Positions 1 through 64,000 of a stretch of DNA of 64,000 bases are shown here, one piece after another. Both the position numbers and the translations under genes were made by a program. Source of the DNA: Bacillota bacterium (GTDB lineage Bacteria > Bacillota > Bacilli > Paenibacillales > NBRC-103111); contig JAEWMH010000080.1 in assembly GCA_023393235.1 (NCBI GenBank), positions 5,157 to 69,156 of the forward strand, given 5' to 3'. Numbering within the stretch: position 1 is the stretch's first letter; each line of letters opens with the position of its first letter. The notes under the pieces were generated by a model. The model did not search any database, was not told where the DNA came from, and saw only the letters and a list, made by a program, of their open reading frames with translations.

Positions 1-19
1 CAGTAAGTAAAGCATTCAT
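1..19 (-). CDS. 5' end (about 6 codons) of a downstream gene translationally coupled to the ABC ATPase; probably its permease partner
   Basis: ATG at 19..17 overlaps the TGA stop of the upstream ORF (ATGA). The ORF runs off the window. Confidence 0.3.
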
Positions 20-939
20 GCCCGCACCTCCCCTGCCGCGATTGTTTTTAGAAAATAAGACTCCAGCTCTTCTTCCTCCACCTTCAGCATAGAAAGGGGC
101 AGACCCGCATCCGCCAGCAGCCTGGCTACAAATTCAGGGTGGCGCACCGCCCTTTCGTCCGCAAGCTCAAGCAGTCCTTCTTTCACTTCATGCGCTAAAT
201 AACCACTATTCGCCAAAGCCGAACGGGCCGCTTCCCGATGTCCGCCAACCCCAACATATAACCGCTTTTGCCGGATTTTTTCAAACTCTCCCGCCGTAAT
301 CTCCTGCAGCATAACCCCTTTATGGATAATACCGATCCGGGTAGCCATCTTCGCCACCTCCTCCAGAATGTGGCTGGATATAAACACCGTTTTCCCTTCC
401 TGCTTGGCAAGCTGGATCAGCAGCTCCCGGATTTCCACAATCCCTGCCGGATCAAGGGCATTAGTCGGTTCATCCAAGATCAGAATATCCGGGTTATGCA
501 GGAGCGCCTTGGCTAGTCCCAGCTTCTGCATATTGCCTAATGACAAAAATTTGGCCTTCCGGTCCGCATAGGCGTCCAGGTTAAGCTCCTTCATCACCCT
601 GTCCACGCTGTCTGAAGGCTGCAGACCACGAAGCTTCGCCAGCAGCAGCAGGTTCTCCCTTACCGTAAAACCGGGATAGGCCGCCGGCATCTCCACCATG
701 TACCCCACACGGTTCCAAAGCCTGCTCCCGCTTTCGCTTACTCTATTGCCAAACAGGAATACATCTCCTGAGGTTGGTTTAATCATCCCCAGCAAGGTGC
801 GGATGGTGGTGGTTTTACCTGCTCCGTTCAAGCCGAGAAAACCGTATACCTCCCCTTGCTGCACCGATAAGGAAACATCCTGAACCACCGAAACCGTTCC
901 ATACCGTTTCGTCAACCTTTCCGTCCGAATCTGCTCCAT
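16..939 (-). CDS. ABC transporter ATP-binding protein (ABC-2 type)
   Basis: ORF 16..960. Walker A GLNGAGKTT, signature LSLGNMQKL, Walker B ILILDEPT. Preferred start is ATG 939 (MEQIRTERL) behind GGGGAGGA. Confidence 0.9.
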   Translation of the reverse strand: MEQIRTERLTKRYGTVSVVQDVSLSVQQGEVYGFLGLNGAGKTTTIRTLLGMIKPTSGDVFLFGNRVSESGSRLWNRVGYMVEMPAAYPGFTVRENLLLLAKLRGLQPSDSVDRVMKELNLDAYADRKAKFLSLGNMQKLGLAKALLHNPDILILDEPTNALDPAGIVEIRELLIQLAKQEGKTVFISSHILEEVAKMATRIGIIHKGVMLQEITAGEFEKIRQKRLYVGVGGHREAARSALANSGYLAHEVKEGLLELADERAVRHPEFVARLLADAGLPLSMLKVEEEELESYFLKTIAAGEVRA

Positions 940-960
940 CCTGCTGCATCCTCCCCGCAA

Positions 961-986
961 TTTAACTTAACGTTCGTTTAGTGAAA
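961..986 (-). promoter_or_regulatory. second copy of the TetR-type operator-like box, directly upstream of the ABC ATPase gene
   Basis: tttaacttaacgttcgtttagtgaaa matches 22 of 26 positions of the box at 1651..1676. Confidence 0.45.
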
Positions 987-1004
987 TGAGTAAAAAAAGA
1001 CAGC

Positions 1005-1637
1005 CTACCGGGACCACAATGCTGCATAATAGTCAACGATCCGCTGTTTTTGCTCCATTCCGAGATTCTGTTCTTTGATCATACCCTGAACAATCAAGAC
1101 GACAATGTGGGATAAAAATTGGGAAGCCGCCATAGCGAAATCCATCTCCCGGAGCTCTCCTCTTGCATACATCTTCCTTAGATAAACCTCCATAGCCTGA
1201 AACGGTTGTTTGGTCAGGTCGTCCAGCGCCTCCTGCTGCTCCTGCTCCAGTTGATTCCGCTCCTGAATCAGAATCAGGAAATAGTCCCTGTCGTTCTGAA
1301 TCTGTCCGGCAATGCCATCCATCAGAGACAACAGAGTTTGGTCCAGCGCAGGCTCCCCCAGGAAGGTCTGCTCCAAAAAAGCAACGATCCGGGCAATCCG
1401 TTCCTCCTGTGCGACCTGTAAAACCGCCCTCAGAATATCCAGCTTGCCTCCCGGAAAATAATGATACGCCAGCGCTTCGGTCATACCGATGGTTTTGTTC
1501 AGCTCCCGCATGGAGGTAGCGTGATACCCCTTTTGTGCAAATAACCGCTTCGCTGTGTCCAGAAGCTGCTGCTTACGCTCTGCCGCTTGTATGTCCCGGT
1601 TGGTCATCCGTGTTCGTTTGCCTTCCGCGGTCATCAT
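1005..1637 (-). CDS. TetR/AcrR family transcriptional regulator
   Basis: N-terminal HTH LFAQKGYHATSMRELNKTIGMTEALAYHYFPGGK. 210 aa, all-helical C-terminal part. Confidence 0.9.
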   Translation of the reverse strand: MMTAEGKRTRMTNRDIQAAERKQQLLDTAKRLFAQKGYHATSMRELNKTIGMTEALAYHYFPGGKLDILRAVLQVAQEERIARIVAFLEQTFLGEPALDQTLLSLMDGIAGQIQNDRDYFLILIQERNQLEQEQQEALDDLTKQPFQAMEVYLRKMYARGELREMDFAMAASQFLSHIVVLIVQGMIKEQNLGMEQKQRIVDYYAALWSR

Positions 1638-1650
1638 CCTTCACCCCCCA

Positions 1651-1675
1651 TTTAACTTAACGATCGTTAAGTAAA
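1651..1675 (-). promoter_or_regulatory. palindromic operator (candidate TetR site)
   Basis: Perfect 16-bp palindrome CTTAACGATCGTTAAG (1656..1671), immediately downstream of the predicted -10. Confidence 0.6.
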
Positions 1676-1704
1676 TCATATGCGATGAACCTGTCTCTTG
1701 TCAA
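1675..1704 (-). promoter_or_regulatory. sigma-A-type promoter of the tetR-ABC unit
   Basis: Minus strand reads TTGACA (1704..1699), 18-nt spacer, TATGAT (1680..1675). Confidence 0.55.
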
Positions 1705-1723
1705 ACGGTGTCGGTGCGAATAG

Positions 1724-1752
1724 AAAAAGAAGCAGCCTAAGGAGGCTGCTTC
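1724..1752 (-). terminator. intrinsic terminator of the upstream MacB-type operon
   Basis: 10-bp perfect stem GAAGCAGCCT/AGGCTGCTTC with a 4-nt loop, followed by TTTTT on the minus strand. Confidence 0.8.
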
Positions 1753-1950
1753 CACGAAAGCAAACGGTGAATAAATACTCATGTGGAATGACTGGGAGGG
1801 AAAGGGGGGACTTGAGGGCGAGTTTTTTGGCGGCTTTGAACCCTTACCATTCCAATCCAATCAAGGCCGACAAAACGTGTTTGAGCCTCCAAGGCCCCCC
1901 TTTCCCGGTAAGGAATGCAACCCAATGAGCATTTACGCGAGCCTCCTAGG

Positions 1951-4362
1951 CTATTCCACACTCTTCAGCGCCTCTACCATCACGATACGGTTCAGCGTCC
2001 GGTTGGTAATCCAATTGACAGCGACGGCGAAGCAGAAGGTTAGCGCCGCGGTCATCATATAGCTCACCGGCTTCACAGAAACGGCGAAGTGGATGGAGGG
2101 CATGTTCAGTGCAACCGTAAGGAATCCGCTGATGAACCGGCCCACGGGCAAGCCGATGAGAATACCCGCCGCGGTGAGCAGCAGGGTTTCTTTATTCACA
2201 TACTGGTGCACTTCCTTATCGTAGAAGCCCAGCACCTTGATGGTAGCCAGCTCCCGGTTGCGCTCCGAGATGTTCGTGTTAGACAGGGTGAACAGGACCA
2301 CAAAGGCCAACCCGCCAGCCCTCACAAAGATCAGCAGCAGCACGGCGTTCATCAGGTCAAAGCCGTATTCGTCTAATAAAGCTGCCGTGCTTACCGAAGT
2401 TAACACGGCATCGTTGTCCAGCAGCTTCTCCGCATAGGCAGCCTGCTCCTGACCGGATAGTGTTGGCAGATGAGCCAACACACCATTCGGGGCATAACCT
2501 CCGAACAGGGCCTCATATTGCTTCTGCGGTACATAGACACTGTTGCCCAGATAATTCTTCACCACATGGGAGATGGTCACCTGATGCTGCTTGAGCCCCA
2601 TATCCTCCAGGGTAAGGGAGTCCCCTGCCTTCACACCCAGAATACGCGCTGCGTTCTGGGTGAGGAGCACGCCCTCCCCCTCCGGCTGGACCAGCTTCCC
2701 GTCCAGATTCTCCAAGCGGATGTATTCCTCTGCTGCCGCTCCATCGGGAAATGCCATTAGCTGCATCTTTTCCGCGTCTCCGCCGGAGTTCAGCAGCTTC
2801 ACACTATCTACCCGCACATCCAGATAGTCCTCAGCCTTGCCGTCGGCGGCCAGCTGCTCCACCAGCTTGCCCTGTTGAGTCTCCTGGGCTACCGCCATAA
2901 GGTCATAACGGTAGACCTCCTGATACTGCCGGGGGCCCAGCCGGTCTATGGAATCCTTAATGGCGAAGCCGCACAGGATCAGGGCGGTGCAGCCCATAAT
3001 GCCGCCTACCGTCATGAACAGGCGCTTCTTGTAACGGAACAGGTTTCGTACCGTCACCTTGTTCAGGAATTTCAGCCGGTTCCAAATCACCGGAAGCCGC
3101 TCCAGGAACACACGGGAGCCGGCACGTGGCGCCTTGGGACGCATAAGCGAAGCGGGCATCTGCCGAAGCTCGCTGCGGCAGGCCAGGGCCGTCGCCCCGA
3201 CAATGGCCACCAGAAACAGAAGAACGCCTCCTACCCCATAGACTAGATCAAACCGCAGCTCATAATGGGGAACGGTATACAGCTCCTCCAGCACAAGGGA
3301 GATAAATTTGGGCATCAGGACAAAGCCGAACACGTCTCCCAGCAGTCCTCCCAACAGGCTGGCCATCAAGGCAAACAGCAGGTATTTGCGGTAGATGGCT
3401 CCATTGCTGAAGCCCAGCGCCTTATAGGTCCCGATCAGCCCGCGCTCCTCCTCCACCATCCGGGTCATGGAGGTCAGGCTCATCAGCACAGCCACCAGCA
3501 GGAAAATCACCGGAAACACCTTGCCGACAGCTTCAATGGAGGACAGATCATTCACCATGCTGGAATAGCTGTCCAGCGAGGTCCGGTCCTGGACATACCA
3601 TAGGGCGGCACCGCTGTTTGAGCCAGCCTGCCCCCGCAGCCCCTCTATTCCGCTAATAACCTTCTGTACCACCTGTTTGTATTCATCCGAAAAGGTATCT
3701 AACTCTTTCGTACCGGCCACCGTCAGATAAGCCGCAGTAAACATCGGGCTGCCGCCAGGCACCGCTGGTATTGGCTCCGCCGTGAAAAAGGTGTAGTCCG
3801 CGGCGGCATTGGCCCGGAAAACACTGGCCATACCCCCGGCCTGGATGTTCATCGGATCCATGGCTACACCTGTAATGGTATAGGTCTCATTGCCGATAGG
3901 TAGAGAACCGCCCACAGATGCGCCGCTTTCCTCGATGTACTTCCGGTTAACGGCAAGCTCCCTGCTTCCGGAGGGCAGAACCCCTTCCAGCATATAGGGG
4001 GCATTGATGCCCTTGGCGCTAAGTGTCTTCAATTCTGCGCTTTTGCCCACGCCGTCCACATCCGTCTCCACCGTCCGGCTGAAGGCTCCTTCCACCGCCT
4101 CCACACCCTCCACCCGGCTGACCGTCTTCACGTCTTCCTCCGTCAGCCCCATGGGAGACATGATCCGGATGTCGAATAAATGCTGCCGGTCATAGAACTT
4201 GTCTGCCGAATAATACATATCCATGCAGGAAGCGTACAGGCCGGTAAGCATCCCGACCCCCAGCGCGGTAATGATCATGATGGACATAAACCGTTTCCAC
4301 CCTTTGCGGATGGAACGCCAAATATCGTTCCGGTAAGCCTTGTTCATCCCCTCACCACTCAA
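1951..4362 (-). CDS. FtsX-family (MacB-type) ABC transporter permease with two FtsX modules
   Basis: 803 aa. N-terminal TM helix, large loop, then clusters of TM helices twice. Start overlaps the stop of the upstream ATPase. Confidence 0.85.
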   Translation of the reverse strand: MSGEGMNKAYRNDIWRSIRKGWKRFMSIMIITALGVGMLTGLYASCMDMYYSADKFYDRQHLFDIRIMSPMGLTEEDVKTVSRVEGVEAVEGAFSRTVETDVDGVGKSAELKTLSAKGINAPYMLEGVLPSGSRELAVNRKYIEESGASVGGSLPIGNETYTITGVAMDPMNIQAGGMASVFRANAAADYTFFTAEPIPAVPGGSPMFTAAYLTVAGTKELDTFSDEYKQVVQKVISGIEGLRGQAGSNSGAALWYVQDRTSLDSYSSMVNDLSSIEAVGKVFPVIFLLVAVLMSLTSMTRMVEEERGLIGTYKALGFSNGAIYRKYLLFALMASLLGGLLGDVFGFVLMPKFISLVLEELYTVPHYELRFDLVYGVGGVLLFLVAIVGATALACRSELRQMPASLMRPKAPRAGSRVFLERLPVIWNRLKFLNKVTVRNLFRYKKRLFMTVGGIMGCTALILCGFAIKDSIDRLGPRQYQEVYRYDLMAVAQETQQGKLVEQLAADGKAEDYLDVRVDSVKLLNSGGDAEKMQLMAFPDGAAAEEYIRLENLDGKLVQPEGEGVLLTQNAARILGVKAGDSLTLEDMGLKQHQVTISHVVKNYLGNSVYVPQKQYEALFGGYAPNGVLAHLPTLSGQEQAAYAEKLLDNDAVLTSVSTAALLDEYGFDLMNAVLLLIFVRAGGLAFVVLFTLSNTNISERNRELATIKVLGFYDKEVHQYVNKETLLLTAAGILIGLPVGRFISGFLTVALNMPSIHFAVSVKPVSYMMTAALTFCFAVAVNWITNRTLNRIVMVEALKSVE

Positions 4363-5053
4363 TCTGCTCGACGGGAGTCGGCTGTTCGTTATGCACCATT
4401 TTCACCACTTGGCCGTTCTTGAAGTGGATGACCTTGTCGGCCATAGGTGCCAGCGCCGAGTTGTGGGTGATGATCAGCACCGTGATCTTCTCCCGGCGGC
4501 ACATGTCCTGGAGCAGCTGCAGAATCTGCTTGCCGGTATTGTAATCCAATGCGCCGGTAGGCTCATCGCACAGCAGCAGCTTTGGCTTCTTGGCGATGGC
4601 CCGGGCGATGGATACCCGCTGCTGCTCCCCGCCGGAGAGCTGGGCGGGGAAGTTATTCTTGCGTTCGGATAACCCCACCTTATCCAGCGTTTCGGAGGCA
4701 TCCAGGGAATCCTGGCGGATCTGGGCGGCCAGCTCCACATTTTCCAGTGCGGTCAGATTGGGCACCAGGTTATAGAATTGAAATACAAAGCCGATATCCG
4801 TACGGCGGTAACCCACCAGCTGCTTATTGGAATAACGGGACACCACCTCGCCGTCCACCACCACCTCACCGGAGGTAGCCGTATCCATTCCGCCTAATAT
4901 ATTGAGAGCTGTCGTTTTGCCTGCACCGGAGGCGCCGAGGATTACGGCCAGCTCCCCCTTTTCCACTGAAAAGCTGGCATTCTCCAGGGCGTGGATGACA
5001 ACACCCTCGGAGGCGTATTGCTTTCCCACTTGGTTAAATTCAATATAGGCCAT
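4352..5053 (-). CDS. MacB/LolD-type ABC transporter ATP-binding protein
   Basis: [29 protein letters not shown]. 233 aa. Confidence 0.92.
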
Positions 5054-5150
5054 CAGGTTCTCTCCCTTGACTTTGGCGTGCTAATACTTAATCGTATAAA
5101 TCCCGCATGCGTTTGTCAAATAGAGAGAACGGCAAGGCCTTGTCGCGTTT

Positions 5151-7490
5151 TTACTCCACGCTCTTTAACGATTCAATCATGTTAATGCCCGCTACCTTCC
5201 TGCGGAGAAGCAGGCTGGATGTAGCCGTAAGCAGAAGGGCCAGTAACACCGCTATCAGCACAACGGCAGCAGGCAGCTGGTCCGGGATTTGCTGGTGGCT
5301 GCTGGACAATGCCTTCACAATATTCCCGAACACGTAACCGCTGGCCGGGAGAGCGAAAATGACCGCAAAGGCGGTTACCGCTATATTTTCGGAAAAGATG
5401 AGCCTGTTGATTTTGTGCTTGGGATAACCCAATACCTTCAGGGTGGCGAGCTCCCGGTTTCTTTCGTAAATATTAATGGACGAGATGGTATAGATTGCTC
5501 CGAAGGACAAGATCACGGCACAGATGATGAACATGATAAACATAAAGCTGTTTTGCTGCATCATATATTCCGCCGATTTCCCCAAATCCGCCTGGTCTGT
5601 AATGGCCTCCACCTGAAGGTCCTGCTCAAAGAAGCTGCGAAGCCCGGGAACCTCTGCGGCATGATCCGCTGCAACCAGAAGCGAGGTTGGGCTGTACGTC
5701 AGCCCAAAGCTCTCCAAATACTCCGGTGTCACAAAAAAGGACGGATTGGAATACTGGTTGGTGATGTGTTGGACCTTCATAGTAACGGTTTGATTCCGCA
5801 GCCCGGGAGCCGTAAAGGCCAGCTGAATCAGATCCCCTTCCGAGATGTGATACTTGTCGGCATACGACTTGGGCACCAGCACCCCGCCGTTCTCCAGAGC
5901 AACTTGGTTATCATGAGCGTCAAAAAAATGAATAAGTTTGTTTTCCGTTCCGGTTACGACTAAATCGGCCTTTTCTGCCCGGCTGTCTTTCATGAAGTTC
6001 ACCGGTAAAGTGGACAAGCCGTAGCTGCTTTTTATGCCGGAGGGCAGCTTTAGGGTCTCCAAATTCACTCCCGTTTTGTAGTCCATTTTCAGATCATAGG
6101 TGTACACCTCTCCGATTTGATCCGCAACCTTTTGCAGAGACATCTGTGTGCCAAAAGCCGTGATAAGCAGAATGGTGCTGACCGCTACACCAATGGAGCT
6201 GGCAAGCGCTTTTTGCTTGTTGAGAAAGATGTTCCGCAGAATCAGCTTGTAGCTGTACGGAAGACGGCTCCAAATACCGGGAATCCGTTCCATGACTATT
6301 TTTTTCATCGATTTTGGCGGTTTTGGCCGCAGCATCTGGGCGGCCCGTTCCCTCAGTATCTTCCTGCCGCTCAGGTAGCAGGATATCATGCCGAACACAC
6401 TGGAGATCACGATGGGCGGCACGAGGGAGAACGGAGAAAGTGAAAATTCGATCCCCGGCAGCGAATAGGAGTTGGCATTAGACGCCGTCACCATGGGAAC
6501 AAAGACTACAGCAGCAACGATATAACCAAGAATAGAGCCAGTAATGCCGACAATGACGGGGAAACCCATGTAATGAAGCATGATGCTTCTGTTTTTTACA
6601 CCCAAAGCCTTCATAATCCCCACCTGATTCCGCTGGGAATCGATCATCCTGGACATGGTCAGGAATAGAATAATGGCTTCAATCAGGAACAGGACCAAAG
6701 GGATAACCTTGCTCATCAAGCGGTTATTATGGATAGTGGCATTCAACTGCGAATAACTGAAAGTGCGTTCCTTGCTCATTTGGCTCAAATAAGACAGATT
6801 TCGGGACTTCTCTTCGATAACCTGGGCTAATTGATCGACATTGTAGCCGTCCTCCGCATCAACCAAAATTTCGTTGTAAAAAACACCCCCGCCCCCGGCA
6901 ATGTCAGGTACAGACGCTTCAGCCACATAAGCGATTCCATGGGTTTTGTGGTCTTGGATTTCGTTTTTCTTGGCATGCTCCACATTTTCGCCTAAACCAA
7001 CAATGGTAAACCTCAGATCTTTATTATTGGTCTGGATCGTGATGGCATCACCGATACGATAGTTATGCTCCTGAGCATAATGGGAATCCAGTAACACCTC
7101 CCCCTGTTTCCAAGGAATACTCCCCTCCATTACAGCAGGCGTATTGATTGAGTTGTCCGCAGGAATCGAATGAACGTTCACTATGGCCTTATACGAGTCA
7201 AACACTTCCGACGCCTGAATGCTGTACCGGCCTTCTATTTTTTTGACGCCTTGAATACCGCTTAATGAGGCCATTTCCTGCTTGGAAAGCTGACTGTAAT
7301 ACACATTCAGATCGCTGATATTATGCTTTTCGAAATACTGCTCTGTATACGCGCTTAAATGATCGCTCAGGGTGACCAGGCCTGTATAGAAAAAAGCCCC
7401 CACAGCAATGACCACAGCAAACGCCATAAATTGTCCGGCGGATTGCTTCAGGTCCCTCCACAGCTTGTACCGTAATTTCCCCATCACCAT
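5151..7490 (-). CDS. FtsX-family (MacB-type) ABC transporter permease, paralogue of 1951..4362
   Basis: 779 aa with the same architecture. Both C-termini end in SVE (EALKSVE / ESLKSVE). Start overlaps the ATPase stop. Confidence 0.85.
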   Translation of the reverse strand: MVMGKLRYKLWRDLKQSAGQFMAFAVVIAVGAFFYTGLVTLSDHLSAYTEQYFEKHNISDLNVYYSQLSKQEMASLSGIQGVKKIEGRYSIQASEVFDSYKAIVNVHSIPADNSINTPAVMEGSIPWKQGEVLLDSHYAQEHNYRIGDAITIQTNNKDLRFTIVGLGENVEHAKKNEIQDHKTHGIAYVAEASVPDIAGGGGVFYNEILVDAEDGYNVDQLAQVIEEKSRNLSYLSQMSKERTFSYSQLNATIHNNRLMSKVIPLVLFLIEAIILFLTMSRMIDSQRNQVGIMKALGVKNRSIMLHYMGFPVIVGITGSILGYIVAAVVFVPMVTASNANSYSLPGIEFSLSPFSLVPPIVISSVFGMISCYLSGRKILRERAAQMLRPKPPKSMKKIVMERIPGIWSRLPYSYKLILRNIFLNKQKALASSIGVAVSTILLITAFGTQMSLQKVADQIGEVYTYDLKMDYKTGVNLETLKLPSGIKSSYGLSTLPVNFMKDSRAEKADLVVTGTENKLIHFFDAHDNQVALENGGVLVPKSYADKYHISEGDLIQLAFTAPGLRNQTVTMKVQHITNQYSNPSFFVTPEYLESFGLTYSPTSLLVAADHAAEVPGLRSFFEQDLQVEAITDQADLGKSAEYMMQQNSFMFIMFIICAVILSFGAIYTISSINIYERNRELATLKVLGYPKHKINRLIFSENIAVTAFAVIFALPASGYVFGNIVKALSSSHQQIPDQLPAAVVLIAVLLALLLTATSSLLLRRKVAGINMIESLKSVE

Positions 7491-8188
7491 TCGATCTCCT
7501 CAACGCTTTGTTTGCGGGCATTCACCATAACGCTTTCGATCAACCCGCTTTTCACCTTGATCACTTTATCGGCCATGGGCGCAATGGCGGTATTATGGGT
7601 GACCAATACTACACAGGTTTTCATGTCCTTATTCAAATCCTCAAGAAGCTTCAGGACAGACTTCCCTGTCACGTAATCCAATGCCCCGGTAGGTTCATCG
7701 CATAGCAGCAGGGAGGGATTCTTGGCAACCGCTCTGGCAATCGCCACGCGCTGTTGTTCTCCGCCGGAGAGCTGGGACGGATAATTGCCGGTCCGGCTGG
7801 TCAGGCCGACTTTATGGAGAATATCCTTGGCATCCAGATGGTTATCGCATACCTCTGCGGCAAACTCCACATTCTCCAATGCATTCAAGTTGGGAATCAA
7901 GTTATAAAATTGAAATACAAAACCTACCTTCTTCCCCCGGTATTCCGTGAGCTTTCTTTCGTTGAGACGGGTTATATCCTGGCCGTCAACCAAAACCCGG
8001 CCCGAGCTGGCTGTATCCATTCCGCCCAATATATTCAGGATGGTGCTTTTGCCTGCGCCGCTTGTGCCTAAAACCACCACGAACTCCCCCTCCGATATGG
8101 AGAAATCCACACCGGCCAACGCTTGGATTTTGATTTCGCCGATCTGATATTCCTTCGTTACAGCTTGAAATTCGATAAGTGTTCTCAT
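7484..8188 (-). CDS. MacB/LolD-type ABC transporter ATP-binding protein, paralogue of 4352..5053
   Basis: [29 protein letters not shown]. Shares [17 protein letters not shown] with the paralogue. Confidence 0.92.
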
Positions 8189-8257
8189 CGGTTCCCTCTC
8201 CCCGCTTCACATGTAATGAATCCGCAGGACAAATTCGCCCTATGAATTTCGTTTTGT

Positions 8258-8288
8258 GTATGTTAGTATGTTACTCATGTAGCATACT
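8258..8288. promoter_or_regulatory. operator 1: inverted repeat GTATGTT-N8-AGCATAC (candidate YtrA/GntR site)
   Basis: AGTATGTTAC-tcat-GTAGCATACT (8265..8288), 9 of 10 complementary, preceded by a tandem GTATGTTA. Overlaps the -10 of the minus-strand promoter. Confidence 0.6.
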
Positions 8289-8315
8289 GTAATGCATGGT
8301 CCCAAAGGTTGTCAA
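8286..8315 (-). promoter_or_regulatory. candidate sigma-A promoter for the MacB-type ABC genes
   Basis: Minus strand reads TTGACA (8315..8310), 18 nt, TACAGT (8291..8286). Confidence 0.45.
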
Positions 8316-8354
8316 TAACAAAAATACAGGTTCATATCCGGCAACCGGCTGTAA

Positions 8355-8383
8355 TTGACAATCGTTTGCTGATCTAATATGGT
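8355..8383 (+). promoter_or_regulatory. sigma-A promoter of the GntR-ABC operon
   Basis: TTGACA (8355..8360), 17 nt, TATGGT (8378..8383). Confidence 0.6.
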
Positions 8384-8403
8384 ATGTTGGACAGGTAACA
8401 TAC
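8382..8403. promoter_or_regulatory. operator 2: inverted repeat GTATGTT-N8-AACATAC
   Basis: Perfect 7-bp arms with the same geometry as operator 1. Overlaps the -10/+1 of the plus-strand promoter. Confidence 0.6.
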
Positions 8404-8407
8404 TAAT

Positions 8408-8794
8408 ATGATGAATGGTGAAACCATGAACTTCACTTTCGACGATAAACATCCCATTTTTCAACAGGCAGCCGACATCATTGAAGATGATATCTTAAAG
8501 GGCACGTTCCAGGAGAATGATCAGATTCTTTCTGTAGCCCAGTTTTCACAGCTGTTTCAGATCAACCCTGCAACTGTGGTGAAAGGGATCGGTCTGCTTG
8601 TTAACGAGGGTATTCTGTACAAAAAACGCGGGCTTGGCATGTACGTAGCAGCCGATGCGAGGGAGAAAATCCTGGTGAAGCGTAAGGAACGTTTCTCAAA
8701 GGAGCTGCTGTTGGAGCTGGTGAAGGAAGCGGATAAGCTAACGCTCTCAACGGAAGAAATCATGAGCATGATCAAGCAACTTAGAAAGGAATGA
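8408..8794 (+). CDS. GntR-family transcriptional regulator, YtrA subfamily (short, no effector domain)
   Basis: wHTH SVAQFSQLFQINPATVVKGIGLLVNEGILYKKRGLGMYV. About 125 aa. Start may be ATG 8426 (MNFTFDD). Confidence 0.88.
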   Translation: MMNGETMNFTFDDKHPIFQQAADIIEDDILKGTFQENDQILSVAQFSQLFQINPATVVKGIGLLVNEGILYKKRGLGMYVAADAREKILVKRKERFSKELLLELVKEADKLTLSTEEIMSMIKQLRKE

Positions 8795-8795
8795 G

Positions 8796-9671
8796 TTGCC
8801 CGTGAGCACCGTATTAACCTGCGGGAATATAAACAAGAGGTACGGCCGGACGATTGCCTTGCGTAATTTGAGCCTGCAGCTGCAGGAGAATGTCATTTAT
8901 GGTTTGTTAGGCCGCAACGGAGCAGGGAAAACCACCCTGCTGAACATGATCGCAGGCGGAATCTTTCCGGATAGCGGAACCCTGGAGGTATGGGGGAAGA
9001 GGCTGAAGAAGGGCGAACTTCCGAGGAATTTCTGTTATGTGCGCGACCATACCAGCCCCTTCGGGGGAGCACGGGTAATGGAGGTGCTTCAGTTTGCATC
9101 CGGCTTCCATCCGAATTGGGCTTGGCCATTGGCCCATGAACTGCTGGAGACCTTCCGGATCGATCCCCGTAAGAAAATGAGCCAGCTTTCCAAAGGAACG
9201 GCATCGCTTGTTGGAAACATCATCGGTTTGGCCAGCCGGGCGCCGCTGACAGTTTTTGATGAGCCGGTGCTGGGACTGGATGTTTTGATGCGGGAAAAAT
9301 TCTATAGAGCACTTATGGAGGATTATGCCAACCACCCCCGCACCATCTTCCTGTCCACCCATCTGATTGATGAAATTGCGCCGGTGGTGGAGAAGGTATT
9401 TATTATTGAAGCCGGGTCCGTCCTTCTCCATGATGAGATGGACCGGATTCGGATGGGCGCGCTTATGCTCCGGGGAAAATCCGAGGCGGTGGCTACGTTT
9501 ACGGCCGGGAAGAGAGTTATCCATACAGAAGCATATGGCCGCGGTACCCTTGCCGCTATTTATGAACAGCTGACGGAAGAGGATTTCATGCGTGCGCGGG
9601 AGTTGGATATTTCCATTGAAGGCCTGACGCTGCAGAAGTTCTTCGCGTATCTGGTTGAGGGAGGGCAATAA
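8796..9671 (+). CDS. ABC transporter ATP-binding protein (YtrB-like)
   Basis: Walker A GRNGAGKTT, Walker B LTVFDEPVLGLD. TTG start 1 nt after the GntR stop. Confidence 0.85.
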   Translation: MPVSTVLTCGNINKRYGRTIALRNLSLQLQENVIYGLLGRNGAGKTTLLNMIAGGIFPDSGTLEVWGKRLKKGELPRNFCYVRDHTSPFGGARVMEVLQFASGFHPNWAWPLAHELLETFRIDPRKKMSQLSKGTASLVGNIIGLASRAPLTVFDEPVLGLDVLMREKFYRALMEDYANHPRTIFLSTHLIDEIAPVVEKVFIIEAGSVLLHDEMDRIRMGALMLRGKSEAVATFTAGKRVIHTEAYGRGTLAAIYEQLTEEDFMRARELDISIEGLTLQKFFAYLVEGGQ

Positions 9672-9672
9672 A

Positions 9673-10356
9673 TTGAAGGCATGGACGGTTCATCTTAAAC
9701 CGGCTTTTGTGCAAATGCGGATGTATGTCTGGGGTGTTATCCTGCTAATCCTGCTGGGAAGAGTGGCGGATCTGATCGTCACACTCAGTATAAAAAGCGG
9801 CTTCACCATGCGTCTTTCGGACGGCAATATGCTGCTGCTGATCCTGCTTCTTACCGCGGTTATCCTTCCCCTCACGTATTTCAACCGTATCATTTATTTG
9901 GGTGCAAGCCGGCAGCAGTATTTCAATGGGCTGCATTTTGTATTCGGTGTCTGGGCCGCGGGTATCGCTTTATTCAATTCCTTGTGGTACCAGCTCGAAG
10001 TCCATATATTCCGGGATTTCACGGGCATTGTGGACATGATCGAGGCCTTCCATTGGACAGACTTTGGGGTGGTGGGGTCATTCCTGTATCAAGCCGCTTT
10101 TTATGTCATGGTAATGGCCCTTCTTTCCATGCTGGCCTCCGGCTACTCCCACCCAGTGGGTTGGCTGCTGTGGGTCCTGCTGATTACCGCTATTCCGGTC
10201 GGAACCGCCATCCCTTCCTTCCGCGTCCATGTGGCAGCCTTCTTCAAAGCTCTGTTGTTCAATAGCTCGCTTCTAACAGGCGTGCTTTTTAACCTTGCCC
10301 TCTATGTGCTGTTCGCAGCCGGAGGCTGGTGGTTTACCCAGAGAAGAACGTATTAA
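9673..10356 (+). CDS. polytopic membrane protein (putative permease partner of the YtrB-like ATPase)
   Basis: ORF 9655..10356. Preferred TTG start at 9673 behind GAGGGAGGG. About 6 hydrophobic helices, no recognisable motif. Confidence 0.65.
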   Translation: MKAWTVHLKPAFVQMRMYVWGVILLILLGRVADLIVTLSIKSGFTMRLSDGNMLLLILLLTAVILPLTYFNRIIYLGASRQQYFNGLHFVFGVWAAGIALFNSLWYQLEVHIFRDFTGIVDMIEAFHWTDFGVVGSFLYQAAFYVMVMALLSMLASGYSHPVGWLLWVLLITAIPVGTAIPSFRVHVAAFFKALLFNSSLLTGVLFNLALYVLFAAGGWWFTQRRTY

Positions 10357-10466
10357 GGAGTTTTCCCTTCACCGGAAGCCGGAGCATAGATCGAACTGAG
10401 TCTGCGTTAAAAAGGCCAAAAAAAAGCTGTCCCTTCGCAAATGCGCTTGGGGACAGCTTTTGTATT

Positions 10467-13400
10467 CTAAATCAATTCCGACTTCTGCAAGAGACGCCGC
10501 ACAATGGATGCCACCTCAGCCCGGGTGACATAGGCCTTGGGGGCAAGCTCCGTACTGCTTCTCCCGGATACAATCCCCGCCTGGATGATGTCAGCAATGC
10601 CGCTCCTGGCCCAGCCGGAGATTTCATCCGCATCAGAATAGGGCTGGAGGATGGTTTCCGTATCCTCGACGGGAAGCTTCGCCTTCAGGTTGGTCATCAC
10701 CATCATCTTGGCCACTACAACCATCGCCTCTTCACGGGTGATCTTGTCTTTGGGGCGGAAGGTTCCGTCCTCAAAGCCGCTGATCAGCCGGTAAGCGTAC
10801 GCGGAGTTAATGGCGCTGCTGTAGCGGTCCGACGCTTTCACATCGGAGAACGGGGCTGGCTCGGTGTCCGGCCGGATGCCTATTCCGCGGACCATAAGGG
10901 ATGCGAATTCCCCACGGGTGATCTCCTGGTCAGGACCGAAGGTATCAACCCCCGGATCCTCATAGGCCATACGGAGGCCCAGGTCTTCCACCGCTTCCTT
11001 GGCCCAATGGCTCTCTACATCCGTGTAGGATACCGGATGCCTGACCACCACATAGGTGCTGTTGGTTAAACTGCTGATCCGGGCATAGGCTTTCCCGTTT
11101 TCCTTCATGATTTTGGTAGGCACGTGACGGAAAGTGCCGTCGGGCTCGATAACCAAACCGGTTAACGTTCCACTCAAATCCGCATCGTCAGGCAGGGTTA
11201 TGGTGCGCTCCACAAAAGCGTTGAACTTGGACACACTGGTGGTTTTATCTTTATAAGCGGCTCTGACAGTAAAGTCAACGGGAGGTGCAACCACGGTGAA
11301 ACCGCCCTTCTCCGCAGCGATCCGCACCAGCTTCATCATATCCGCTGTAGAGGGGGCAACCTCTACCTGGATCTGAATGTCCTGCAGGGTCACTGATTCT
11401 CCGAGCTGTTCGGCGATGGCCTCAAGATTGATGTGCTGTGTCGGCAGGGTGTAGGAGGCATAAGGGGTTTTGATTTCAAATACCGCGTGTTTGTCTGCCA
11501 TACTCCTCATCATTTGACCGTTCATTTCTCCCACAACCGCATCGGTGTGGCCATCCACCTGAACGCTCAGCACCGCATTCTGTCCATCAGCGGCAAGCTT
11601 CTCCTCCAGCTTCCGCTGGTCCAGGGTAAAGGTCGTAACCGTCCGGTTATGGACCGTGGCGGTTTTGGCCGTCCCCACACTTCCGGCCGTCCCCTTCACC
11701 ACAACGTTGGCCGCGGGAGTTTCCGGGGTAACCGCAGGACCTGTTGATTCCCCGGTATCCTCATCCCCGCTCCCCGTTTCCTCCGGTTCAACGGGTTGAA
11801 ACGGTGTGACGGTATTCGATTCGGAGGAAGCCGCACTTTTCCCCTTGCTGTTGATGGCTTTTACAGTAAAGACGTAGGCCGTCCCGTTCGCCAGACCCTG
11901 GACGATAATCGGGCTGGAGGCGCCGGTTTCAGTAATGGTACCTGTGGAATCCGTTACCTCGTAGCCGGTGATGGGGCTTCCGCCGTTATCCGCCGGAGCG
12001 GCAAAGCTGACCGCAGCCTGCCCGTCGCCTGCGGTTGCGGCAATATGAACCGGGGCATCAGGAACTGTCGCTGGAGTAGCCTGAACCTGATTGGATTCCG
12101 CGCTAACTCCTCCGTCATTCCCTGCTTTTACCACGAAATAATACGTCAGCCCATTGGTTAGTCCTGCGATGGTATAAGTTGTACCCGTCACCGTGGCAAG
12201 GGTGGGCCCATCGAATTGTCCCGTCATCTGGGACATATACAGCTGGTAATAGGTCGCTTCCGTTACGGTATTCCAATGAAGCGTCACCTCGCGGTTCCCT
12301 TCAACAGGCGCAAGCTGCTCCGGATTGGACGGCACATCTGGCAGATGGACAGCCTGGGTTACTGTAAAGGACACGTCCGCCATATTGTCCGCCTTCAACG
12401 TGACGATGGCAGTGTATGTGCCTGCCGGCAGGCCATCTTTTGCTTTCACCGTAAAGCTGGTTGCGGTTGCTCCGCTGGTTAACGTTCCTGCCGGTTGGGT
12501 GAACTCGAATTCACCGGCCTGAGGACCGCCGAGCACCACGGAAAGATTCGTCAAATCCGCCGTACCTGTATTAGAGAAGCTGACAGTTACGGTTTCCTGT
12601 GTTCCGGATGCATATCCTAGGATAAGAGGTGCCGCTGTCCGGTCGCCAGGTGCAGAAATGGTGTAGGTAGGTGCGATATCGACCTTTACCCCCGCTGCTA
12701 TGCTTGTTGCCGTTGCTGTTTTGGTTCCCGTGGCACTGCTGTTGGTGTTGGTGACGGTCACATAATAATAATTGGTTCCGGCTGTTTCTGTCGGCGCTGC
12801 AAAGCTGCTTCCCGTTGCGTTGGCAATGGGCTGCCCTCCGCTATTGCTGTCGGAGGTATTGGTGTACCATTGGTAGCTCAACGTTCCCGCATCGCCCGCC
12901 GTTGCCTGTACGGTCAATGTGGCGTTTTCCCCCACGTATACGGTTTTGTCCAGCGGATGGGAGGTAATATCCGGGGTGGCCGCGTCGGTTAGAGGACTAA
13001 CCGTCACTGCTGCCGCATCGCTGGTTATTGCTGCCGTTGAACCCGGGATTTTGACGACACAGTAATAATACACAGTGCCTGTTGATGCAGTCGGTGCGTG
13101 ATAGTAATAATTCTGGGCGTTCACAATTGGCGTTCCGCCGCTGTTCGAATCGACCGTATTGCTGTACCACTGGTAGCTGACGGACTCGCCTCCGCTTGCC
13201 GTAGCTCCGATGATCAGGACGGCGCTGTCGTTGGGCACAACGGAAATATCCTCCGGCTGAGTGTCGATTCCCAAGGTGACCTCTGCCCGTTGGTAAACAC
13301 CGGAGTTTCCTACTCCTACCCACTTTCCATTGGCATAGATCACGTTTTGGAGCACCAGATTTTCAGCCTCGGGTGTCCAGGTGATTCCGTCTGCGGAAAA

Positions 13401-14267
13401 AAGCGTCGCATAATCCCCTACCGCCGCATACCCGCCTCCGTCTGCGGAATACGCCACATCATACAGGGAGTAGGCGGTCGGCGAGGTAACCTCCAGCAGA
13501 GGAAATGCACTGCCGCTGTTAGGATCGGTGCGGAGAATCTTCCCCCCGCTCCCCACTGCGATGTAGTTCCCTGCCCCATCTGAGGCAACTCCTTGAAGGG
13601 TAGGCTCTCCTGCGGCTTTAACAACCGTACTCCAATTGATGCCGTCGGCGGAGGTCATCATAGTTCCCGCTGCGCCAACCGCCATAAACTGGCCATTGGC
13701 GTAATTCACATCAAACACCGAGGACGTTCCCGGGGTATTGTATGGCTGCCTGACCCAGGCTGCTCCATCGGCAGATTGGAAGTAGTACAGGGTGGTATTA
13801 TTCGTAGGAACAACAAATGTGTTATTTCCAAAAGCAATCGAGCTTCTGGAGAAGCTGGGATCCGCCGAATCCACGCCGGTCCAATCGGTGCCATTGGCAG
13901 AACGGAGTATCGTGGCTCCGGCCCCATAGTTGCCCATCGTAACCGCATAAAAACTTCCGTCTATGTATTCCAGGGCGTTGATGGGGCGGGTGGAGACTGC
14001 ACTGATGTCCAGAGCGGTCCAATTCACCAGGTTTCCGGATGTATAGAGCTTCCCGTCGGAGGAATTTACTGCTACATACATCCCCTGTCCATAAGCAATT
14101 TTGGAAAACTGAGTACCCGACATCTGCTTCCACAAGTAACCCGATACAGAATCCGCAGCAGCCGCTCCCGTTTGGGATGGAGCAACCATCATACCTCCCA
14201 GCACAAGCACACTGCTCAACATCAATATGATCGTTTTTTCTATTTGCCGCCAAACACTCTTCTTCAC
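10467..14267 (-). CDS. large cell-surface protein: signal peptide, repeated propeller-like blades, Ig-like repeats, two FN3 domains, three C-terminal SLH domains
   Basis: ORF to 14300. Preferred GTG start at 14267 behind GAGGGAG. Has SYQWY.NT.DSNSGG repeats, FN3-like LHWNTVTEATYYQLY, and three SLH motifs (F.D.., ..TR.E.A). Confidence 0.85.
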   Translation of the reverse strand: MKKSVWRQIEKTIILMLSSVLVLGGMMVAPSQTGAAAADSVSGYLWKQMSGTQFSKIAYGQGMYVAVNSSDGKLYTSGNLVNWTALDISAVSTRPINALEYIDGSFYAVTMGNYGAGATILRSANGTDWTGVDSADPSFSRSSIAFGNNTFVVPTNNTTLYYFQSADGAAWVRQPYNTPGTSSVFDVNYANGQFMAVGAAGTMMTSADGINWSTVVKAAGEPTLQGVASDGAGNYIAVGSGGKILRTDPNSGSAFPLLEVTSPTAYSLYDVAYSADGGGYAAVGDYATLFSADGITWTPEAENLVLQNVIYANGKWVGVGNSGVYQRAEVTLGIDTQPEDISVVPNDSAVLIIGATASGGESVSYQWYSNTVDSNSGGTPIVNAQNYYYHAPTASTGTVYYYCVVKIPGSTAAITSDAAAVTVSPLTDAATPDITSHPLDKTVYVGENATLTVQATAGDAGTLSYQWYTNTSDSNSGGQPIANATGSSFAAPTETAGTNYYYVTVTNTNSSATGTKTATATSIAAGVKVDIAPTYTISAPGDRTAAPLILGYASGTQETVTVSFSNTGTADLTNLSVVLGGPQAGEFEFTQPAGTLTSGATATSFTVKAKDGLPAGTYTAIVTLKADNMADVSFTVTQAVHLPDVPSNPEQLAPVEGNREVTLHWNTVTEATYYQLYMSQMTGQFDGPTLATVTGTTYTIAGLTNGLTYYFVVKAGNDGGVSAESNQVQATPATVPDAPVHIAATAGDGQAAVSFAAPADNGGSPITGYEVTDSTGTITETGASSPIIVQGLANGTAYVFTVKAINSKGKSAASSESNTVTPFQPVEPEETGSGDEDTGESTGPAVTPETPAANVVVKGTAGSVGTAKTATVHNRTVTTFTLDQRKLEEKLAADGQNAVLSVQVDGHTDAVVGEMNGQMMRSMADKHAVFEIKTPYASYTLPTQHINLEAIAEQLGESVTLQDIQIQVEVAPSTADMMKLVRIAAEKGGFTVVAPPVDFTVRAAYKDKTTSVSKFNAFVERTITLPDDADLSGTLTGLVIEPDGTFRHVPTKIMKENGKAYARISSLTNSTYVVVRHPVSYTDVESHWAKEAVEDLGLRMAYEDPGVDTFGPDQEITRGEFASLMVRGIGIRPDTEPAPFSDVKASDRYSSAINSAYAYRLISGFEDGTFRPKDKITREEAMVVVAKMMVMTNLKAKLPVEDTETILQPYSDADEISGWARSGIADIIQAGIVSGRSSTELAPKAYVTRAEVASIVRRLLQKSELI

Positions 14268-14434
14268 GATTCTCCCTCTTTTCCGGACAAACCAGGTCAC
14301 GGTATTGGATGTGGTTGTGGAATGAAATTGCCACCTCGACCACTAGAGAAAATTCGCCAATTTTCATCATTTTCCTCCGGGTTGAATTAGATTTGATCGG
14401 GAGTTATATTTCTTTAATGTTGATAGGCGTAAAC

Positions 14435-14459
14435 TAAAAAACGCCCGTTTTAGGGCGTT
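14435..14459 (-). terminator. intrinsic terminator of the lipoprotein gene
   Basis: Stem AACGCCC/GGGCGTT followed by T6 on the minus strand. The stem includes the stop codon. Confidence 0.8.
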
Positions 14460-14860
14460 CCCAGAATTGAAAGCAGTTTTCTGGTGTCTTCCTCTGTAAC
14501 CTTCCCGTACTTGGACTGTCCTTCAATAATCACTTCTAATATGTCTTTCTGGGGTGAAAGCCAAGCTGCACAAGTGAAGGTTTCATAACTGACCGTAGGA
14601 TCTGTGTTGGCCGTTACAATCTTATAATCAGGCTGTCGGGACATGGATACTTTTGCGTTTTCCCACGGCACATTGAATAAAATATCCAACATGATTTTTA
14701 CCGCTTCCTGATCTTCGACTTTCTTGTAAACCGTGTAGCCCTGTCCTTCAGGTTTGCTGATATGAAGATTTAGATTTCGCCCATATGATGCTTCTTTTTG
14801 ATTGCAAGCGACAATAGCCAATAGGAATAGCAGCTGCCCGGCAATAAACCACTTTCTCAT
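14450..14860 (-). CDS. hypothetical lipoprotein
   Basis: Signal peptide with lipobox LAIVAC. 136 aa. Confidence 0.7.
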   Translation of the reverse strand: MRKWFIAGQLLFLLAIVACNQKEASYGRNLNLHISKPEGQGYTVYKKVEDQEAVKIMLDILFNVPWENAKVSMSRQPDYKIVTANTDPTVSYETFTCAAWLSPQKDILEVIIEGQSKYGKVTEEDTRKLLSILGTP

Positions 14861-14937
14861 AAATCGCCTCCTGGTTCTTGCTAACTAAATAACGGAGCCA
14901 CGCCTGATAATGTTGCGGATGCTTAGTGGTAACGCGA

Positions 14938-15930
14938 TTAAAACAATGAAGCATCGTTTCCATTAGTCCCGTACTGATCCCGCAATGTGTCCAGCATCTG
15001 CCTGATTGCTTCAACCAGCTCAGGAGGCTGCAGCACACGTGCTTCCATCCCCAATCCGATATAATAATGGGCATTGTAGCTAATGTCGGACTTGGGTATC
15101 CGGCTTTCAATCCAACCGGTCCCGTCCTCCCGCTTATGGATTTGGGGCTGGGGCCACATCTCCGTCTCGAATCTCCGGCATCCCTCCCGGGTAAGCTCCA
15201 CATGGATGCGGACTAACTCCGTATCTTTGTCATGCATGTTATCCCAATTCCCCAAATGAACCTGTTCCGCCTCAGGCAATGCCTCCATCTCCGGTTGTCC
15301 GGCTTTTGGCTCCAGGATTTCCGCTGTTTTCATCCGGTCACAGCGGAACAGCCGGTAATCCCGCCGGGTAAGGCAATAGGCCGGGCAATACCACAAGCCA
15401 TTGCTGGCATAGATGCCAACAGGAAGAATATCCCGTTCCTCCACTCCCGCTTTGCCGTCATATCCGATACGGACAGTCTGCCGCTGGACCGCCGCCTGCA
15501 GCAGCACATTCAAAAAAGGCGATGCCTGGCTTCTATACGGCACCTGAAAATCCACCCTGTCCCGCATTTCATCAATTCTGCTGCGGACATCCTGGGGCAT
15601 ATGCAGATAAAATTTTTGAAGAGCGGAGGAGGTTTCCGTTTCGAAGGGGAGGTCGCGGTAATGCCGGAGGGCATGGCTGGCGAAAAAAATTGCCACCGCT
15701 TCCTCTTCGCTGAACGCGATGGGAGGAAGCATCCGTTCATTCAGCAGGCGATACCCCCCGTGAGGGCCGACCTCCGAATAAAGCGGCACCCCCAATTCAC
15801 CCAACTCCTGCAAATCCCGCAGCATGGTCCGGGAGGAAACGCCGAATTCCTCCGCCAGCTCCTTCACCGTGAAGGAACGTTTGCGGTGGACCACAAGCAT
15901 CAGCTCCATAAGCCGTTTTGACTTGGACAT
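14938..15930 (-). CDS. YafY-family transcriptional regulator (HTH + WYL domain)
   Basis: HTH FTVKELAEEFGVSSRTMLRDLQEL; WYL core GLWYCPAYCLTRRDYRLFRCDRM. Preferred start MSKSKRL at 15930. Confidence 0.88.
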   Translation of the reverse strand: MSKSKRLMELMLVVHRKRSFTVKELAEEFGVSSRTMLRDLQELGELGVPLYSEVGPHGGYRLLNERMLPPIAFSEEEAVAIFFASHALRHYRDLPFETETSSALQKFYLHMPQDVRSRIDEMRDRVDFQVPYRSQASPFLNVLLQAAVQRQTVRIGYDGKAGVEERDILPVGIYASNGLWYCPAYCLTRRDYRLFRCDRMKTAEILEPKAGQPEMEALPEAEQVHLGNWDNMHDKDTELVRIHVELTREGCRRFETEMWPQPQIHKREDGTGWIESRIPKSDISYNAHYYIGLGMEARVLQPPELVEAIRQMLDTLRDQYGTNGNDASLF

Positions 15931-15959
15931 GATAAGCTCCTTATCTTTTTCTGTAATCA

Positions 15960-15974
15960 TGACAATACTTGTCA
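15960..15974. promoter_or_regulatory. perfect palindrome TGACAA-TAC-TTGTCA in the WYL/DinB divergent region
   Basis: Seen directly. Lies 30 nt upstream of the WYL regulator start. Confidence 0.35.
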
Positions 15975-16036
15975 CTATTATAGGGTATAGTCTCTAATAG
16001 GACCAGCACCTCAGGTGCCGGAAAAATTCAACGGAA

Positions 16037-16534
16037 ATGGAAGTGTACCCAATGACAGCCGTTCAAGAGCTACAGCAGATGTTGTTTGAGGAATTGGAAT
16101 TGATCGTGAGGACCACCACGAATCTATTGGCTAAGGTGAAGCCGGAAGGTATAGAGTTCCGCCCGCAGCCCAACATGCGCACCCTGCGGGAGCTGGCTGA
16201 ACACCTGGCCGCGATTCCTGCTGTGGATCTGCAGATTGTGCAGGAGCATACGGCTGAGGAGGTGCGCGCCGTGGAAAAACGCTTCGAAGCGATGGAATTC
16301 GCCAAGCTGGGCGCCGCCATGGCAGAAGGACTGGAGCCGCTGCGGCAGTACATGACCACATTGCCGGAGGAGGACTTCCTCCACAAAAAAACCAAACCCT
16401 TCTATCTGGAGCACGGCACAGCCCAAGCTAAGTGGCTCATCGAAATCGTCACCCACACCCAGCATCACCGCGGCCAGCTGTTCACCTACCTGAAGATGCA
16501 GGGTTACGACGTGAGCATGTCTGATTTGTATTGA
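16037..16534 (+). CDS. DinB-family (DinB_2/YfiT-like) metal-dependent protein
   Basis: C-terminal HTQHHRGQLFTYL motif, four-helix-bundle size (165 aa). Start could be ATG 16052. Confidence 0.8.
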   Translation: MEVYPMTAVQELQQMLFEELELIVRTTTNLLAKVKPEGIEFRPQPNMRTLRELAEHLAAIPAVDLQIVQEHTAEEVRAVEKRFEAMEFAKLGAAMAEGLEPLRQYMTTLPEEDFLHKKTKPFYLEHGTAQAKWLIEIVTHTQHHRGQLFTYLKMQGYDVSMSDLY

Positions 16535-16652
16535 GCTGACCAGTATTGCGTTGACCAGTAGGGATTGGCGGTTGAGGCTGAGCGGATGGGAGTGCTCCTT
16601 GTCATGGGGGCGGTTGGGGCTGAGCGTAAGCAGCGGCCTTGGCATTGCGGCG

Positions 16653-16884
16653 GAAATCTAACGGATACCAGCGACCTTATTGTAGCGCCAGAAACCTAAC
16701 GGACACTAGCGACCTTATTCGGAGGAAAAACGGGGTGTGGGAATTCTAACGGACAAGAGCGCCGCTATTTCGCCCGAGCAGCCTCAAACTGAGTCCCTTT
16801 GCCCGAAATAGCGGCTGTGGCTTCCATTAGAATCCAAGACCCCCTCTTTTGAGCCAAATAGCGGCTCTGACCGCCGTTAGATTT
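16653..16884. repeat. nested-palindrome intergenic repeat, copy A (3 forward + 2 reverse about 30-nt units)
   Basis: Units of form TC-TAACGGA-N8-10-GCCGCTATTTCG and their reverse complements CGAAATAGCGGC-N-TCCGTTAGA. Confidence 0.85.
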
Positions 16885-17029
16885 GCGGGAGGGGTAAGCA
16901 CAAACTAAAATAGACCGTCCCCTTCAGTCAAGGGCGGTCTAATTTCAATTGAAGTCGTATAGGAGCGCAGGACACTAGGAGCCCCCTTCCCATCAGCCGG
17001 AAACGGCTGATCTGGTCATTCCCAGGGTA

Positions 17030-17233
17030 CTAAGCATCTTTTTTCCCTTTTTTCGTTTTAAAGCTGTATTGCAACACAAGAATGTAGAGAAGCCATATGC
17101 AAACACCTACTACATCAAAAACTATACTCTCATTGTTATTCATGGATCTGACTAATCTTCTTATGTTGAGGGCCAATCCTCCAACACCACAAAGGAGTAT
17201 AAATAGTCTTGGGAAGTTCTTCAATAAGAACAC
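17030..17233 (-). CDS. small two-TM membrane protein with a Lys-rich C-terminus (hypothetical)
   Basis: GTG start 7 nt after GGAGG. 67 aa with two hydrophobic helices, ends KTKKGKKDA. Sits in a strongly AT-rich 300-bp insert. Confidence 0.55.
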   Translation of the reverse strand: MFLLKNFPRLFILLCGVGGLALNIRRLVRSMNNNESIVFDVVGVCIWLLYILVLQYSFKTKKGKKDA

Positions 17234-17308
17234 CTCTCCACCTCCAATACAACTATTATATCGGTTAAATCAAAAAGAGGGTGCATATTCTTATTTTGTT
17301 GGTGACTG

Positions 17309-17503
17309 CAGAAACCTAACGGACTACAGCGACCTTATTCGGCTGAAAAACGGGGTGTGGGAATTCTAACGGACCACAGCGCCGCTATTTCGCCCGAACA
17401 GCCTCAAACTAAGCCCAGTTTCCCGAAATAGCGGCTGTGGTGTCCGTTAGAATCCGAGACGCCTCCTTTTGAGCCAAATAGAGGCTCTGAGGTCCGTTAG
17501 AAC
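17309..17503. repeat. nested-palindrome intergenic repeat, copy B (2 forward + 2 reverse units)
   Basis: ttctaacggaccacagcgccgctatttcg ... cgaaatagcggctgtggtgtccgttagaa; the outer pair is likewise complementary. Confidence 0.9.
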
Positions 17504-17608
17504 GGCGGAGATAAGCCAATCCCAAAAATAGACCGTCCCTATGTTAAGGGGCGGTCTATTGGGGTTGAAATCGTATAGGAGTGCACCACGCTAGGAGACC
17601 ACCTCTCC

Positions 17609-17920
17609 CTACAGCCGGAAGCGGCGAACATGATCGTGAAGCTGCTCCTTTTCCAAAATCTCCTTCTGCCTAGGCCCCATCAGATCGAAGTGGGGATACG
17701 GCGGATGCTCATGGATGTAAGCCGGATTCAGCCCATGCCTCTTGCACCACTCGGTCAGCACTTTCCGGTCGGAGCAGCCTACCTTGGTCACAGTCCGGAT
17801 GGACGGAAACCGCGGGTCAGTCCAGTAGTGAGTCAGGTACGCAATTTCCCCGCGGGTTACCGCCTCTTTCCATTGCTGCAGCTCCTGCCGCTTCACGCCG
17901 AATGCCAAGGATTTCACCAC
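17609..17920 (-). CDS. conserved hypothetical protein
   Basis: 103-aa ORF with coding-like composition. No motif I can name. Confidence 0.6.
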   Translation of the reverse strand: MVKSLAFGVKRQELQQWKEAVTRGEIAYLTHYWTDPRFPSIRTVTKVGCSDRKVLTEWCKRHGLNPAYIHEHPPYPHFDLMGPRQKEILEKEQLHDHVRRFRL

Positions 17921-17984
17921 CTGTCAGATATGCCACCAGTTTACCTCTTATTGAGGATAGGAGCAACTGCAGGAACACATCACA

Positions 17985-18962
17985 CTACAACACCTCGCCG
18001 AATAAAACGGAATCCTCTTCAAGCCCTTCGGCCAGCCTTTCCCTTAACCCGGTTAACCACTCCGGCTCATTCTCCCACTTCTCACCAGCAGCCCGCAAGA
18101 CTCGGGCATATCCATACAACTTGGCGAACCGCTTGCATGCGGCCACTATATTCTCAGCATCGCCGGAAACCTCATATTCAGTCCGGTACCCATCCAGAAA
18201 ACATTGTTTCTTCTGTTCAAAATCCTCCGGAGGGACCTCTTCCCGCAAGCTCTCCAGCGCCTGGTCAATATCCATCACATACCAATGATACATCGCATCA
18301 TCAAAATCTATGACATGGCAGGTTTGAGTCTGTTCATCATAGAAGACGTTATCGTATTCAAAATCATAATGAATCAAACCAAAGTCAGCCTGCGATTTGG
18401 GAAGCGAAGCAAAATACCCTCGCAGCAACTCCGTTTCCTCTAATGCCGCTGTCTCTCCGGGAAATGCGGTCAGCACATCCTGAATCCAGTCCAACACATC
18501 AGCATAGGACCATCTTTTGACTTCACCCGGCATATATTCACTGGACAAACGATGGAGCTTGCCCAATGCCTTCCCGTAGCAGACCATAACGTCATCCGGG
18601 AAATCGGTACGATCCAGCTGAACCCCCGGAACCCGCTTGAAGACTGATGCAACATAAGCTCCCCATGGAGTCTCCACCTCAACAAGCTTTCCGCCAGCCT
18701 TGGATGGAACCGCCTCTAACACACCATACCCCTTGCCGCGCAGGTAAGCAATAAACTCCAGCTCGGCCAGAAGGTTCGGCTTAAGCTTTTCCTCCTGGGG
18801 AGCGAACCGCAGGAAATGAGTCGTCCCGTCCCGTTTGAACGGGTAAATCGCATTGGAGGATACCCGGTAATGCTTAAACATCCCGGTGTCCTCGTAATCC
18901 CAATTCTGCAGCAGCATTTCCGCCAAGTCCCGGTTATCAAAAAGATACTTTAGTTTCAGCAC
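17985..18962 (-). CDS. aminoglycoside/choline-kinase-type phosphotransferase (APH family)
   Basis: Catalytic loop LIHYDFEYDNV and VIDFDDAMYHWY. Confidence 0.85.
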   Translation of the reverse strand: MLKLKYLFDNRDLAEMLLQNWDYEDTGMFKHYRVSSNAIYPFKRDGTTHFLRFAPQEEKLKPNLLAELEFIAYLRGKGYGVLEAVPSKAGGKLVEVETPWGAYVASVFKRVPGVQLDRTDFPDDVMVCYGKALGKLHRLSSEYMPGEVKRWSYADVLDWIQDVLTAFPGETAALEETELLRGYFASLPKSQADFGLIHYDFEYDNVFYDEQTQTCHVIDFDDAMYHWYVMDIDQALESLREEVPPEDFEQKKQCFLDGYRTEYEVSGDAENIVAACKRFAKLYGYARVLRAAGEKWENEPEWLTGLRERLAEGLEEDSVLFGEVL

Positions 18963-19102
18963 GTAGCCAACATCTCTCCTTTTAAGCTTGGATTACCATC
19001 ACATTTCTGATCCTTTCAATTGTACATGGAAACCTCCAAAAGGCTTAAGGGAGAGTTTATATATATTAAAACTAGGGTCAGCTTCGGCTAACCGCTGTTC
19101 CT

Positions 19103-19393
19103 TCATTCATCCGGCAAAATGTTCACCAGGTGCTTCCAGAAGGTCAGACCATCCTTTAATCCGGCAAAATACAACCACTCCTTTTCAATCGTGCAGCGGA
19201 AATTGAGATTCTCTTCCCATTCGAGAATCTGCCGGTACTGCTCGGAGGTTAATTGCAGCTTCAATTCGGTGGCCAATTCGTCCTGCTGTTGAGCAAGCTC
19301 ATTCACTTCATCCAAGTGAAACGCCTCAATCGAACGCTCCAAAAAGCGCAACTCAAAAGCAGGCCGCACCCATTCCGGCCAAGGTTCGGGCAT
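19103..19393 (-). CDS. hypothetical protein
   Basis: 96-aa acidic helical ORF with GGAGGAAAC before the ATG. Confidence 0.55.
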   Translation of the reverse strand: MPEPWPEWVRPAFELRFLERSIEAFHLDEVNELAQQQDELATELKLQLTSEQYRQILEWEENLNFRCTIEKEWLYFAGLKDGLTFWKHLVNILPDE

Positions 19394-19563
19394 GTGGTTT
19401 CCTCCTTCTTCCCCGTGTCATCAATCTTGATATTTTTTCTTTAGGAATACATAATCGATTATACAATTGACTAATATAAGTATCAATAAATTAATTTTTG
19501 ACCATTAAATATGTATTTCTTATAGAGTAAGTTACATCTACACTCAACATGAGGTGTAGGCAT

Positions 19564-19908
19564 ATGTCTGAAATCCTGGTTAATGTAGGAAAACGAATCC
19601 GTGAAATTCGAAAGTCCCGTGGTTTATCCCAAGCCGCTTTAGCAGAAAAATGTGGTTTTACCTTTTCCTATATCGGTGGTGTGGAACGGGCAGAAAAGAA
19701 TATCTCTTTGTTAAACCTGGAGAAAATTGCAGAGGGTTTAGATGTAGGTGTCCATCAATTTTTTACGTATTCTTATCAGTATGAACAATTATCAAATAAT
19801 GAAGCAACAATCAAAGAAATCGTTTCCTTGCTGATCAATCAAGATTCGCAATCCATTGAGATGGTGAAAAATATCGTAGCAGAAGTGTTGAGGAATTCAA
19901 GGCAGTAA
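19564..19908 (+). CDS. XRE-family HTH transcriptional regulator
   Basis: IREIRKSRGLSQAALAEKCGFTFSYIGGVERAEKNISLLNLEKIAEGL. ATG 19564 lies behind GAGGTG. Confidence 0.85.
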   Translation: MSEILVNVGKRIREIRKSRGLSQAALAEKCGFTFSYIGGVERAEKNISLLNLEKIAEGLDVGVHQFFTYSYQYEQLSNNEATIKEIVSLLINQDSQSIEMVKNIVAEVLRNSRQ

Positions 19909-19934
19909 AATAAGTTATCTCCATAAGACCTAAT

Positions 19935-19966
19935 GAACAAGCGCTCTCTAGACGCTTGTTCTTTTT
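19935..19966 (+). terminator. intrinsic terminator
   Basis: GAACAAGCG ... CGCTTGTTC followed by TTTTT. Confidence 0.85.
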
Positions 19967-19997
19967 ATGTTAGCAACTGGGGAGGTGTTCCTTTGAT

Positions 19998-20289
19998 ATG
20001 AAATTGAGCGAAGCCCGGAATCAAAAAAAGCTTAACCCAAGAGCAGGTTAGCCGCGCTATCAATGTTTCCCTTAAACACTATCAGAATATCGAGCATGGA
20101 CTGACCTCTCCCACGGTTAATATCGCGTTGCATATTTGTGAAATTTTAGGGGTAGACCCGCGGGAGATAGATGAATGGAAAGATAGGCGAAAGGAAGAAA
20201 AATTGAAGGGTGACGTACATTTTGAGTCAATCATCAAGCAAACCCAAGCGCACTCCCATGTTGACAACAATTATTGGGGGGATATTTAA
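19998..20289 (+). pseudogene. frameshifted XRE-family HTH gene
   Basis: MKLSEARNQKKL then an extra A near 20033 breaks the frame. In the +1 frame it continues TQEQVSRAINVSLKHYQNIEHGLTSPTVNIALHICEILGV. Confidence 0.7.
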
Positions 20290-20480
20290 AGGAAACCAGG
20301 TTGACTAGAACCAACCTTCGCCAAGAGGATTTAGCAGGTATCTGCGGGGTGGACTGAGCCTACATTTCCCTGATCGAGAGAGGCAAAAACGAACCATCAG
20401 TCAGCAAATTATTTGAGCTGTGTGAAGCCATGAACCTTTCACCGACTGAATTCTTTTCAATGTTAATCAAAGCCGCAAAT
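20258..20480 (+). pseudogene. decayed XRE-family HTH gene (frameshift plus in-frame TGA)
   Basis: MLTTIIGGIFKGNQVD* then LTRTNLRQEDLAGICGVD*AYISLIERGKNEPSVSKLFELCEAMNLSPTEFF. Confidence 0.65.
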
Positions 20481-20547
20481 ACAGAGTCATCTGTTTCCGC
20501 GGCTTGTTTTTTGATTTTTACGAAGTGTAATTCATTTATCCTCCCCC

Positions 20548-21399
20548 TCACCCCTCATAGTAGGCCTTCACCTTTGGCGGGAAAGGCAGTCTTTCTTGTT
20601 TCATGAGGTCCACCAGCTCGTCAAACATATCCATATAGCCAAACTCCAAGCTGATTTCAGCGAAGTCGGTTATGTACCCGAGATAACCTGGAAAATGAAA
20701 AGTACTCTCTTGCAGGTATGGATCAGCCTTGGCCGCATCCCAATGCTTCCGGAATTCCAGGCGGTCATGCTTATAAAAATCCATTCGGCTTTCATAAATA
20801 CTGTTCATGACAAAACTCTTATTAGGGTACACCTCTGTTTTGAACATTTCCTCGATTCTCTCAAATTCCTTCAGGGCTTCAATTTTACTACCAGATTGAT
20901 AGAGGGTTGTCGCATAATTGCAAAACAAATGAAGATCATTCGTTTGCTGATACAGCTTCAGAAAATACCGGGCACCGAGGGCTCTGTGTTTCGCATTCTT
21001 GGAGTCGGATAATTCATAGGCAACATCTTTTTTGTCGCGCAGGTCCAACGAATCAAAATCCATGGCCATCAGCTTGTCCAGCCGGTTTCTTCTCCGTTTT
21101 TCCGCCTTCTCCAGCTTCTCCAGCTCTTTTAGATAAGTGACGGCCTGATGGGAGTCAGGGAATTGTTCCAGTCTCGCACGGACCTTTTGCAGGGTGCTGC
21201 CGACATCATCCACATATACTTCAAGGGCACATTCAATTTCAATGTAACTGATAAAAAGCGCAAGCTGCACATTTTCCAACCCAACATCCTGATCATGCTC
21301 TTCTAAATAGGCTAAGATGTTTGTCAGAGCCTTTTTATTTTCCTTATACTGCTTCCTTAACTCCGGAGGCAAGGCTTTTTCATCAAATGGCTTTTTCAC
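20548..21399 (-). CDS. hypothetical cytoplasmic protein (no recognisable family)
   Basis: ORF 20548..21540 overlaps the upstream gene. Preferred GTG start at 21399 behind GAGAGGG (VKKPFDEKAL). Confidence 0.6.
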   Translation of the reverse strand: MKKPFDEKALPPELRKQYKENKKALTNILAYLEEHDQDVGLENVQLALFISYIEIECALEVYVDDVGSTLQKVRARLEQFPDSHQAVTYLKELEKLEKAEKRRRNRLDKLMAMDFDSLDLRDKKDVAYELSDSKNAKHRALGARYFLKLYQQTNDLHLFCNYATTLYQSGSKIEALKEFERIEEMFKTEVYPNKSFVMNSIYESRMDFYKHDRLEFRKHWDAAKADPYLQESTFHFPGYLGYITDFAEISLEFGYMDMFDELVDLMKQERLPFPPKVKAYYEG

Positions 21400-21433
21400 A
21401 GGGGCACCCTCTCGGTTTTTGTCAAAATCAGAC

Positions 21434-22417
21434 TCACACCTCAAATATCGGCTCAATTGACTCCATAATAAACTCAATCCGGTCCTTCGCCTCCGGCATA
21501 AAAAGTGATGCGATGGAAACAACCAGTTTTTTCTTGGCATTGACGTAGATGACGTTTCCTCCGTCGCCCAGGGCGGCGTAGATTTGCTCGTCTTCGTTTA
21601 TAATCCACCACAGATAACCATACGAAAGCTCCCCCCAGCGGCTCTGCTCCTGAGTGCTTTCCTTGATCCACCCGGCCGGCACAATTTGTTCGCCATTCCA
21701 GAGGCCCCCTTCTGCATACAGCTGTCCCAATTTCGCCATATCCGCAGGTGTCAGGAAAAGCCCCCAGCTTGCCGTGTTGATCCCTTGCGGGTCAACAACC
21801 CATCCGGTTGTGTGCTTATCATTCATCACGGCATGATGCTCTTCTTCATTGCGCAGCACTACATGGTGCGGAACCTTGATGCCCAGCGGGGAGAATAGCT
21901 GCTCCGTCGCGAACTCCAATATGGATTGCCCCGCTGCCTGAGCCAGAATGCCGGACAAGATGTGGGTTCCGACAATGGCAGAATACATAAATTCGCCGAT
22001 AGGCCCGTCGCCCCCCAATAAATCCAGGGCAGCGTTCACCCAATTTTCACTGACAAAAAACGCTTGGTAGGGTTCCAACTCGTATTTATAAGGAGCCGTC
22101 ATGGTCAGCAAATGTTTGATCGTCACGTTTTGTATAGTGGTTTCCCCTGCTTTCACCACATAGTCCGGGAAAAAATCCAGCACCTTCTGGTCCACACTCC
22201 GAATCAGTCCTTTGCCGATGGCGATGCCAATCAACGCGGAGAACACACTTTTGGTTACCGAAAACACATGAAGGGCGTTACCGGCGGTATAACCGTTGAA
22301 GTAGTGCTCCAAGCATGTGATGCCGTTTTGTTGTACAACAATCCCTGCGATATTCCTATAATCCCTGCTAATTGTCTGTTCAAGCTCCTTGATTTTCGTC
22401 TGATCCATACCATCCAT
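21434..22417 (-). CDS. serine hydrolase, beta-lactamase/PBP4* (class C-like) family
   Basis: SxxK motif FSVTKSV near the N-terminus. 327 aa. Confidence 0.85.
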   Translation of the reverse strand: MDGMDQTKIKELEQTISRDYRNIAGIVVQQNGITCLEHYFNGYTAGNALHVFSVTKSVFSALIGIAIGKGLIRSVDQKVLDFFPDYVVKAGETTIQNVTIKHLLTMTAPYKYELEPYQAFFVSENWVNAALDLLGGDGPIGEFMYSAIVGTHILSGILAQAAGQSILEFATEQLFSPLGIKVPHHVVLRNEEEHHAVMNDKHTTGWVVDPQGINTASWGLFLTPADMAKLGQLYAEGGLWNGEQIVPAGWIKESTQEQSRWGELSYGYLWWIINEDEQIYAALGDGGNVIYVNAKKKLVVSIASLFMPEAKDRIEFIMESIEPIFEV

Positions 22418-22576
22418 TCCTCCTTGAGTGATAAATATTATCTACATCAAGATGGTATATTGATTAAAAATGCTTTTCAAGTCCTTTTAAAAAATTTATT
22501 GGCGGAGGGGGCCCGCCCCCAAGGGTCACAACCTTCCCACACCAAAAAAGCCGCTACCCTTTGGGAGATTCCCCAA

Positions 22577-22796
22577 TGTTAACGGCCTTCATTTTCCCTG
22601 TACCGAGAATCTAACGAAGCTCACAAGCCTTATTTTGCGAAAATCAGCTGGTTTGAAAATGTAACGAACGCGAGCCACGCTATTCTTTATATTGAAGCCG
22701 CTTCGGAGCCTTGGTAGGCGAAATAGGCTCTTACAGATTCGTTAGAATATAAATCTCACCATAATTGGCGAAATAACGTTGCCCATATTCGTTAGC
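22577..22796. repeat. nested-palindrome intergenic repeat, copy C (TAACGAA variant)
   Basis: ctaacgaagctcacaagccttattttgcg, gtaacgaacgcgagccacgctattc, then ggcgaaataggctcttacagattcgttaga and ggcgaaataacgttgcccatattcgttag. Confidence 0.8.
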
Positions 22797-22909
22797 AAAT
22801 GCCCCCAAGTAAGTGTTTATCAATTTCACAGGGACTCTCTCATTTTTTGAGATTTTCGTTTATGATAGTGGTTGAACCCGGCTATTTCATAATGGAGGAT
22901 GGCGACGCT

Positions 22910-23659
22910 ATGGACAAACAATCGGTTTATGATACAAACGGCCTTTATTGGGATACAAAAGGGAATGAGGTGCTGCGGGCCATTGTGCTGCCGATGTACG
23001 GCGCATTCATCTCAGATGAGAAACACCAGCTTTTCGGGGATGTCTCCGGCAAAAGGCTGCTGGAGATCGGCTGCGGAAATGGCCGCTCCTTGCAGTATCA
23101 GGGAGAACGCAACGCAGGGGAACTGTGGGGGATGGATCTGTCCCGGAACCAACTCGAAAAAACCAGACAGCTTCTCGCGGCTTGCGGACTGTCCGCAACC
23201 TTGGTCTGCTCTCCCATGGAGGAAGAATGTGGCATACCACAGCATTATTTTGATGTTGTGTATTCGATTTATGCCATCGGCTGGACCACCGATCTGGAGG
23301 GCACCTTTTGCCGGATCGCCTCTTACCTGAAACAAGACGGTGTGTTTATATTCAGCTGGTCCCACCCAATTCACAGGTGCGCAACCGCCGAAGGACAAAT
23401 GTATGCTTTTAAGAAGAGCTATTTCGATGAGTCCTGGTATTCGGTATTCCCCGATCCGTCCAAGGAGGATGTGCTGGCCTTGTCCGACCGCAAGCTATCC
23501 ACTTATGTGAACGCGCTGGCCAAAGCAGGATTTGTGATTGAACAGCTGATTGAGGAAACCGAACCGGAGCTTCTGCAGCAGCGTGACCCAAACAGCGACT
23601 TTGCAAAACGCGCGGCGATGTTCCCGCTAACCTTTGTCATCAAAGCAAGGAAACGGTAA
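22910..23659 (+). CDS. class I SAM-dependent methyltransferase
   Basis: Motif I LLEIGCGNG. Preferred ATG at 22910 behind GGAGGA. Confidence 0.85.
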   Translation: MDKQSVYDTNGLYWDTKGNEVLRAIVLPMYGAFISDEKHQLFGDVSGKRLLEIGCGNGRSLQYQGERNAGELWGMDLSRNQLEKTRQLLAACGLSATLVCSPMEEECGIPQHYFDVVYSIYAIGWTTDLEGTFCRIASYLKQDGVFIFSWSHPIHRCATAEGQMYAFKKSYFDESWYSVFPDPSKEDVLALSDRKLSTYVNALAKAGFVIEQLIEETEPELLQQRDPNSDFAKRAAMFPLTFVIKARKR

Positions 23660-23667
23660 GTTCTGGA

Positions 23668-24030
23668 CTACTCTTCTATTTTCCAAATCACATTTTCTCC
23701 GTAGTTCTTGCCCCAATCGTACATGGCATGCAATAAGGGCATCAAGCTTTGGCCATATTCCGAGAGGGAATATTCCACCCGCGGCGGCACCTCGGCATAT
23801 ATCTTGCGCTGGATCAGCTGGTCTTCCTCCAGCTCACGCAGTTGGTTGGTCAATATTTTTTGGGTTACGTGGGGGATCAGACGTTTCAACTCGCTGAACC
23901 GTTTGGTGCCCTCCAGCCCAAGATGCCATAATATAATGAGCTTCCATTTGCCGCCTATAACAGCAAGCGTCAACTCCTTCTCGCAGTTGATTTCCTTCAA
24001 ATTGATGCGTTCCTTTACTTCGGCGGCCAT
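23668..24030 (-). CDS. hxlR: HxlR-family transcriptional regulator
   Basis: [18 protein letters not shown] ... [33 protein letters not shown]. Adjacent to hxlAB. Confidence 0.85.
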
Positions 24031-24141
24031 GAACCAGGTCTCCCCTCATCATTTCATTTTTCGGGCGAATCTAGGATATCTCTTCATACTACACTACAGC
24101 AGGCCGCGGATGCAAAAAGGAAGCATCAACCCTATACATGC

Positions 24142-24179
24142 AAAAAGACCGGAATCCTGATGAATCAGGAATCCCGGTC
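24142..24179 (-). terminator. intrinsic terminator after hxlB
   Basis: GACCGGGATTCCTGA-ttca-TCAGGATTCCGGTC followed by TTTTT on the minus strand. Confidence 0.8.
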
Positions 24180-24188
24180 TCGCTTCGC

Positions 24189-24752
24189 TTATTCCAGGTT
24201 GGCATGTCGGCTGAACATATCCGAACCGGAGACACCTTTCTTATCCATCAACAGTAACACCAGGGTGTCCAGCCCCAATAAGAGTCCTTGCTCGAACAGC
24301 GTACCCATGGGCTGGATGGTAAACATAGCGCCGGAGGAAGCTGTGTCCTCCTTTGCGGAAGCCGGAATTCGAACGGTAACACCCGCCAATTGCCCGATGG
24401 AGGATTGTGGCTTAATTGTAACGAGCCCGATCTTTGCTCCCACGCTTGCAGCTTTTTTGGCCATCAGCAGCAGACTTACCGTTTCACCCGACCCCGAGCA
24501 CAGCAGCAGCATATCCTTCGGGCCAATTCCCGGACTAACCGTCTCCCCCACCGTATAGGCCTGCAATCCCATTTGCATCAGCCGCATAGCAAAGGTCTTG
24601 CCCATCAAACCGGAACGGCCTGCCCCGGCAACGAATATTTTCTCAGACTGGAGAATCTGTTCGGCCATAGCCTGCATGTCCACGTTGTCGAGTTGGCTGA
24701 GTGTCAGCTCCAGCTCCTTCAGGATATGCGCTGCATATTGTCTGCCTCTCAT
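24189..24752 (-). CDS. hxlB: 6-phospho-3-hexuloisomerase (SIS domain)
   Basis: FVAGAGRSGLMGKTFAMRLMQMG. 187 aa, immediately downstream of hxlA. Confidence 0.88.
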   Translation of the reverse strand: MRGRQYAAHILKELELTLSQLDNVDMQAMAEQILQSEKIFVAGAGRSGLMGKTFAMRLMQMGLQAYTVGETVSPGIGPKDMLLLCSGSGETVSLLLMAKKAASVGAKIGLVTIKPQSSIGQLAGVTVRIPASAKEDTASSGAMFTIQPMGTLFEQGLLLGLDTLVLLLMDKKGVSGSDMFSRHANLE

Positions 24753-24757
24753 GCCGC

Positions 24758-25390
24758 TTACCCTTGTTTGATCAGACGCTGAATTTCGGAAGCGACTGCA
24801 GCCTTGTCTGCCGCTCCGGTAATTCCGCCGCCTACAATAACCAGGTCCGGGTTGGCCTTGATCACCTCAGGCAGGGTTTCCAGCTTGATGCCGCCGGCAA
24901 CGGCGGTTTTCGCGTGGGTCACCGCCCGTTTGATGGTTTGCAGATCCTCGAAGGGGTTTTCTCCGGCAGCCTGCTGGTCATAACCGGTGTGTACACAAAT
25001 ATAATCCACGCCCAGCGCATCCACCTCACGTGCACGCTTCTCCAGATTCGCCACGTTTATCATATCCACCAGAATTTTCTTGTTCTGCTTCTTGGCTTCC
25101 TCGACAGCACCTTTGATGGTCATATCATTGGTGGCACCCAGGACAGTGACCAGATCCGCTCCCGCCTCAGCCGCCTTCATGATTTCATAGCCGCCTGCAT
25201 CCATAATTTTCAGGTCAGCCAGCACCTCCAGATGCGGGAAGGCATCTTTCATTGCTTTTACCGCATGAAGACCTTCGTTAATGACGATGGGTGTACCGAT
25301 TTCCACGATGTCTACATAGGGTTCCACTTCTTTCACAAGGGCGATTCCGTCCGGGATATTGACCAGATCCAATGCCAGCTGCAATTTCAT
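24758..25390 (-). CDS. hxlA: 3-hexulose-6-phosphate synthase
   Basis: MKLQLALDLVN ... VDIVEIGTP ... LADLKIMDAG ... IAGGIKLETLPEVIKA.PDLVIVGGGI closely resembles B. subtilis HxlA as I recall it. Confidence 0.92.
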   Translation of the reverse strand: MKLQLALDLVNIPDGIALVKEVEPYVDIVEIGTPIVINEGLHAVKAMKDAFPHLEVLADLKIMDAGGYEIMKAAEAGADLVTVLGATNDMTIKGAVEEAKKQNKKILVDMINVANLEKRAREVDALGVDYICVHTGYDQQAAGENPFEDLQTIKRAVTHAKTAVAGGIKLETLPEVIKANPDLVIVGGGITGAADKAAVASEIQRLIKQG

Positions 25391-25530
25391 ATGAGTTGTC
25401 TCCTTTGTTGTTGGATTGTGAAAGGATAGCCGCTTTACTCCATCATTGTAGAGTCGATTCCTCCGCCGGGGAAATACGCACTTTGAAGTGGTGTAGTTAC
25501 GTGGACGAAACTATTGGGTATTTCCCGCAC

Positions 25531-25555
25531 AAAAAAACCTCCCGGTAAGGGGAGG
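25531..25555 (-). terminator. intrinsic terminator
   Basis: CCTCCC-cttacc-GGGAGG followed by T7 on the minus strand. Confidence 0.8.
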
Positions 25556-25581
25556 CGCAAATTATTTTCTACAGGTTTGAC

Positions 25582-26598
25582 CTACTCCATCAAACGGTCC
25601 CGGTCCTCGGCCATGGGAGGTTTTTCGAACCAGCCTTTTTCCAGCATGAGCTCCGCTCCATCCTCTGAATATAACAATTGCTCGCCGATAAGCTTTAGGT
25701 ATTGGGCAGATAGATCCCTTCGCATACACACGGCTTGTCCGGCACCGTAAAATCCTACTGCCGCCGAGGATAAAAAACCTGTGTGAAACATAATGAGCTT
25801 ATCCGAAAATGGGGATGTCGTCGAATTGGTAACCATGGATTCCCAGGAAATCGGGAAGTTCAGGTTACTCTCCATGAAAAATTTATTGAATACCTCTGTC
25901 ACTTTGGTGGAGAGCTCCAAGCCTCTTTGCAGATATATTCTCAGCTTTTTATCGTGGGCGACCTGGGCGAATGCCATGGATATGGCTTTGCTCAAGTAAG
26001 TCTTGTTCATGTTAAAGGTGATATTGCTGATTTCTATGGCTGTTAAGGGTCTGCGCCTTCCAAGCCAGCCTGTCATGAAGTTTTTCTCCGCCAATTCGGG
26101 AAATTCCGGAGAGTAGATGTATGGAGGCCGTGTATACAGCCCCTTGGCGAGAGCCAAATCCATAATGGCATTATATAATGCAATCGTTTCATTCAGACAA
26201 TCAGTATAATACCGGCGCATATCCGCCCGGCAAGATACCTGGAGAGAAACGGCATAGCCGGTCATTCCATGGTACGACATGATGAGCATATAATTTAGAA
26301 AAAAGCTGTCCAAAAATAACCGCGGCGCTTTAAGATTGACATCCTGCTCCGTAAATCCTATAGGGATCGGAAATTTTTCGTTGGTCAGAATTTGTTTTAT
26401 GTTTAAAACATGGCTTTCGGATAAGCCCAGAGCGATTTTATATATCTCTTTGATTTCTTGATCCTCAATGATCTCCAATGCATATTTACTGAAGCAGATC
26501 GACATGGAATCATTCATAAATTGAGTCCACAACGCGGCAATTTCTGTTGAGGTTAGGATGGTGCTCAAATCATGATCCATTTCGGAAAAGACCTCCAT
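25582..26598 (-). CDS. DUF3231-family protein (assignment from memory)
   Basis: Two repeated helical halves. N-terminal TSTEIAALWTQFMNDSM is typical of the family as I recall it. Confidence 0.6.
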   Translation of the reverse strand: MEVFSEMDHDLSTILTSTEIAALWTQFMNDSMSICFSKYALEIIEDQEIKEIYKIALGLSESHVLNIKQILTNEKFPIPIGFTEQDVNLKAPRLFLDSFFLNYMLIMSYHGMTGYAVSLQVSCRADMRRYYTDCLNETIALYNAIMDLALAKGLYTRPPYIYSPEFPELAEKNFMTGWLGRRRPLTAIEISNITFNMNKTYLSKAISMAFAQVAHDKKLRIYLQRGLELSTKVTEVFNKFFMESNLNFPISWESMVTNSTTSPFSDKLIMFHTGFLSSAAVGFYGAGQAVCMRRDLSAQYLKLIGEQLLYSEDGAELMLEKGWFEKPPMAEDRDRLME

Positions 26599-26807
26599 TG
26601 TCCGGGCAATTTAGTCTGCCTCACAATTCCCACTCACGGCATTCTACAACATTAAGATGGTTCCGTTACAGCAAAGTTATTCATAAAATTGGAAAACCAC
26701 ACTTAACATTTTGAACAAGGCGTACAGGGGTACGGTACATTTCTCCGCAAGAAACCCGGCTGCTCAAGGCAACCGGGTTGGGATGGGACTATTGGATCCA
26801 CGCAAAT

Positions 26808-27374
26808 TTATATCCGCAGCGAGCCACGGAAGCCTCTGGCCCCATAGTAGGAGTCAGCCCCGTTATGGTAGAAGAAGACTTGTCCGTACCGGTAATCGCC
26901 GAAAAGTGCTCCGCCCAGCTTCCTCATCTCGGGAGGGGTCTTGACCCAGCTGGAGGTTTTGGCATCGAACTTGCCCAGCTTCTGCAGCTCACGGAACTGG
27001 TCTTCCGTCAGGATCTCGATCCCCATATCTGCAGCCATTCCCATTGCACTATTTTCCGGTTTGTTTTGCTTCCGGGCGTTCAGGGCTTCGTGGTCATAAC
27101 ACACACTTCTCCGTCCAGTGGGGCTCTCCGGCGAACAGTCCATGAAGATCAACTCATCTGCAGCCTCATCGTACCCAACCACATCCGGTTCGCCGCCGGT
27201 CCTCTCCATTTCATGGAGTGACCAGAGCTTGCCGTCAGCCGCTTCCAGCTTACGCTGTACATCGGCCCATTCCAGCCCTTCGTGACGGTTCAGGTTTTTC
27301 TCAAACCGGACTTTAAGGATACCTAACAGCTCTTCCTGCTGCTCAGCGGATAACGCCTTCTTTTCATTCGTCAC
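26808..27374 (-). CDS. DUF4256-family protein (assignment from memory)
   Basis: 188 aa with GTG start behind GGAGGGA. LWSLHEMERTGGEPDVVGYD-type core. Confidence 0.6.
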   Translation of the reverse strand: MTNEKKALSAEQQEELLGILKVRFEKNLNRHEGLEWADVQRKLEAADGKLWSLHEMERTGGEPDVVGYDEAADELIFMDCSPESPTGRRSVCYDHEALNARKQNKPENSAMGMAADMGIEILTEDQFRELQKLGKFDAKTSSWVKTPPEMRKLGGALFGDYRYGQVFFYHNGADSYYGARGFRGSLRI

Positions 27375-27459
27375 GATAATCCCTCCGTTTGTAAGCTTCT
27401 TATATGTTCTGCATCACAGCCGAAACCATACGGTTTTACACAAAAATTCCAGCCCTGCC

Positions 27460-27906
27460 TCACCATCCTCTGCCAGACTGGGGAGGATTGCCTCTCCTTT
27501 TTATACCCATAAGAAGAAGAATCATATAAATGATAATGGCCATAGAATCCAATAACGTACCGCCCAGCGCCGAAGCATCTAGAATGATGGTTACACCGAG
27601 AATAACCAGCAGCCGGACAAGCAGAATCGAAGCGATAACCCATGCGGCAAAACGGACCTTGGAAGGCTCACGCACCATGGACATCATCAGGAAGGCGATG
27701 CCAAAAATCAGATTTTCTGCGGTAATAATATGCCATACATACGTAAACACGATTCGGGTCTGGAGGGATACTGCATCCATATCCAATTTGGGCAGCTCCA
27801 CAGACTGTCCGTTCCAGGCATGGGTCACTGCGAACAGAATGGCAAGAATACCAGCGATACAATAGTACGGATTTCTAATCCTGATGGCCATCACTTCCCT
27901 CCTCAC
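27460..27906 (-). CDS. four-TM membrane protein co-transcribed with the MerR regulator
   Basis: 148-aa ORF. Start 27906 or 27891 (MAIRIRN) overlaps the MerR stop. Confidence 0.65.
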   Translation of the reverse strand: MRREVMAIRIRNPYYCIAGILAILFAVTHAWNGQSVELPKLDMDAVSLQTRIVFTYVWHIITAENLIFGIAFLMMSMVREPSKVRFAAWVIASILLVRLLVILGVTIILDASALGGTLLDSMAIIIYMILLLMGIKRRGNPPQSGRGW

Positions 27907-28348
27907 ACATGACCGGTTCTAACCCCCGGATACGCTGGTAAAGGCCACGTACAGTCTCTGCCAGCCGGCGGTCGCTATCCGGATTCAGGTCCCTTAACGT
28001 TTCGGCTGTAGTTTGGAGTAACTCGCGGATGTTCTCTAAATGCTCGATCTTCTTCCTTATCTCCGCATGTTTGGCGTCCAGGAAGGAAGCAAGCTCCTCG
28101 CAATCAGCAGGTTCGATGTGCTCCATTCTGTTAAGATGAAACTTACTTTTGATTTCCTCCAGGGTAAAATCCGCGTATTGCAAAATTTGAATGTTCATCA
28201 AATCCATTAGATCATGCTTGGAATAGCGACGGTAACGGTTTTCCTCACGCAAAGGGGATACCATTCCCTTCCGGTCGTAATACCGGAGTGTATCTGTGGG
28301 AATCTGGAGCATCCGGGAAACTTCTTGAATCGAATAGTGTTTATCCAT
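27875..28348 (-). CDS. MerR-family transcriptional regulator
   Basis: YSIQEVSRMLQIPTDTLRYYDRKGMV followed by a coiled-coil region. Confidence 0.9.
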   Translation of the reverse strand: MDKHYSIQEVSRMLQIPTDTLRYYDRKGMVSPLREENRYRRYSKHDLMDLMNIQILQYADFTLEEIKSKFHLNRMEHIEPADCEELASFLDAKHAEIRKKIEHLENIRELLQTTAETLRDLNPDSDRRLAETVRGLYQRIRGLEPVMCEEGSDGHQD

Positions 28349-28354
28349 ACATCC

Positions 28355-28385
28355 AGAATAACATTGGAGCGCAGTTCAATGTCAA
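28355..28385 (-). promoter_or_regulatory. MerR-type promoter: TTGACA, 19-nt spacer containing a dyad, TATTCT
   Basis: Minus strand reads cTTGACAttgaactgcgctccaatgtTATTCT. The dyad is ACATTG-N10-CAATGT. The -10 ends 6 nt before the merR ATG. Confidence 0.6.
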
Positions 28386-28490
28386 GAAGGGTTTGTAAAA
28401 GTTTTCCTTCGCCTCCGGAAAGGCAGTTATCCGTCCTGAATTTTGATGCTACAATAGTGAGGAAAGCAATGGAAGGAAAGGAGAATCCCC

Positions 28491-29009
28491 ATGATTCCGC
28501 AAACCCTTGAAGAATTGGACCGTATCCGGGAACAATGCAAATCCATGGTCAACAAACGGGCGACTACCTCCGCCGCTACAGCAGTGGTTCCCCTTCCCGG
28601 TGTAGATATAGGCGCAGATCTTGCGATCATAATGGAGCTGCTGCCGGCAATCAACCGCAAGTTCGGCCTGTCCCCGGAGCAAATCGATCAACTGGACGGA
28701 GATATGAAGGGCCGGATTCTGGTCGTAATTTCATCCGTCGGCAGCAAGCTGGTGGGCAAGGTCATCACCAAGGAAATCCTCACCCTCCTGCTCAAAAAAG
28801 TAGGCATGCGGGTAACCGTCAAGCAAGTCGCCAAGTTCGTCCCGTTTGTCGGACAAGCTGTCTCTGCTGGGATCAGCTTCGGAGCCATGAAATACCTGGG
28901 AAACTCCCATATCGACGAATGTTATGACGTGTGCAGGCAGTTTATTGAGATGGAACAAAACCGCATGGAAACCATGGAATCCGGGGATGAGCCCAAGGTC
29001 CTCCCTTAG
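28491..29009 (+). CDS. DUF697-like protein (assignment from memory)
   Basis: ATTSAATAVVPLPGVDIGADLAIIMELLPAINRKFGL resembles the DUF697 core. RBS is AAGGAGAA. Confidence 0.55.
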   Translation: MIPQTLEELDRIREQCKSMVNKRATTSAATAVVPLPGVDIGADLAIIMELLPAINRKFGLSPEQIDQLDGDMKGRILVVISSVGSKLVGKVITKEILTLLLKKVGMRVTVKQVAKFVPFVGQAVSAGISFGAMKYLGNSHIDECYDVCRQFIEMEQNRMETMESGDEPKVLP

Positions 29010-29035
29010 AGGATAGTGTTAGAGGAGGATATCCA

Positions 29036-29137
29036 ATGAAACGTGCTTTTTTGATTCTATGGATGCTTTTGCCGCTAAGCGCATGCGAGGCAGAACCCGC
29101 AGGAGTTGTCTGCCTGGGATTATTATGCGGTATATAA
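29036..29137 (+). CDS. 33-aa putative lipoprotein/secreted Cys-rich peptide
   Basis: AGAGGAGGA then ATG. MKRAFLILWMLLPLSAC (lipobox LSAC) followed by EAEPAGVVCLGLLCGI. Confidence 0.4.
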   Translation: MKRAFLILWMLLPLSACEAEPAGVVCLGLLCGI

Positions 29138-29783
29138 ACTCTGTGCAATAGCTATGACGGACTATTTATAAGGAGGCCTGGAATGGATATGGATCTGGCC
29201 GCGTATTTCGAGTTTGTTAGAGGGCTTCTTCTATCTTAAATTGAATGCCCATGTGAAAAATGGTACAGGGAGCTTTGCTGAGCCCATAGAATTTTCCGGT
29301 AAAATTTGTAACAAAAGGTTATTCATTACGCGCGGCATGAATCAGAAAATCAACAATCCTGATATTTGGAACAATCCGGAATGGGTCAAGTCGCTGGGGG
29401 AGAGAGCGGAATAAAATAATCTGTTAGATAACAATCCAGTTCTGGGGTATTTTTTAAAAGTTTAATCCAATGGAAACACATCCCGCTTTGATACGTGATA
29501 TCCATATATGGGTAGGCGTGTTGAGGCTTTTTTTCATAGGAATAGAGCGCGCGAAGTGGCGCAGTTTAATGCGCGAGCTAAAGATTGTCGCAGGGATAAA
29601 TGCATGAGGGCAGAATCCAGACAGGCAGTGGGGTATGTGGGTCAGCAACAATTGCTAGTGAAAAAAATAGATTAAAGAAAACTTATACCGCATCCTCCAC
29701 CAATAAACTACTTTAATTGGAATTTTCAAGTAGAATATAGTAACATTTAGAATGTTGGTAAATAAAATCTAGGAGGAATGGAA

Positions 29784-30239
29784 ATGATTAAAGGTACTGC
29801 CAAAAAAATTATGGCTACTGGTATCATTTTAGGTTCATTAGTTTTTACTTCCCAAGCAGCTTTCGCAGCAACAATCGTTGATACTGGCAATAACGATGAC
29901 TATTATTCCGCACAACAAATGCAATATGGTGATATAGCAATGGGGAAGATAAATAGTGCGACTGATAAAGACTGGTATTATATTCAGACCGGGCCAAACG
30001 ATGGTGGTCGGACAATGACAGTCCATTTAACAAACCCCAGTAACTACCATTACATATTCGTTGTAAACAAAAATGATGCTGAGCCCGTTATTGTAACAGA
30101 CCTAAATCCCGGTAACAATAACGAATGGGTATCGTTTACTGTTCAAGCTAATACAAGATACAATTTTGGTGTTTTAAAATCATCTTTTTCCGGATTTGAC
30201 CCCAATGCGCTTTACTTCTTAAGCCCAACAATTTTTTAG
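29784..30239 (+). CDS. small secreted protein with a pre-peptidase C-terminal (PPC)-like motif
   Basis: Signal peptide ...SQAAFA|AT. GNNDDYYSAQQMQYGDIAMGKINSATDKDWYYIQ resembles the PPC signature (N..A..I..G.I....D.DWY.F). AGGAGGA RBS. AT-rich. Confidence 0.6.
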   Translation: MIKGTAKKIMATGIILGSLVFTSQAAFAATIVDTGNNDDYYSAQQMQYGDIAMGKINSATDKDWYYIQTGPNDGGRTMTVHLTNPSNYHYIFVVNKNDAEPVIVTDLNPGNNNEWVSFTVQANTRYNFGVLKSSFSGFDPNALYFLSPTIF

Positions 30240-30248
30240 TAGAAATTA

Positions 30249-30278
30249 AAACCGCTCAAAACAATGAGCGGTTTTTTT
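30249..30278 (+). terminator. intrinsic terminator
   Basis: ACCGCTCA-aaacaa-TGAGCGGT followed by T7. Confidence 0.88.
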
Positions 30279-30336
30279 ATTATGTTCTATGTAAATGTCG
30301 GAACATGGAATGACGGAATTTTGGTATTAGATTGAT

Positions 30337-30364
30337 GAAATAAGGCGGCTCAAATTCGTTAGAA
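30337..30364. repeat. solo unit of the intergenic repeat family
   Basis: gaaataaggcggctcaaattcgttagaa is one reverse-orientation unit. Confidence 0.5.
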
Positions 30365-30464
30365 AACCTCCGCCGCTCCGCTCACCACCCGCCATTGCCC
30401 GCTTCGCGCCTTCCCCTCCCTAAAAAAGGGCGCTGATCCTATCGGTCAACGCCCTGATTCGTTT

Positions 30465-33400
30465 TCAATCCAGCTTCAGCCATTCGAAAAAATCATCATT
30501 TTCCATCTTAAAAAATGCTTTCGTAAACCGGACGAATTCCCGAGTGTCCAGTTGGTGGTTACGGTAGGTTGTCCAGTAAGCATGGAGAAAGTCAAACCCC
30601 TTCTCCCGGCCGTCATCAAACGTATCCAGCAATTCCTTAAACCGTATGGTCGGTTGAGCGTATAGACTACTAAGGATGCCACTGTCTTGATATTCCGGCA
30701 AAGGTAAGTTGGATGCCTTGAAATTGGGTCTGTAATGCTGCTCGGCATACGAAAAATCATTCAAAAAAAGAGATGTGGCAAGCTCGGTCATCCCCTCATC
30801 CAGCCACCCCTCATGGTACGGATCGCTGCTAACCACGCCGTAGAACCACTGATGCGCAAGCTCATGAACGATGGCATGCCGGGACATCTCCACCTCTCCC
30901 GATATGCCTACCGTTACCACCCCCGGATATTCCATGGACCCGGTTTCATTCAGAATCAGATCCACCTGCTTGTGCGGATAGGGACCGATACGGGTGTTGA
31001 AAACTTCCATTGCATCAGCGGCCAGTTCCAGGGCTTCCTTCATCCGGTTCTGATCGGCCTTCCTCCCCCATACCCGGATTTCCATATCATTCTGTTGCTT
31101 GGATATCGCTGTCATATCATCTGTAACAGCAATGAGCAATTCTTTGATGTGCTCCCCGCGAAGCTTTCCCTTCCCGGCCGTTTTACCAGGATCCTGACCG
31201 GATGATGTGATCAGCTCCATCCCTTCCGGAAGGTCGTAATGCAAGGTAAAATCACTGAAATCCGTATGATACGATTCGCTGATTCGATTGTAAGGCTCCT
31301 TGTTCCAGCCCTGATGATAGGTAGCCAGCATCGGGTACCACTGGGCCAAAACAGAAGTGCCGCCTACCTGAGTGAATCGAATCCCGTCTTCGGGAACCTT
31401 GAAGCGGTATCTCAGCTCGATCACAGCTTGGCCGTTGGGAGCAAGCTTTTGCGGAAGGGGCAGAGTCAACGTATCCCCTTCCAATTGGAAGTTGGACGGT
31501 TTTCCATTCAAACGAAGCTCTTCTATGCTGAACTCGGCGGACTTCCGATAGGTTTGCTTGTTTTGAGGTTCGATAAATACGTTAGGGATCATATAAAACA
31601 CCATTTTATCCCATTTATCCGTGGATGCGTTGGTAGCTGTAACGGTGGCTGAAGCTGTAAATACACCCTTCTCAACCATCTGCAACGATAAATCATAAAC
31701 CGCGTGGCTGCCCTGAGATACGAATTGGGGAATAAAGCCGGTTATATCCCCAATCTCGCCCGCTGAATACATGGGACTTCCTGCGGGTGCTGGTGCCAGG
31801 GATTGCTTCGTTACCACAGAAGGCTGACGGATGGAGACCATATGAAACACCGAAAAAGCAGCCAGCAATACTGCCATCCCAGCTATGGCAATCAACGCCC
31901 CTTTCATTCGTCTTTCGGTTTTTTGATGGGTCGAATAGTTTCCGGCCAAGCCCTTTTTGACGGATAAACGAACAGCTTTTTCCGCAGGCAGCCATGCTCC
32001 GATTGTCCCGGTCAGTACCGGTACAGCCGCTAATGGTCCGAGATACCATAGATCCTGGACAGGAAATTCCCGGTAAAATGCTGTGAGGATAAGAAATCCT
32101 GCAATCCCTGCCACAACACCTGCACAACATCCGGTAAGGAAGCCTTCCGCCAGCACAAGTCTGCGGATTGGGTTGCTGCGCCAGCCCAAAGCCTGGAGCA
32201 ACGCGATTTCCTGCTTCCGCTCCGACACGTTCTGCCAGATAATTTCTGCTGTGGTGAACAAGGCAATCAACAGGCAGATGCCGATGGCCCAATAATGCGA
32301 AGAACCGATGGCTCCCACGGCGTATTGTCCGAACCAGCTGGAATAGAAGACTCCTTTTAGCCGTACCGTCACGAATAGAAAGAACATCAGCAGAGTGGTC
32401 GGCATGGTGATGGACAGAACAGCAAGGGTGTTTCGCTTGAGCTTTCCGGCAAAATGGCTCAAGGCCACGTGGAACACACCGCGCACCTTGGTAAGCCTTC
32501 TGGCCCTGGTGGATATTTCGCCGGAACGGATGGCTTCCATCGGGGTAATTCGCCGGACCAATAGCAGCACCGGCATCCCGCCCAACCCATAAATAGCGAA
32601 GCCTGCCAGCCCCGTCACCGCAAACCGGGTCAGGGAGAGCTCCGATTGGCCAAGAAAGACGAATGCCCCCAGCAATGACCAAATCAGGAATGCTACAAAC
32701 CCGCCGATAATGATGTTTTCCAACATAATCAAGCGGATGATATGAGCCGGTCGCCACCCGGTGGAAAGCATCAGTGCGAAATTCTGTTTCCGGACTAGGA
32801 AGGACACCAGGTTGGTTGCTGCGACGTAAAGGACTGCCATCAAATTAACCAGCAGTAACATGCCTGAGAACCCAATTTGCATTTCCTTCACGATAACGAA
32901 TTTCGTCCCAAGCTTAATCCATTGCTGCTCCAGCCAGCCCAGGGCGGGCGTTGATCCGCTAGCCGGTACATGAATCAGGACCGGCTGAGGCGATGAGCCG
33001 AAGACGATGTCGGCTTCAAGGCCCGTTTGCTCCCGAATCTCAGAAGCAATCTGCTCCAGCTTCTTCTGACTATCCTCAGACACTTCCGATAAACCTGCCG
33101 CCTTGATCCGGATGACAGAAATCGGCTTGTCGGTGAGGATATTGGCCGCCGCCTCTATCGTCGTCAACATGGTGGGCGGGCTGGTCAGAAGCCCAAGGGG
33201 ATTATTAACCGGCTTAAGGGTAGCCGGAGGATTCAGCGGACGCATAGCACCATCAAAAAGCAACTTAGCCGACGGGGGGCGGTACGTATCCATGGGCAGC
33301 TCTGCGAGTGGATCCATGGCCATCTGCAGCTTCAACGGGTCGTAAAATCCAATGAAGATAGGCTTAACGAAATAACCGTTCATCCAAGAGCCTGGCGAGA

Positions 33401-34517
33401 CTTTGCGCTCATATTCTTCGTATGGACGAAAAACATCCGATGTGAACCACTGATAGATTTCGGGAGTTGAAAAGCGTTGCGCTTGATAAGAGTATGGCCA
33501 CCGATCCGGATAGGCATTTGCAATGGGATCCAATACAAGCGGTGTCGCTTTTTGCAAGACATGCCAAGTTCCAAACGCAATACTGCGATCCCTCGTAAAC
33601 TTCTCTTGTACTTGCTCCGTGCGGAAGGTATAGGTTTTCTCTGCGACGGGCCGAAGCTTATCCAGATAGGCCCTGCCACCGTTTGCTTTCACGGATTCCA
33701 TGGAACGGCTTGCTTGTTCTTTGTCGGAGAAGGGGAGATCCAATCTTTCAAATTGAAATTGATAGGTTTTATCCGTAAAATTTTGTGTGCTCATCAGAAC
33801 AGGCAGTTCAACGAATTCGGGGTCAGTCTCATGCTTAACGATCCGGCTAGCATCTGATTCCTTGTAGTACCGAGAGCCTGAATCATTCTGCACGCTATGG
33901 TCCAGCCCAACTAATCTCGCCTCTTCCGTTGGATCGATACCCGCCATTAAGAAAAGATCATTCATTATCAAATCTTCATCATTGGAATATGTTGAAATAC
34001 CATAAGAGACCGCATCCCTTGAAATATTTCCCACATACCAGGGACCACGTACAAAATAACTGCTATAAGAAAATGCATTTTGATCCTGTATCCCGTTATA
34101 AGCCGTGGCCGTCATCGTCTTCCGATAAACTCCCGGCTCGTCAATAGTTGCTTTTTCTGGAAATACAATATTTAGATTCACATACCCCAGCAACGAAAGC
34201 GGCGCGGCGATATCAACTCCCGGAATATCCTTGATTCGCTCCCACTGCTCCAAGGTTATACCACCGGAAATGCCGCTTTGGATGTTGGGCTCGATCAGCT
34301 TATTCTGAGGGTCCGTGAGCTGGGAGCCGGGAGGACGCACCAAAATGTCGTAGGAAACTTTCCACTTCTGCTGGACCGTATTCATGATCGTCCCTTTATT
34401 CGACTCCGACAGGTGGTATAGCAGGACAAGCCCTGAGCTGATAATGCTGATTCCAAGGAGTAAAATCAGAAAACGTTCCTTGTCCCGCCACCACTCCCGC
34501 CAAAGATAGGTTAGCAT
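30465..34517 (-). CDS. fusion protein: double-module FtsX (MacB-type) ABC permease + extra TM helix + C-terminal M1-family zinc metallopeptidase domain
   Basis: 1350 aa. TM clusters flank LSTGWRPAHIIRL and LQALGWRSNPIRRL (FtsX-like). C-terminal part has GSMEYPG then HELAH-X18-E (HELAHQWFYGVVSSDPYHEGWLDEG; HELAH codons at 30852..30866). Confidence 0.85.
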   Translation of the reverse strand: MLTYLWREWWRDKERFLILLLGISIISSGLVLLYHLSESNKGTIMNTVQQKWKVSYDILVRPPGSQLTDPQNKLIEPNIQSGISGGITLEQWERIKDIPGVDIAAPLSLLGYVNLNIVFPEKATIDEPGVYRKTMTATAYNGIQDQNAFSYSSYFVRGPWYVGNISRDAVSYGISTYSNDEDLIMNDLFLMAGIDPTEEARLVGLDHSVQNDSGSRYYKESDASRIVKHETDPEFVELPVLMSTQNFTDKTYQFQFERLDLPFSDKEQASRSMESVKANGGRAYLDKLRPVAEKTYTFRTEQVQEKFTRDRSIAFGTWHVLQKATPLVLDPIANAYPDRWPYSYQAQRFSTPEIYQWFTSDVFRPYEEYERKVSPGSWMNGYFVKPIFIGFYDPLKLQMAMDPLAELPMDTYRPPSAKLLFDGAMRPLNPPATLKPVNNPLGLLTSPPTMLTTIEAAANILTDKPISVIRIKAAGLSEVSEDSQKKLEQIASEIREQTGLEADIVFGSSPQPVLIHVPASGSTPALGWLEQQWIKLGTKFVIVKEMQIGFSGMLLLVNLMAVLYVAATNLVSFLVRKQNFALMLSTGWRPAHIIRLIMLENIIIGGFVAFLIWSLLGAFVFLGQSELSLTRFAVTGLAGFAIYGLGGMPVLLLVRRITPMEAIRSGEISTRARRLTKVRGVFHVALSHFAGKLKRNTLAVLSITMPTTLLMFFLFVTVRLKGVFYSSWFGQYAVGAIGSSHYWAIGICLLIALFTTAEIIWQNVSERKQEIALLQALGWRSNPIRRLVLAEGFLTGCCAGVVAGIAGFLILTAFYREFPVQDLWYLGPLAAVPVLTGTIGAWLPAEKAVRLSVKKGLAGNYSTHQKTERRMKGALIAIAGMAVLLAAFSVFHMVSIRQPSVVTKQSLAPAPAGSPMYSAGEIGDITGFIPQFVSQGSHAVYDLSLQMVEKGVFTASATVTATNASTDKWDKMVFYMIPNVFIEPQNKQTYRKSAEFSIEELRLNGKPSNFQLEGDTLTLPLPQKLAPNGQAVIELRYRFKVPEDGIRFTQVGGTSVLAQWYPMLATYHQGWNKEPYNRISESYHTDFSDFTLHYDLPEGMELITSSGQDPGKTAGKGKLRGEHIKELLIAVTDDMTAISKQQNDMEIRVWGRKADQNRMKEALELAADAMEVFNTRIGPYPHKQVDLILNETGSMEYPGVVTVGISGEVEMSRHAIVHELAHQWFYGVVSSDPYHEGWLDEGMTELATSLFLNDFSYAEQHYRPNFKASNLPLPEYQDSGILSSLYAQPTIRFKELLDTFDDGREKGFDFLHAYWTTYRNHQLDTREFVRFTKAFFKMENDDFFEWLKLD

Positions 34518-35218
34518 TGGACTACACCCACAGTTGCGTTGTCCCTGATCATCGCCCCGTCTTTGAGTTCTATGATCCGGTCTCCCCGGGAGGCCAATTG
34601 AAGATCATGCGTTACCATCAGGACACCACATCCATTTTCGCGCTGCACCCGTTGCATCAGGAAAAAAATCGCTTCGCCGTTCTTGGAGTCCAGGTTCCCT
34701 GTAGGCTCGTCCGCTAAAAGCCAAGCCGGTTTATTGACCAACGCACGTGCAATCGCTACCCGCTGCTGCTCTCCCCCGGACAATTGGGAAGGAAGCAGCT
34801 TGCTTTTGTCTGCAAGGCCAACCTGGTCCAGCAGCTCGAGCGCCCTATTGGTTTTATGATACGGAACCTTGCGCGGAAACAGCGGCGCCATCACATTCTC
34901 CATCGCCGTCAAGGTCGGGAGCAGCTGAAAGCTTTGAAAAACAAAACCGATGTTGGCAAAGCGGAAGTCAGCCAGCTTTTTTCGTTTGAGCTGCGCAGGT
35001 TCAACATAGTCATAGATAATCCGTCCAGCTGACGGACAGTCCAGGGTTCCGATTAAACTAAGCAGCGTGGATTTACCGGAACCGGATGCTCCAACTATAA
35101 TGGTGAGCTGGCCCTTATGGAAGGTCGCACTTACGGGGCTCAATAGGGTAGTGTTCAAACCGTCGCCGACGATGGATTTTTCCACTCCCAGCAGTTGAAT
35201 CGTGTTCATGGTCAGCAT
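34511..35218 (-). CDS. MacB/LolD-type ABC transporter ATP-binding protein
   Basis: [29 protein letters not shown]. Its stop overlaps the fusion-gene ATG by 7 nt (ATGCTAA). Confidence 0.92.
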   Translation of the reverse strand: MLTMNTIQLLGVEKSIVGDGLNTTLLSPVSATFHKGQLTIIVGASGSGKSTLLSLIGTLDCPSAGRIIYDYVEPAQLKRKKLADFRFANIGFVFQSFQLLPTLTAMENVMAPLFPRKVPYHKTNRALELLDQVGLADKSKLLPSQLSGGEQQRVAIARALVNKPAWLLADEPTGNLDSKNGEAIFFLMQRVQRENGCGVLMVTHDLQLASRGDRIIELKDGAMIRDNATVGVVQC

Positions 35219-35332
35219 CCTTTCGCCAGAATTGTAAACATTATACTACTTTTTCCATGTCTTTATAGTACATATCATACGGCTACGTTTCAATTGTTTT
35301 TTTACAATTTATTCCCAAATAAACATTGATAC

Positions 35333-35371
35333 AAAAAAAAGGATGAGTTCTAGATAACTCAGAACTCATCC
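35333..35371 (-). terminator. intrinsic terminator of the membrane-protein gene
   Basis: GGATGAGTTCT ... AGAACTCATCC followed by T8 on the minus strand. Confidence 0.85.
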
Positions 35372-35419
35372 TTTATGTATTGATTGCACACTCTTGTGGA
35401 AACTTGTATACTGCCTTAC

Positions 35420-36067
35420 TTATAAAATAAATACAAGAGCGATCATCACATAAGAATATCGGATATTCTTTTTTAGCAATATGTATACCATGCCAAATAG
35501 AAGGGACATGAAGACAGCATAAATTCCTGTCATCGTTCCTTGTAGCAAAATATGGATAAGTCCCCAGGTGAGCGCAAGAAATATTCCGCCGTAGGGCAGG
35601 CTGTCTTTTTTAAACAGCGTTTCCCCGAACTTTTGGCCGAAAGCAATCGTCAGCAGAATCAAAACAGCCTCAAACCAGTAATAGATATTCTGAAAAACGG
35701 AGTTAACGATACCCTTGTATTCTTGAACAGGCTTTAACCCGCCCCAAGCGATCGTTGTTACGATAATGGCAATAGCGGATATCCCCACAGCTAATAACCA
35801 CCGCTTCGAATCCGGCATCCCGTTCAACTTCATCAAATCAAAGGCGTATTTTTTTCTCGAAAGCCTTACCAAAAAAAGTGCCATGCTCCCCCACAATATG
35901 CATGTGAGCGTCCAGTGGATACAATGATGAACGAGGGTATAATCAGAGCCTTTCACCCCCAATATCATCGGAAGCAGCATAGACAATACAACCTCAAGAC
36001 CAAACCCTGCAAAAGCATATAACCCTAAAGCAAGATAATCGCTTGCTCCCACTTTCGTTTCTCTCAT
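35420..36067 (-). CDS. polytopic membrane protein (hypothetical), AT-rich
   Basis: ORF to 36136. Preferred ATG at 36067 behind GGAGGA (MRETKVG). About 6 TM helices. Confidence 0.65.
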   Translation of the reverse strand: MRETKVGASDYLALGLYAFAGFGLEVVLSMLLPMILGVKGSDYTLVHHCIHWTLTCILWGSMALFLVRLSRKKYAFDLMKLNGMPDSKRWLLAVGISAIAIIVTTIAWGGLKPVQEYKGIVNSVFQNIYYWFEAVLILLTIAFGQKFGETLFKKDSLPYGGIFLALTWGLIHILLQGTMTGIYAVFMSLLFGMVYILLKKNIRYSYVMIALVFIL

Positions 36068-36219
36068 TGGTATCCTCCAATTTAACGAGTTAACAGAGCT
36101 ACTTCTCATATTGTAGATGGTTCGACACCAGCACAATCAATCCTTTTTTTCATCTCCATTTATTTACTGAATCTATCAGAATAAAGAGTTATTTTATGAA
36201 AATTCCCATTATGATTATA

Positions 36220-36310
36220 GCGCGGACGAACCCCTTACAAGGGGCACATACGGCTCCAATAAAAAAACGTTGACCCCATTGGTCAACGCCCTTTTATTAT
36301 GGAGCCTAGG
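36220..36310. repeat. duplicate of the tRNA-Ala 3' end + terminator module (distal copy)
   Basis: gcgcggacgaaccccttacaagggg...ggctccaataaaaaaacgttgacc...ggtcaacgcccttttattatggagcctagg parallels 36412..36513. Confidence 0.8.
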
Positions 36311-36411
36311 TGCATGTCTGAATCTCGATTGAAATGGCTGACGACGACGACTCGAAGAAGCAGAGCGCAGCTGTTGATTCAGACGCCGTGCTCGTCCTCT
36401 GACGCTCTCTG

Positions 36412-36513
36412 CGCGCGGGCGAACCCCTTGCAGGGGCCCCATCCCCGTTTTCGGCTCCATAATAAAAGGGCGTTGACCCTAATGGTCAACGCCCTTTTAT
36501 TATGGAGCCTAGG
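36412..36513. repeat. tRNA-Ala 3' end + terminator module (proximal copy); contains the tRNA terminator hairpin
   Basis: Near-perfect palindrome GGCTCCATAATAAAAGGGCGTTGACC-cta-a-GGTCAACGCCCTTTTATTATGGAGCC at 36453..36509. Confidence 0.8.
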
Positions 36514-36575
36514 GGGGTCGACCCCCTGACCTCATCGCTGCCAGCGATGCGCTCTCCCAGCTGAGCTAAGGCCCC
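36503..36575 (-). tRNA. tRNA-Ala (anticodon GGC), no encoded CCA
   Basis: Cloverleaf folded by hand: acceptor GGGGCCT/AGGCTCC with G3:U70, D arm GCTC-AGCTGGGA-GAGC, anticodon arm CATCG-CTGGCAG-CGATG, T arm AGGGG-GTCGACC-CCCCT (G at position 54). Confidence 0.8.
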
Positions 36576-36608
36576 GTAGCTTCCGGTATTTCTGCCGGAC
36601 AAGAACTA

Positions 36609-36637
36609 ATTATACATAGGCTTTTTGCAAAACGCAA
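36609..36637 (-). promoter_or_regulatory. sigma-A promoter of tRNA-Ala
   Basis: Minus strand reads TTGCGT, 17 nt, TATAAT. The -10 lies about 33 nt upstream of the tRNA 5' end. Confidence 0.7.
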
Positions 36638-36717
36638 GAGGGATTTTTCGCGTTTCTGAGCTCTATCTGATATGGAATCGCCGCAACAAAAAGGTAACTC
36701 TACCAGCAGGAAAAGGG

Positions 36718-36950
36718 TCATCCGTTCTGTTATTTCGCGGCTGTTTTTTGCCGGTATTTATTCTAACGGAAGCTACAGCCGCTATATCGCCAATTTGGCC
36801 ATTCCTTTTTTTCTAACGGCGGCCAGCGCCGCTATTTGGTCTTTTTGCCTAGATTTCCGCTTCAAAAGGAACAAATAACGGCTGCTGCTTCCGTTAGATT
36901 TTCAACAAGGCTGTTTTACCGGAAATAGCGGCGCTCACCGCCGTTAGAAT
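36718..36950. repeat. nested-palindrome intergenic repeat, copy E
   Basis: ttctaacggaagctacagccgctatatcgcc, ttctaacggcggccagcgccgctatttgg, then aaataacggctgctgcttccgttaga and ggaaatagcggcgctcaccgccgttagaa. Confidence 0.85.
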
Positions 36951-37080
36951 CAACCGCAGTCCATCGGCCACCGTCGGAAGTGAAAATTTCGGGTACAAGC
37001 GCAGCGTTTCCTACAATCGGGGGGCCTCATCACTCCCCGGTGGATACCACGTCCTGTTGCTACACCCCAGAGTTCACCCA

Positions 37081-38772
37081 TCACTGCAGGCTGTCCATTC
37101 CCCAGCCTGCGGGATATTCCGCCGACAGGCTGACGGGCAGCCTGCCCTGCGGCGGCACCCGGCCCGCCAGTACCTTGGCGGCGGCCAACAGCATAGGCGG
37201 CCTGTTTTCGTAGAAGGCCGCATACGCATGGACCTGCGGCATCGCCAGCAGGTCATAGGGATTGCGCAGCGCCACAGCCGTGACGGTGGCGCCGGGCAAA
37301 GCGGCCAGCGCCTGCACCAGGCTGGCCTGCCCCAAAGCAAAGGCGGCGTTGTACACGCCCGCCACAATCTGTAGGCGGCCGCCCCGCGCCGCCGCCAGCA
37401 CGGCCGCTTGCTCCGCCGCCGTCGGCTCCGTGCCGATGACCATCTCGCACACATCCGCCACATACGGAGCCAACGCCCTCCCCAGGGTGAACTCCTGGGG
37501 AATCACCTCATCCACCTCGGTGCTCTGCCGCACCTCCGGCCAAATCACCAGCGTCGGCACATCTCCGCGCAGGGGCAGTGCACCGGGCTCTGCCCGGACT
37601 AAAGTGACGCAGCGCTCGGCCGTTTCCTCCACCCACGCCACATGCTCTTTGCATCCTATTGTCCCGACACCTTTTGTTTTCGCCTCAAACCACGCTTCCT
37701 CCCGGCGCAGCTTGGCCCGTACAATCCGTGCCACCGCTTCATCGATCCGCTCCATAGGCAGCTCTCCGCTTAACGCCGCCCCGTACAGCGCCTCCAGCGC
37801 CTCCACCTGCCGGTCCTCCCGGTGGCTGACCAGCACCATATCTGCTCCGGCGGCTACCGCCAGCACAGCTCCCCGGCCAACACCCACCGTTTGGGAGATG
37901 GCATTCATCTCCAGGCAGTCGGTGACAACAACACCGTCAAACCCAAGCTCCTCCCGCAGCAGCCCGCTTAAGATAGCGGGAGATAACGTAGCAGCCACCC
38001 CGCTGGGCTCCCATGCGGGAAACCGCACATGGGCCGTCATCACTACGTCCACACCGGCCTCCATTGCGCTTCGAAACGGCGGCAGCTCCACCTGCTCCAG
38101 CCGCTCCCGGCTATGTGGTACAAGCGGCAGCTCATGATGGGAATCTGCCGAAGTATCCCCATGCCCGGGAAAATGCTTTGCGCAAGCGCTTACACCCGCC
38201 TCCTGAAACCCTTGAACCGCAGCCGCTCCCAACGCCGCAACCAGCTCCGGGTCCTCCCCGAAGGACCGGACTCCGACTACCGGGTTTGCGGGATTATTGT
38301 TTACATCCACACAAGGGGCAAAATTCAGATTAATCCCCATCTGACGCAATTCCACACCGGATATCCGGGCCGCTTCATACGCCAGCTCCGATTTCCCCGC
38401 CGCGCCCAAGGCCATGTTGCCGGGCACCACCGCCGCATCCCTGTCGATACGGGCCACCATGCCGCCCTCCTGATCCACCGCAATCCAAAGCGGCAGCTCG
38501 CCCAAAGCATTGTTAGCCTCCTGCAAGCTCCGGGACAGCTCCGCCACCTCCGCAGCCGTCCCGATATTCCGCCGGAAGTAGATAACGCCCCCCACCCGGT
38601 AATCCCGGATTAACCGGAGAATACTCTCTGATGGGACAGTCCCGTCAAACCCGCACATCACCATCTGCCCCAGCTTTTGCCGGAGAGACCATGCCGCAAG
38701 CTCCTGCAGGGAGGCAGTCTCGTCCGTCACCCTATTTTCACTCATCTCAATATCACGTCCTTTTACGCTCAC
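37081..38772 (-). CDS. glycoside hydrolase family 3, NagZ-like beta-N-acetylhexosaminidase (cytoplasmic)
   Basis: KHFPGHGDTSADSH motif. No signal peptide. 563 aa with an additional C-terminal domain. Confidence 0.85.
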   Translation of the reverse strand: MSVKGRDIEMSENRVTDETASLQELAAWSLRQKLGQMVMCGFDGTVPSESILRLIRDYRVGGVIYFRRNIGTAAEVAELSRSLQEANNALGELPLWIAVDQEGGMVARIDRDAAVVPGNMALGAAGKSELAYEAARISGVELRQMGINLNFAPCVDVNNNPANPVVGVRSFGEDPELVAALGAAAVQGFQEAGVSACAKHFPGHGDTSADSHHELPLVPHSRERLEQVELPPFRSAMEAGVDVVMTAHVRFPAWEPSGVAATLSPAILSGLLREELGFDGVVVTDCLEMNAISQTVGVGRGAVLAVAAGADMVLVSHREDRQVEALEALYGAALSGELPMERIDEAVARIVRAKLRREEAWFEAKTKGVGTIGCKEHVAWVEETAERCVTLVRAEPGALPLRGDVPTLVIWPEVRQSTEVDEVIPQEFTLGRALAPYVADVCEMVIGTEPTAAEQAAVLAAARGGRLQIVAGVYNAAFALGQASLVQALAALPGATVTAVALRNPYDLLAMPQVHAYAAFYENRPPMLLAAAKVLAGRVPPQGRLPVSLSAEYPAGWGMDSLQ

Positions 38773-38875
38773 GTTCAGCCACCATCCGGGAGGGGGACAA
38801 TCTGGTTTTCCATCCGCCGGAATATGAAGCTTCCCTTCACTTCACCGGACTAGCGTTTCTCCATAACCAATCCCG

Positions 38876-40498
38876 TCAGCTTTCTCCCCTTCCGCTCTCC
38901 TGGCCAACCGCCTTCCGCGCCTCCCGGTACTCCGAGGGCAGCTCCCCCGTCAGCTTTTGAAATACCTTATTGAAATACCGCCGTTCCGAATAGCCCACCG
39001 CCCGGCAGATTTCCGTAACACTTTTATCCGTCAGCGCCAAAAGGGACTTCGCCATCTCCACCCGCTCCGCAGTCACATATTCCACGAAGGTTACGCCGTA
39101 CCGCTGTTTGAACAACAAGCTGAAATAGCTGGAGCTGATGCCAAGCGTTCCAGCCACCTCATCCACACCAATATCCCGGGACAGGTTGCGGTGAATGTAA
39201 TCCTTAGCGGCGTGCATGAGCATATCGCCGGATTTTTTGCTCATGGCGGTGGATAGGCTGTCGTCCACAATCCGCTCCACCACCTCCAGCAGATCTTTGA
39301 CCCGGTCCGCCTGCTCCATGAGGTTCCAAATGTCATGCTCTTGAGACGCAGACAGCACATCCAGCCCCCGCATTTCCCGCAGCAGATGGAGCACGATGAA
39401 GTACGCCAGCTTTTCCGCATGGGCCAGGGACTGCCCTGATAATGCGCCCAGCTGCTGATTCACACAAACCAGCTTCTCCCGGACCCGGACCCGGTCACAA
39501 ATCTTCAACGCCGACACCAGCTCGGCGATATCCTCCCACAAGGCGCTGCGCCGCGCTTCGCTGCCTTCGCCCAACCGGTACACCACCACGGAGCAATCCT
39601 GCTCCTCCGCCAGATGGACACTGCGCTGCAAGGACCGGAATGCCCGGGGCAGCTCCTCCATGCCCAGCGTTGCCAGGCAAATGCCGAAGGCCAGCCCGAT
39701 CTTAACATGGGTCCGCACACTATCCTGCAATTCCTCCGCCAGCCTTCGGCCTTCCGCCTCGCTGATTTCTCCGTCCCCCAGCCGACGTTCCACCAGAATG
39801 CACCATTCTCCTTCCCGGGTTTGCAGAACAGCGTGGCGGCAGCCCTTCATGGCCAGCGTATCCTTCAACACATTGCGGATGGCGAAATTCCACAGCTTCC
39901 GGTTCTGCTCGGAGGCCAGCCGGTATTGCCGGGCATACTCATGGATATCCGCCAGCAGCATAAAATAACGCACCCGCTCCAGCCCCTCCAGATCATCCCC
40001 GACCATGTCATGGGGAATCACCGCGCCGTAATCCATGATCATATCGTACAAAAGCTTCTCATACGCCAGCTCCATCGCCTGCCCAAACATCTGCTCCTCG
40101 CTGGTCCGCTCCATCCGGTCCCGCCGGATAGAATCCGCCAGTTTGCCGATGACTCGGGTCAGCTCGTCATAGTCGAAGGGCTTCAGGATGTAATCCTTCA
40201 CCCCCAGGCGGATCACCGAACGGGCATATTCGAAGTCTTGGTACCCGGTGAGCATCACTACCTCCGCCCGGCAATCCGTTCCCGCCAGCGCTTCCAGGAA
40301 GGCGATGCCGTCCATAACCGGCATCCGGATGTCGCAGAGAATCAGGTCGGGATGCAGGAGCTTCACCTGCTCCAAGGCCTGCAGCCCGTTGCCGGCGGTT
40401 CCGGCCACCTCGATGTCCATCTCCTGCCAAGGCAGCACCTGGCGCAGATTCTCCAGAATTTTCGCCTCATCATCCACCAGTAATGCCTTCAGCCTCAT
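38876..40498 (-). CDS. response regulator, CheY receiver + AraC-type HTH (YesN-like)
   Basis: LLVDDE ... DLILCDIRMPVMDG. C-terminal AraC HTH YFSLLFKQRYGVTFVEYV. ATG 40498 lies behind GGAGGTGGAGGA. Confidence 0.9.
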   Translation of the reverse strand: MRLKALLVDDEAKILENLRQVLPWQEMDIEVAGTAGNGLQALEQVKLLHPDLILCDIRMPVMDGIAFLEALAGTDCRAEVVMLTGYQDFEYARSVIRLGVKDYILKPFDYDELTRVIGKLADSIRRDRMERTSEEQMFGQAMELAYEKLLYDMIMDYGAVIPHDMVGDDLEGLERVRYFMLLADIHEYARQYRLASEQNRKLWNFAIRNVLKDTLAMKGCRHAVLQTREGEWCILVERRLGDGEISEAEGRRLAEELQDSVRTHVKIGLAFGICLATLGMEELPRAFRSLQRSVHLAEEQDCSVVVYRLGEGSEARRSALWEDIAELVSALKICDRVRVREKLVCVNQQLGALSGQSLAHAEKLAYFIVLHLLREMRGLDVLSASQEHDIWNLMEQADRVKDLLEVVERIVDDSLSTAMSKKSGDMLMHAAKDYIHRNLSRDIGVDEVAGTLGISSSYFSLLFKQRYGVTFVEYVTAERVEMAKSLLALTDKSVTEICRAVGYSERRYFNKVFQKLTGELPSEYREARKAVGQESGRGES

Positions 40499-40567
40499 CT
40501 CTTCCTCCACCTCCAAATATGCCGTCTGCGTCGTATGCCGGGGTCAACCTGGGATATTAGTTAGTTT

Positions 40568-40754
40568 ATTAACGGACCGCAGAGACCCTATTTCGCCAAA
40601 ACACGAACTTCCCCAAATCTAACGGACTCAGCAGCGCTTATTCGTTACCTGGAGTGCCGAAAACCAGCAAATGGGTGTGAATAGCAGCGCTGGAGTCCGT
40701 TAGTTTGTCAAAAGAGCGGTTTTGCGCCAAATAGCGTCCGTGGGGTCCGTTAGC
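40568..40754. repeat. nested-palindrome intergenic repeat, copy F (between the HK and RR genes)
   Basis: ttaacggaccgcagagaccctatttcgcc, ctaacggactcagcagcgcttattcg, then gaatagcagcgctggagtccgttag and ccaaatagcgtccgtggggtccgttag. Confidence 0.85.
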
Positions 40755-40772
40755 ATAATGCGGGTCGGTGTA

Positions 40773-40810
40773 CGAGGCCTTCACACCCCATCCGGCCTTT
40801 GGCCTGGACC
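40773..40810. repeat. 38-bp direct duplicate of the histidine-kinase gene 3' end (partner at 40851..40888)
   Basis: cgaggccttcacaccccatccggcctttggcctggacc versus cgaggccctcacaccccatccggcctttggcctggacc (1 mismatch). Confidence 0.85.
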
Positions 40811-40858
40811 TCCCTGTTCGCCTCCACCCTCAAATTGGCTTTGCCAATTTCGAGGCCC

Positions 40859-42691
40859 TCACACCCCATCCGGCCTTTGGCCTGGACCGTGGTGTTCGCT
40901 AAGCGGCAGCACCAGCTTGATCACGGTGCCCCCGCCCGGGCTGCTGGAGATGAACAGCCCATAGCGCAAGCCGTAGCCGATGCGGATGCGGTCCGCTACG
41001 TTGCATACACCCAAGCCCCGGCGTTCGCCTGTCTCCGGCAGGTCCTCGTGGGCGGCGCCCCGCTGGCCTTCATACTGGAAGGCCGCCAGCTTGCCAGGCT
41101 CCATGCCTATGCCGTTGTCCTCCACCCAGAACACCAGCCGCCCCTGCTCCACTTCGGCCCGGATCCGGATGCTGCCCATATACCCGATGCCCTCAAATCC
41201 GTGCTGGATACTGTTCTCCACCAGCGGCTGCAGGGACAGCTTCGGCATGGTACAGCGCAGAAGCTCCTCCGGCACGTCGATCCTGTAATCGAACAGCTCC
41301 TCGAAGCGGAATTTCTGGATTTCCAGATAGCTGTTCAGATGCTGCAGCTCCTGCTCCACCGTAATTACATCCTTCTGCTGGATGCTGATCCGCAGCAGAT
41401 TGCCCAGCCGGGCCACCATCTGGCTGACCTTCCGGCCCTGATTTTGCACCGCCAGAATATTGATGGACTCCAGCGCATTAAACAGGAAGTGGGGTTTGAT
41501 CTGAGCCTGCAGCGCCTGCAGCTCCGCCAGCTTCTTGCGCTCCTGCTGGCGCATGACCTCGTTAAGTAGCTCCGCCACCCGGGACACCAGGCTGTTGAAG
41601 CCTTTCGCCAAAAGCGACATCTCATCGGATCCCACCACCGGCAGCCGCGCCGACAAATCCCCGCGCTCCACCATCCGCATGAATTTCACCGTCTGGATCA
41701 CCTGGCGGGTCACCCGGTTGCTGAAGAACAGCAGGAACAGCACCGCCGAGAAGGCGCAAACCAGCAGCAGCACACCCAACCAGCGGGCATACAGCATCAC
41801 CTCTCGGGAGAGGGATACCCAGGAGGTGACCGAAACCAGCCGCCAGTCCTCTACCCCCAGCTCCACGCTGGCCAGCAGGCTGTCATGGCCCTCGAAGCGG
41901 GTCCGGCCTGTCTGATAGGTCTCCCCGCCTTCCAGATGGCGGTATTCCGTCAGCTCCTTCAGCCGCCTGCCGTCTACAGCCCCGCCGCTGCTGTCAAAAA
42001 ACACCAACCCACTCCCCGATACAATCAGGAAGCGGGTGGCGTACTGCTCCTCCTTAAAGCGGAAATGGCGGAACACCGTTTCCAGCCCGGAGTTTTTCAT
42101 TTGCACCAGAAGCATCCCCTTATCCGACAGCGTCAGAATGTCCTTCACCACCCGGATCTGGGTGAACTCCGTCCCGCTCCCGGTCACCTCCGGGTATTCC
42201 CCGGGACCGACCCACAGGGGCAGCCCCTGCCGGCGCACAGCCTCTTGGTATACCGGCTCCGCCTTAAAGTGGCCGAAGGGCATGGCCGAGAAGGATTCCT
42301 TGGTAAATATCTGATTGATTCTGCTGTTTTCAAAGGTATACATAAACGCGTAGCTGACGGAGGGATGGTTCACCAGCAGCTCCCGGAAGCTCCGCTGTAC
42401 CTTGTTCAGCTCCAGGTAATCGATTTTGTCGATATCCTTGCCGCTGTCAGAGCGGTTGTTCAGCACATCCTGAAGGGACTCGCTGGCCACCGTGCTGTCC
42501 GTCACCTTGTCCATCTCCATAAAACTGAAGCTGACGCTTTGGCTTAATGCCCGGAGCGTCAGCTCCGACTGCTGGGCGTACTTTTCCTCGATAATGCCGC
42601 TAAGCAGATGGTAACCCAGGACTCCCAGCACCGAAAGGGGCAGAATGAAGCACAGGAGAAACGCGCCGAACAGCTTGCCTCTTAACGTCAT
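40859..42691 (-). CDS. sensor histidine kinase (YesM-like: 2 TM, HAMP, His_kinase, HATPase_c)
   Basis: H-box KPHFLFNALESI, N-box LVENSIQHG, GLGVCNV. N-terminal TM helix plus a second TM before HAMP. Confidence 0.9.
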   Translation of the reverse strand: MTLRGKLFGAFLLCFILPLSVLGVLGYHLLSGIIEEKYAQQSELTLRALSQSVSFSFMEMDKVTDSTVASESLQDVLNNRSDSGKDIDKIDYLELNKVQRSFRELLVNHPSVSYAFMYTFENSRINQIFTKESFSAMPFGHFKAEPVYQEAVRRQGLPLWVGPGEYPEVTGSGTEFTQIRVVKDILTLSDKGMLLVQMKNSGLETVFRHFRFKEEQYATRFLIVSGSGLVFFDSSGGAVDGRRLKELTEYRHLEGGETYQTGRTRFEGHDSLLASVELGVEDWRLVSVTSWVSLSREVMLYARWLGVLLLVCAFSAVLFLLFFSNRVTRQVIQTVKFMRMVERGDLSARLPVVGSDEMSLLAKGFNSLVSRVAELLNEVMRQQERKKLAELQALQAQIKPHFLFNALESINILAVQNQGRKVSQMVARLGNLLRISIQQKDVITVEQELQHLNSYLEIQKFRFEELFDYRIDVPEELLRCTMPKLSLQPLVENSIQHGFEGIGYMGSIRIRAEVEQGRLVFWVEDNGIGMEPGKLAAFQYEGQRGAAHEDLPETGERRGLGVCNVADRIRIGYGLRYGLFISSSPGGGTVIKLVLPLSEHHGPGQRPDGV

Positions 42692-42873
42692 AAGCGCTCC
42701 TCCTGCCTGTAAAGTCCCCGTTGATTCGGCTGGGCCGGTTTTTTGTTACCATACCCTAGGCCCGATCTGCCCGGAAGCGTATGATGCCGAATCCGAGCCG
42801 TTTCTCATTGGAATACATATTCACCAGCCTATCCCAAAAGTCCTCCCGCTCTGGAGCCTGTTTCCAATCTGCC

Positions 42874-43713
42874 TTAGCCCTTCACGCTGCCTGCGGTAAT
42901 CCCTTCGATGATCTTCTCCTGCAAGAAGCCGTAGAGGATCAGGACGGGCACCACGCTGTAGACAATTCCGGTGCAGATCAAAGCATAGTTGGTTTGAAAA
43001 GAATCCCGGAAACCCACCATGCCGGTGGGCAGGGTTTTCAGCGAGTCCTTGCTGATGAAGAAATTCGCCAGCAGGTATTCGTTCCACACTCCCAGGAAGT
43101 TCACGATGAACACCGTCACCAGCACCGGCAGGCTGACAGGCAGGACAATCCGGACAAACAGCCCCAGCGCGCTTAATCCGTCCATAATTCCGGCTTCCTC
43201 CAGCTCATCGGGCACCGATTTCATGAAGGCGGCGATGAGCAGCACACTCATAGGGATGGCCCCCGCCGTATAAGGCAGAAACAAGGCCCAATGGGTGTTC
43301 AGGATGCCCATCCGCATGACCAGAATGTACTGGGCGATAAACAGGACGTTGCCGGGAATAAGCATTCCTAGCAGCACAAACTGGTACAAAATCCGGCTGG
43401 TGCGCAGGAGCTTCATCCGGGTGACAGCAAAGGCGCAGGCTGCCGCCAGCAGTACCCCCGCCGCAGCGGAAGTCAAGGACAGGTAGAGGCTGTTGAAGAA
43501 ATAGACGCTGATTTTGGCCTTCACCCAAGCCTGCACATAGTTATGGAAATACAGATCCGTCGGAAACGCAAAGGGATGGTTGGCAATTTCGATATTGCTT
43601 TTTTTCAGAGAAGAGAACACCACAAACACAAAGGGAAACAGAATAACCGCCACATACACCAGCAGAACCACATGGGGCAACAAACGCTTGAGCCTAACAC
43701 CTGCAGCCGTCAT
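42874..43713 (-). CDS. carbohydrate ABC transporter permease (MalG-like)
   Basis: 279 aa, 6 TM, EAA-type loop DELEEAGIMDGLSALG. Confidence 0.88.
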   Translation of the reverse strand: MTAAGVRLKRLLPHVVLLVYVAVILFPFVFVVFSSLKKSNIEIANHPFAFPTDLYFHNYVQAWVKAKISVYFFNSLYLSLTSAAAGVLLAAACAFAVTRMKLLRTSRILYQFVLLGMLIPGNVLFIAQYILVMRMGILNTHWALFLPYTAGAIPMSVLLIAAFMKSVPDELEEAGIMDGLSALGLFVRIVLPVSLPVLVTVFIVNFLGVWNEYLLANFFISKDSLKTLPTGMVGFRDSFQTNYALICTGIVYSVVPVLILYGFLQEKIIEGITAGSVKG

Positions 43714-44597
43714 TCGCTGTCCCCCCCTTCCATGGCCCGCCCCAGCGTAAGCTGGTACAGAGCAGTCAGCACCAGTGCAAAGGCGAAGATGATCAGCGAG
43801 ATGGCGGTGCCGAAGCCGTAGCTGGGATTAACACCCATTGCATGGTTCACCAGGTACGAGGCCATCACCTCCGTGGCTCCCACCGGGCCTCCTTTGGTCA
43901 TTACCAGGATAATGTCCACCACCCGCATGGCTCCGGCGATGGAGAGCATGACCACCACCGAGATAATGGGACGGATCAAAGGTACGGTGATATACCAGGC
44001 CCGTTTGAAGCCGTCGGCGCCGTCGATTTCTGCCGCTTCGCCGATTTCCCGGGGAATGGCCAGAATCGCTGCCAGCACCAGCACGATGTAGAAGCCGATC
44101 CACTGCCAGGCATTGGTAATCAGCACCGCCAGCATGGCCCATCTCCCCTCCGCCAGCCAGTAGATAGGCTCCACGCCGAACAGGCCAAGCAGCTTATTCA
44201 GCGGTCCGATCTCCGGCTCATAGATGAAGCCCCAGAGAATCCCGATGACGGAGGTGGACAGAATGGACGGAATAAACACCGTGGTTTTATAAAAACGCTG
44301 CAGCCGCCGGACGCCGCTGATAAGAATGGCCAGGAAGATAATCAGCGGCACCTGGACGCCTACCGAAAACAGGATAAAATACAGGTTATTGACGATGGCA
44401 CTGCGGAAATCCGGGTCCCCGAAGGCCTTCGTAAAGTTCTCCAGCCCCACAAACTTGTATTGCTCCAGCCCGTTCCAGTCGGTGAAGGCATAGAAGGAGG
44501 AGCTTAGCATGGGATAGACAAAGAACAGGCAGTACAAAGCCAATGCCGGCGCCACCAACAAGACGTAAATGGCCGGGTTGCGGAGAGTCTGCTTCAT
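43710..44597 (-). CDS. carbohydrate ABC transporter permease (MalF-like)
   Basis: 295 aa, loop EIGEAAEIDGADGFKRAWYITVPL. Overlaps the next gene by 4 nt. Confidence 0.88.
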   Translation of the reverse strand: MKQTLRNPAIYVLLVAPALALYCLFFVYPMLSSSFYAFTDWNGLEQYKFVGLENFTKAFGDPDFRSAIVNNLYFILFSVGVQVPLIIFLAILISGVRRLQRFYKTTVFIPSILSTSVIGILWGFIYEPEIGPLNKLLGLFGVEPIYWLAEGRWAMLAVLITNAWQWIGFYIVLVLAAILAIPREIGEAAEIDGADGFKRAWYITVPLIRPIISVVVMLSIAGAMRVVDIILVMTKGGPVGATEVMASYLVNHAMGVNPSYGFGTAISLIIFAFALVLTALYQLTLGRAMEGGDSE

Positions 44598-44609
44598 GAT
44601 GGGCGTCCT

Positions 44610-45998
44610 TTATTTGGAGTTGGCTTGCTTTTGCACCTGATCCAGCTTGTCGGTGACTTGTTTGGCGGTTGCGCCGCCGGAGATGAGCTTCTGGATTTGC
44701 GTTTCGGTTTCCTTATACACCTCGGACTGGATGGTGGAGTCGAAGTGGGAGAAGGCGCCTCCGGCCTTGTTCACAATATCCATGACCGACTTCACCAGCG
44801 GGTCCTGCACCTTGCCCAGAGCATCGGCAGACAGCTTCATGGACGGCAGCACACCATCCTCCAGGAGACCACGGAGCTGCATTTCATCATTGAACAGGTT
44901 CTTAATAAACGCCTTCACTGCTGTCAGCTCATTCGGCTTCAGGTTGGAGGAGAAGCCGTAGCCGTTGGCGTAGTTGCCGTTGATGAAGGTTTGGTTGCCC
45001 ATCCCGCCTGTTACGGGGGGCATGGAGAAGTACCCTACCTTGTTGGTCAGGTCCCCTGCCTGAGCCTGATCCTTAAACACGGAGGAGCGCCAGCTGCCAT
45101 CGAACATCATAGCCCCTTTGCCTGTCAGGAACTGGTTGAGCATTTCCGGGTATTCCATCCCCAGCTCACCTTTGGTGAAGTAACCCTTCTTGACCCATTC
45201 CTCATATTTGGAAAAAGCAGATACGACCTCAGGGGCATTCCATGCCTTTTTCCCGGTGGCAAAACCTTCAATGGAATCCGGTCCGGCATACCGGCCGATC
45301 AGGGTGTTCAGCAGCATGTTGGGTACCCATGCACCCTTGGAGCCCATAGCGAAGGGGGTTACACCCTTTTCCTTCAGCTTGGCCGCTGCCGACTCCAGCT
45401 CCTCCCAGGTGGCGGGTACCTTGATGCCATTTTGCTCGAACAGAGGTTTATTGTAGAAGAAGCCTTCCGTATTACCGCCGATGGGCAACCCGTAAACTTT
45501 GCCGTCCAGGGTAAACTGGTTCAGGTTGATGAACTTCGAATCGATGCCCAGCTCCTTCAGAATGGGAGTCAGGTCCAGGAGGCGTCCGGCCTTGGCATAC
45601 TTCAGCGCATCCCCCGCGCCGCCGAACAGGTCAAAAATCTTCGGCGGGTTGCCCGCCGCCATCTCCGCCGGAAGCTTAGTGAAGCGGTTCACCTGGTCCT
45701 CTACGCCGTCCAGCTGCAAAGTAAGACCGGGCACATCCTGCTGGGTCTTCTTCACCACATCATCCAGAATCGCCTTGCGGAACTTCTGGGCTTCGCCGAT
45801 CTGGATGTGGCGCAGGGAAACGGTAAAGGGCTCCGCTTTCGGCGCAGTGGAAGCTTGCGGCGAAGCCGTCGCGGCAGTGCTGGCGGCGGCAGTTGCAGCA
45901 GCGGATGGTGCAGCAGAGTCTTTGTCATCCCCACAACCGGCCAGTACCGCGGCAGAGGCGAGGACGGTGCTCAAGGCAAGCGTTACAGCTTTTTTCAT
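44610..45998 (-). CDS. extracellular solute-binding lipoprotein (family 1, sugar)
   Basis: Signal peptide with lipobox LAGCG and an Ala/Ser/Thr-rich linker. 462 aa. Confidence 0.88.
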   Translation of the reverse strand: MKKAVTLALSTVLASAAVLAGCGDDKDSAAPSAAATAAASTAATASPQASTAPKAEPFTVSLRHIQIGEAQKFRKAILDDVVKKTQQDVPGLTLQLDGVEDQVNRFTKLPAEMAAGNPPKIFDLFGGAGDALKYAKAGRLLDLTPILKELGIDSKFINLNQFTLDGKVYGLPIGGNTEGFFYNKPLFEQNGIKVPATWEELESAAAKLKEKGVTPFAMGSKGAWVPNMLLNTLIGRYAGPDSIEGFATGKKAWNAPEVVSAFSKYEEWVKKGYFTKGELGMEYPEMLNQFLTGKGAMMFDGSWRSSVFKDQAQAGDLTNKVGYFSMPPVTGGMGNQTFINGNYANGYGFSSNLKPNELTAVKAFIKNLFNDEMQLRGLLEDGVLPSMKLSADALGKVQDPLVKSVMDIVNKAGGAFSHFDSTIQSEVYKETETQIQKLISGGATAKQVTDKLDQVQKQANSK

Positions 45999-46198
45999 TG
46001 GACGGGACCTCCCATGTATCGTTCTATTGGATTACACCCTGATTATAATCCGGTGCGCCGAAGCCGGGCAGATTCACATTTCCATTATCAGGGGGCAAAA
46101 TCCTCTACAAGAATCCTGCCAAAAACGCCGGAGCCTCCCTTTGGGGCAGCTCTGGCGTCCGTTTACTCTAGGGCATGTTTGCAAACCCGCCCCAGCGC

Positions 46199-46528
46199 TC
46201 AGCTCTTGAAATCCCTCACATAGAAATACCCTGCGGATACAGCTCCCACCAGTGCGGTCACGGAAAAGCATAAAAGCAGCATCTGTCGGAAGTGCTCTGT
46301 ATTCTGCGGCACCAGCAGCACAAACAGGATGAGCATCCCCATCAAGGTACTGAACATCCGGTTGGTTACGTTCAGCCGGATTTTCACGCCGTACTCATCG
46401 GTTTTCCCGATTTTGCTAAAAAAATAGGTATAAGCAGCAGCACTCAGGAAAGCCACTGCCGCGGCCACTCCCACAAACAGGTTAAAGTTGCCGCTGATCT
46501 TGAGCCAATGGTCCAAATACTCAATCAT
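46199..46528 (-). CDS. small three-TM membrane protein
   Basis: 109 aa. Start overlaps the stop of the XRE gene (ATGA-type overlap). Confidence 0.6.
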   Translation of the reverse strand: MIEYLDHWLKISGNFNLFVGVAAAVAFLSAAAYTYFFSKIGKTDEYGVKIRLNVTNRMFSTLMGMLILFVLLVPQNTEHFRQMLLLCFSVTALVGAVSAGYFYVRDFKS

Positions 46529-46776
46529 GCTTCTCCTCCTCCTTTTTCGTAGGTAAACATATCCTCAATCCGCACTCCGAAAAAATCCGCAATGCGGTAA
46601 GCCAACAGAAGTGAGGGGGAATAGTTATTTTTCTCCATGACAAATATCGTTTGTTTGGACACCCCTACCGCCTGGGCCAGCTCACTTTGGGACAGCCGTC
46701 TCAACACACGGTACTCATACACTTTGTTTATAATGGAATCTGTGTTTTTTTCCAATTGTAAACCTCCCTCCACCAA
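46525..46776 (-). CDS. XRE-family HTH regulator (YozG-like short form)
   Basis: VYEYRVLRRLSQSELAQAVGVSKQTIFVMEKNNYSPSLLLAYRIADFFGV. Confidence 0.85.
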   Translation of the reverse strand: MVEGGLQLEKNTDSIINKVYEYRVLRRLSQSELAQAVGVSKQTIFVMEKNNYSPSLLLAYRIADFFGVRIEDMFTYEKGGGEA

Positions 46777-46794
46777 TATAATAAATTATAATTT

Positions 46795-46825
46795 AACAAA
46801 AGTAAAGTTTACTTATACTTTTGTT
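46795..46825. promoter_or_regulatory. inverted repeat AACAAAAGTA-N11-TACTTTTGTT upstream of the XRE gene (candidate operator)
   Basis: Perfect 10-bp arms, 19 nt upstream of the ORF start, next to a TATAAT on the minus strand. Confidence 0.4.
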
Positions 46826-46828
46826 GTT

Positions 46829-47014
46829 CCTTACGGACCGAGAGGGCGCTATTTTGCCAAAATGCAGCTTTCTAATCCTTTCGCGGACACACGGTACGCT
46901 ATTTCCTCTTAGTTCCCTCCAAACCCCCATTTTTTCATCGAATAACGGCTCCTGTGTCCGCCAAAATGGAGAAACGCCGGATTTCAGTAAAATAACGCCC
47001 CCTGTGTCCGTTAG
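46829..47014. repeat. nested-palindrome intergenic repeat, copy G
   Basis: ccttacggaccgagagggcgctattttgcc, gcggacacacggtacgctatttcc, then gaataacggctcctgtgtccgcc and aaataacgccccctgtgtccgttag. Confidence 0.8.
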
Positions 47015-47189
47015 CTCGGCGATGGTTGGCAGGCTATGTAGGCTGCTCCAAACAAAAAGGACTTCCGCCCCAATTTCAGGCTGAAATCCTCAAAGATAGC
47101 TTCACTATGGTTTCATGATTCATGATGGCTTAGCTTACAAATGGCCACTACGGATAACCGTCCGGCCCAAGCTGCCGCGCAAGCTTCCC

Positions 47190-47660
47190 TTACTTGTCTT
47201 CCTGCGGCTGCTTCATAAGGATCTGGGTGAGCTCCTTCATGAACATATTGATGTCCTTGAATTGGCGGTATACGGAAGCGAAGCGCACATACGCCACCTC
47301 GTCCACCGGATACAGCTCCTGCATCACCAGTTCGCCTATATTGCGGCTTTCCACCTCCGCCTGGGCCGTGGTGCGGAGCTGTTTTTCCACCTCGGAGACC
47401 AGCGCTTCCAGCTGTTCCACGGAAACGGGGCGCTTCTCGCAGGCCCGGATTAGTCCGCGCATCACCTTCTCGCGGCTGAATTCCTCGCGGCTGCCGTCTT
47501 TTTTAATTACCATCAACGGGGTTTCCTCCACCATCTCGAAGGTGGTGAACCGTTTTCCGCATTTTTCGCATTCCCTGCGGCGGCGGATGGATTTGTTTTC
47601 GTTGGCCGCCCGGGAATCCAGCACCTTGGTGCCCGCATAATCGCAATAAGGACATTTCAT
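47190..47660 (-). CDS. nrdR: transcriptional repressor NrdR (zinc ribbon + ATP-cone)
   Basis: [17 protein letters not shown]...[17 protein letters not shown]. Confidence 0.95.
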
Positions 47661-47842
47661 TGTTTTTGTTCCTCCCGGTTCTTCGCAGTTTACAATCCGC
47701 TAGTTAGGCGTGTCTGAAAAATCGCTGAAATCTGCACCCCTTGGAGCCTTCAGACACGCCCTGTTTTCCAGCGGTTCCCTTGATTGAAGCCGCGGTCTTC
47801 GACACACAATAGCATTACCAACCGACAAGGAGGTGAACACAC

Positions 47843-48061
47843 ATGGGCGCAGGACAATCCCGCAACAGCAACACTCTGGTAGTTCCTCAAGCTAACCAAG
47901 CTCTGGATCAACTGAAATATGAAGTGGCTCAAGAGCTGGGTATCGCCATTCCGCAAGACGGATACTATGGCAACATGGCTACACGCGACACCGGCGCAAT
48001 TGGTGGCCACATCACACGCCGTCTGGTACAAATCGCCGAACAAACTCTTTCCGGAAAATAA
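47843..48061 (+). CDS. alpha/beta-type small acid-soluble spore protein
   Basis: LDQLKYEVAQELGI ... GAIGGHITRRLVQIAEQ. 72 aa. RBS AAGGAGGTG. Confidence 0.92.
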   Translation: MGAGQSRNSNTLVVPQANQALDQLKYEVAQELGIAIPQDGYYGNMATRDTGAIGGHITRRLVQIAEQTLSGK

Positions 48062-48094
48062 TGCAATAACGGCTTTATTGTAAAGCCCGGAGAC

Positions 48095-48142
48095 GCACCG
48101 GAGGTCCTTCCCCACAAGGAAGCGGCTTCCGGTGCTTCTTCC
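48095..48142 (+). terminator. hairpin terminator between the convergent SASP and SLT genes
   Basis: GCACCGGAGG..GGAAGCGGCTTCCGGTGC followed by TTCTT. Confidence 0.5.
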
Positions 48143-48156
48143 GGTTATCCCCGCGC

Positions 48157-48714
48157 TTACTCATACAGCTCCTGGTACTTATGGTAATAATACATCACCT
48201 TGCGGACATAACGGCTTGTCTCTCCGAAGGGGATCGCATCGACTGTTTGCAGAGTGCCGTCCCAAATCCCTTTTTCCAGCCAATCCGAAACATTCGCCGG
48301 TCCCGCATTATACGAGGCGACCGCCTTCACCACATCCTGGTCATGCTTCTTTAGCATCATGGCCAAATACCAGGTGCCCACCCGGATGTTGACCTCCGGC
48401 TCCTCCATATCCTTTAACGACAGCCCCTCAAATTCCCGCTCCTGCAAAATGGACTTGGCGGTAGGCGGCATAATCTGCATCATGCCCACTGCACCCTTGT
48501 AGGATTCCGCATTGGGACGGTAATTGGTTTCCACCCGGATCACCGCCGCGATCAAACGCGGATCCAGCTGTGCCTCGGCGGCAGCCTGGTCGATTTCCTC
48601 CCGGTACATAATGGGATAAATCAGCCTGCCCAGCCATTCGCTCCGGTAGAATAAAACCAGGACCAGCAGGAGCAGCACCAGGGCGAACCAGCGCTTCTTT
48701 TGCCTGCTTCTCAT
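48157..48714 (-). CDS. lytic transglycosylase (SLT domain) with N-terminal membrane anchor
   Basis: VIRVETNY...ESYKGAVGMMQIMPPTA ... AYNAGPANV. Confidence 0.88.
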   Translation of the reverse strand: MRSRQKKRWFALVLLLLVLVLFYRSEWLGRLIYPIMYREEIDQAAAEAQLDPRLIAAVIRVETNYRPNAESYKGAVGMMQIMPPTAKSILQEREFEGLSLKDMEEPEVNIRVGTWYLAMMLKKHDQDVVKAVASYNAGPANVSDWLEKGIWDGTLQTVDAIPFGETSRYVRKVMYYYHKYQELYE

Positions 48715-49307
48715 GCCAGCCCCTTCTTGCGCAGGTATTGCTCCACCTGCCGTTCCGTCTCCTCCGGCGTCCCGCTGTTGTCAATAACCACGTCCGCCCA
48801 TTCCTTCTTCCACTCCAGGGGCATCTGCGCATCAATCCGCTGCTCCGCTTCCTCCCCGTTTAAACCGTCCCGCTGCCCAAGCCGCTCCAATTGGATTTCC
48901 CTGTCGGCAGCTACCACCAACACTTCCTGGAACATATCCTCCATCTGCGCTTCATACAAAAGCGGCACATCCGCCACCACCAGCTTGTCCGGCTGAAGGC
49001 GCTCCGCCTCCGCCATACGCTCCTGCAGCAGCTGGATAATGGCAGGATGCAGCAGCTCCTCCAGTCGTTTGCGTTTGGCGTCGTTCTCAAACACAACCTT
49101 GCCCAGCTGCTTGCGGTTAAGCGTCCCATCCCCGTTGAGCATGTCCGGTCCGAAGACCCGGACCACCTCCGCAAGCGCCGGGGCACCGGGCTCCACAACC
49201 TCCCGGGCCAGGATATCCGCATCGATGACGATGGCTCCCCGGGAGGCCAGCAGCCGGGATACTGTACTTTTTCCGCAGGCGATGCCTCCGGTTAATCCGA
49301 TATTCAT
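48711..49307 (-). CDS. coaE: dephospho-CoA kinase
   Basis: MNIGLTGGIACGKST. 198 aa. Synteny with mutM/ytaF. Confidence 0.93.
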   Translation of the reverse strand: MNIGLTGGIACGKSTVSRLLASRGAIVIDADILAREVVEPGAPALAEVVRVFGPDMLNGDGTLNRKQLGKVVFENDAKRKRLEELLHPAIIQLLQERMAEAERLQPDKLVVADVPLLYEAQMEDMFQEVLVVAADREIQLERLGQRDGLNGEEAEQRIDAQMPLEWKKEWADVVIDNSGTPEETERQVEQYLRKKGLA

Positions 49308-49371
49308 AAGGTACGCACTCCCGTTAATTCTAATCTTGCCTTAAGCCTGTTGACTTCCATCACTTATATAC

Positions 49372-50079
49372 TTACATCAGCCTGAATATCCCCATCAGCA
49401 TCAGGATGCAGCCGGGCAGAACCGATAATTTTCTGATCCATTGAACATTGGAATACATAAAGCCGAAGCGCAGCCCGCCCAGAATGAAGCTCCCTGAGGC
49501 TACAGCTATAACGGCAGAGGTCAAAAGCGGCGTATAGCCGATAAAAGCAGCGCCGATCCCCGCCCCGAAGGCATCCAGGGACAAAGCCAAGCCCAGCCAT
49601 GCCGCCTCCATGGCGGAAATCACGCCGGAGCGGTCCAAATCCGCGGCAGAGGGGGTTCGCAAAATCTGGATCACCAGCCCCAGCCGTTTCAGCTCAATAG
49701 ACAGCACCCGTGCTTCCTGTCTGTTGTTCTCCTGCTGCTCCTGTTTCCCTACTGGAACTGTCCCAGCGGCGACGGCCGAAGACTGGGCTTCCTCCGTCCC
49801 TTCGTCTTCCCCGTTTCTTCTCATCTGAATAACTGCCCAGAAGCCCAATCCGATGAGAATAACGGCGCCGGCGGTTTTGGCGACACTCTCCGGAATATAC
49901 GCAGTGGCGGCCACCCCGATCTGCATCGCGGCAAAAAACACCAGCCCGGACATCACCGCAATAATCAGGACGGAGATAACCGGTATTTTGATTTTGCGCA
50001 GACCATACATAGCTCCTACTCCGAAACCGTCCAAACTGACTGCCAATGCCAACGCCAACAGGGATACCAAATGCGGCAC
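49372..50079 (-). CDS. ytaF: sporulation membrane protein YtaF (MntP-like fold)
   Basis: ORF to 50208. Preferred GTG at 50079 behind GGGAGGGG (VPHLVSLLALALAVSLDGFGVG). Repeated LSLDAFGAG half. Confidence 0.8.
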   Translation of the reverse strand: MPHLVSLLALALAVSLDGFGVGAMYGLRKIKIPVISVLIIAVMSGLVFFAAMQIGVAATAYIPESVAKTAGAVILIGLGFWAVIQMRRNGEDEGTEEAQSSAVAAGTVPVGKQEQQENNRQEARVLSIELKRLGLVIQILRTPSAADLDRSGVISAMEAAWLGLALSLDAFGAGIGAAFIGYTPLLTSAVIAVASGSFILGGLRFGFMYSNVQWIRKLSVLPGCILMLMGIFRLM

Positions 50080-50226
50080 CGTAAACCCCTCCCAAGCCGT
50101 TAAGATAGTGGCTGCATTCCTCTGTGATATGCAGATCACTCTCATCTTATGGTTTAGGCTTGGCCCTGGTGCGCGGCTTTGGATAACCGCCCCTCCGGAA
50201 TCTTCCACCTGCTTCCAGCAGGAGCT

Positions 50227-51111
50227 TTATTCCTCTTTGGTTGGTTGCCCCTTGCTGCGGCGCAGCTTCTTCATCCGCCGTGTCACTTCCGGCTGGCAAT
50301 GGGGGCAATAATGGGTGCCCCGCCCCGCCAGCACCGTCTTCTCAATCGGCCTGCCGCAATGGCCGCAAGGCTCGTTCTTACGCCCGTAGGCCTTCAGCTG
50401 GTGCTGGAACATCCCCATCTCGCCCTGTCCGTTCACATAGGACTTGATAGAGGAGCCCCCGGCTTGCACCGATTCGGCCAGGGTGTCCACAATCGCCCGG
50501 TGCAGCCGCTTCAGTTCCGCGGGCGACAGGCTGTCCGCCGTTCTCGCCGGATGGATGCCTGCCGTGAACAGGGCTTCGTCGGCATAAATATTGCCTATGC
50601 CCACAATGACCTCCTGGTTTAGGAGGAGAGGTTTGATTTTAGTGGACCGGCGGGCAATCCGGGCGGTGAAGGCCGCCAGCGTAAACGCCGGGTCCAGGGG
50701 CTCCAGCCCCAGCTTATGCAGCGGGGGACTCACCCACTCCTCTCCTGTCCGGAACAGGTGCATGGTGCCGAACTGGCGAACATCCTTGTAGCGCAGATCC
50801 GTCCCGTCGGTAAAATGGAACAGCACATGGGTGTGCAGCTCCCGGGGCGCTTCCGCCGGATAGACGCCATACCGCCCCTCCATCCGCAGATGGGAGACCA
50901 GCACCAGGTCATCCAGCAGGAAGCGGAGGAACTTCCCTCTCCGCTCCACATCTCGGATGGTCTGCCCCTCCAGAAGCCGGGCGAACTCCTCCGGCTCCCC
51001 GGGCAGACGGATGATCCGCGGCAGCTCCACGGAGACGGAAGCGATGGTTTTTCCTTTGACCAGCATTTGCAGTGTGCGCTTGACCGTTTCCACCTCTGGC
51101 AGCTCCGGCAT
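50227..51111 (-). CDS. mutM: formamidopyrimidine-DNA glycosylase
   Basis: MPELPEVETV N-terminus. C-terminal zinc finger CGHCGRPI...YCPHCQ. Confidence 0.95.
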   Translation of the reverse strand: MPELPEVETVKRTLQMLVKGKTIASVSVELPRIIRLPGEPEEFARLLEGQTIRDVERRGKFLRFLLDDLVLVSHLRMEGRYGVYPAEAPRELHTHVLFHFTDGTDLRYKDVRQFGTMHLFRTGEEWVSPPLHKLGLEPLDPAFTLAAFTARIARRSTKIKPLLLNQEVIVGIGNIYADEALFTAGIHPARTADSLSPAELKRLHRAIVDTLAESVQAGGSSIKSYVNGQGEMGMFQHQLKAYGRKNEPCGHCGRPIEKTVLAGRGTHYCPHCQPEVTRRMKKLRRSKGQPTKEE

Positions 51112-51152
51112 CCTGTGATTCCTCCTCGCTATTGGTTGGGGGTTATCCCCGT

Positions 51153-53828
51153 TTATTTCGCTTCGTACCAGTTCTCGCCTTCGTTCACATCTGCCTTCAG
51201 CGGCACCTTCAGCTCCAGCGCCGACTCCATCACCTCAGGGACCAGCTTGCGCATCACAGGCAGCTCCTCCTCCGGCACTTCAAAAACAAGTTCGTCATGC
51301 ACCTGGAGAAGCATCCGGCTCTGCAGCTTCTCTTCCTCCAGCCGCTCGGCCATCCGAACCATGGCCAGCTTAATGATATCCGCCGCGGTGCCCTGGATAG
51401 GCGTGTTCATGGCTGTCCGCTCCGCGAAGGAGCGCAGGTTGTAATTGGAGGCGTTGATCTCCGGCAGATACCGGCGGCGGGCCAGCAGGGTGGTCACATA
51501 ACCGTCCCGCTTGGCCTGTTTGATAATCTCATCCATATACCGGCGGACGCCGGGGAAGGTGGACAGATAGGTTTCGATGAAACGGTCCGCCTCGATCCGG
51601 CCGATGTCCAGGTTCTGGGACAGGCCGTAGGAGCTGATCCCGTAGACGATCCCGAAGTTCACCGCTTTGGCCTGGCGCCGCATATTGGACGTCACCTGGT
51701 CGGCGGTAACGCCGAATACGTCCATGGCGGTTTTGGTGTGGATGTCCATATTGTGAATGAAGGCGTCCATCAGCTTCTCGTCTCCGGAAATATGGGCCAG
51801 CACCCGCAGCTCAATCTGGGAATAGTCCGCCGCCAGAATGCGCCAGCCAGGCTCGGAGGGAACGAAGGCCTTGCGGATTTTGCGTCCTTCCTCCAGTCGG
51901 ATGGGGATGTTCTGGAGGTTGGGAAACTGGCTGGAAAGCCGGCCCGTAGCGGCGATGGTTTGACGGAAATAGGTGTGAATCTTACCGGTTGACCGACGGA
52001 TTTCCTTCAAGAGCCCCTCCACGTAAGTGGACTGAAGCTTGGCCAAGGTACGGTAGTCCAAAATGTAACGGACTACCTCATGCTTGGAGCTGAGCTTCTC
52101 CAGCACATCGGCATCGGTGGAGAAGCCGGTTTTGTTCTTCTTTACACCTGCGGTGGACAAGCCCAGCCGCTCAAACAGCACCTCGCCCAGCTGCTTGGGG
52201 GAGTTCAGGTTGAAGGGCCCTCCGGCCAGCTCATAGATGCGCTCGATGAGCTCCTGCAGCTGGGAGGCAAATTCCGCTCCCAGCTCCTTCAAATTATCCG
52301 CATCCGTGCGGATCCCCTGCTTCTCCATACCGGCCAGCACACCGGAGAGGGGATGCTCCAGCTCATAATAAAGCTTGTTCATCTCCAGACGCTTCAGCTC
52401 GGCTTGAAGTCTGCCGGCCAGGCCGTGTACAGCCGCCGCCTTGCGGCAGAGATGTGCCGCCACCTTGTCCTCCTCGGGCAAATGGTACTTGGCGCCTTTG
52501 CCGAAAATCTGCTCGTCCTCCTGGATAGAGGGCTGCCCGTATTTGGCCGCCAGGGCATGAAGGGTCAGCGTGGATTCCGTAGGGTCCAGGAGATACGCGG
52601 CCAGATGGACGTCGAAGGTGAAGCCTGCCACCGGAATGCCTGCCCAATGAAGCGCAAGCTCCGCCCGGTGCAGATCGAAGATGCTCTTTTCTGCGGCGGG
52701 ATCGGCCAGCCACTTGCGCAGGAAGTCCGCCTCCGCAGATTGAAGAACGGCAAACGGCGCATAGAATCCGAAGCCCTCTTTATGGTAAAAAGCAGCTCCC
52801 ACAACGGAGGCCAGATGGGGATTATCCCCGTATACCTCCACATGGACAGCCGAAATGCCGTCCAGCACATCCTTCAGCTCTACCAGGGTTTCTGCGGTGA
52901 GCACGGTCGCCTTCAGCTCCACAGCAGCAGCTCCGCTTTCCCCGGTGGCCTCCGGCTGTGGAGTCCCGGAGAGATCCAGCTTCTCAAGCAGAGATTTGAA
53001 CTCCAGCTTGCGGAAGGCTGCTGCCAACGTGGTGGCATCGCTGCCCGTATAACCCATGGCGTCCCAATCCAGCTCCATGGGCACCTCGCGGAAGATGGTA
53101 GCCAGTTCCTTGCTCATGCGGGCGCTGTCCGCATTTTCCTTGACCTTCTCCTTCATCTTGCCGGTGAGCTCGTCCGCGTGGGCAAGAACCTCCTCCACAC
53201 TCCCGTATTGATGGAGGAATTTCAGAGCGGTTTTTTCGCCGACGCCGGGGATGCCGGGGATATTATCCGAGGAATCCCCCATCAGCCCCTTCAGATCGAT
53301 AATCTGCTTGGGGGTCAGGCCGTATTTCTCCTTGATTTCCTCCGGCCCGTACAGCTCCATCTCACTGATCCCCTTGCGGGTCAGGGCGATGGTCACCTGC
53401 TCGGTGGCCAACTGCAGCATATCCTTATCCCCTGTGACCACCATAACCTCCATTCCGGGAAGCTCCGCTGCGGCCAAGGTCAGGGTGCCGATAATATCGT
53501 CGGCCTCATACCCCTCCAGCTCGAATTTGCGGATGCCGAAGGCCTCCAGCATGTCCCGGATCAGCGGGAATTGCTCGGACAGCTCCGGCGGGGTTTTGAG
53601 CCGGCCACCCTTGTATTCGGCATAATCCTTATGCCGGAAGGTGACCTTTCCCGCGTCGAAGGCCACCAGGAAATGGGTGGGCTTGTGGTCCTCCAGCAGC
53701 TTAAGCAGCATGGTGGTAAAGCCGAACACCGCATTGGTGTGCAGGCCTTGGGAATTGGAAAGCAGGGGCAGCGCGTAGAACGCCCGGCTGGAAATACTGT
53801 TGCCGTCTATAATAATCAATTTGGACAT
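51153..53828 (-). CDS. polA: DNA polymerase I
   Basis: 5' nuclease N-terminus MSKLIIIDGNS. Pol motifs ADYSQIELRVLAH, RRQAKAVNFGIVYG, QVHDELVFE. Preferred ATG at 53828. Confidence 0.95.
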   Translation of the reverse strand: MSKLIIIDGNSISSRAFYALPLLSNSQGLHTNAVFGFTTMLLKLLEDHKPTHFLVAFDAGKVTFRHKDYAEYKGGRLKTPPELSEQFPLIRDMLEAFGIRKFELEGYEADDIIGTLTLAAAELPGMEVMVVTGDKDMLQLATEQVTIALTRKGISEMELYGPEEIKEKYGLTPKQIIDLKGLMGDSSDNIPGIPGVGEKTALKFLHQYGSVEEVLAHADELTGKMKEKVKENADSARMSKELATIFREVPMELDWDAMGYTGSDATTLAAAFRKLEFKSLLEKLDLSGTPQPEATGESGAAAVELKATVLTAETLVELKDVLDGISAVHVEVYGDNPHLASVVGAAFYHKEGFGFYAPFAVLQSAEADFLRKWLADPAAEKSIFDLHRAELALHWAGIPVAGFTFDVHLAAYLLDPTESTLTLHALAAKYGQPSIQEDEQIFGKGAKYHLPEEDKVAAHLCRKAAAVHGLAGRLQAELKRLEMNKLYYELEHPLSGVLAGMEKQGIRTDADNLKELGAEFASQLQELIERIYELAGGPFNLNSPKQLGEVLFERLGLSTAGVKKNKTGFSTDADVLEKLSSKHEVVRYILDYRTLAKLQSTYVEGLLKEIRRSTGKIHTYFRQTIAATGRLSSQFPNLQNIPIRLEEGRKIRKAFVPSEPGWRILAADYSQIELRVLAHISGDEKLMDAFIHNMDIHTKTAMDVFGVTADQVTSNMRRQAKAVNFGIVYGISSYGLSQNLDIGRIEADRFIETYLSTFPGVRRYMDEIIKQAKRDGYVTTLLARRRYLPEINASNYNLRSFAERTAMNTPIQGTAADIIKLAMVRMAERLEEEKLQSRMLLQVHDELVFEVPEEELPVMRKLVPEVMESALELKVPLKADVNEGENWYEAK

Positions 53829-54015
53829 CGCTTTGTGAACACCTCGTTCTGGCAGATTGGGTGCGGGCCGCATATATGCCTGCGTCCGGAAAAGTACAGT
53901 TCTTGCTTGCTTATCCTATCATACCAAAAAAAGAGTCCTGTCGAAACCGCGGCCTGTCCGGAAGCTGCATTATAGCGGAAGGAGCAGGTGCACGCAAATG
54001 CTCCGCCAATCCACC

Positions 54016-54210
54016 CACGTATGATAGCGCTCATCACATGTATGCTATCCGCGAAAAAGTGCCGGTTTTCCCCAAATAGCATACATGTTTTGTATCCTAT
54101 TGCCTCCAAAACCGCTCCCGGAGCCCCTCAAAAATCGAATCGCATACATTTTATGTACGCTATCCACGCCAAAACCCCGCTCCCCGCCAATTAGCATACT
54201 TTTTATGGCG
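54016..54210. repeat. divergent relative of the intergenic repeat family (two successive hairpins, ATGTATGCTAT arms)
   Basis: ACATGTATGCTAT (54036..54048) / ATAGCATACATGT (54076..54088) is a perfect 13-bp inverted repeat. A second imperfect pair is at 54141..54210. Shares the GCTAT..G / C..ATAGC core. Confidence 0.55.
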
Positions 54211-54361
54211 CTTACATCTGTGTGTCGGCCGAATCTTTGGGAACAGTCCCCAAACTTTACACCCTCTTGACCATTCCCGGCATGCCGCTTAACGGACGGA
54301 AGCTACAATAAGGGCAGCACCGCACATCTGCATCACCCCTATCCAAAGGAGATGAACCTCC

Positions 54362-54817
54362 ATGCCAAACTCTGCCAACCTAAACGGCATCCTCCGCCCC
54401 ATTCCACAAATCGGGCTTTCCGAACCCTGTGCCCAGGCCGAAGCGCTGATGTTCCGCTACCCCGACGCCGGCTGCCTGGCCGTAGTGGACCGGGTAGGAC
54501 GCCCGGCCGGAGTGATTGTGTATAGCCGCTTCTTCCATCTGCTGACCGCCAGCCGCAATATGGCCTATCTGCTCCGCCAACCCGTCCACAGCATGATGTC
54601 CGCCCCTTCCCTGGTAACCGAGCTTCACGCTGATCCCGAAGAAGTGCTGCAGCAGGCGGAACGCCGCCACAAAGTCCAACGCCGGGACCCGGTGCTGGTG
54701 ATGGAAGGCGAGCGGATTGCCGGCGCCCTGCATATCAACGACCTGGAGCTCCTTCAAACCACCCCCTCCCCTTCCCCCACAAGAGATCAGGAACAGACAA
54801 TAGGCCTCTCCCGCTGA
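54362..54817 (+). CDS. hypothetical protein, possibly a single CBS-like module
   Basis: 151-aa ORF behind AAAGGAGA. Weak CBS-like pattern (CLAVVDRVGRPAGVI ... VLVMEGERIAGALHINDL). Confidence 0.5.
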   Translation: MPNSANLNGILRPIPQIGLSEPCAQAEALMFRYPDAGCLAVVDRVGRPAGVIVYSRFFHLLTASRNMAYLLRQPVHSMMSAPSLVTELHADPEEVLQQAERRHKVQRRDPVLVMEGERIAGALHINDLELLQTTPSPSPTRDQEQTIGLSR

Positions 54818-54926
54818 CAAGACCGCTGCCGCCGCAACGGTCTTTTGTTTTCCCAAAATCCGCATCCCTTCAAATAATACAGGCCGGCGGCGCATATGCT
54901 GGTTATAGAAAGGCGGTGAGACGAAG

Positions 54927-55691
54927 ATGCATAAAGCTTCCTTCACGCCGGAGCGGATCAAGGTGGTTTTCTTTGATGTGAACGAAACGCTGCTGGACCC
55001 GGCCAATTCCTTCAAGCAGGCGTTCCGGAGCGTATGGGAGGATTTTTCGGGAAGACTGTCCCGTGGGGAGGATAAGGCGGATTGGCAGGACATCTGGACC
55101 AGCTTTCAGGCGGAGCAAAAAGCGCTGCGTCCTCCCGGCGGCCGGCGGGATTTCTGGAGCGAGCAGGTGAAGCGCAATCCGGCGGCTTTGGCTGCTGCCC
55201 TCAAAAAACACGGACTTAGCCTCGGAGACACGGCGCTGGAGGGGTTTTTCGGCAAGGTGGCGGAAGCCCAGGAGCGGTCTCCGGTATTGTTCCCCGGTAC
55301 GGACAAGGCCTTGTCTGCCCTGTCCCAGAAGTACCGGCTGGGTGTCATCTCCAACGGAATCCAGACCAAACAGACCGCACGTCTCCGGGCGGCCGGCCAG
55401 CTCCCTCCCATCCGGGAGGAGAATATGTTTTTCTCCGGCGCCTTGGGCAGCCGCAAGCCCGATCCCCTCATCTTCCGTCACGCGCTGGAGCGGATGGGCG
55501 TCCGTCCCAACCAGGCGGTGATGGTGGGCAATTCCTGGACCAAGGATGTGCTGGGTGCGGTGCATGTCCATATGAATGCCGTCTGGTTCCGCTCCGGACG
55601 CAAGCAGAAGCATTTCCGCCGCAAGGTAGGCAATACCAGAATTGACGTCGTGGAAAATATGGAAGAACTCCTGGCGTTATTCGAGCTGTAA
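54927..55691 (+). CDS. HAD-superfamily hydrolase
   Basis: Motif I VFFDVNETLLD (DxN variant), motif II ISNG, motif IV MVGNSWTKDV. Confidence 0.8.
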   Translation: MHKASFTPERIKVVFFDVNETLLDPANSFKQAFRSVWEDFSGRLSRGEDKADWQDIWTSFQAEQKALRPPGGRRDFWSEQVKRNPAALAAALKKHGLSLGDTALEGFFGKVAEAQERSPVLFPGTDKALSALSQKYRLGVISNGIQTKQTARLRAAGQLPPIREENMFFSGALGSRKPDPLIFRHALERMGVRPNQAVMVGNSWTKDVLGAVHVHMNAVWFRSGRKQKHFRRKVGNTRIDVVENMEELLALFEL

Positions 55692-55705
55692 CGGAGCAAA
55701 GCCGG

Positions 55706-57913
55706 CTACAGATAAGCCTTTACGTAGAGGCTGCCCGCAGTGGACTTGGCCTTCTTCTTCAAGGCGGCAGCCGTTTCGGAAATTTGGTCCAGGGTGATCC
55801 GTTCCCTGAACTCACAAATCAATAAAGACAGCGACAAATGCAAGCCGCCTCCCTCAACAGGGCGGTTGTTCCGGTCGGTTACCGTCCCCCATTCACCCAC
55901 ATCCTCCATCAGCAGCTCCACTCCCAGCTTGAAGCGGCGGATAATCTCCTCGCACAGCTGCTCCGGTTCCCGGGTTTGCGACAAAACGATAAAATCATCC
56001 CCGCCGATGTGTCCGACGAAATCCCGGGGATGCCCGCATGCGGAAACGGATTGCTGCAGCACATCCGCCGTCAGCTGGATCATCTCGTCCCCTTTTTGAA
56101 AGCCGAACCGGTCATTGTACCACTTGAAATGATCCAAATCCGCATACACCACTACGAACTTCGAGCTGTCCAGAATCCGCCGGTTCAGCTCGCGGCTGAT
56201 TTGGGTATTGCCGGGAAGGCCGGTCAACGGATTAGCTACCCGTGCATTCTCCATCCGCTCGTTGGTGATGCTCTCCAGAATGGAGCGGATGGAGGCTACC
56301 CCCAGGAGCTTCTCCCCCGTAGTAATAATCACCAGGTCATACAGGCGCTTCATCTCCCGGGCCATGGCCATCTGGGAAGCGGACTCCACCGGCAGCATCT
56401 CGTCCACAATCAATGCCGCACGGTCCATCAGCTGGCTGATGGGCCTGCTCCAGTATAGAGAGACCCCGTACCTGCCGGCAAGCTGCTGGAAAAGCCGCTC
56501 CCGCATGACAAGCCCTACCGGCCGTCCCTTGTCCAAAATGACGGTTCCCTGCACATGCTCGTTGTGGTTGAAATAATCCGCGATGACGGAAATAGGCGTA
56601 CCGCTTTCGTAGCTGCTTGCCGGTGAAGCCAATGATCCGATCTGCATGACCCGGTCCTGGCCCTGGAGATAGCTGATCCGCTTCACCTTGGAGACGATCT
56701 CCTCCGGCAGCTGCACCTGTCCCGGGCGCGGGTATCCCAACAGATAACCTTGCCCGTAATGGACACCCAGCTGGCGCAGCTTCTGCAGCTCCTCCCAGCA
56801 CTCAATCCCCTCCGCAATAATCCGGATGCTCATCTTCCGCGCGAAGGAGACGAAGATCTCCAGCAGCGTTTCCTTCATTTTGTCCAGATGGATATTCTCA
56901 ATCAGCGACCGGTCCACCTTAATAAAATCCGGCTTCAGCTCCGCAATGGCCTGCAGGGAGGAATAACCTGCCCCTGCGTCGTCGATGGCAATCTGATAGC
57001 CTTGATTGCGGTAATGCTCCAAGAGCAGCTTCGCCGTGTCGAAATCCTCAATCGAGCTGCGCTCTGTCAGCTCCAGCACCACATTGCGGGGCTGGATGCC
57101 GCAGCGGCGGAGAATCTCCAGCGTGGCCCCCGGAGCAAATTGCGGGTCATGAATCACCTGGGCGGGAATGTTGATAAATACCCGCTGGTCCTTGCCCAGC
57201 CCGGCGCAGCCCTCAATGGCTTTTTCCCGGGCCAGCCGGTCCAGGGCATACAGCTCGCCGCGGACTTCGGCGAAGCCGAACAGCTCCAACGGGGAGTAGA
57301 AGATGCTCTCCTCCGGTCCCCGGGTTAAAGCCTCATAACCTAATACGGCGGCATCCTGCAGCGACACAATCGGCTGGTAGACGGAGCGGATGCTGCGTGT
57401 GGCCAGAATGCTGCGGAACGCCTCATCCTTCTCCTGGTCAAAAGGCGCGGGAAAAGGCGGATGCATATTCCGCATCGCCCGTTTCAATGCCGATATCAGA
57501 CGTGCCTCCCCTGTCTCAAGCTCACCCGGAGCAATTAGGGAGCAGCCTGTATATAAGGGATACCCCCGTTCATTCTGATTGCCGTTAAACATAACCGTCA
57601 GCCGGGCATTGACATTCTCGGCCAGCCGCTTCAGCCTGTATCCGGCGGAGGCAGGCTCCTGCTCATCCAACTCGGCATAAATAAGCCAATCATCGCCCAT
57701 CCGGCGGAACTGGCGGATCTCCGGCCATTCCCCCTGCAGTCCCCGGAGCACATCCCCTGCTTCCTTTATCATCCGTCCGCATGTTTCCGGGCCGAGGATC
57801 CGGACAAGCCCTGCGTGTTCCACTACATCCACATAGATCAGACCCGCCGGCTTTTTGCTGTCCGGCTTGAATATATCCCCTGACCATTCTCTAAGCTTCT
57901 TCAGCTCCATCAT
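55706..57913 (-). CDS. c-di-GMP signalling protein: degenerate GGDEF-like N-domain, EAL, CBS pair, C-terminal GGDEF (GGDDF)
   Basis: EAL signature GYEALTRG, ELTERS, IAIDDAGAGYSSL, IKVDRSL, IAEGIE. C-terminal GHIGGDDFIVL. N-terminal RRMGDDWLIY. Confidence 0.85.
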   Translation of the reverse strand: MMELKKLREWSGDIFKPDSKKPAGLIYVDVVEHAGLVRILGPETCGRMIKEAGDVLRGLQGEWPEIRQFRRMGDDWLIYAELDEQEPASAGYRLKRLAENVNARLTVMFNGNQNERGYPLYTGCSLIAPGELETGEARLISALKRAMRNMHPPFPAPFDQEKDEAFRSILATRSIRSVYQPIVSLQDAAVLGYEALTRGPEESIFYSPLELFGFAEVRGELYALDRLAREKAIEGCAGLGKDQRVFINIPAQVIHDPQFAPGATLEILRRCGIQPRNVVLELTERSSIEDFDTAKLLLEHYRNQGYQIAIDDAGAGYSSLQAIAELKPDFIKVDRSLIENIHLDKMKETLLEIFVSFARKMSIRIIAEGIECWEELQKLRQLGVHYGQGYLLGYPRPGQVQLPEEIVSKVKRISYLQGQDRVMQIGSLASPASSYESGTPISVIADYFNHNEHVQGTVILDKGRPVGLVMRERLFQQLAGRYGVSLYWSRPISQLMDRAALIVDEMLPVESASQMAMAREMKRLYDLVIITTGEKLLGVASIRSILESITNERMENARVANPLTGLPGNTQISRELNRRILDSSKFVVVYADLDHFKWYNDRFGFQKGDEMIQLTADVLQQSVSACGHPRDFVGHIGGDDFIVLSQTREPEQLCEEIIRRFKLGVELLMEDVGEWGTVTDRNNRPVEGGGLHLSLSLLICEFRERITLDQISETAAALKKKAKSTAGSLYVKAYL

Positions 57914-57934
57914 GCGGCTTTCCCCCGATTATGT

Positions 57935-57994
57935 AAAAAAACCTTTTCCGCACCATCGTAACATCGAAAGATGTCGGATAGATTAGGAAAAGGT
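57935..57994 (-). terminator. candidate terminator after phoU
   Basis: ACCTTTTCC ... GGAAAAGGT with a long structured loop, followed by T7 on the minus strand. Confidence 0.5.
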
Positions 57995-58020
57995 CAAATT
58001 CATGTAAATTCTTGCTATTG

Positions 58021-58680
58021 CTACTTGTTCAGATCCTTCCGTTTGCCGGTCACCATAAAGATGACACCCTCAGCAATATTGGTGGCATGGTCCGCCACCC
58101 GCTCCAGATAGTGGGCGGCCATCATCAGCTGCATCAGCTGCTTATTGCGGACGGTATCATTGCTCATCATAGGCATGACTTCGTTCAGCACCGTGCTGTA
58201 GATTCTGTCCACCTCGTCATCCAGCTCGGCCATATATGCCGCGCGGTTGACGTTGCCTTCCGTGTAAGCCAGAAGGCTCTCCTGCAGCATCTTGATGCAC
58301 AGGTCTGCCATCCGGGGCAAATCCACAATGGGCTTGATCAGCTCTTCCCCGGTCAGACGACGGGTAATCTTGGCGATATCCACCGCATGATCGGCGATCC
58401 GCTCCAAATCCACTGCAAGCTTCCCGGCCATGGTGATGATCCGCAGGTCACCGGCCATGGGCTGCTGCAGGGCAACCAAACGCAGGCAGCGGTCTTCGAT
58501 ATCCAGCATCATTTGATCCAAGGCATCATCCTCATCGATGATGCTTTGGGCCAGGGCACCATCCAAATTCTTCAAGGAATCCACTGCTCTGTAAATTTGC
58601 TTCTCTACTGTTGTTCCCATATGCATCAGGAGATCTTGCATCGCTTTTAAGGACTGATGATAATTCGTTCTGGTATCCAC
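58021..58680 (-). CDS. phoU: phosphate signalling complex protein PhoU
   Basis: Two PhoU repeats (ERIADHAVDIA / ERVADHATNIA). 219 aa, follows pstB. Confidence 0.95.
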   Translation of the reverse strand: MDTRTNYHQSLKAMQDLLMHMGTTVEKQIYRAVDSLKNLDGALAQSIIDEDDALDQMMLDIEDRCLRLVALQQPMAGDLRIITMAGKLAVDLERIADHAVDIAKITRRLTGEELIKPIVDLPRMADLCIKMLQESLLAYTEGNVNRAAYMAELDDEVDRIYSTVLNEVMPMMSNDTVRNKQLMQLMMAAHYLERVADHATNIAEGVIFMVTGKRKDLNK

Positions 58681-58711
58681 CCTGGGTACACCCCTCTTAT
58701 GATCAAAGTTA

Positions 58712-59467
58712 TTAGCCGAAACGGCCTGTAATATAATCCTCTGTGCGTTGATCCCGGGGCGTCGTGAAGATGGTATCCGTATTGTCCGTTTCCACCATGT
58801 AGCCGTTAAGGAAAAACGAAGTGAAGTCCGAAATCCGCGCAGCTTGCTGCATATTATGAGTGACGATGATGATGGTATACCATTCCTTCAGAGATTGGGA
58901 CAGCTCCTCCACCTTCAAGGTGGAGATGGGGTCCAGCGCTGAGGTGGGTTCATCCATCAGGAGCACATCTGGCTCTACCGCCAGCAGTCTCGCAATGCAC
59001 AGCCGCTGCTGCTGTCCGCCGGACAGCCCCAATGCGGACTTGCCCAACCGGTCATGCACCTCATCCCACAATGCCGCCTGCTTGAGGCTTTTTTCCACAA
59101 TCCCATCCAGAATGCTCTTCTTCTTAATGCCGTGAATCCGCGGTCCGTAGGCAATGTTATCATAGATGCTCATGGGGAACGGATTGGGCCGCTGGAACAC
59201 CATTCCTACCTTCTTGCGGAGGCTCACCACATCGGTGCCGGTGCTGTTGATGTTAACACCCTCCACATTCACATCTCCGGTTATCCGGACATTGTCGATC
59301 AGGTCATTCATCCGGTTCAAGGTGCGGAGGAAGGTGGATTTGCCGCAGCCGGACGGGCCGATCAGGGCATGGATGGTGTTTTTCTTGATATCCAGGTTGA
59401 TATCGTGAAGGGCGTGGTTATCACCGTAAAACAGATTCAGGTTGCGTACCGATATTTTAGGCTCCAT
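58712..59467 (-). CDS. pstB: phosphate ABC transporter ATP-binding protein
   Basis: [44 protein letters not shown]. Confidence 0.95.
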
Positions 59468-59473
59468 GGACGG

Positions 59474-60358
59474 TTACTTCCCTCCGTTGAATTTTTTGGA
59501 CAGAATCCGGCTGGGAACGGCGATCAGCAGGTTGAAGAGCAGAACCACCAGGACCAGCAGGGCGCCGCTGCCCTGAGCGATTTGTTTGGCGTCGGGTACC
59601 AGGGACGAAGCCTGCACATACCACAGGTGGACCGAGAGGGTTTCACCCATAGCCGTCAAATCGAAGTCGGGGAAGTGCCGGGATACGGATACGCCCGAGG
59701 TATAGATCAGAATGGCGGACTCCCCCAGCGCCCGGCCGGAAACCAGCGTAATGCCGGTGATCAGCGTAGGCAGAGCGGCGGGCAGCATCACCTTGCGGAT
59801 CGCCTGCCAGCGGGTGGAGCCTAAGGCAAGGGAAGCCTCCCAATAGGAATCGGGCACTGCCCGCAGAGCTTCCTCCGTGTTCCGGACCAGAACCGGCAAG
59901 TTCAAGAGAGCCAAGCTCAAGGCGCCGGCAATAATGGAGAATTTCATCCCCATCCAGTTTACGAAGACCAGGTAACCGAACAGGCCGAATACAATGGACG
60001 GAACGGAGGACAGGGCTTCTACTGAAATCCGGATCAGGTTGGTAAAACGGTTTTTCTTGGCGTAGATAGCCAGGTAAATCCCTGCTCCGAAGCCGATAGG
60101 CAGCGACACTGCCATGGACAGGAACAGAATATAGAAGGAGTTGAACAGCATAGGGCCTACGCCCCCGCCTGCCCGCACCTCACTAGGCTTTCCGAAGATA
60201 AAGCTGGGGGTCAGATGCTTCAGGCCCGGACCCAGAATTTTATACAGGAACCAGCCGAGAATCACAATAATCAGGAAGCCGATTCCCCAAAGAAGGACGG
60301 TAGCCGCCTTGTCGAACATTTTGTTTCGTTGCGCCACTTTGGATGGGGTCGTTATCAT
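59474..60358 (-). CDS. pstA: phosphate ABC transporter permease PstA
   Basis: 294 aa, 6 TM, EASLALGSTRWQAIRKVMLP loop. Confidence 0.92.
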   Translation of the reverse strand: MITTPSKVAQRNKMFDKAATVLLWGIGFLIIVILGWFLYKILGPGLKHLTPSFIFGKPSEVRAGGGVGPMLFNSFYILFLSMAVSLPIGFGAGIYLAIYAKKNRFTNLIRISVEALSSVPSIVFGLFGYLVFVNWMGMKFSIIAGALSLALLNLPVLVRNTEEALRAVPDSYWEASLALGSTRWQAIRKVMLPAALPTLITGITLVSGRALGESAILIYTSGVSVSRHFPDFDLTAMGETLSVHLWYVQASSLVPDAKQIAQGSGALLVLVVLLFNLLIAVPSRILSKKFNGGK

Positions 60359-61332
60359 TTGACTTCACTCCTTTTGGCCAGGACGCGGATGCCGATGATC
60401 AGCGCAAGGGAGATTAATAGCAGCATAAGAGCCATCAGATACAGCGCGTTATTCCAGGCCGTCCCGTAAAAGGTGGAGGGCATGTCCTTCACGATAGCGG
60501 TGGTCAGTACGGTGGTGGAGTCCAAGAGGGATTTCGGCATCTGCGGAGAGTTGCCGATGACCATGAATACAGCCATGGTTTCCCCGATGGCGCGGCCCAT
60601 TCCCAGAATGATGGCCGTAATGACACCAGGGCGGGAAGCAGGCAGCAGCACCTTCCAGATGGTCTGCCAGCGTGTTGCGCCAAGAGCCAGGGAAGCCTCC
60701 TCCAGGCGTACAGGCAAGGAACGGATGGCGTCCTCGGAAATGGACAGGATCGTAGGCATAATCATAACGGCCAGAATGATCGCGGCGGGCAGAATGCCAT
60801 AACCAACGGTACTGGGGAAAAGCTTATGCAGAAACGGCACAATGACGGTCATGCCGATAAAGCCGTACACAACGGAGGGAATCCCCACAAAGAGGTCCGT
60901 TACCGGACGCAGAATTTCCCGCATCCACTGGGGAGCAACCTTGGCCATGAATACCGCGCCGCCCAACGCAATGGGCAAGGACAGCAGCACCGACAGCAGG
61001 GTCAGCACCATGGTGCTGAAGAAGAATGGGAATGCTCCGAACCGGCCTTCGCTGGGTGTCCAGTCCAGGGAGAAGAAAAAGGAGCTGATCGACACCTCCC
61101 GGAAGGTTTGTGTCCCTTGATAACCCACGAAAAAAATCAATGTAAAAATGATAACGGACACGATTGTTGCGCTTAGGATAAACACCCATCTCATGGCTGC
61201 GTCTTCCCCAAGCCGGATTCTGGTCCAGCGTGATACGGGACCAGACTTTCGCTCATTCGTAGCAGGAACTTCCTCCGCCGCGATTGACAAATTAAAAACC
61301 TCCTTCATAACGCCTCTCTCTACTTGCTTCAT
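60355..61332 (-). CDS. pstC: phosphate ABC transporter permease PstC
   Basis: EASLALGATRWQTIWKVLLP loop. Start is 61332 or ATG 61308 (behind GAGAGAGG). Confidence 0.92.
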   Translation of the reverse strand: MKQVERGVMKEVFNLSIAAEEVPATNERKSGPVSRWTRIRLGEDAAMRWVFILSATIVSVIIFTLIFFVGYQGTQTFREVSISSFFFSLDWTPSEGRFGAFPFFFSTMVLTLLSVLLSLPIALGGAVFMAKVAPQWMREILRPVTDLFVGIPSVVYGFIGMTVIVPFLHKLFPSTVGYGILPAAIILAVMIMPTILSISEDAIRSLPVRLEEASLALGATRWQTIWKVLLPASRPGVITAIILGMGRAIGETMAVFMVIGNSPQMPKSLLDSTTVLTTAIVKDMPSTFYGTAWNNALYLMALMLLLISLALIIGIRVLAKRSEVK

Positions 61333-61367
61333 TCTAATTCACCACTGTTATGGAATCATTAATGAAT

Positions 61368-61384
61368 TGTAAACGTGGTGTAAA
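61368..61384 (-). promoter_or_regulatory. Pho-box-like direct repeat TTTACA-ccacg-TTTACA upstream of pstC
   Basis: Two perfect hexamers at 11-bp periodicity on the coding strand, about 35-50 nt upstream of pstC. Confidence 0.45.
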
Positions 61385-61556
61385 CATTTTCGGCGTATTG
61401 GAAGACACAACAAAAGACGGCTTTCGACTATTTTCGTCCGCCGTCCTATGTTGTATTCGCATTCCGGTTCCACTCTCATCCGCAATAAAAGCCCCGCCTT
61501 GCGGCAGAGCTTTTATCATCTTTATCTAGTAGTCTGGATTGAAACGTGTTCCTTCA

Positions 61557-62492
61557 TTATTTCTTAGGGGCAAGGCTTGCAGGCAGGAAGCCCAGTTCTT
61601 CAATCTTGGACTTGGTCTTGCCGGCAGCAGGTTTTTGGTACTCGTCGCCCAGGATGTAATCCAGGAACGCCTTAGTAGCGCCGGTAGGCTCGCCCTTGGT
61701 GTACATATGCTCAATGCCGTACAGCGGGTAGGTGCCGCCCTTAATGGTATCAGCGGAGTAAGCAACGCCATCGAACTTAACAGCCTTCAGGGTGTTGTCA
61801 ATGTAAGGAGTATCGATATAACCAATGGAACCGGTAGTGGAAGCCACGGAAGTCTTCATGGCGCCGGACTCAGCTTGCGTGATGCCGTCCTTGGTGAATT
61901 GGGCAGTGCCCAGTACGATTTGTTGAACCAGCTTACGGGAGCCGGAGGAGTCAGGACGGTGGATCACGGTGATCTTTTGGTCCTTGCCGCCAACATCCTT
62001 CCAGTTGGTGATCTTGCCGGAGAAAATATCAGCAGCTTGTTGCTTAGTCAGGTTATCTACTGTTACATCATTGTTTACGATAATGGCGAAAGGTGCCACA
62101 GCTACAATGTGGTCAACCAGACCCTTGTCCTTATATTCGTCGCCGGCAGCCACGTCGGAGTTACCGATGTTGGAGGTGCCGTCTGCTACGTTCTTCAAGC
62201 CTGTGCCGGAACCGCCGCCGGTTACGTTAATGGTAGCCTTGGAATTCTTGGCCATAAAGTCTTCAGCAGCAGCCTTTACCAGAGGAAGCAATGCGCTGGA
62301 GCCGGAAGCTGTAACGGTGCCTTCCACTGTCGGTGCCTTGGATGCTGCGGGAGATGCTGCAGTGCTCGCCGATGCCGCTGTGCTTGCTGCCGGGCTGCTG
62401 GCAGAATTTTCTTCTTTTTTGCCTCCGCATCCAGCCAAAACCCCCACCATCATCATTGCAGAAAGAATCAGTACCAACCATTTCTTAGACAT
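61557..62492 (-). CDS. pstS: phosphate-binding lipoprotein PstS
   Basis: Lipobox LAGCGG, SGSSALLPL, GGGSGTG motifs. Confidence 0.95.
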   Translation of the reverse strand: MSKKWLVLILSAMMMVGVLAGCGGKKEENSASSPAASTAASASTAASPAASKAPTVEGTVTASGSSALLPLVKAAAEDFMAKNSKATINVTGGGSGTGLKNVADGTSNIGNSDVAAGDEYKDKGLVDHIVAVAPFAIIVNNDVTVDNLTKQQAADIFSGKITNWKDVGGKDQKITVIHRPDSSGSRKLVQQIVLGTAQFTKDGITQAESGAMKTSVASTTGSIGYIDTPYIDNTLKAVKFDGVAYSADTIKGGTYPLYGIEHMYTKGEPTGATKAFLDYILGDEYQKPAAGKTKSKIEELGFLPASLAPKK

Positions 62493-62568
62493 GTTCTCTT
62501 TGTCCTCCTTAGTGTTATCTTTCTGTAACTCATGGTAACAGCGTTTTGTTAAGCTTAAACCCTAGATT

Positions 62569-62595
62569 CGTAAACGGAGTGTAAAAGATTTTAAA
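62569..62595 (-). promoter_or_regulatory. Pho-box-like array TTTAAA-atct-TTTACA-ctccg-TTTACG upstream of pstS
   Basis: Three hexamers at 10-11-bp periodicity on the pstS coding strand, 77-103 nt upstream of the ATG. Confidence 0.5.
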
Positions 62596-62660
62596 CATGC
62601 AATAACATGAATAGGGACGATTTCCCAAGGTTTCGACAACTTTATGACTTTACAATTCCC

Positions 62661-62689
62661 TTACATTTCCGTGACGCTGCGATTATAAA
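62661..62689 (+). promoter_or_regulatory. candidate sigma-A promoter of the MCP gene
   Basis: TTACAT, 17 nt, TATAAA, about 50 nt upstream of ATG 62742. Confidence 0.45.
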
Positions 62690-62741
62690 TCGCCTATATA
62701 GTTGAAGCGTAATTCATTCGAACGTTGGAGGGTGTTTGCAC

Positions 62742-64000
62742 ATGCTTTTTCGTCACAACCCCCGCTTAGCGGGGAGATTCCCCGGATTGAAGCTGACCCT
62801 GAAGCTGCGCTTGGGGATCGGCTTCGCTGCCATTATTGCCGTATTCGTAGTGGCAGCGGTTTTCAATAGCGGGCAAATCGGACGGATCCGCGCCAACATG
62901 GAAACCCAGGACAGCAAAGTCCGCTTGCAGATGCAGGCCCTTGAGCTGAAGGGTGCGGCCCAGGACATCAAGGATATTGCTTCCGGACTGATGATCTCCC
63001 GCACGCAAGCCTTTATCGACAAATACAAGGAAGCACGTCCTGTGTTTCTGGAGCAGTCCAAGCAGCTGGGAGACACCGCCTCCACCGAAGAGCAGCTGAA
63101 ATGGAGAAGCCAGCTGGTAATGGCCACCACGGATTATCTCAATATGTTCGACCAGGCAGTTACCATCATTTCCGATCCGAATCTGAAAGATGTAGAGAAG
63201 CAAATGAACACCCAATATCTTTATGAGGAAACCCAGAAGCAGCGGGACAAAATCTTCACGCTCACCGACCAGTTCTATACGGCCTTCAGCCAGGATGCCG
63301 AGTCAGCTATGGGGATCTCCCGGGAGACGCTGGACCAAAGCGCCGCGTCCATGTGGCTTTACTCTTTTCTGGCGATTATTCTGGGAGCAGCCGTCGCCGT
63401 TATTATCATTCTCTACTTTGGGCGGAGCATACGAAGGCTGCAGAATGCGGTTTCCGTTATTGCCGAAGGAAACCTGTCCCACAAGATCAACTCCTCCTCC
63501 CGGGATGAGCTGGGGCAGCTGAGCCGCGCCTTCGATACAATGGTGGACAAGGTGCGGGAGATGGTATTGGAAACCAAAGCCGCTGCCACTTCTCTGGATG
63601 AGCATTCCGGACAGTTCCAGCGTTATTCTCAGGACACCGCCTCTGCCAATGCCCATATCCTTACGGCTATCCAGGAGATCGCCAAAGGTGCGGGGCAGCA
63701 GGCTCAACAAGCGGAGAACAGCGCGGGAATCCTCGATCAGCTGGAACGGGAAATCGGCGATATCTGGGAATATGCCCGGCTGATGAGCCAAAGCGGCAAA
63801 GCCTCCCAGCAGAACACCAAGGATGGACAAACCTCTGTAGAAGCGCTGCAGAAGGCATCCATACAAACGGAGGAGCTGCTCCTCCAGGTGCAGCAATCCA
63901 TGGCAGGACTCTCCGAACATTCCTCGAAAATCGGAGCTATAGTGGGCACTATTGGAGAGATTGCTTCGCAAACCAATATCTTATCGTTGAATGCAGCCAT
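62742..64000 (+). CDS. methyl-accepting chemotaxis protein (5' part; runs off window)
   Basis: My own translation (absent from the ORF track because it has no stop): MLFRHNPRLAG..., TM, sensor domain, second TM, HAMP (AEGNLSHKINSSSRDELGQLSRAFDTMV), ending IASQTNILSLNAA. RBS is GGAGGG. Confidence 0.88.
   Translation, partial: MLFRHNPRLAGRFPGLKLTLKLRLGIGFAAIIAVFVVAAVFNSGQIGRIRANMETQDSKVRLQMQALELKGAAQDIKDIASGLMISRTQAFIDKYKEARPVFLEQSKQLGDTASTEEQLKWRSQLVMATTDYLNMFDQAVTIISDPNLKDVEKQMNTQYLYEETQKQRDKIFTLTDQFYTAFSQDAESAMGISRETLDQSAASMWLYSFLAIILGAAVAVIIILYFGRSIRRLQNAVSVIAEGNLSHKINSSSRDELGQLSRAFDTMVDKVREMVLETKAAATSLDEHSGQFQRYSQDTASANAHILTAIQEIAKGAGQQAQQAENSAGILDQLEREIGDIWEYARLMSQSGKASQQNTKDGQTSVEALQKASIQTEELLLQVQQSMAGLSEHSSKIGAIVGTIGEIASQTNILSLNAA

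What the first reader, a model, noticed from the sequence alone, without database searches (positions are those of the whole stretch)
30465..35218. ABC ATPase coupled to a 1350-aa FtsX (MacB-type) permease covalently fused to a complete M1 zinc-peptidase domain
What the sequence shows:
- One uninterrupted 1350-codon ORF.
- From the N-terminus it has a TM helix, then a hydrophilic loop of about 500 aa.
- Two FtsX-like TM clusters follow, flanking LSTGWRPAHIIRL and LQALGWRSNPIRRL.
- One further hydrophobic helix follows (GALIAIAGMAVLLAAFSVFHMV).
- The last roughly 450 aa carry GSMEYPG (a GxMEN-like exopeptidase motif), with HELAH-X18-E starting 25 residues downstream (HELAHQWFYGVVSSDPYHEGWLDEG).
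- The gene's ATG overlaps the stop of a canonical MacB/LolD-type ATPase by 7 nt (ATGCTAA), so the two are translationally coupled.

What is established:
- HEXXH-X18-E preceded by GxMEN defines M1 gluzincins.
- Type VII ABC systems (MacB, LolCDE, FtsEX) act as mechanotransmitters rather than classical transporters.
- FtsEX homologues allosterically switch on separate extracytoplasmic hydrolases: EnvC-amidases, CwlO, PcsB and RipC.

Inference: the hydrolase here is fused in cis. The odd extra TM helix would put it outside the membrane, so this may be a self-contained extracellular peptidase gated by ATP hydrolysis.

Caveat: I do not recall a characterised example of this architecture, and I cannot check how widespread it is.

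Neighbours may be linked. These are an AT-rich polytopic membrane protein upstream (35420..36067) and a convergent AT-rich secreted PPC-like protein (29784..30239).
Basis: partly seen in the sequence, partly recalled or inferred. Interest (0 to 1): 0.8.

Follow-up and report, generated by a model that had tools for sequence, protein, structure and literature searches.

The report
ABC permease fused to M1 peptidase
A two-gene operon encodes a MacB/FtsX-type ABC ATPase and a membrane permease that carries its own zinc aminopeptidase on the outside of the cell; this rare, uncharacterised arrangement is the fused version of the known pairing of such ABC machines with separate extracellular hydrolases.

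Summary
Window 30465-34517(-) is one 1350-codon ORF, and its ATG overlaps the stop of a LolD/MacB/FtsE-type ATPase (34511-35218) by 7 nt.

- **Permease:** a single-chain 4+4-TM FtsX pseudo-dimer with a 513-aa extracytoplasmic domain.
- **Peptidase:** a ninth TM helix and a roughly 40-aa flexible linker lead to a two-domain M1 zinc peptidase. It has GSMEY, HELAH-X18-E and a Tyr aligned with the catalytic Tyr of LTA4H.
- **Location:** charge distribution, and free-standing homologues with a signal anchor or lipoprotein signal, place the peptidase outside the cell.
- **The fusion is real:** 23 full-length homologues at 34-99% identity, from Paenibacillus, Cohnella, Sporosarcina and Psychrobacillus, share the architecture.
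- **It is rare and unstudied:** about 13-15 clusters at 50% identity. Databases call it "FtsX-like permease", and I found no paper on it.
- **Conserved partner:** only the ATPase.
- **Other fusions:** the same M1 clade is also fused to OppC-type peptide-importer permeases.

Most likely this is a type VII ABC machine with a hydrolase partner attached in cis (compare YbbAP-TesA and FtsEX-PcsB). ATP gating, substrate and biological role remain untested. I rate it a new variant of a known kind.

The parts
35265..35293 (-). Promoter-like site (TTGAAA-17-TACTAT) upstream of the ATPase gene
   Evidence: Consensus scan. It lies directly downstream of the terminator of the preceding gene. This is a consensus match only.
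35338..35374 (-). Intrinsic terminator (15-bp stem plus T-run) ending the upstream membrane-protein gene; marks the 5' boundary of the operon
   Evidence: sequence read.
34511..35218 (-). ABC ATPase (NBD) of LolD/MacB/FtsE type, 235 aa as the ORF is listed; likely real start ATG 35209 (232 aa)
   Evidence: ABC_tran at 113 bits. LolD 4e-64, YbbA 3e-56, FtsE 1e-54, MacB 3e-54. Walker A at aa 43, Q-loop 94, signature 146, Walker B 167, H-loop 202. It is the only gene conserved next to the fusion gene in related loci.
30465..34517 (-). Fusion gene, 1350 aa: FtsX-type duplicated permease + TM9 + two-domain M1 peptidase
34416..34472 (-). TM1 (aa 16-34)
   Evidence: Hydropathy; AF2 helix 13-51.
32877..34415 (-). 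Large extracytoplasmic domain (aa 35-547)
   Evidence: Confident AF2 alpha/beta model. No Pfam hit at E<=10. No PDB sequence hit. It holds most of the invariant columns in the 69-sequence family alignment.
32556..32876 (-). First FtsX module, TM2-TM4 (aa 548-654), with coupling helix ~577-589 (KQNFALMLSTGWR)
   Evidence: Pfam FtsX at 21 bits, E 3.7e-4, below the cut-off. Relatives show two FtsX stretches. AF2 helices 538-575, 590-621 and 629-654.
31983..32426 (-). Second FtsX module, TM5-TM8 (aa 698-845); its extracytoplasmic domain is reduced to a beta-hairpin (aa 723-736); coupling helix ~768-781 (KQEIALLQALGWRS)
   Evidence: Pfam FtsX at 46.5 bits. MacB 5nik hit. AF2 model.
31836..31901 (-). 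TM9 (aa 873-894), the extra helix that takes the chain back outside; preceded by the K/R-rich cytoplasmic loop aa 846-872
   Evidence: A hydrophobic stretch is conserved at this position in all 23 fused homologues. It corresponds to the N-terminal signal anchor of free-standing homologues.
31716..31835 (-). Flexible linker (aa 895-934), Pro/Ser/Ala-rich
   Evidence: pLDDT below 50 at model residues 38-55. Sequence is variable. Distance from TM9 to Y941 is 42-51 aa in 19 of 23 homologues; two homologues have a roughly 160-aa insertion here.
31062..31715 (-). M1 N-terminal beta-sandwich domain (aa 935-1152)
   Evidence: AF2 pLDDT about 90-97. Foldseek hits to ERAP1, IRAP and APN at E~1e-23, and to the two-domain M1 6ifg/6koz. 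Profile alignment to LTA4H residues 49-432.
30468..31061 (-). M1 catalytic (thermolysin-like) domain (aa 1153-1350); no C-terminal helical domain
   Evidence: Pfam Peptidase_M1 at aa 1162-1312.
30921..30941 (-). GSMEYPG, a variant of the GxMEN exopeptidase motif (aa 1193-1199)
   Evidence: Aligns with GGMENPC of LTA4H. M-E-Y-P is at least 90% conserved in the family.
30795..30866 (-). HELAH-X18-E zinc-binding and catalytic motif (H1218, E1219, H1222, E1241)
30660..30662 (-). Y1286, aligned with the catalytic Tyr of M1 enzymes
   Evidence: The profile alignment puts 'slYaqp' opposite 'vpYEKG' of LTA4H. From my knowledge of LTA4H, that Tyr is the catalytic Tyr383. Y1286 is at least 90% conserved.
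30248..30275 (.). Bidirectional intrinsic terminator shared with the convergent gene 29778-30239; marks the 3' boundary of the operon

Best explanation
**What it is (shown; about 0.95 confidence).** An autonomous two-gene operon encodes a type VII (MacB/FtsX-fold) ABC machine.
- The permease is a single-chain 4+4-TM pseudo-dimer with two coupling helices. By analogy with YbbAP, it should bind two copies of the ATPase.
- It has one large, highly conserved extracytoplasmic domain.
- Its C-terminus continues through a ninth TM helix and a flexible linker of about 40 aa into an extracytoplasmic two-domain M1 zinc aminopeptidase with an intact active site.
- In evolutionary terms, a membrane-anchored extracellular M1 peptidase, signal anchor included, has been joined to the 3' end of the permease gene.

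**How it most likely works (inferred; about 0.45 confidence).** The fusion hard-wires the usual type VII arrangement of 'ABC mechanotransmitter plus extracytoplasmic partner'.
- That domain captures or extracts a peptide substrate at the membrane surface and presents it to the tethered peptidase, which degrades it from the N-terminus. This is 'extract and hydrolyse', as proposed for YbbAP-TesA.
- The likeliest biological role is removal or turnover of membrane-associated peptides, for example detoxification of linear antimicrobial peptides. That role is a guess.
For: Identity and architecture:
- Pfam FtsX and Peptidase_M1 are both above their cut-offs, and the ATPase is LolD/YbbA/FtsE/MacB-like.
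- The AF2 model of aa 1-900 (pLDDT 84.5) shows 4+4 TM helices, two coupling helices and TM9. Foldseek matches it to LolE, MacB, YbbP, HrtB, FtsX, YtrF and BceB.
- The AF2 model of aa 860-1350 (pLDDT 88.4) matches M1 enzymes at E~1e-23 and the two-domain M1 of D. radiodurans at TMt 0.64-0.68.
- The GxMEN-like motif, HExxH-E and the residue aligned with the catalytic Tyr all align to LTA4H. They are at least 90% conserved across 23 fused proteins.

Extracytoplasmic location of the peptidase:
- Positive-inside charge pattern.
- Free-standing homologues carry a signal anchor (L001:9980-11413, P0124, P0125) or a lipobox (L002:9785-11302).

Functional coupling rather than mere anchoring:
- The module already has its own TM anchor when free-standing. 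Fusion therefore adds proximity and fixed stoichiometry, not anchoring.
- M1-bearing permeases sit at three or more separate positions in the permease tree. Fused and free M1 modules interleave in the M1 tree. This suggests repeated gain or loss of the same pairing.
- ATPase plus fusion gene is the only conserved unit in the related loci.

Precedent:
[quoted passage not shown] YbbAP presents extracted substrates to the hydrolase TesA (PMC12646458).
Against: - There is no direct evidence of contact between the extracytoplasmic domain and M1. The full-length protein could not be modelled, and the linker is flexible and variable in sequence.
- No substrate clue comes from gene context. There is no conserved regulator, bacteriocin gene or immunity gene, and neighbours differ in every locus.
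- Non-fused relatives have no M1 gene nearby, and free-standing M1 genes are not next to FtsX genes. So there is no split-gene confirmation of the pairing.
- The same M1 clade is also fused to OppC-type importer permeases. That fits a generic 'peptidase near peptide traffic' role equally well.
- Two family members have lost catalytic residues: P0018 has HGGIAR...LSSG and P0010 has HQVAH. Catalysis is therefore not universally required.
- The trees are neighbour-joining without support values, and some apparently 'non-fused' entries come from short contigs and may be fragments.
Confidence: 0.45

Rival explanations
1. Allosteric gating. As in FtsEX-PcsB, FtsEX-CwlO, FtsEX-RipC or FtsEX-EnvC, the ATPase cycle switches the attached hydrolase between an auto-inhibited and an active state. 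The system would be an ATP-gated extracellular peptidase rather than a device that delivers substrate.
For: - FtsX-fold permease with two coupling helices and a competent ATPase.
- Two-domain M1 enzymes lack the C-terminal domain that normally caps the active site (Agrawal et al. 2019, cited). The large extracytoplasmic domain could serve as the missing lid.
- The extracytoplasmic domain is the most conserved part of the family.
Against: - The protein is not an FtsX orthologue: TIGR00439 scores 15.6 bits against a cut-off of 255.
- There is no coiled-coil adaptor of the kind that carries the signal in PcsB, EnvC or CwlO.
- The linker is flexible.
- Free-standing homologues about 39-48% identical appear to work without any ABC partner. 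This argues against intrinsic auto-inhibition.
Confidence: 0.2
2. Co-localisation without mechanical coupling. The M1 module is a general extracellular aminopeptidase, for nutrition or peptide turnover, that has been attached opportunistically to abundant membrane permeases. The ABC part does an unrelated job.
For: - The same M1 clade occurs free-standing, behind Cu_amine_oxidN1 cell-wall stalks, and fused to BPD_transp_1/OppC permeases of a completely different fold.
- Subtilase (S8) genes sit next to a free-standing copy (L002) and near a fused copy (L083). This hints at general extracellular proteolysis.
- The tether is flexible.
Against: - The module keeps its own TM anchor, so fusion brings no anchoring benefit.
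- All the fusion partners seen are ABC permeases, and the FtsX partner is always the same subfamily.
- The FtsX pairing appears at several tree positions.
- The architecture persists across 34-99% identity in several genera.
Confidence: 0.25
3. Export and maturation. The ABC part expels a secreted peptide (bacteriocin, pheromone or toxin), and the tethered aminopeptidase trims its N-terminal leader remnant outside the cell.
For: - The ATPase resembles bacteriocin- and darobactin-associated MacB-type ATPases: DarD 2e-53, lactococcin-972 type 2e-52.
- In Cohnella the operon follows an ABC exporter, a MauE/DoxX gene and a thioredoxin gene, a bacteriocin-like trio.
Against: - No precursor-peptide or biosynthetic genes are conserved next to the operon. 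In the window it stands alone between terminators.
- The Cohnella context is not repeated elsewhere.
Confidence: 0.08
4. Artefact: the long ORF results from a frameshift, or from an assembly join of a permease gene and a peptidase gene.
For: None found. The only basis is that free-standing TM-anchored M1 genes exist.
Against: - Full-length fused homologues of 1337-1382 aa exist at 34-99% identity in independent isolates, MAGs and read-set assemblies. A further 1519-1522 aa subgroup carries an extra inserted domain.
- Conservation is continuous through TM8, TM9 and the linker.
Confidence: 0.01

Closest known systems
YbbAP-TesA of E. coli (type VII ABC transporter-hydrolase complex; PMC12646458, PDB 9GE6-9GE8)
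   Same: - Single-chain duplicated FtsX/MacB-fold permease with separately encoded ATPases in a 2:1 complex.
- One extracytoplasmic hydrolase per complex.
- Best global Foldseek match of the permease model: YbbP, TMq 0.33-0.34.
- The ATPase hits the YbbA model at 3e-56.
   Different: - YbbP has 10 TM helices and two Porter/Sabre domains. Here there are 8+1 TM helices, one 513-aa domain without a MacB_PCD signature, and a vestigial second loop.
- TesA is a soluble SGNH esterase bound non-covalently. Here the hydrolase is an M1 metallopeptidase fused through an extra TM helix.
- The host is Gram-positive, so there is no periplasm.
FtsEX with PcsB / CwlO / RipC / EnvC (cell-division hydrolase activation)
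   Same: - FtsX-fold permease plus FtsE-like ATPase.
- Extracytoplasmic hydrolytic activity coupled to a cytoplasmic ATPase.
   Different: - Not an FtsX orthologue: 15.6 bits against a cut-off of 255.
- The partner here is a peptidase of the M1 clan, not a peptidoglycan hydrolase.
- There is no coiled-coil adaptor.
- It is fused rather than non-covalent.
- It is a single-chain pseudo-dimer rather than an FtsX homodimer.
BceAB-type antimicrobial-peptide resistance/sensing transporters of Firmicutes
   Same: - Firmicute single-chain FtsX-duplicated permease with one large extracellular domain and a separate ATPase.
- Peptide-related function is plausible.
   Different: - From my knowledge of the family, BceB has 10 TM helices, its extracellular domain lies between TM7 and TM8, and it is encoded with a BceRS two-component system. 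One search confirms only the shared 10-helix topology.
- Here there are 8+1 TM helices, the domain lies between TM1 and TM2, and no adjacent two-component system is conserved.
- BceB carries no peptidase.
Two-domain M1 aminopeptidase of Deinococcus radiodurans (PDB 6A8Z, 6IFG, 6KOZ; Agrawal et al., J Struct Biol 2019)
   Same: - N-terminal beta-domain plus catalytic domain only, with no C-terminal helical domain.
- Foldseek TMt 0.64-0.68.
- Sequence hit at 6e-5 alone and 1.4e-12 with the family profile.
   Different: - The D. radiodurans enzyme is a 474-aa stand-alone chain. Here the module is the C-terminal part of a 1350-aa membrane protein.
- Only about 16-17% identity.
- The exopeptidase motif is GSMEY here against LALET in 6A8Z.
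C39-peptidase-containing ABC exporters (PCAT / SunT type)
   Same: A peptidase domain covalently fused to an ABC transporter membrane protein.
   Different: From my knowledge of the family: PCATs have a type IV exporter fold with a cytoplasmic N-terminal cysteine peptidase that cleaves leaders before export. Here the fold is type VII and the metallopeptidase is extracytoplasmic and C-terminal.

Membership tests
Type VII ABC (MacB/FtsX-fold) permease | FtsX domain (PF02687) above the curated cut-off | tested here: met
   Second module scores 46.5 bits against 25.5. First module scores only 21 bits, E 3.7e-4, but relatives show two stretches.
Type VII ABC (MacB/FtsX-fold) permease | Four-TM module with a large extracytoplasmic domain between TM1 and TM2, and a coupling helix between TM2 and TM3 | tested here: met
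   Hydropathy. AF2 model with helices 577-585 and 768-776. Foldseek hits to LolE, MacB, YbbP, HrtB, FtsX and YtrF at probability about 1.0.
Type VII ABC (MacB/FtsX-fold) permease | Porter/Sabre extracytoplasmic domain (MacB_PCD, PF12704) | tested here: inconclusive
   No Pfam hit at E<=10 and no PDB sequence hit. Whole-chain Foldseek alignments span it but with low TM-scores. The segment ISVIRIK...TGLEADIVF resembles a Porter beta-alpha-beta unit by eye only.
Type VII ABC (MacB/FtsX-fold) permease | Cognate LolD/MacB/FtsE-type ATPase with intact motifs | tested here: met
   It is adjacent and overlapping in the window, and adjacent in the loci of P0004, P0006, P0007 and P0024.
Type VII ABC (MacB/FtsX-fold) permease | Mechanotransmission (ATP-driven movement of the extracytoplasmic domain) | not testable with these tools
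   Needs structures in different nucleotide states, or biochemistry.
Peptidase family M1 (gluzincin aminopeptidases) | HExxH-X18-E zinc site | tested here: met
   H1218, E1219, H1222, E1241. They align to HEISH...E of LTA4H.
Peptidase family M1 (gluzincin aminopeptidases) | GxMEN exopeptidase motif | tested here: inconclusive
   The motif here is G-S-M-E-Y. The Glu is kept, but Asn is replaced by Tyr throughout this clade. Aminopeptidase specificity is therefore probable, not proven.
Peptidase family M1 (gluzincin aminopeptidases) | Catalytic Tyr downstream of the zinc site | tested here: met
   The profile alignment puts Y1286 opposite the Tyr in 'vpYEKG' of LTA4H; from my knowledge that is the catalytic Tyr383. 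Y1286 is at least 90% conserved. A pairwise alignment to glutamyl aminopeptidase put an Arg there, but that alignment was out of register.
Peptidase family M1 (gluzincin aminopeptidases) | N-terminal beta-sandwich domain plus thermolysin-like catalytic domain; PF01433 above its cut-off | tested here: met
   AF2 pLDDT 88.4. Foldseek E~1e-23. Pfam 35.8 bits against 27.7.
Peptidase family M1 (gluzincin aminopeptidases) | C-terminal helical (ERAP1_C / LTA4H_C) domain | tested here: not met
   The protein ends about 130 aa after the zinc site. It belongs to the two-domain subtype, like 6IFG/6KOZ. This domain is not obligatory for the family.
Peptidase family M1 (gluzincin aminopeptidases) | Peptidase activity | not testable with these tools
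   Needs an enzyme assay.
FtsEX cell-division hydrolase activators | FtsX orthology, and a peptidoglycan-hydrolase or coiled-coil partner | tested here: not met
   TIGR00439 scores 15.6 bits against a cut-off of 255. The attached enzyme is M1, and no coiled coil appears in the models.
BceAB-type peptide-antibiotic transporters | 10 TM helices, extracellular domain between TM7 and TM8, adjacent BceRS-type two-component system (features from my knowledge of the family) | tested here: not met
   Here there are 8+1 TM helices with the domain between TM1 and TM2. No two-component system is conserved next to the operon.
YbbAP-TesA-type transporter-hydrolase complexes | 10-TM YbbP with two Porter/Sabre domains and a TesA (SGNH) partner | tested here: not met
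   Topology and partner enzyme both differ. The resemblance is functional and architectural only.

The most novel reading that the evidence does not exclude
The fusion is a natural 'Rosetta stone' for a new functional class of type VII ABC machines in Gram-positive bacteria. In this class, ATP-driven movement of a large extracellular domain feeds, or uncovers, a covalently tethered M1 aminopeptidase. The cell would spend cytoplasmic ATP to destroy specific peptides at its outer surface, such as linear antimicrobial peptides or signalling peptides. The parallel fusions of the same M1 clade to OppC-type importers would then reveal a broader, unrecognised principle: ABC permeases carrying their own extracellular peptide-processing enzyme.
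Probability: 0.3. Interest if true: 0.75.

Novelty: new variant of a known kind. Interest (0 to 1): 0.6.

Why it matters
Type VII ABC systems are now understood as machines that use cytoplasmic ATP to do work outside the membrane, usually through a separate partner protein. Finding that partner has been the bottleneck: YbbAP stayed orphan for years, until TesA was identified (PMC12646458).

In this family the partner is written into the same polypeptide. That gives three things:
- an unambiguous enzyme-transporter pairing;
- a 1:1 stoichiometry fixed by the fusion;
- a tractable system for asking whether mechanotransmission delivers substrate to, or gates, an extracellular hydrolase. Peptidase activity is easy to assay with chromogenic substrates.

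It would also be, as far as I could find, the first metallopeptidase partner and the first covalent hydrolase fusion for this ABC class. It hints at an ATP-dependent way to degrade peptides at the surface of Gram-positive cells.

If instead the fusion is only co-localisation, it is a modest annotation improvement for proteins now labelled just 'FtsX-like permease family protein'.

Tried and rejected
- **Genome census by pattern scan.** Only three close loci (L001-L003) came back, all free-standing M1 genes. This is not a census. The count of fusions comes from the 50%-identity representative search instead.
- **Exact look-up of the window protein.** It is not on record. The nearest entry is P0001 at 99% identity.
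- **Neighbour linkage.** tblastn of nine window neighbours against all fetched loci found no homologue of the 35420-36136 membrane protein, the 29778-30239 secreted protein, or the MerR, DUF697 and other flanking genes near any relative. With the terminators, I rejected the idea that they belong to the system.
- **Split-gene search.** I looked for an FtsX permease with an adjacent free M1 gene. None is present near the non-fused permeases P0072, P0077 and P0026 or near the free M1 genes L001-L003 and P0125.
- **Identity of the extracytoplasmic domain.** Pfam at E<=10 and a profile search of PDB sequences gave nothing. Whole-chain Foldseek is dominated by the TM part.
- **Catalytic Tyr.** The pairwise alignment to glutamyl aminopeptidase placed Arg at the Tyr position. 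I rejected it as out of register after the family-profile alignment to LTA4H.
- **Full-length or complex structure.** ECD-M1 docking could not be tested.
- **Rfam scan of 28000-37500.** It found only a tRNA; there is no riboswitch or leader RNA in front of the operon.
- **Literature.** 'FtsX' with 'Peptidase_M1' returned one irrelevant paper. 'FtsX' with 'M1 aminopeptidase' returned none. The 2018 MacB-family review lists topological permutations but no enzyme fusion.
- **Assembly artefact.** Rejected.

Full report

Yes. The window holds an uninterrupted 1350-codon ORF at 30465..34517 on the minus strand, directly preceded by a 235-codon ORF at 34511..35218. The junction reads ATGCTAA, so the start codon of the long gene overlaps the stop of the short one by 7 nt.
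- Pfam finds FtsX at aa 744-852 (46.5 bits, cut-off 25.5) and Peptidase_M1 at aa 1162-1312 (35.8 bits, cut-off 27.7) in the long protein. It finds ABC_tran (113 bits) in the short one.
- NCBIfam places the ATPase with LolD (4e-64), YbbA (3e-56), FtsE (1e-54) and the MacB NBD (3e-54), without reaching any equivalog cut-off.
- Walker A, Q-loop, signature, Walker B and H-loop are intact.

Three small corrections apply.
- Only the second FtsX module passes Pfam's cut-off. The first scores 21 bits, although relatives show two FtsX stretches.
- The predicted MacB_PCD domain is not detected, even at E<=10.
- The ATPase probably starts at the second ATG (35209), behind AAAGGA. That gives 232 aa, the length seen in several homologues.

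**2. Anatomy of the permease part**

Hydropathy and charge counts and a confident AlphaFold2 model of aa 1-900 (pLDDT 84.5, 69-sequence alignment) agree on the following layout:
- TM1 (aa 16-34).
- A 513-aa alpha/beta extracytoplasmic domain (aa 35-547).
- TM2-TM4 (aa 548-654), with a short helix at 577-585.
- A K/R-rich cytoplasmic connector (aa 655-697; 11 K/R against 2 D/E).
- TM5 (aa 698-716).
- A vestigial outside loop reduced to a beta-hairpin (aa 723-736).
- TM6-TM8 (to about aa 845), with a second short helix at 768-776.
- A K/R-rich loop (aa 846-872).
- A ninth helix (model helix 865-896; TM9 is aa 873-894).

By position they are the coupling helices of the MacB fold.

The permease is therefore a single-chain 4+4 pseudo-dimer that should bind two ATPase copies. 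This resembles YbbP and BceB, but without their two linking helices.
- Foldseek matches the model to LolE, MacB, YbbP, HrtB, FtsX, YtrF and BceB at probability about 1.0. YbbP is the best global match (TMq 0.33-0.34).
- The large extracytoplasmic domain has no Pfam hit and no PDB sequence match.
- That domain nevertheless holds most of the invariant columns of the 69-member family alignment. It is probably where the specific function resides.

**3. Anatomy of the peptidase part**

The AlphaFold2 model of aa 860-1350 (pLDDT 88.4, pTM 0.83) shows three parts:
- the TM9 helix;
- a disordered stretch (pLDDT below 50 at model residues 38-55, which is aa 897-914);
- a beta-sandwich domain followed by a helical catalytic domain.

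Foldseek gives ERAP1, ERAP2, IRAP and APN at E~1e-23. Normalised to target length, the best fit is the two-domain M1 peptidase of Deinococcus radiodurans (6IFG/6KOZ, TMt 0.64-0.68). That subtype lacks the usual C-terminal helical domain (Agrawal et al. 2019, cited).

A family-profile alignment to leukotriene A4 hydrolase lines up three features:
- ssMEYPg with GGMENPC;
- HEiAHqW...E with HEISHSW...E;
- slYaqp with vpYEKG.

Y1286 therefore aligns with the Tyr that, from my knowledge of LTA4H, is catalytic Tyr383. All these residues are at least 90% conserved in the fused family.

The only departure from the canonical M1 signature is Tyr in place of Asn in GxMEN. The Glu that binds the substrate's free amino group is kept. 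An aminopeptidase is the likely activity, but this is not proven.

**4. Which side of the membrane?**

Outside, on two independent grounds.
- With the N-terminus inside, every K/R-rich loop falls on the cytoplasmic side. The ninth helix then carries the chain out.
- The closest relatives of the M1 module that are not fused are extracytoplasmic proteins. The 477-aa protein at L001:9980-11413 (Paenibacillus lignilyticus) starts with a basic stretch and a TM signal anchor. The 505-aa protein at L002:9785-11302 (Robertmurraya) has a lipoprotein signal ending in LLVGC. Others follow Cu_amine_oxidN1 stalk domains.

TM9 plus the linker is thus simply the signal anchor and stalk of a once-independent anchored peptidase.

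**5. Is the fusion real, and how common is it?**

Twenty-three proteins at 34-99% identity to the window protein have the same architecture: 21 of 1337-1382 aa, plus the two 1520-aa forms. They come from Paenibacillus, Cohnella, Sporosarcina and Psychrobacillus genomes and from metagenomes. Conservation runs straight through TM8, TM9 and the linker. An assembly artefact is excluded.

An exhaustive HMMER scan of 1.84 billion 50%-identity cluster representatives, using the TM9+M1 part as query, found 92 proteins at E<=1e-30.
- About 13-15 are FtsX fusions.
- Most of the rest, about 60, are free-standing proteins of roughly 475-600 aa.
- Three of the proteins I checked are fused to BPD_transp_1/OppC-type permeases: P0144, P0153 and P0197. 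P0153 sits behind an OppB-like gene.

The fusion is rare, appears confined to Bacillales in the named hits, and is annotated only as 'FtsX-like permease family protein'. I found no paper that mentions it.

**6. Evolutionary pattern**

The permease family is modular at its C-terminus:
- bare forms of about 860-900 aa;
- forms of about 1070-1100 aa with TM9 plus a roughly 200-aa extension, recognised as DUF4352 in some;
- forms of about 1340-1380 aa with TM9 plus M1;
- forms of about 1520 aa with TM9, an inserted domain of about 160 aa, and M1.

In rough neighbour-joining trees (no support values), M1-bearing permeases occupy at least three separate positions.
- One is next to genuinely non-fused genes from long contigs, such as P0072 from a 658-kb Neobacillus contig.
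- The 1520-aa forms are nested inside the clade with the 200-aa extension.
- In the M1 tree, fused and free modules interleave.

Some 'non-fused' entries come from contigs of 3-4 kb and may be fragments, so the number of events is uncertain. The picture is nonetheless one of repeated joining or separation of the same two families.

Two fused members have lost catalytic residues: P0018 has HGGIAR...LSSG and P0010 has HQVAH.

**7. Gene context**

In the window the pair is an autonomous operon.
- A 15-bp-stem terminator (35374-35338) ends the upstream gene.
- A promoter-like site (35293-35265) follows it.
- A bidirectional terminator (30248-30275) closes the operon.

Across the related loci, the ATPase is the only conserved neighbour. 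No regulator, precursor peptide or immunity gene travels with the operon. Non-fused relatives have no M1 gene nearby, and free M1 genes are not next to FtsX genes.

**8. Mechanism**

*Shown.* This is a type VII ABC machine with a competent ATPase and one large conserved outside domain. It carries one extracytoplasmic M1 peptidase with an intact active site, held within reach by a tether of about 40 residues.

*Inferred.* The peptidase already has its own anchor when free-standing. What fusion adds is therefore fixed stoichiometry and proximity to this particular permease. Combined with the recurrent pairing, this argues for a working partnership rather than mere anchoring.

The best precedent is the general rule that type VII ABC systems act through an extracytoplasmic partner. 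The closest case is YbbAP-TesA, where the transporter is proposed to extract substrates from the membrane and present them to a bound hydrolase (PMC12646458).

I therefore favour 'capture or extract a peptide at the membrane surface and hand it to the tethered aminopeptidase' (about 0.45).

- The flexible linker cannot carry force, so gating would require a non-covalent contact between the extracytoplasmic domain and M1. I could not model that contact.
- The protein is not an FtsX orthologue.
- Free-standing homologues apparently work without an ABC partner.

Pure co-localisation (about 0.25) is favoured by the OppC fusions and by the free-standing forms. Export plus leader trimming (about 0.08) rests on one locus only.

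The substrate and the biological role are unknown. Detoxification of antimicrobial peptides is a reasonable guess, given how many Firmicute FtsX-type systems do that, but nothing here tests it.

**9. Comparison and novelty**

It works like a type VII ABC-hydrolase complex. Membership, family by family:
- **MacB/FtsX fold superfamily and peptidase family M1:** it is a member of both.
- **FtsEX:** not a member; the orthology model fails.
- **BceAB:** not a member; wrong TM count, wrong domain position, and no two-component system.
- **YbbAP-TesA:** not a member; different topology and enzyme.

New relative to what I could find: a covalent fusion of the hydrolase through an extra TM helix, a metallopeptidase as the partner, the 8+1-TM layout with a single 513-aa outside domain of unassigned fold, and the parallel OppC-M1 fusions.

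I rate it a new variant of a known kind, with interest 0.6. A specialist in type VII ABC systems would find it a useful, easily assayed natural experiment. At present, however, the mechanism is analogy and the biology is unknown.

Noticed in passing
P0144 (1195 aa), P0153 (800 aa; L091:7001-9403), P0197 (869 aa): The same clade of two-domain M1 peptidase is also fused to the C-terminus of BPD_transp_1/OppC-type permeases, which are type I ABC peptide importers with an unrelated fold. In L091 the fusion gene follows an OppB-like permease gene, with no ATPase or binding-protein gene adjacent.
   Followed up: partly
L001:9980-11413, L002:9785-11302, L003:10121-11251; P0124, P0125 (L090:7001-8467), P0129, P0132, P0142: Free-standing homologues of the M1 module (about 31-48% identical) carry a TM signal anchor, a lipoprotein signal, or Cu_amine_oxidN1 stalk domains. 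None of those whose loci I examined is next to an FtsX/ABC gene. One (L002) is followed by a subtilase gene.
   Followed up: yes
P0026-P0056 (about 1070-1100 aa), P0019/P0022/P0165 (about 1520 aa): The permease family has interchangeable C-terminal outside modules after TM9. One is a roughly 200-aa extension, recognised as DUF4352 in P0027 and P0032. The 1520-aa proteins carry an inserted domain of about 160 aa at the same position, followed by M1. P0050 (1303 aa) and P0059 (1228 aa) have longer unassigned extensions.
   Followed up: partly
P0018 (Paenibacillus sp. KN14-4R) and P0010, aligned to window aa 1218-1241: Two fused family members have degenerate active sites: HGGIAR...LSSG in P0018 and HQVAH in P0010. 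The domain is otherwise retained, so they are possible pseudo-enzymes.
   Followed up: no
window 36503-36575 (-), and GC profile 29000-36500: A tRNA-Ala(GGC) gene lies just upstream of the 35420-36136 gene. The stretch from about 29 to 36.5 kb has lower GC (0.40-0.54) than the 37-60 kb region (0.55-0.66). This may be a horizontally acquired segment next to a tRNA; I did not look for its boundaries.
   Followed up: no
window 35200-35218: The first ATG of the ATPase ORF (35218) overlaps the likely ribosome-binding site AAAGGA. The second ATG (35209) gives 232 aa, matching homologues in L081 and L083.
   Followed up: partly
window 35420-36136 (-) and 29778-30239 (+): The two AT-rich flanking genes encode a 238-aa polytopic membrane protein and a 153-aa protein with a signal peptide. 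Neither has a Pfam or NCBIfam hit, and neither has a homologue near any relative of the operon. Their function is unknown.
   Followed up: partly
L083:3783-4352 and 9373-9942 (also L084): In the locus of the 77%-identical homologue P0004, the ATPase + fusion operon is bracketed by two 189-aa SF0329-family (PF25753) genes in the same orientation, as if the operon sits between duplicated genes. A Peptidase_S8 gene lies just upstream.
   Followed up: no
L081:4329-7257 (Cohnella pontilimi): Directly upstream of the operon, on the same strand, are a 602-aa ABC exporter, a MauE/DoxX membrane protein and a thioredoxin-like protein, with a phage-type integrase nearby. This trio resembles a disulfide-peptide (bacteriocin-like) export set. 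It is seen only in this locus.
   Followed up: no
L089:7001-10276 (Virgibacillus doumboii, P0026): This 1091-aa relative of the permease has no ATPase gene called immediately upstream, unlike all other loci examined.
   Followed up: no
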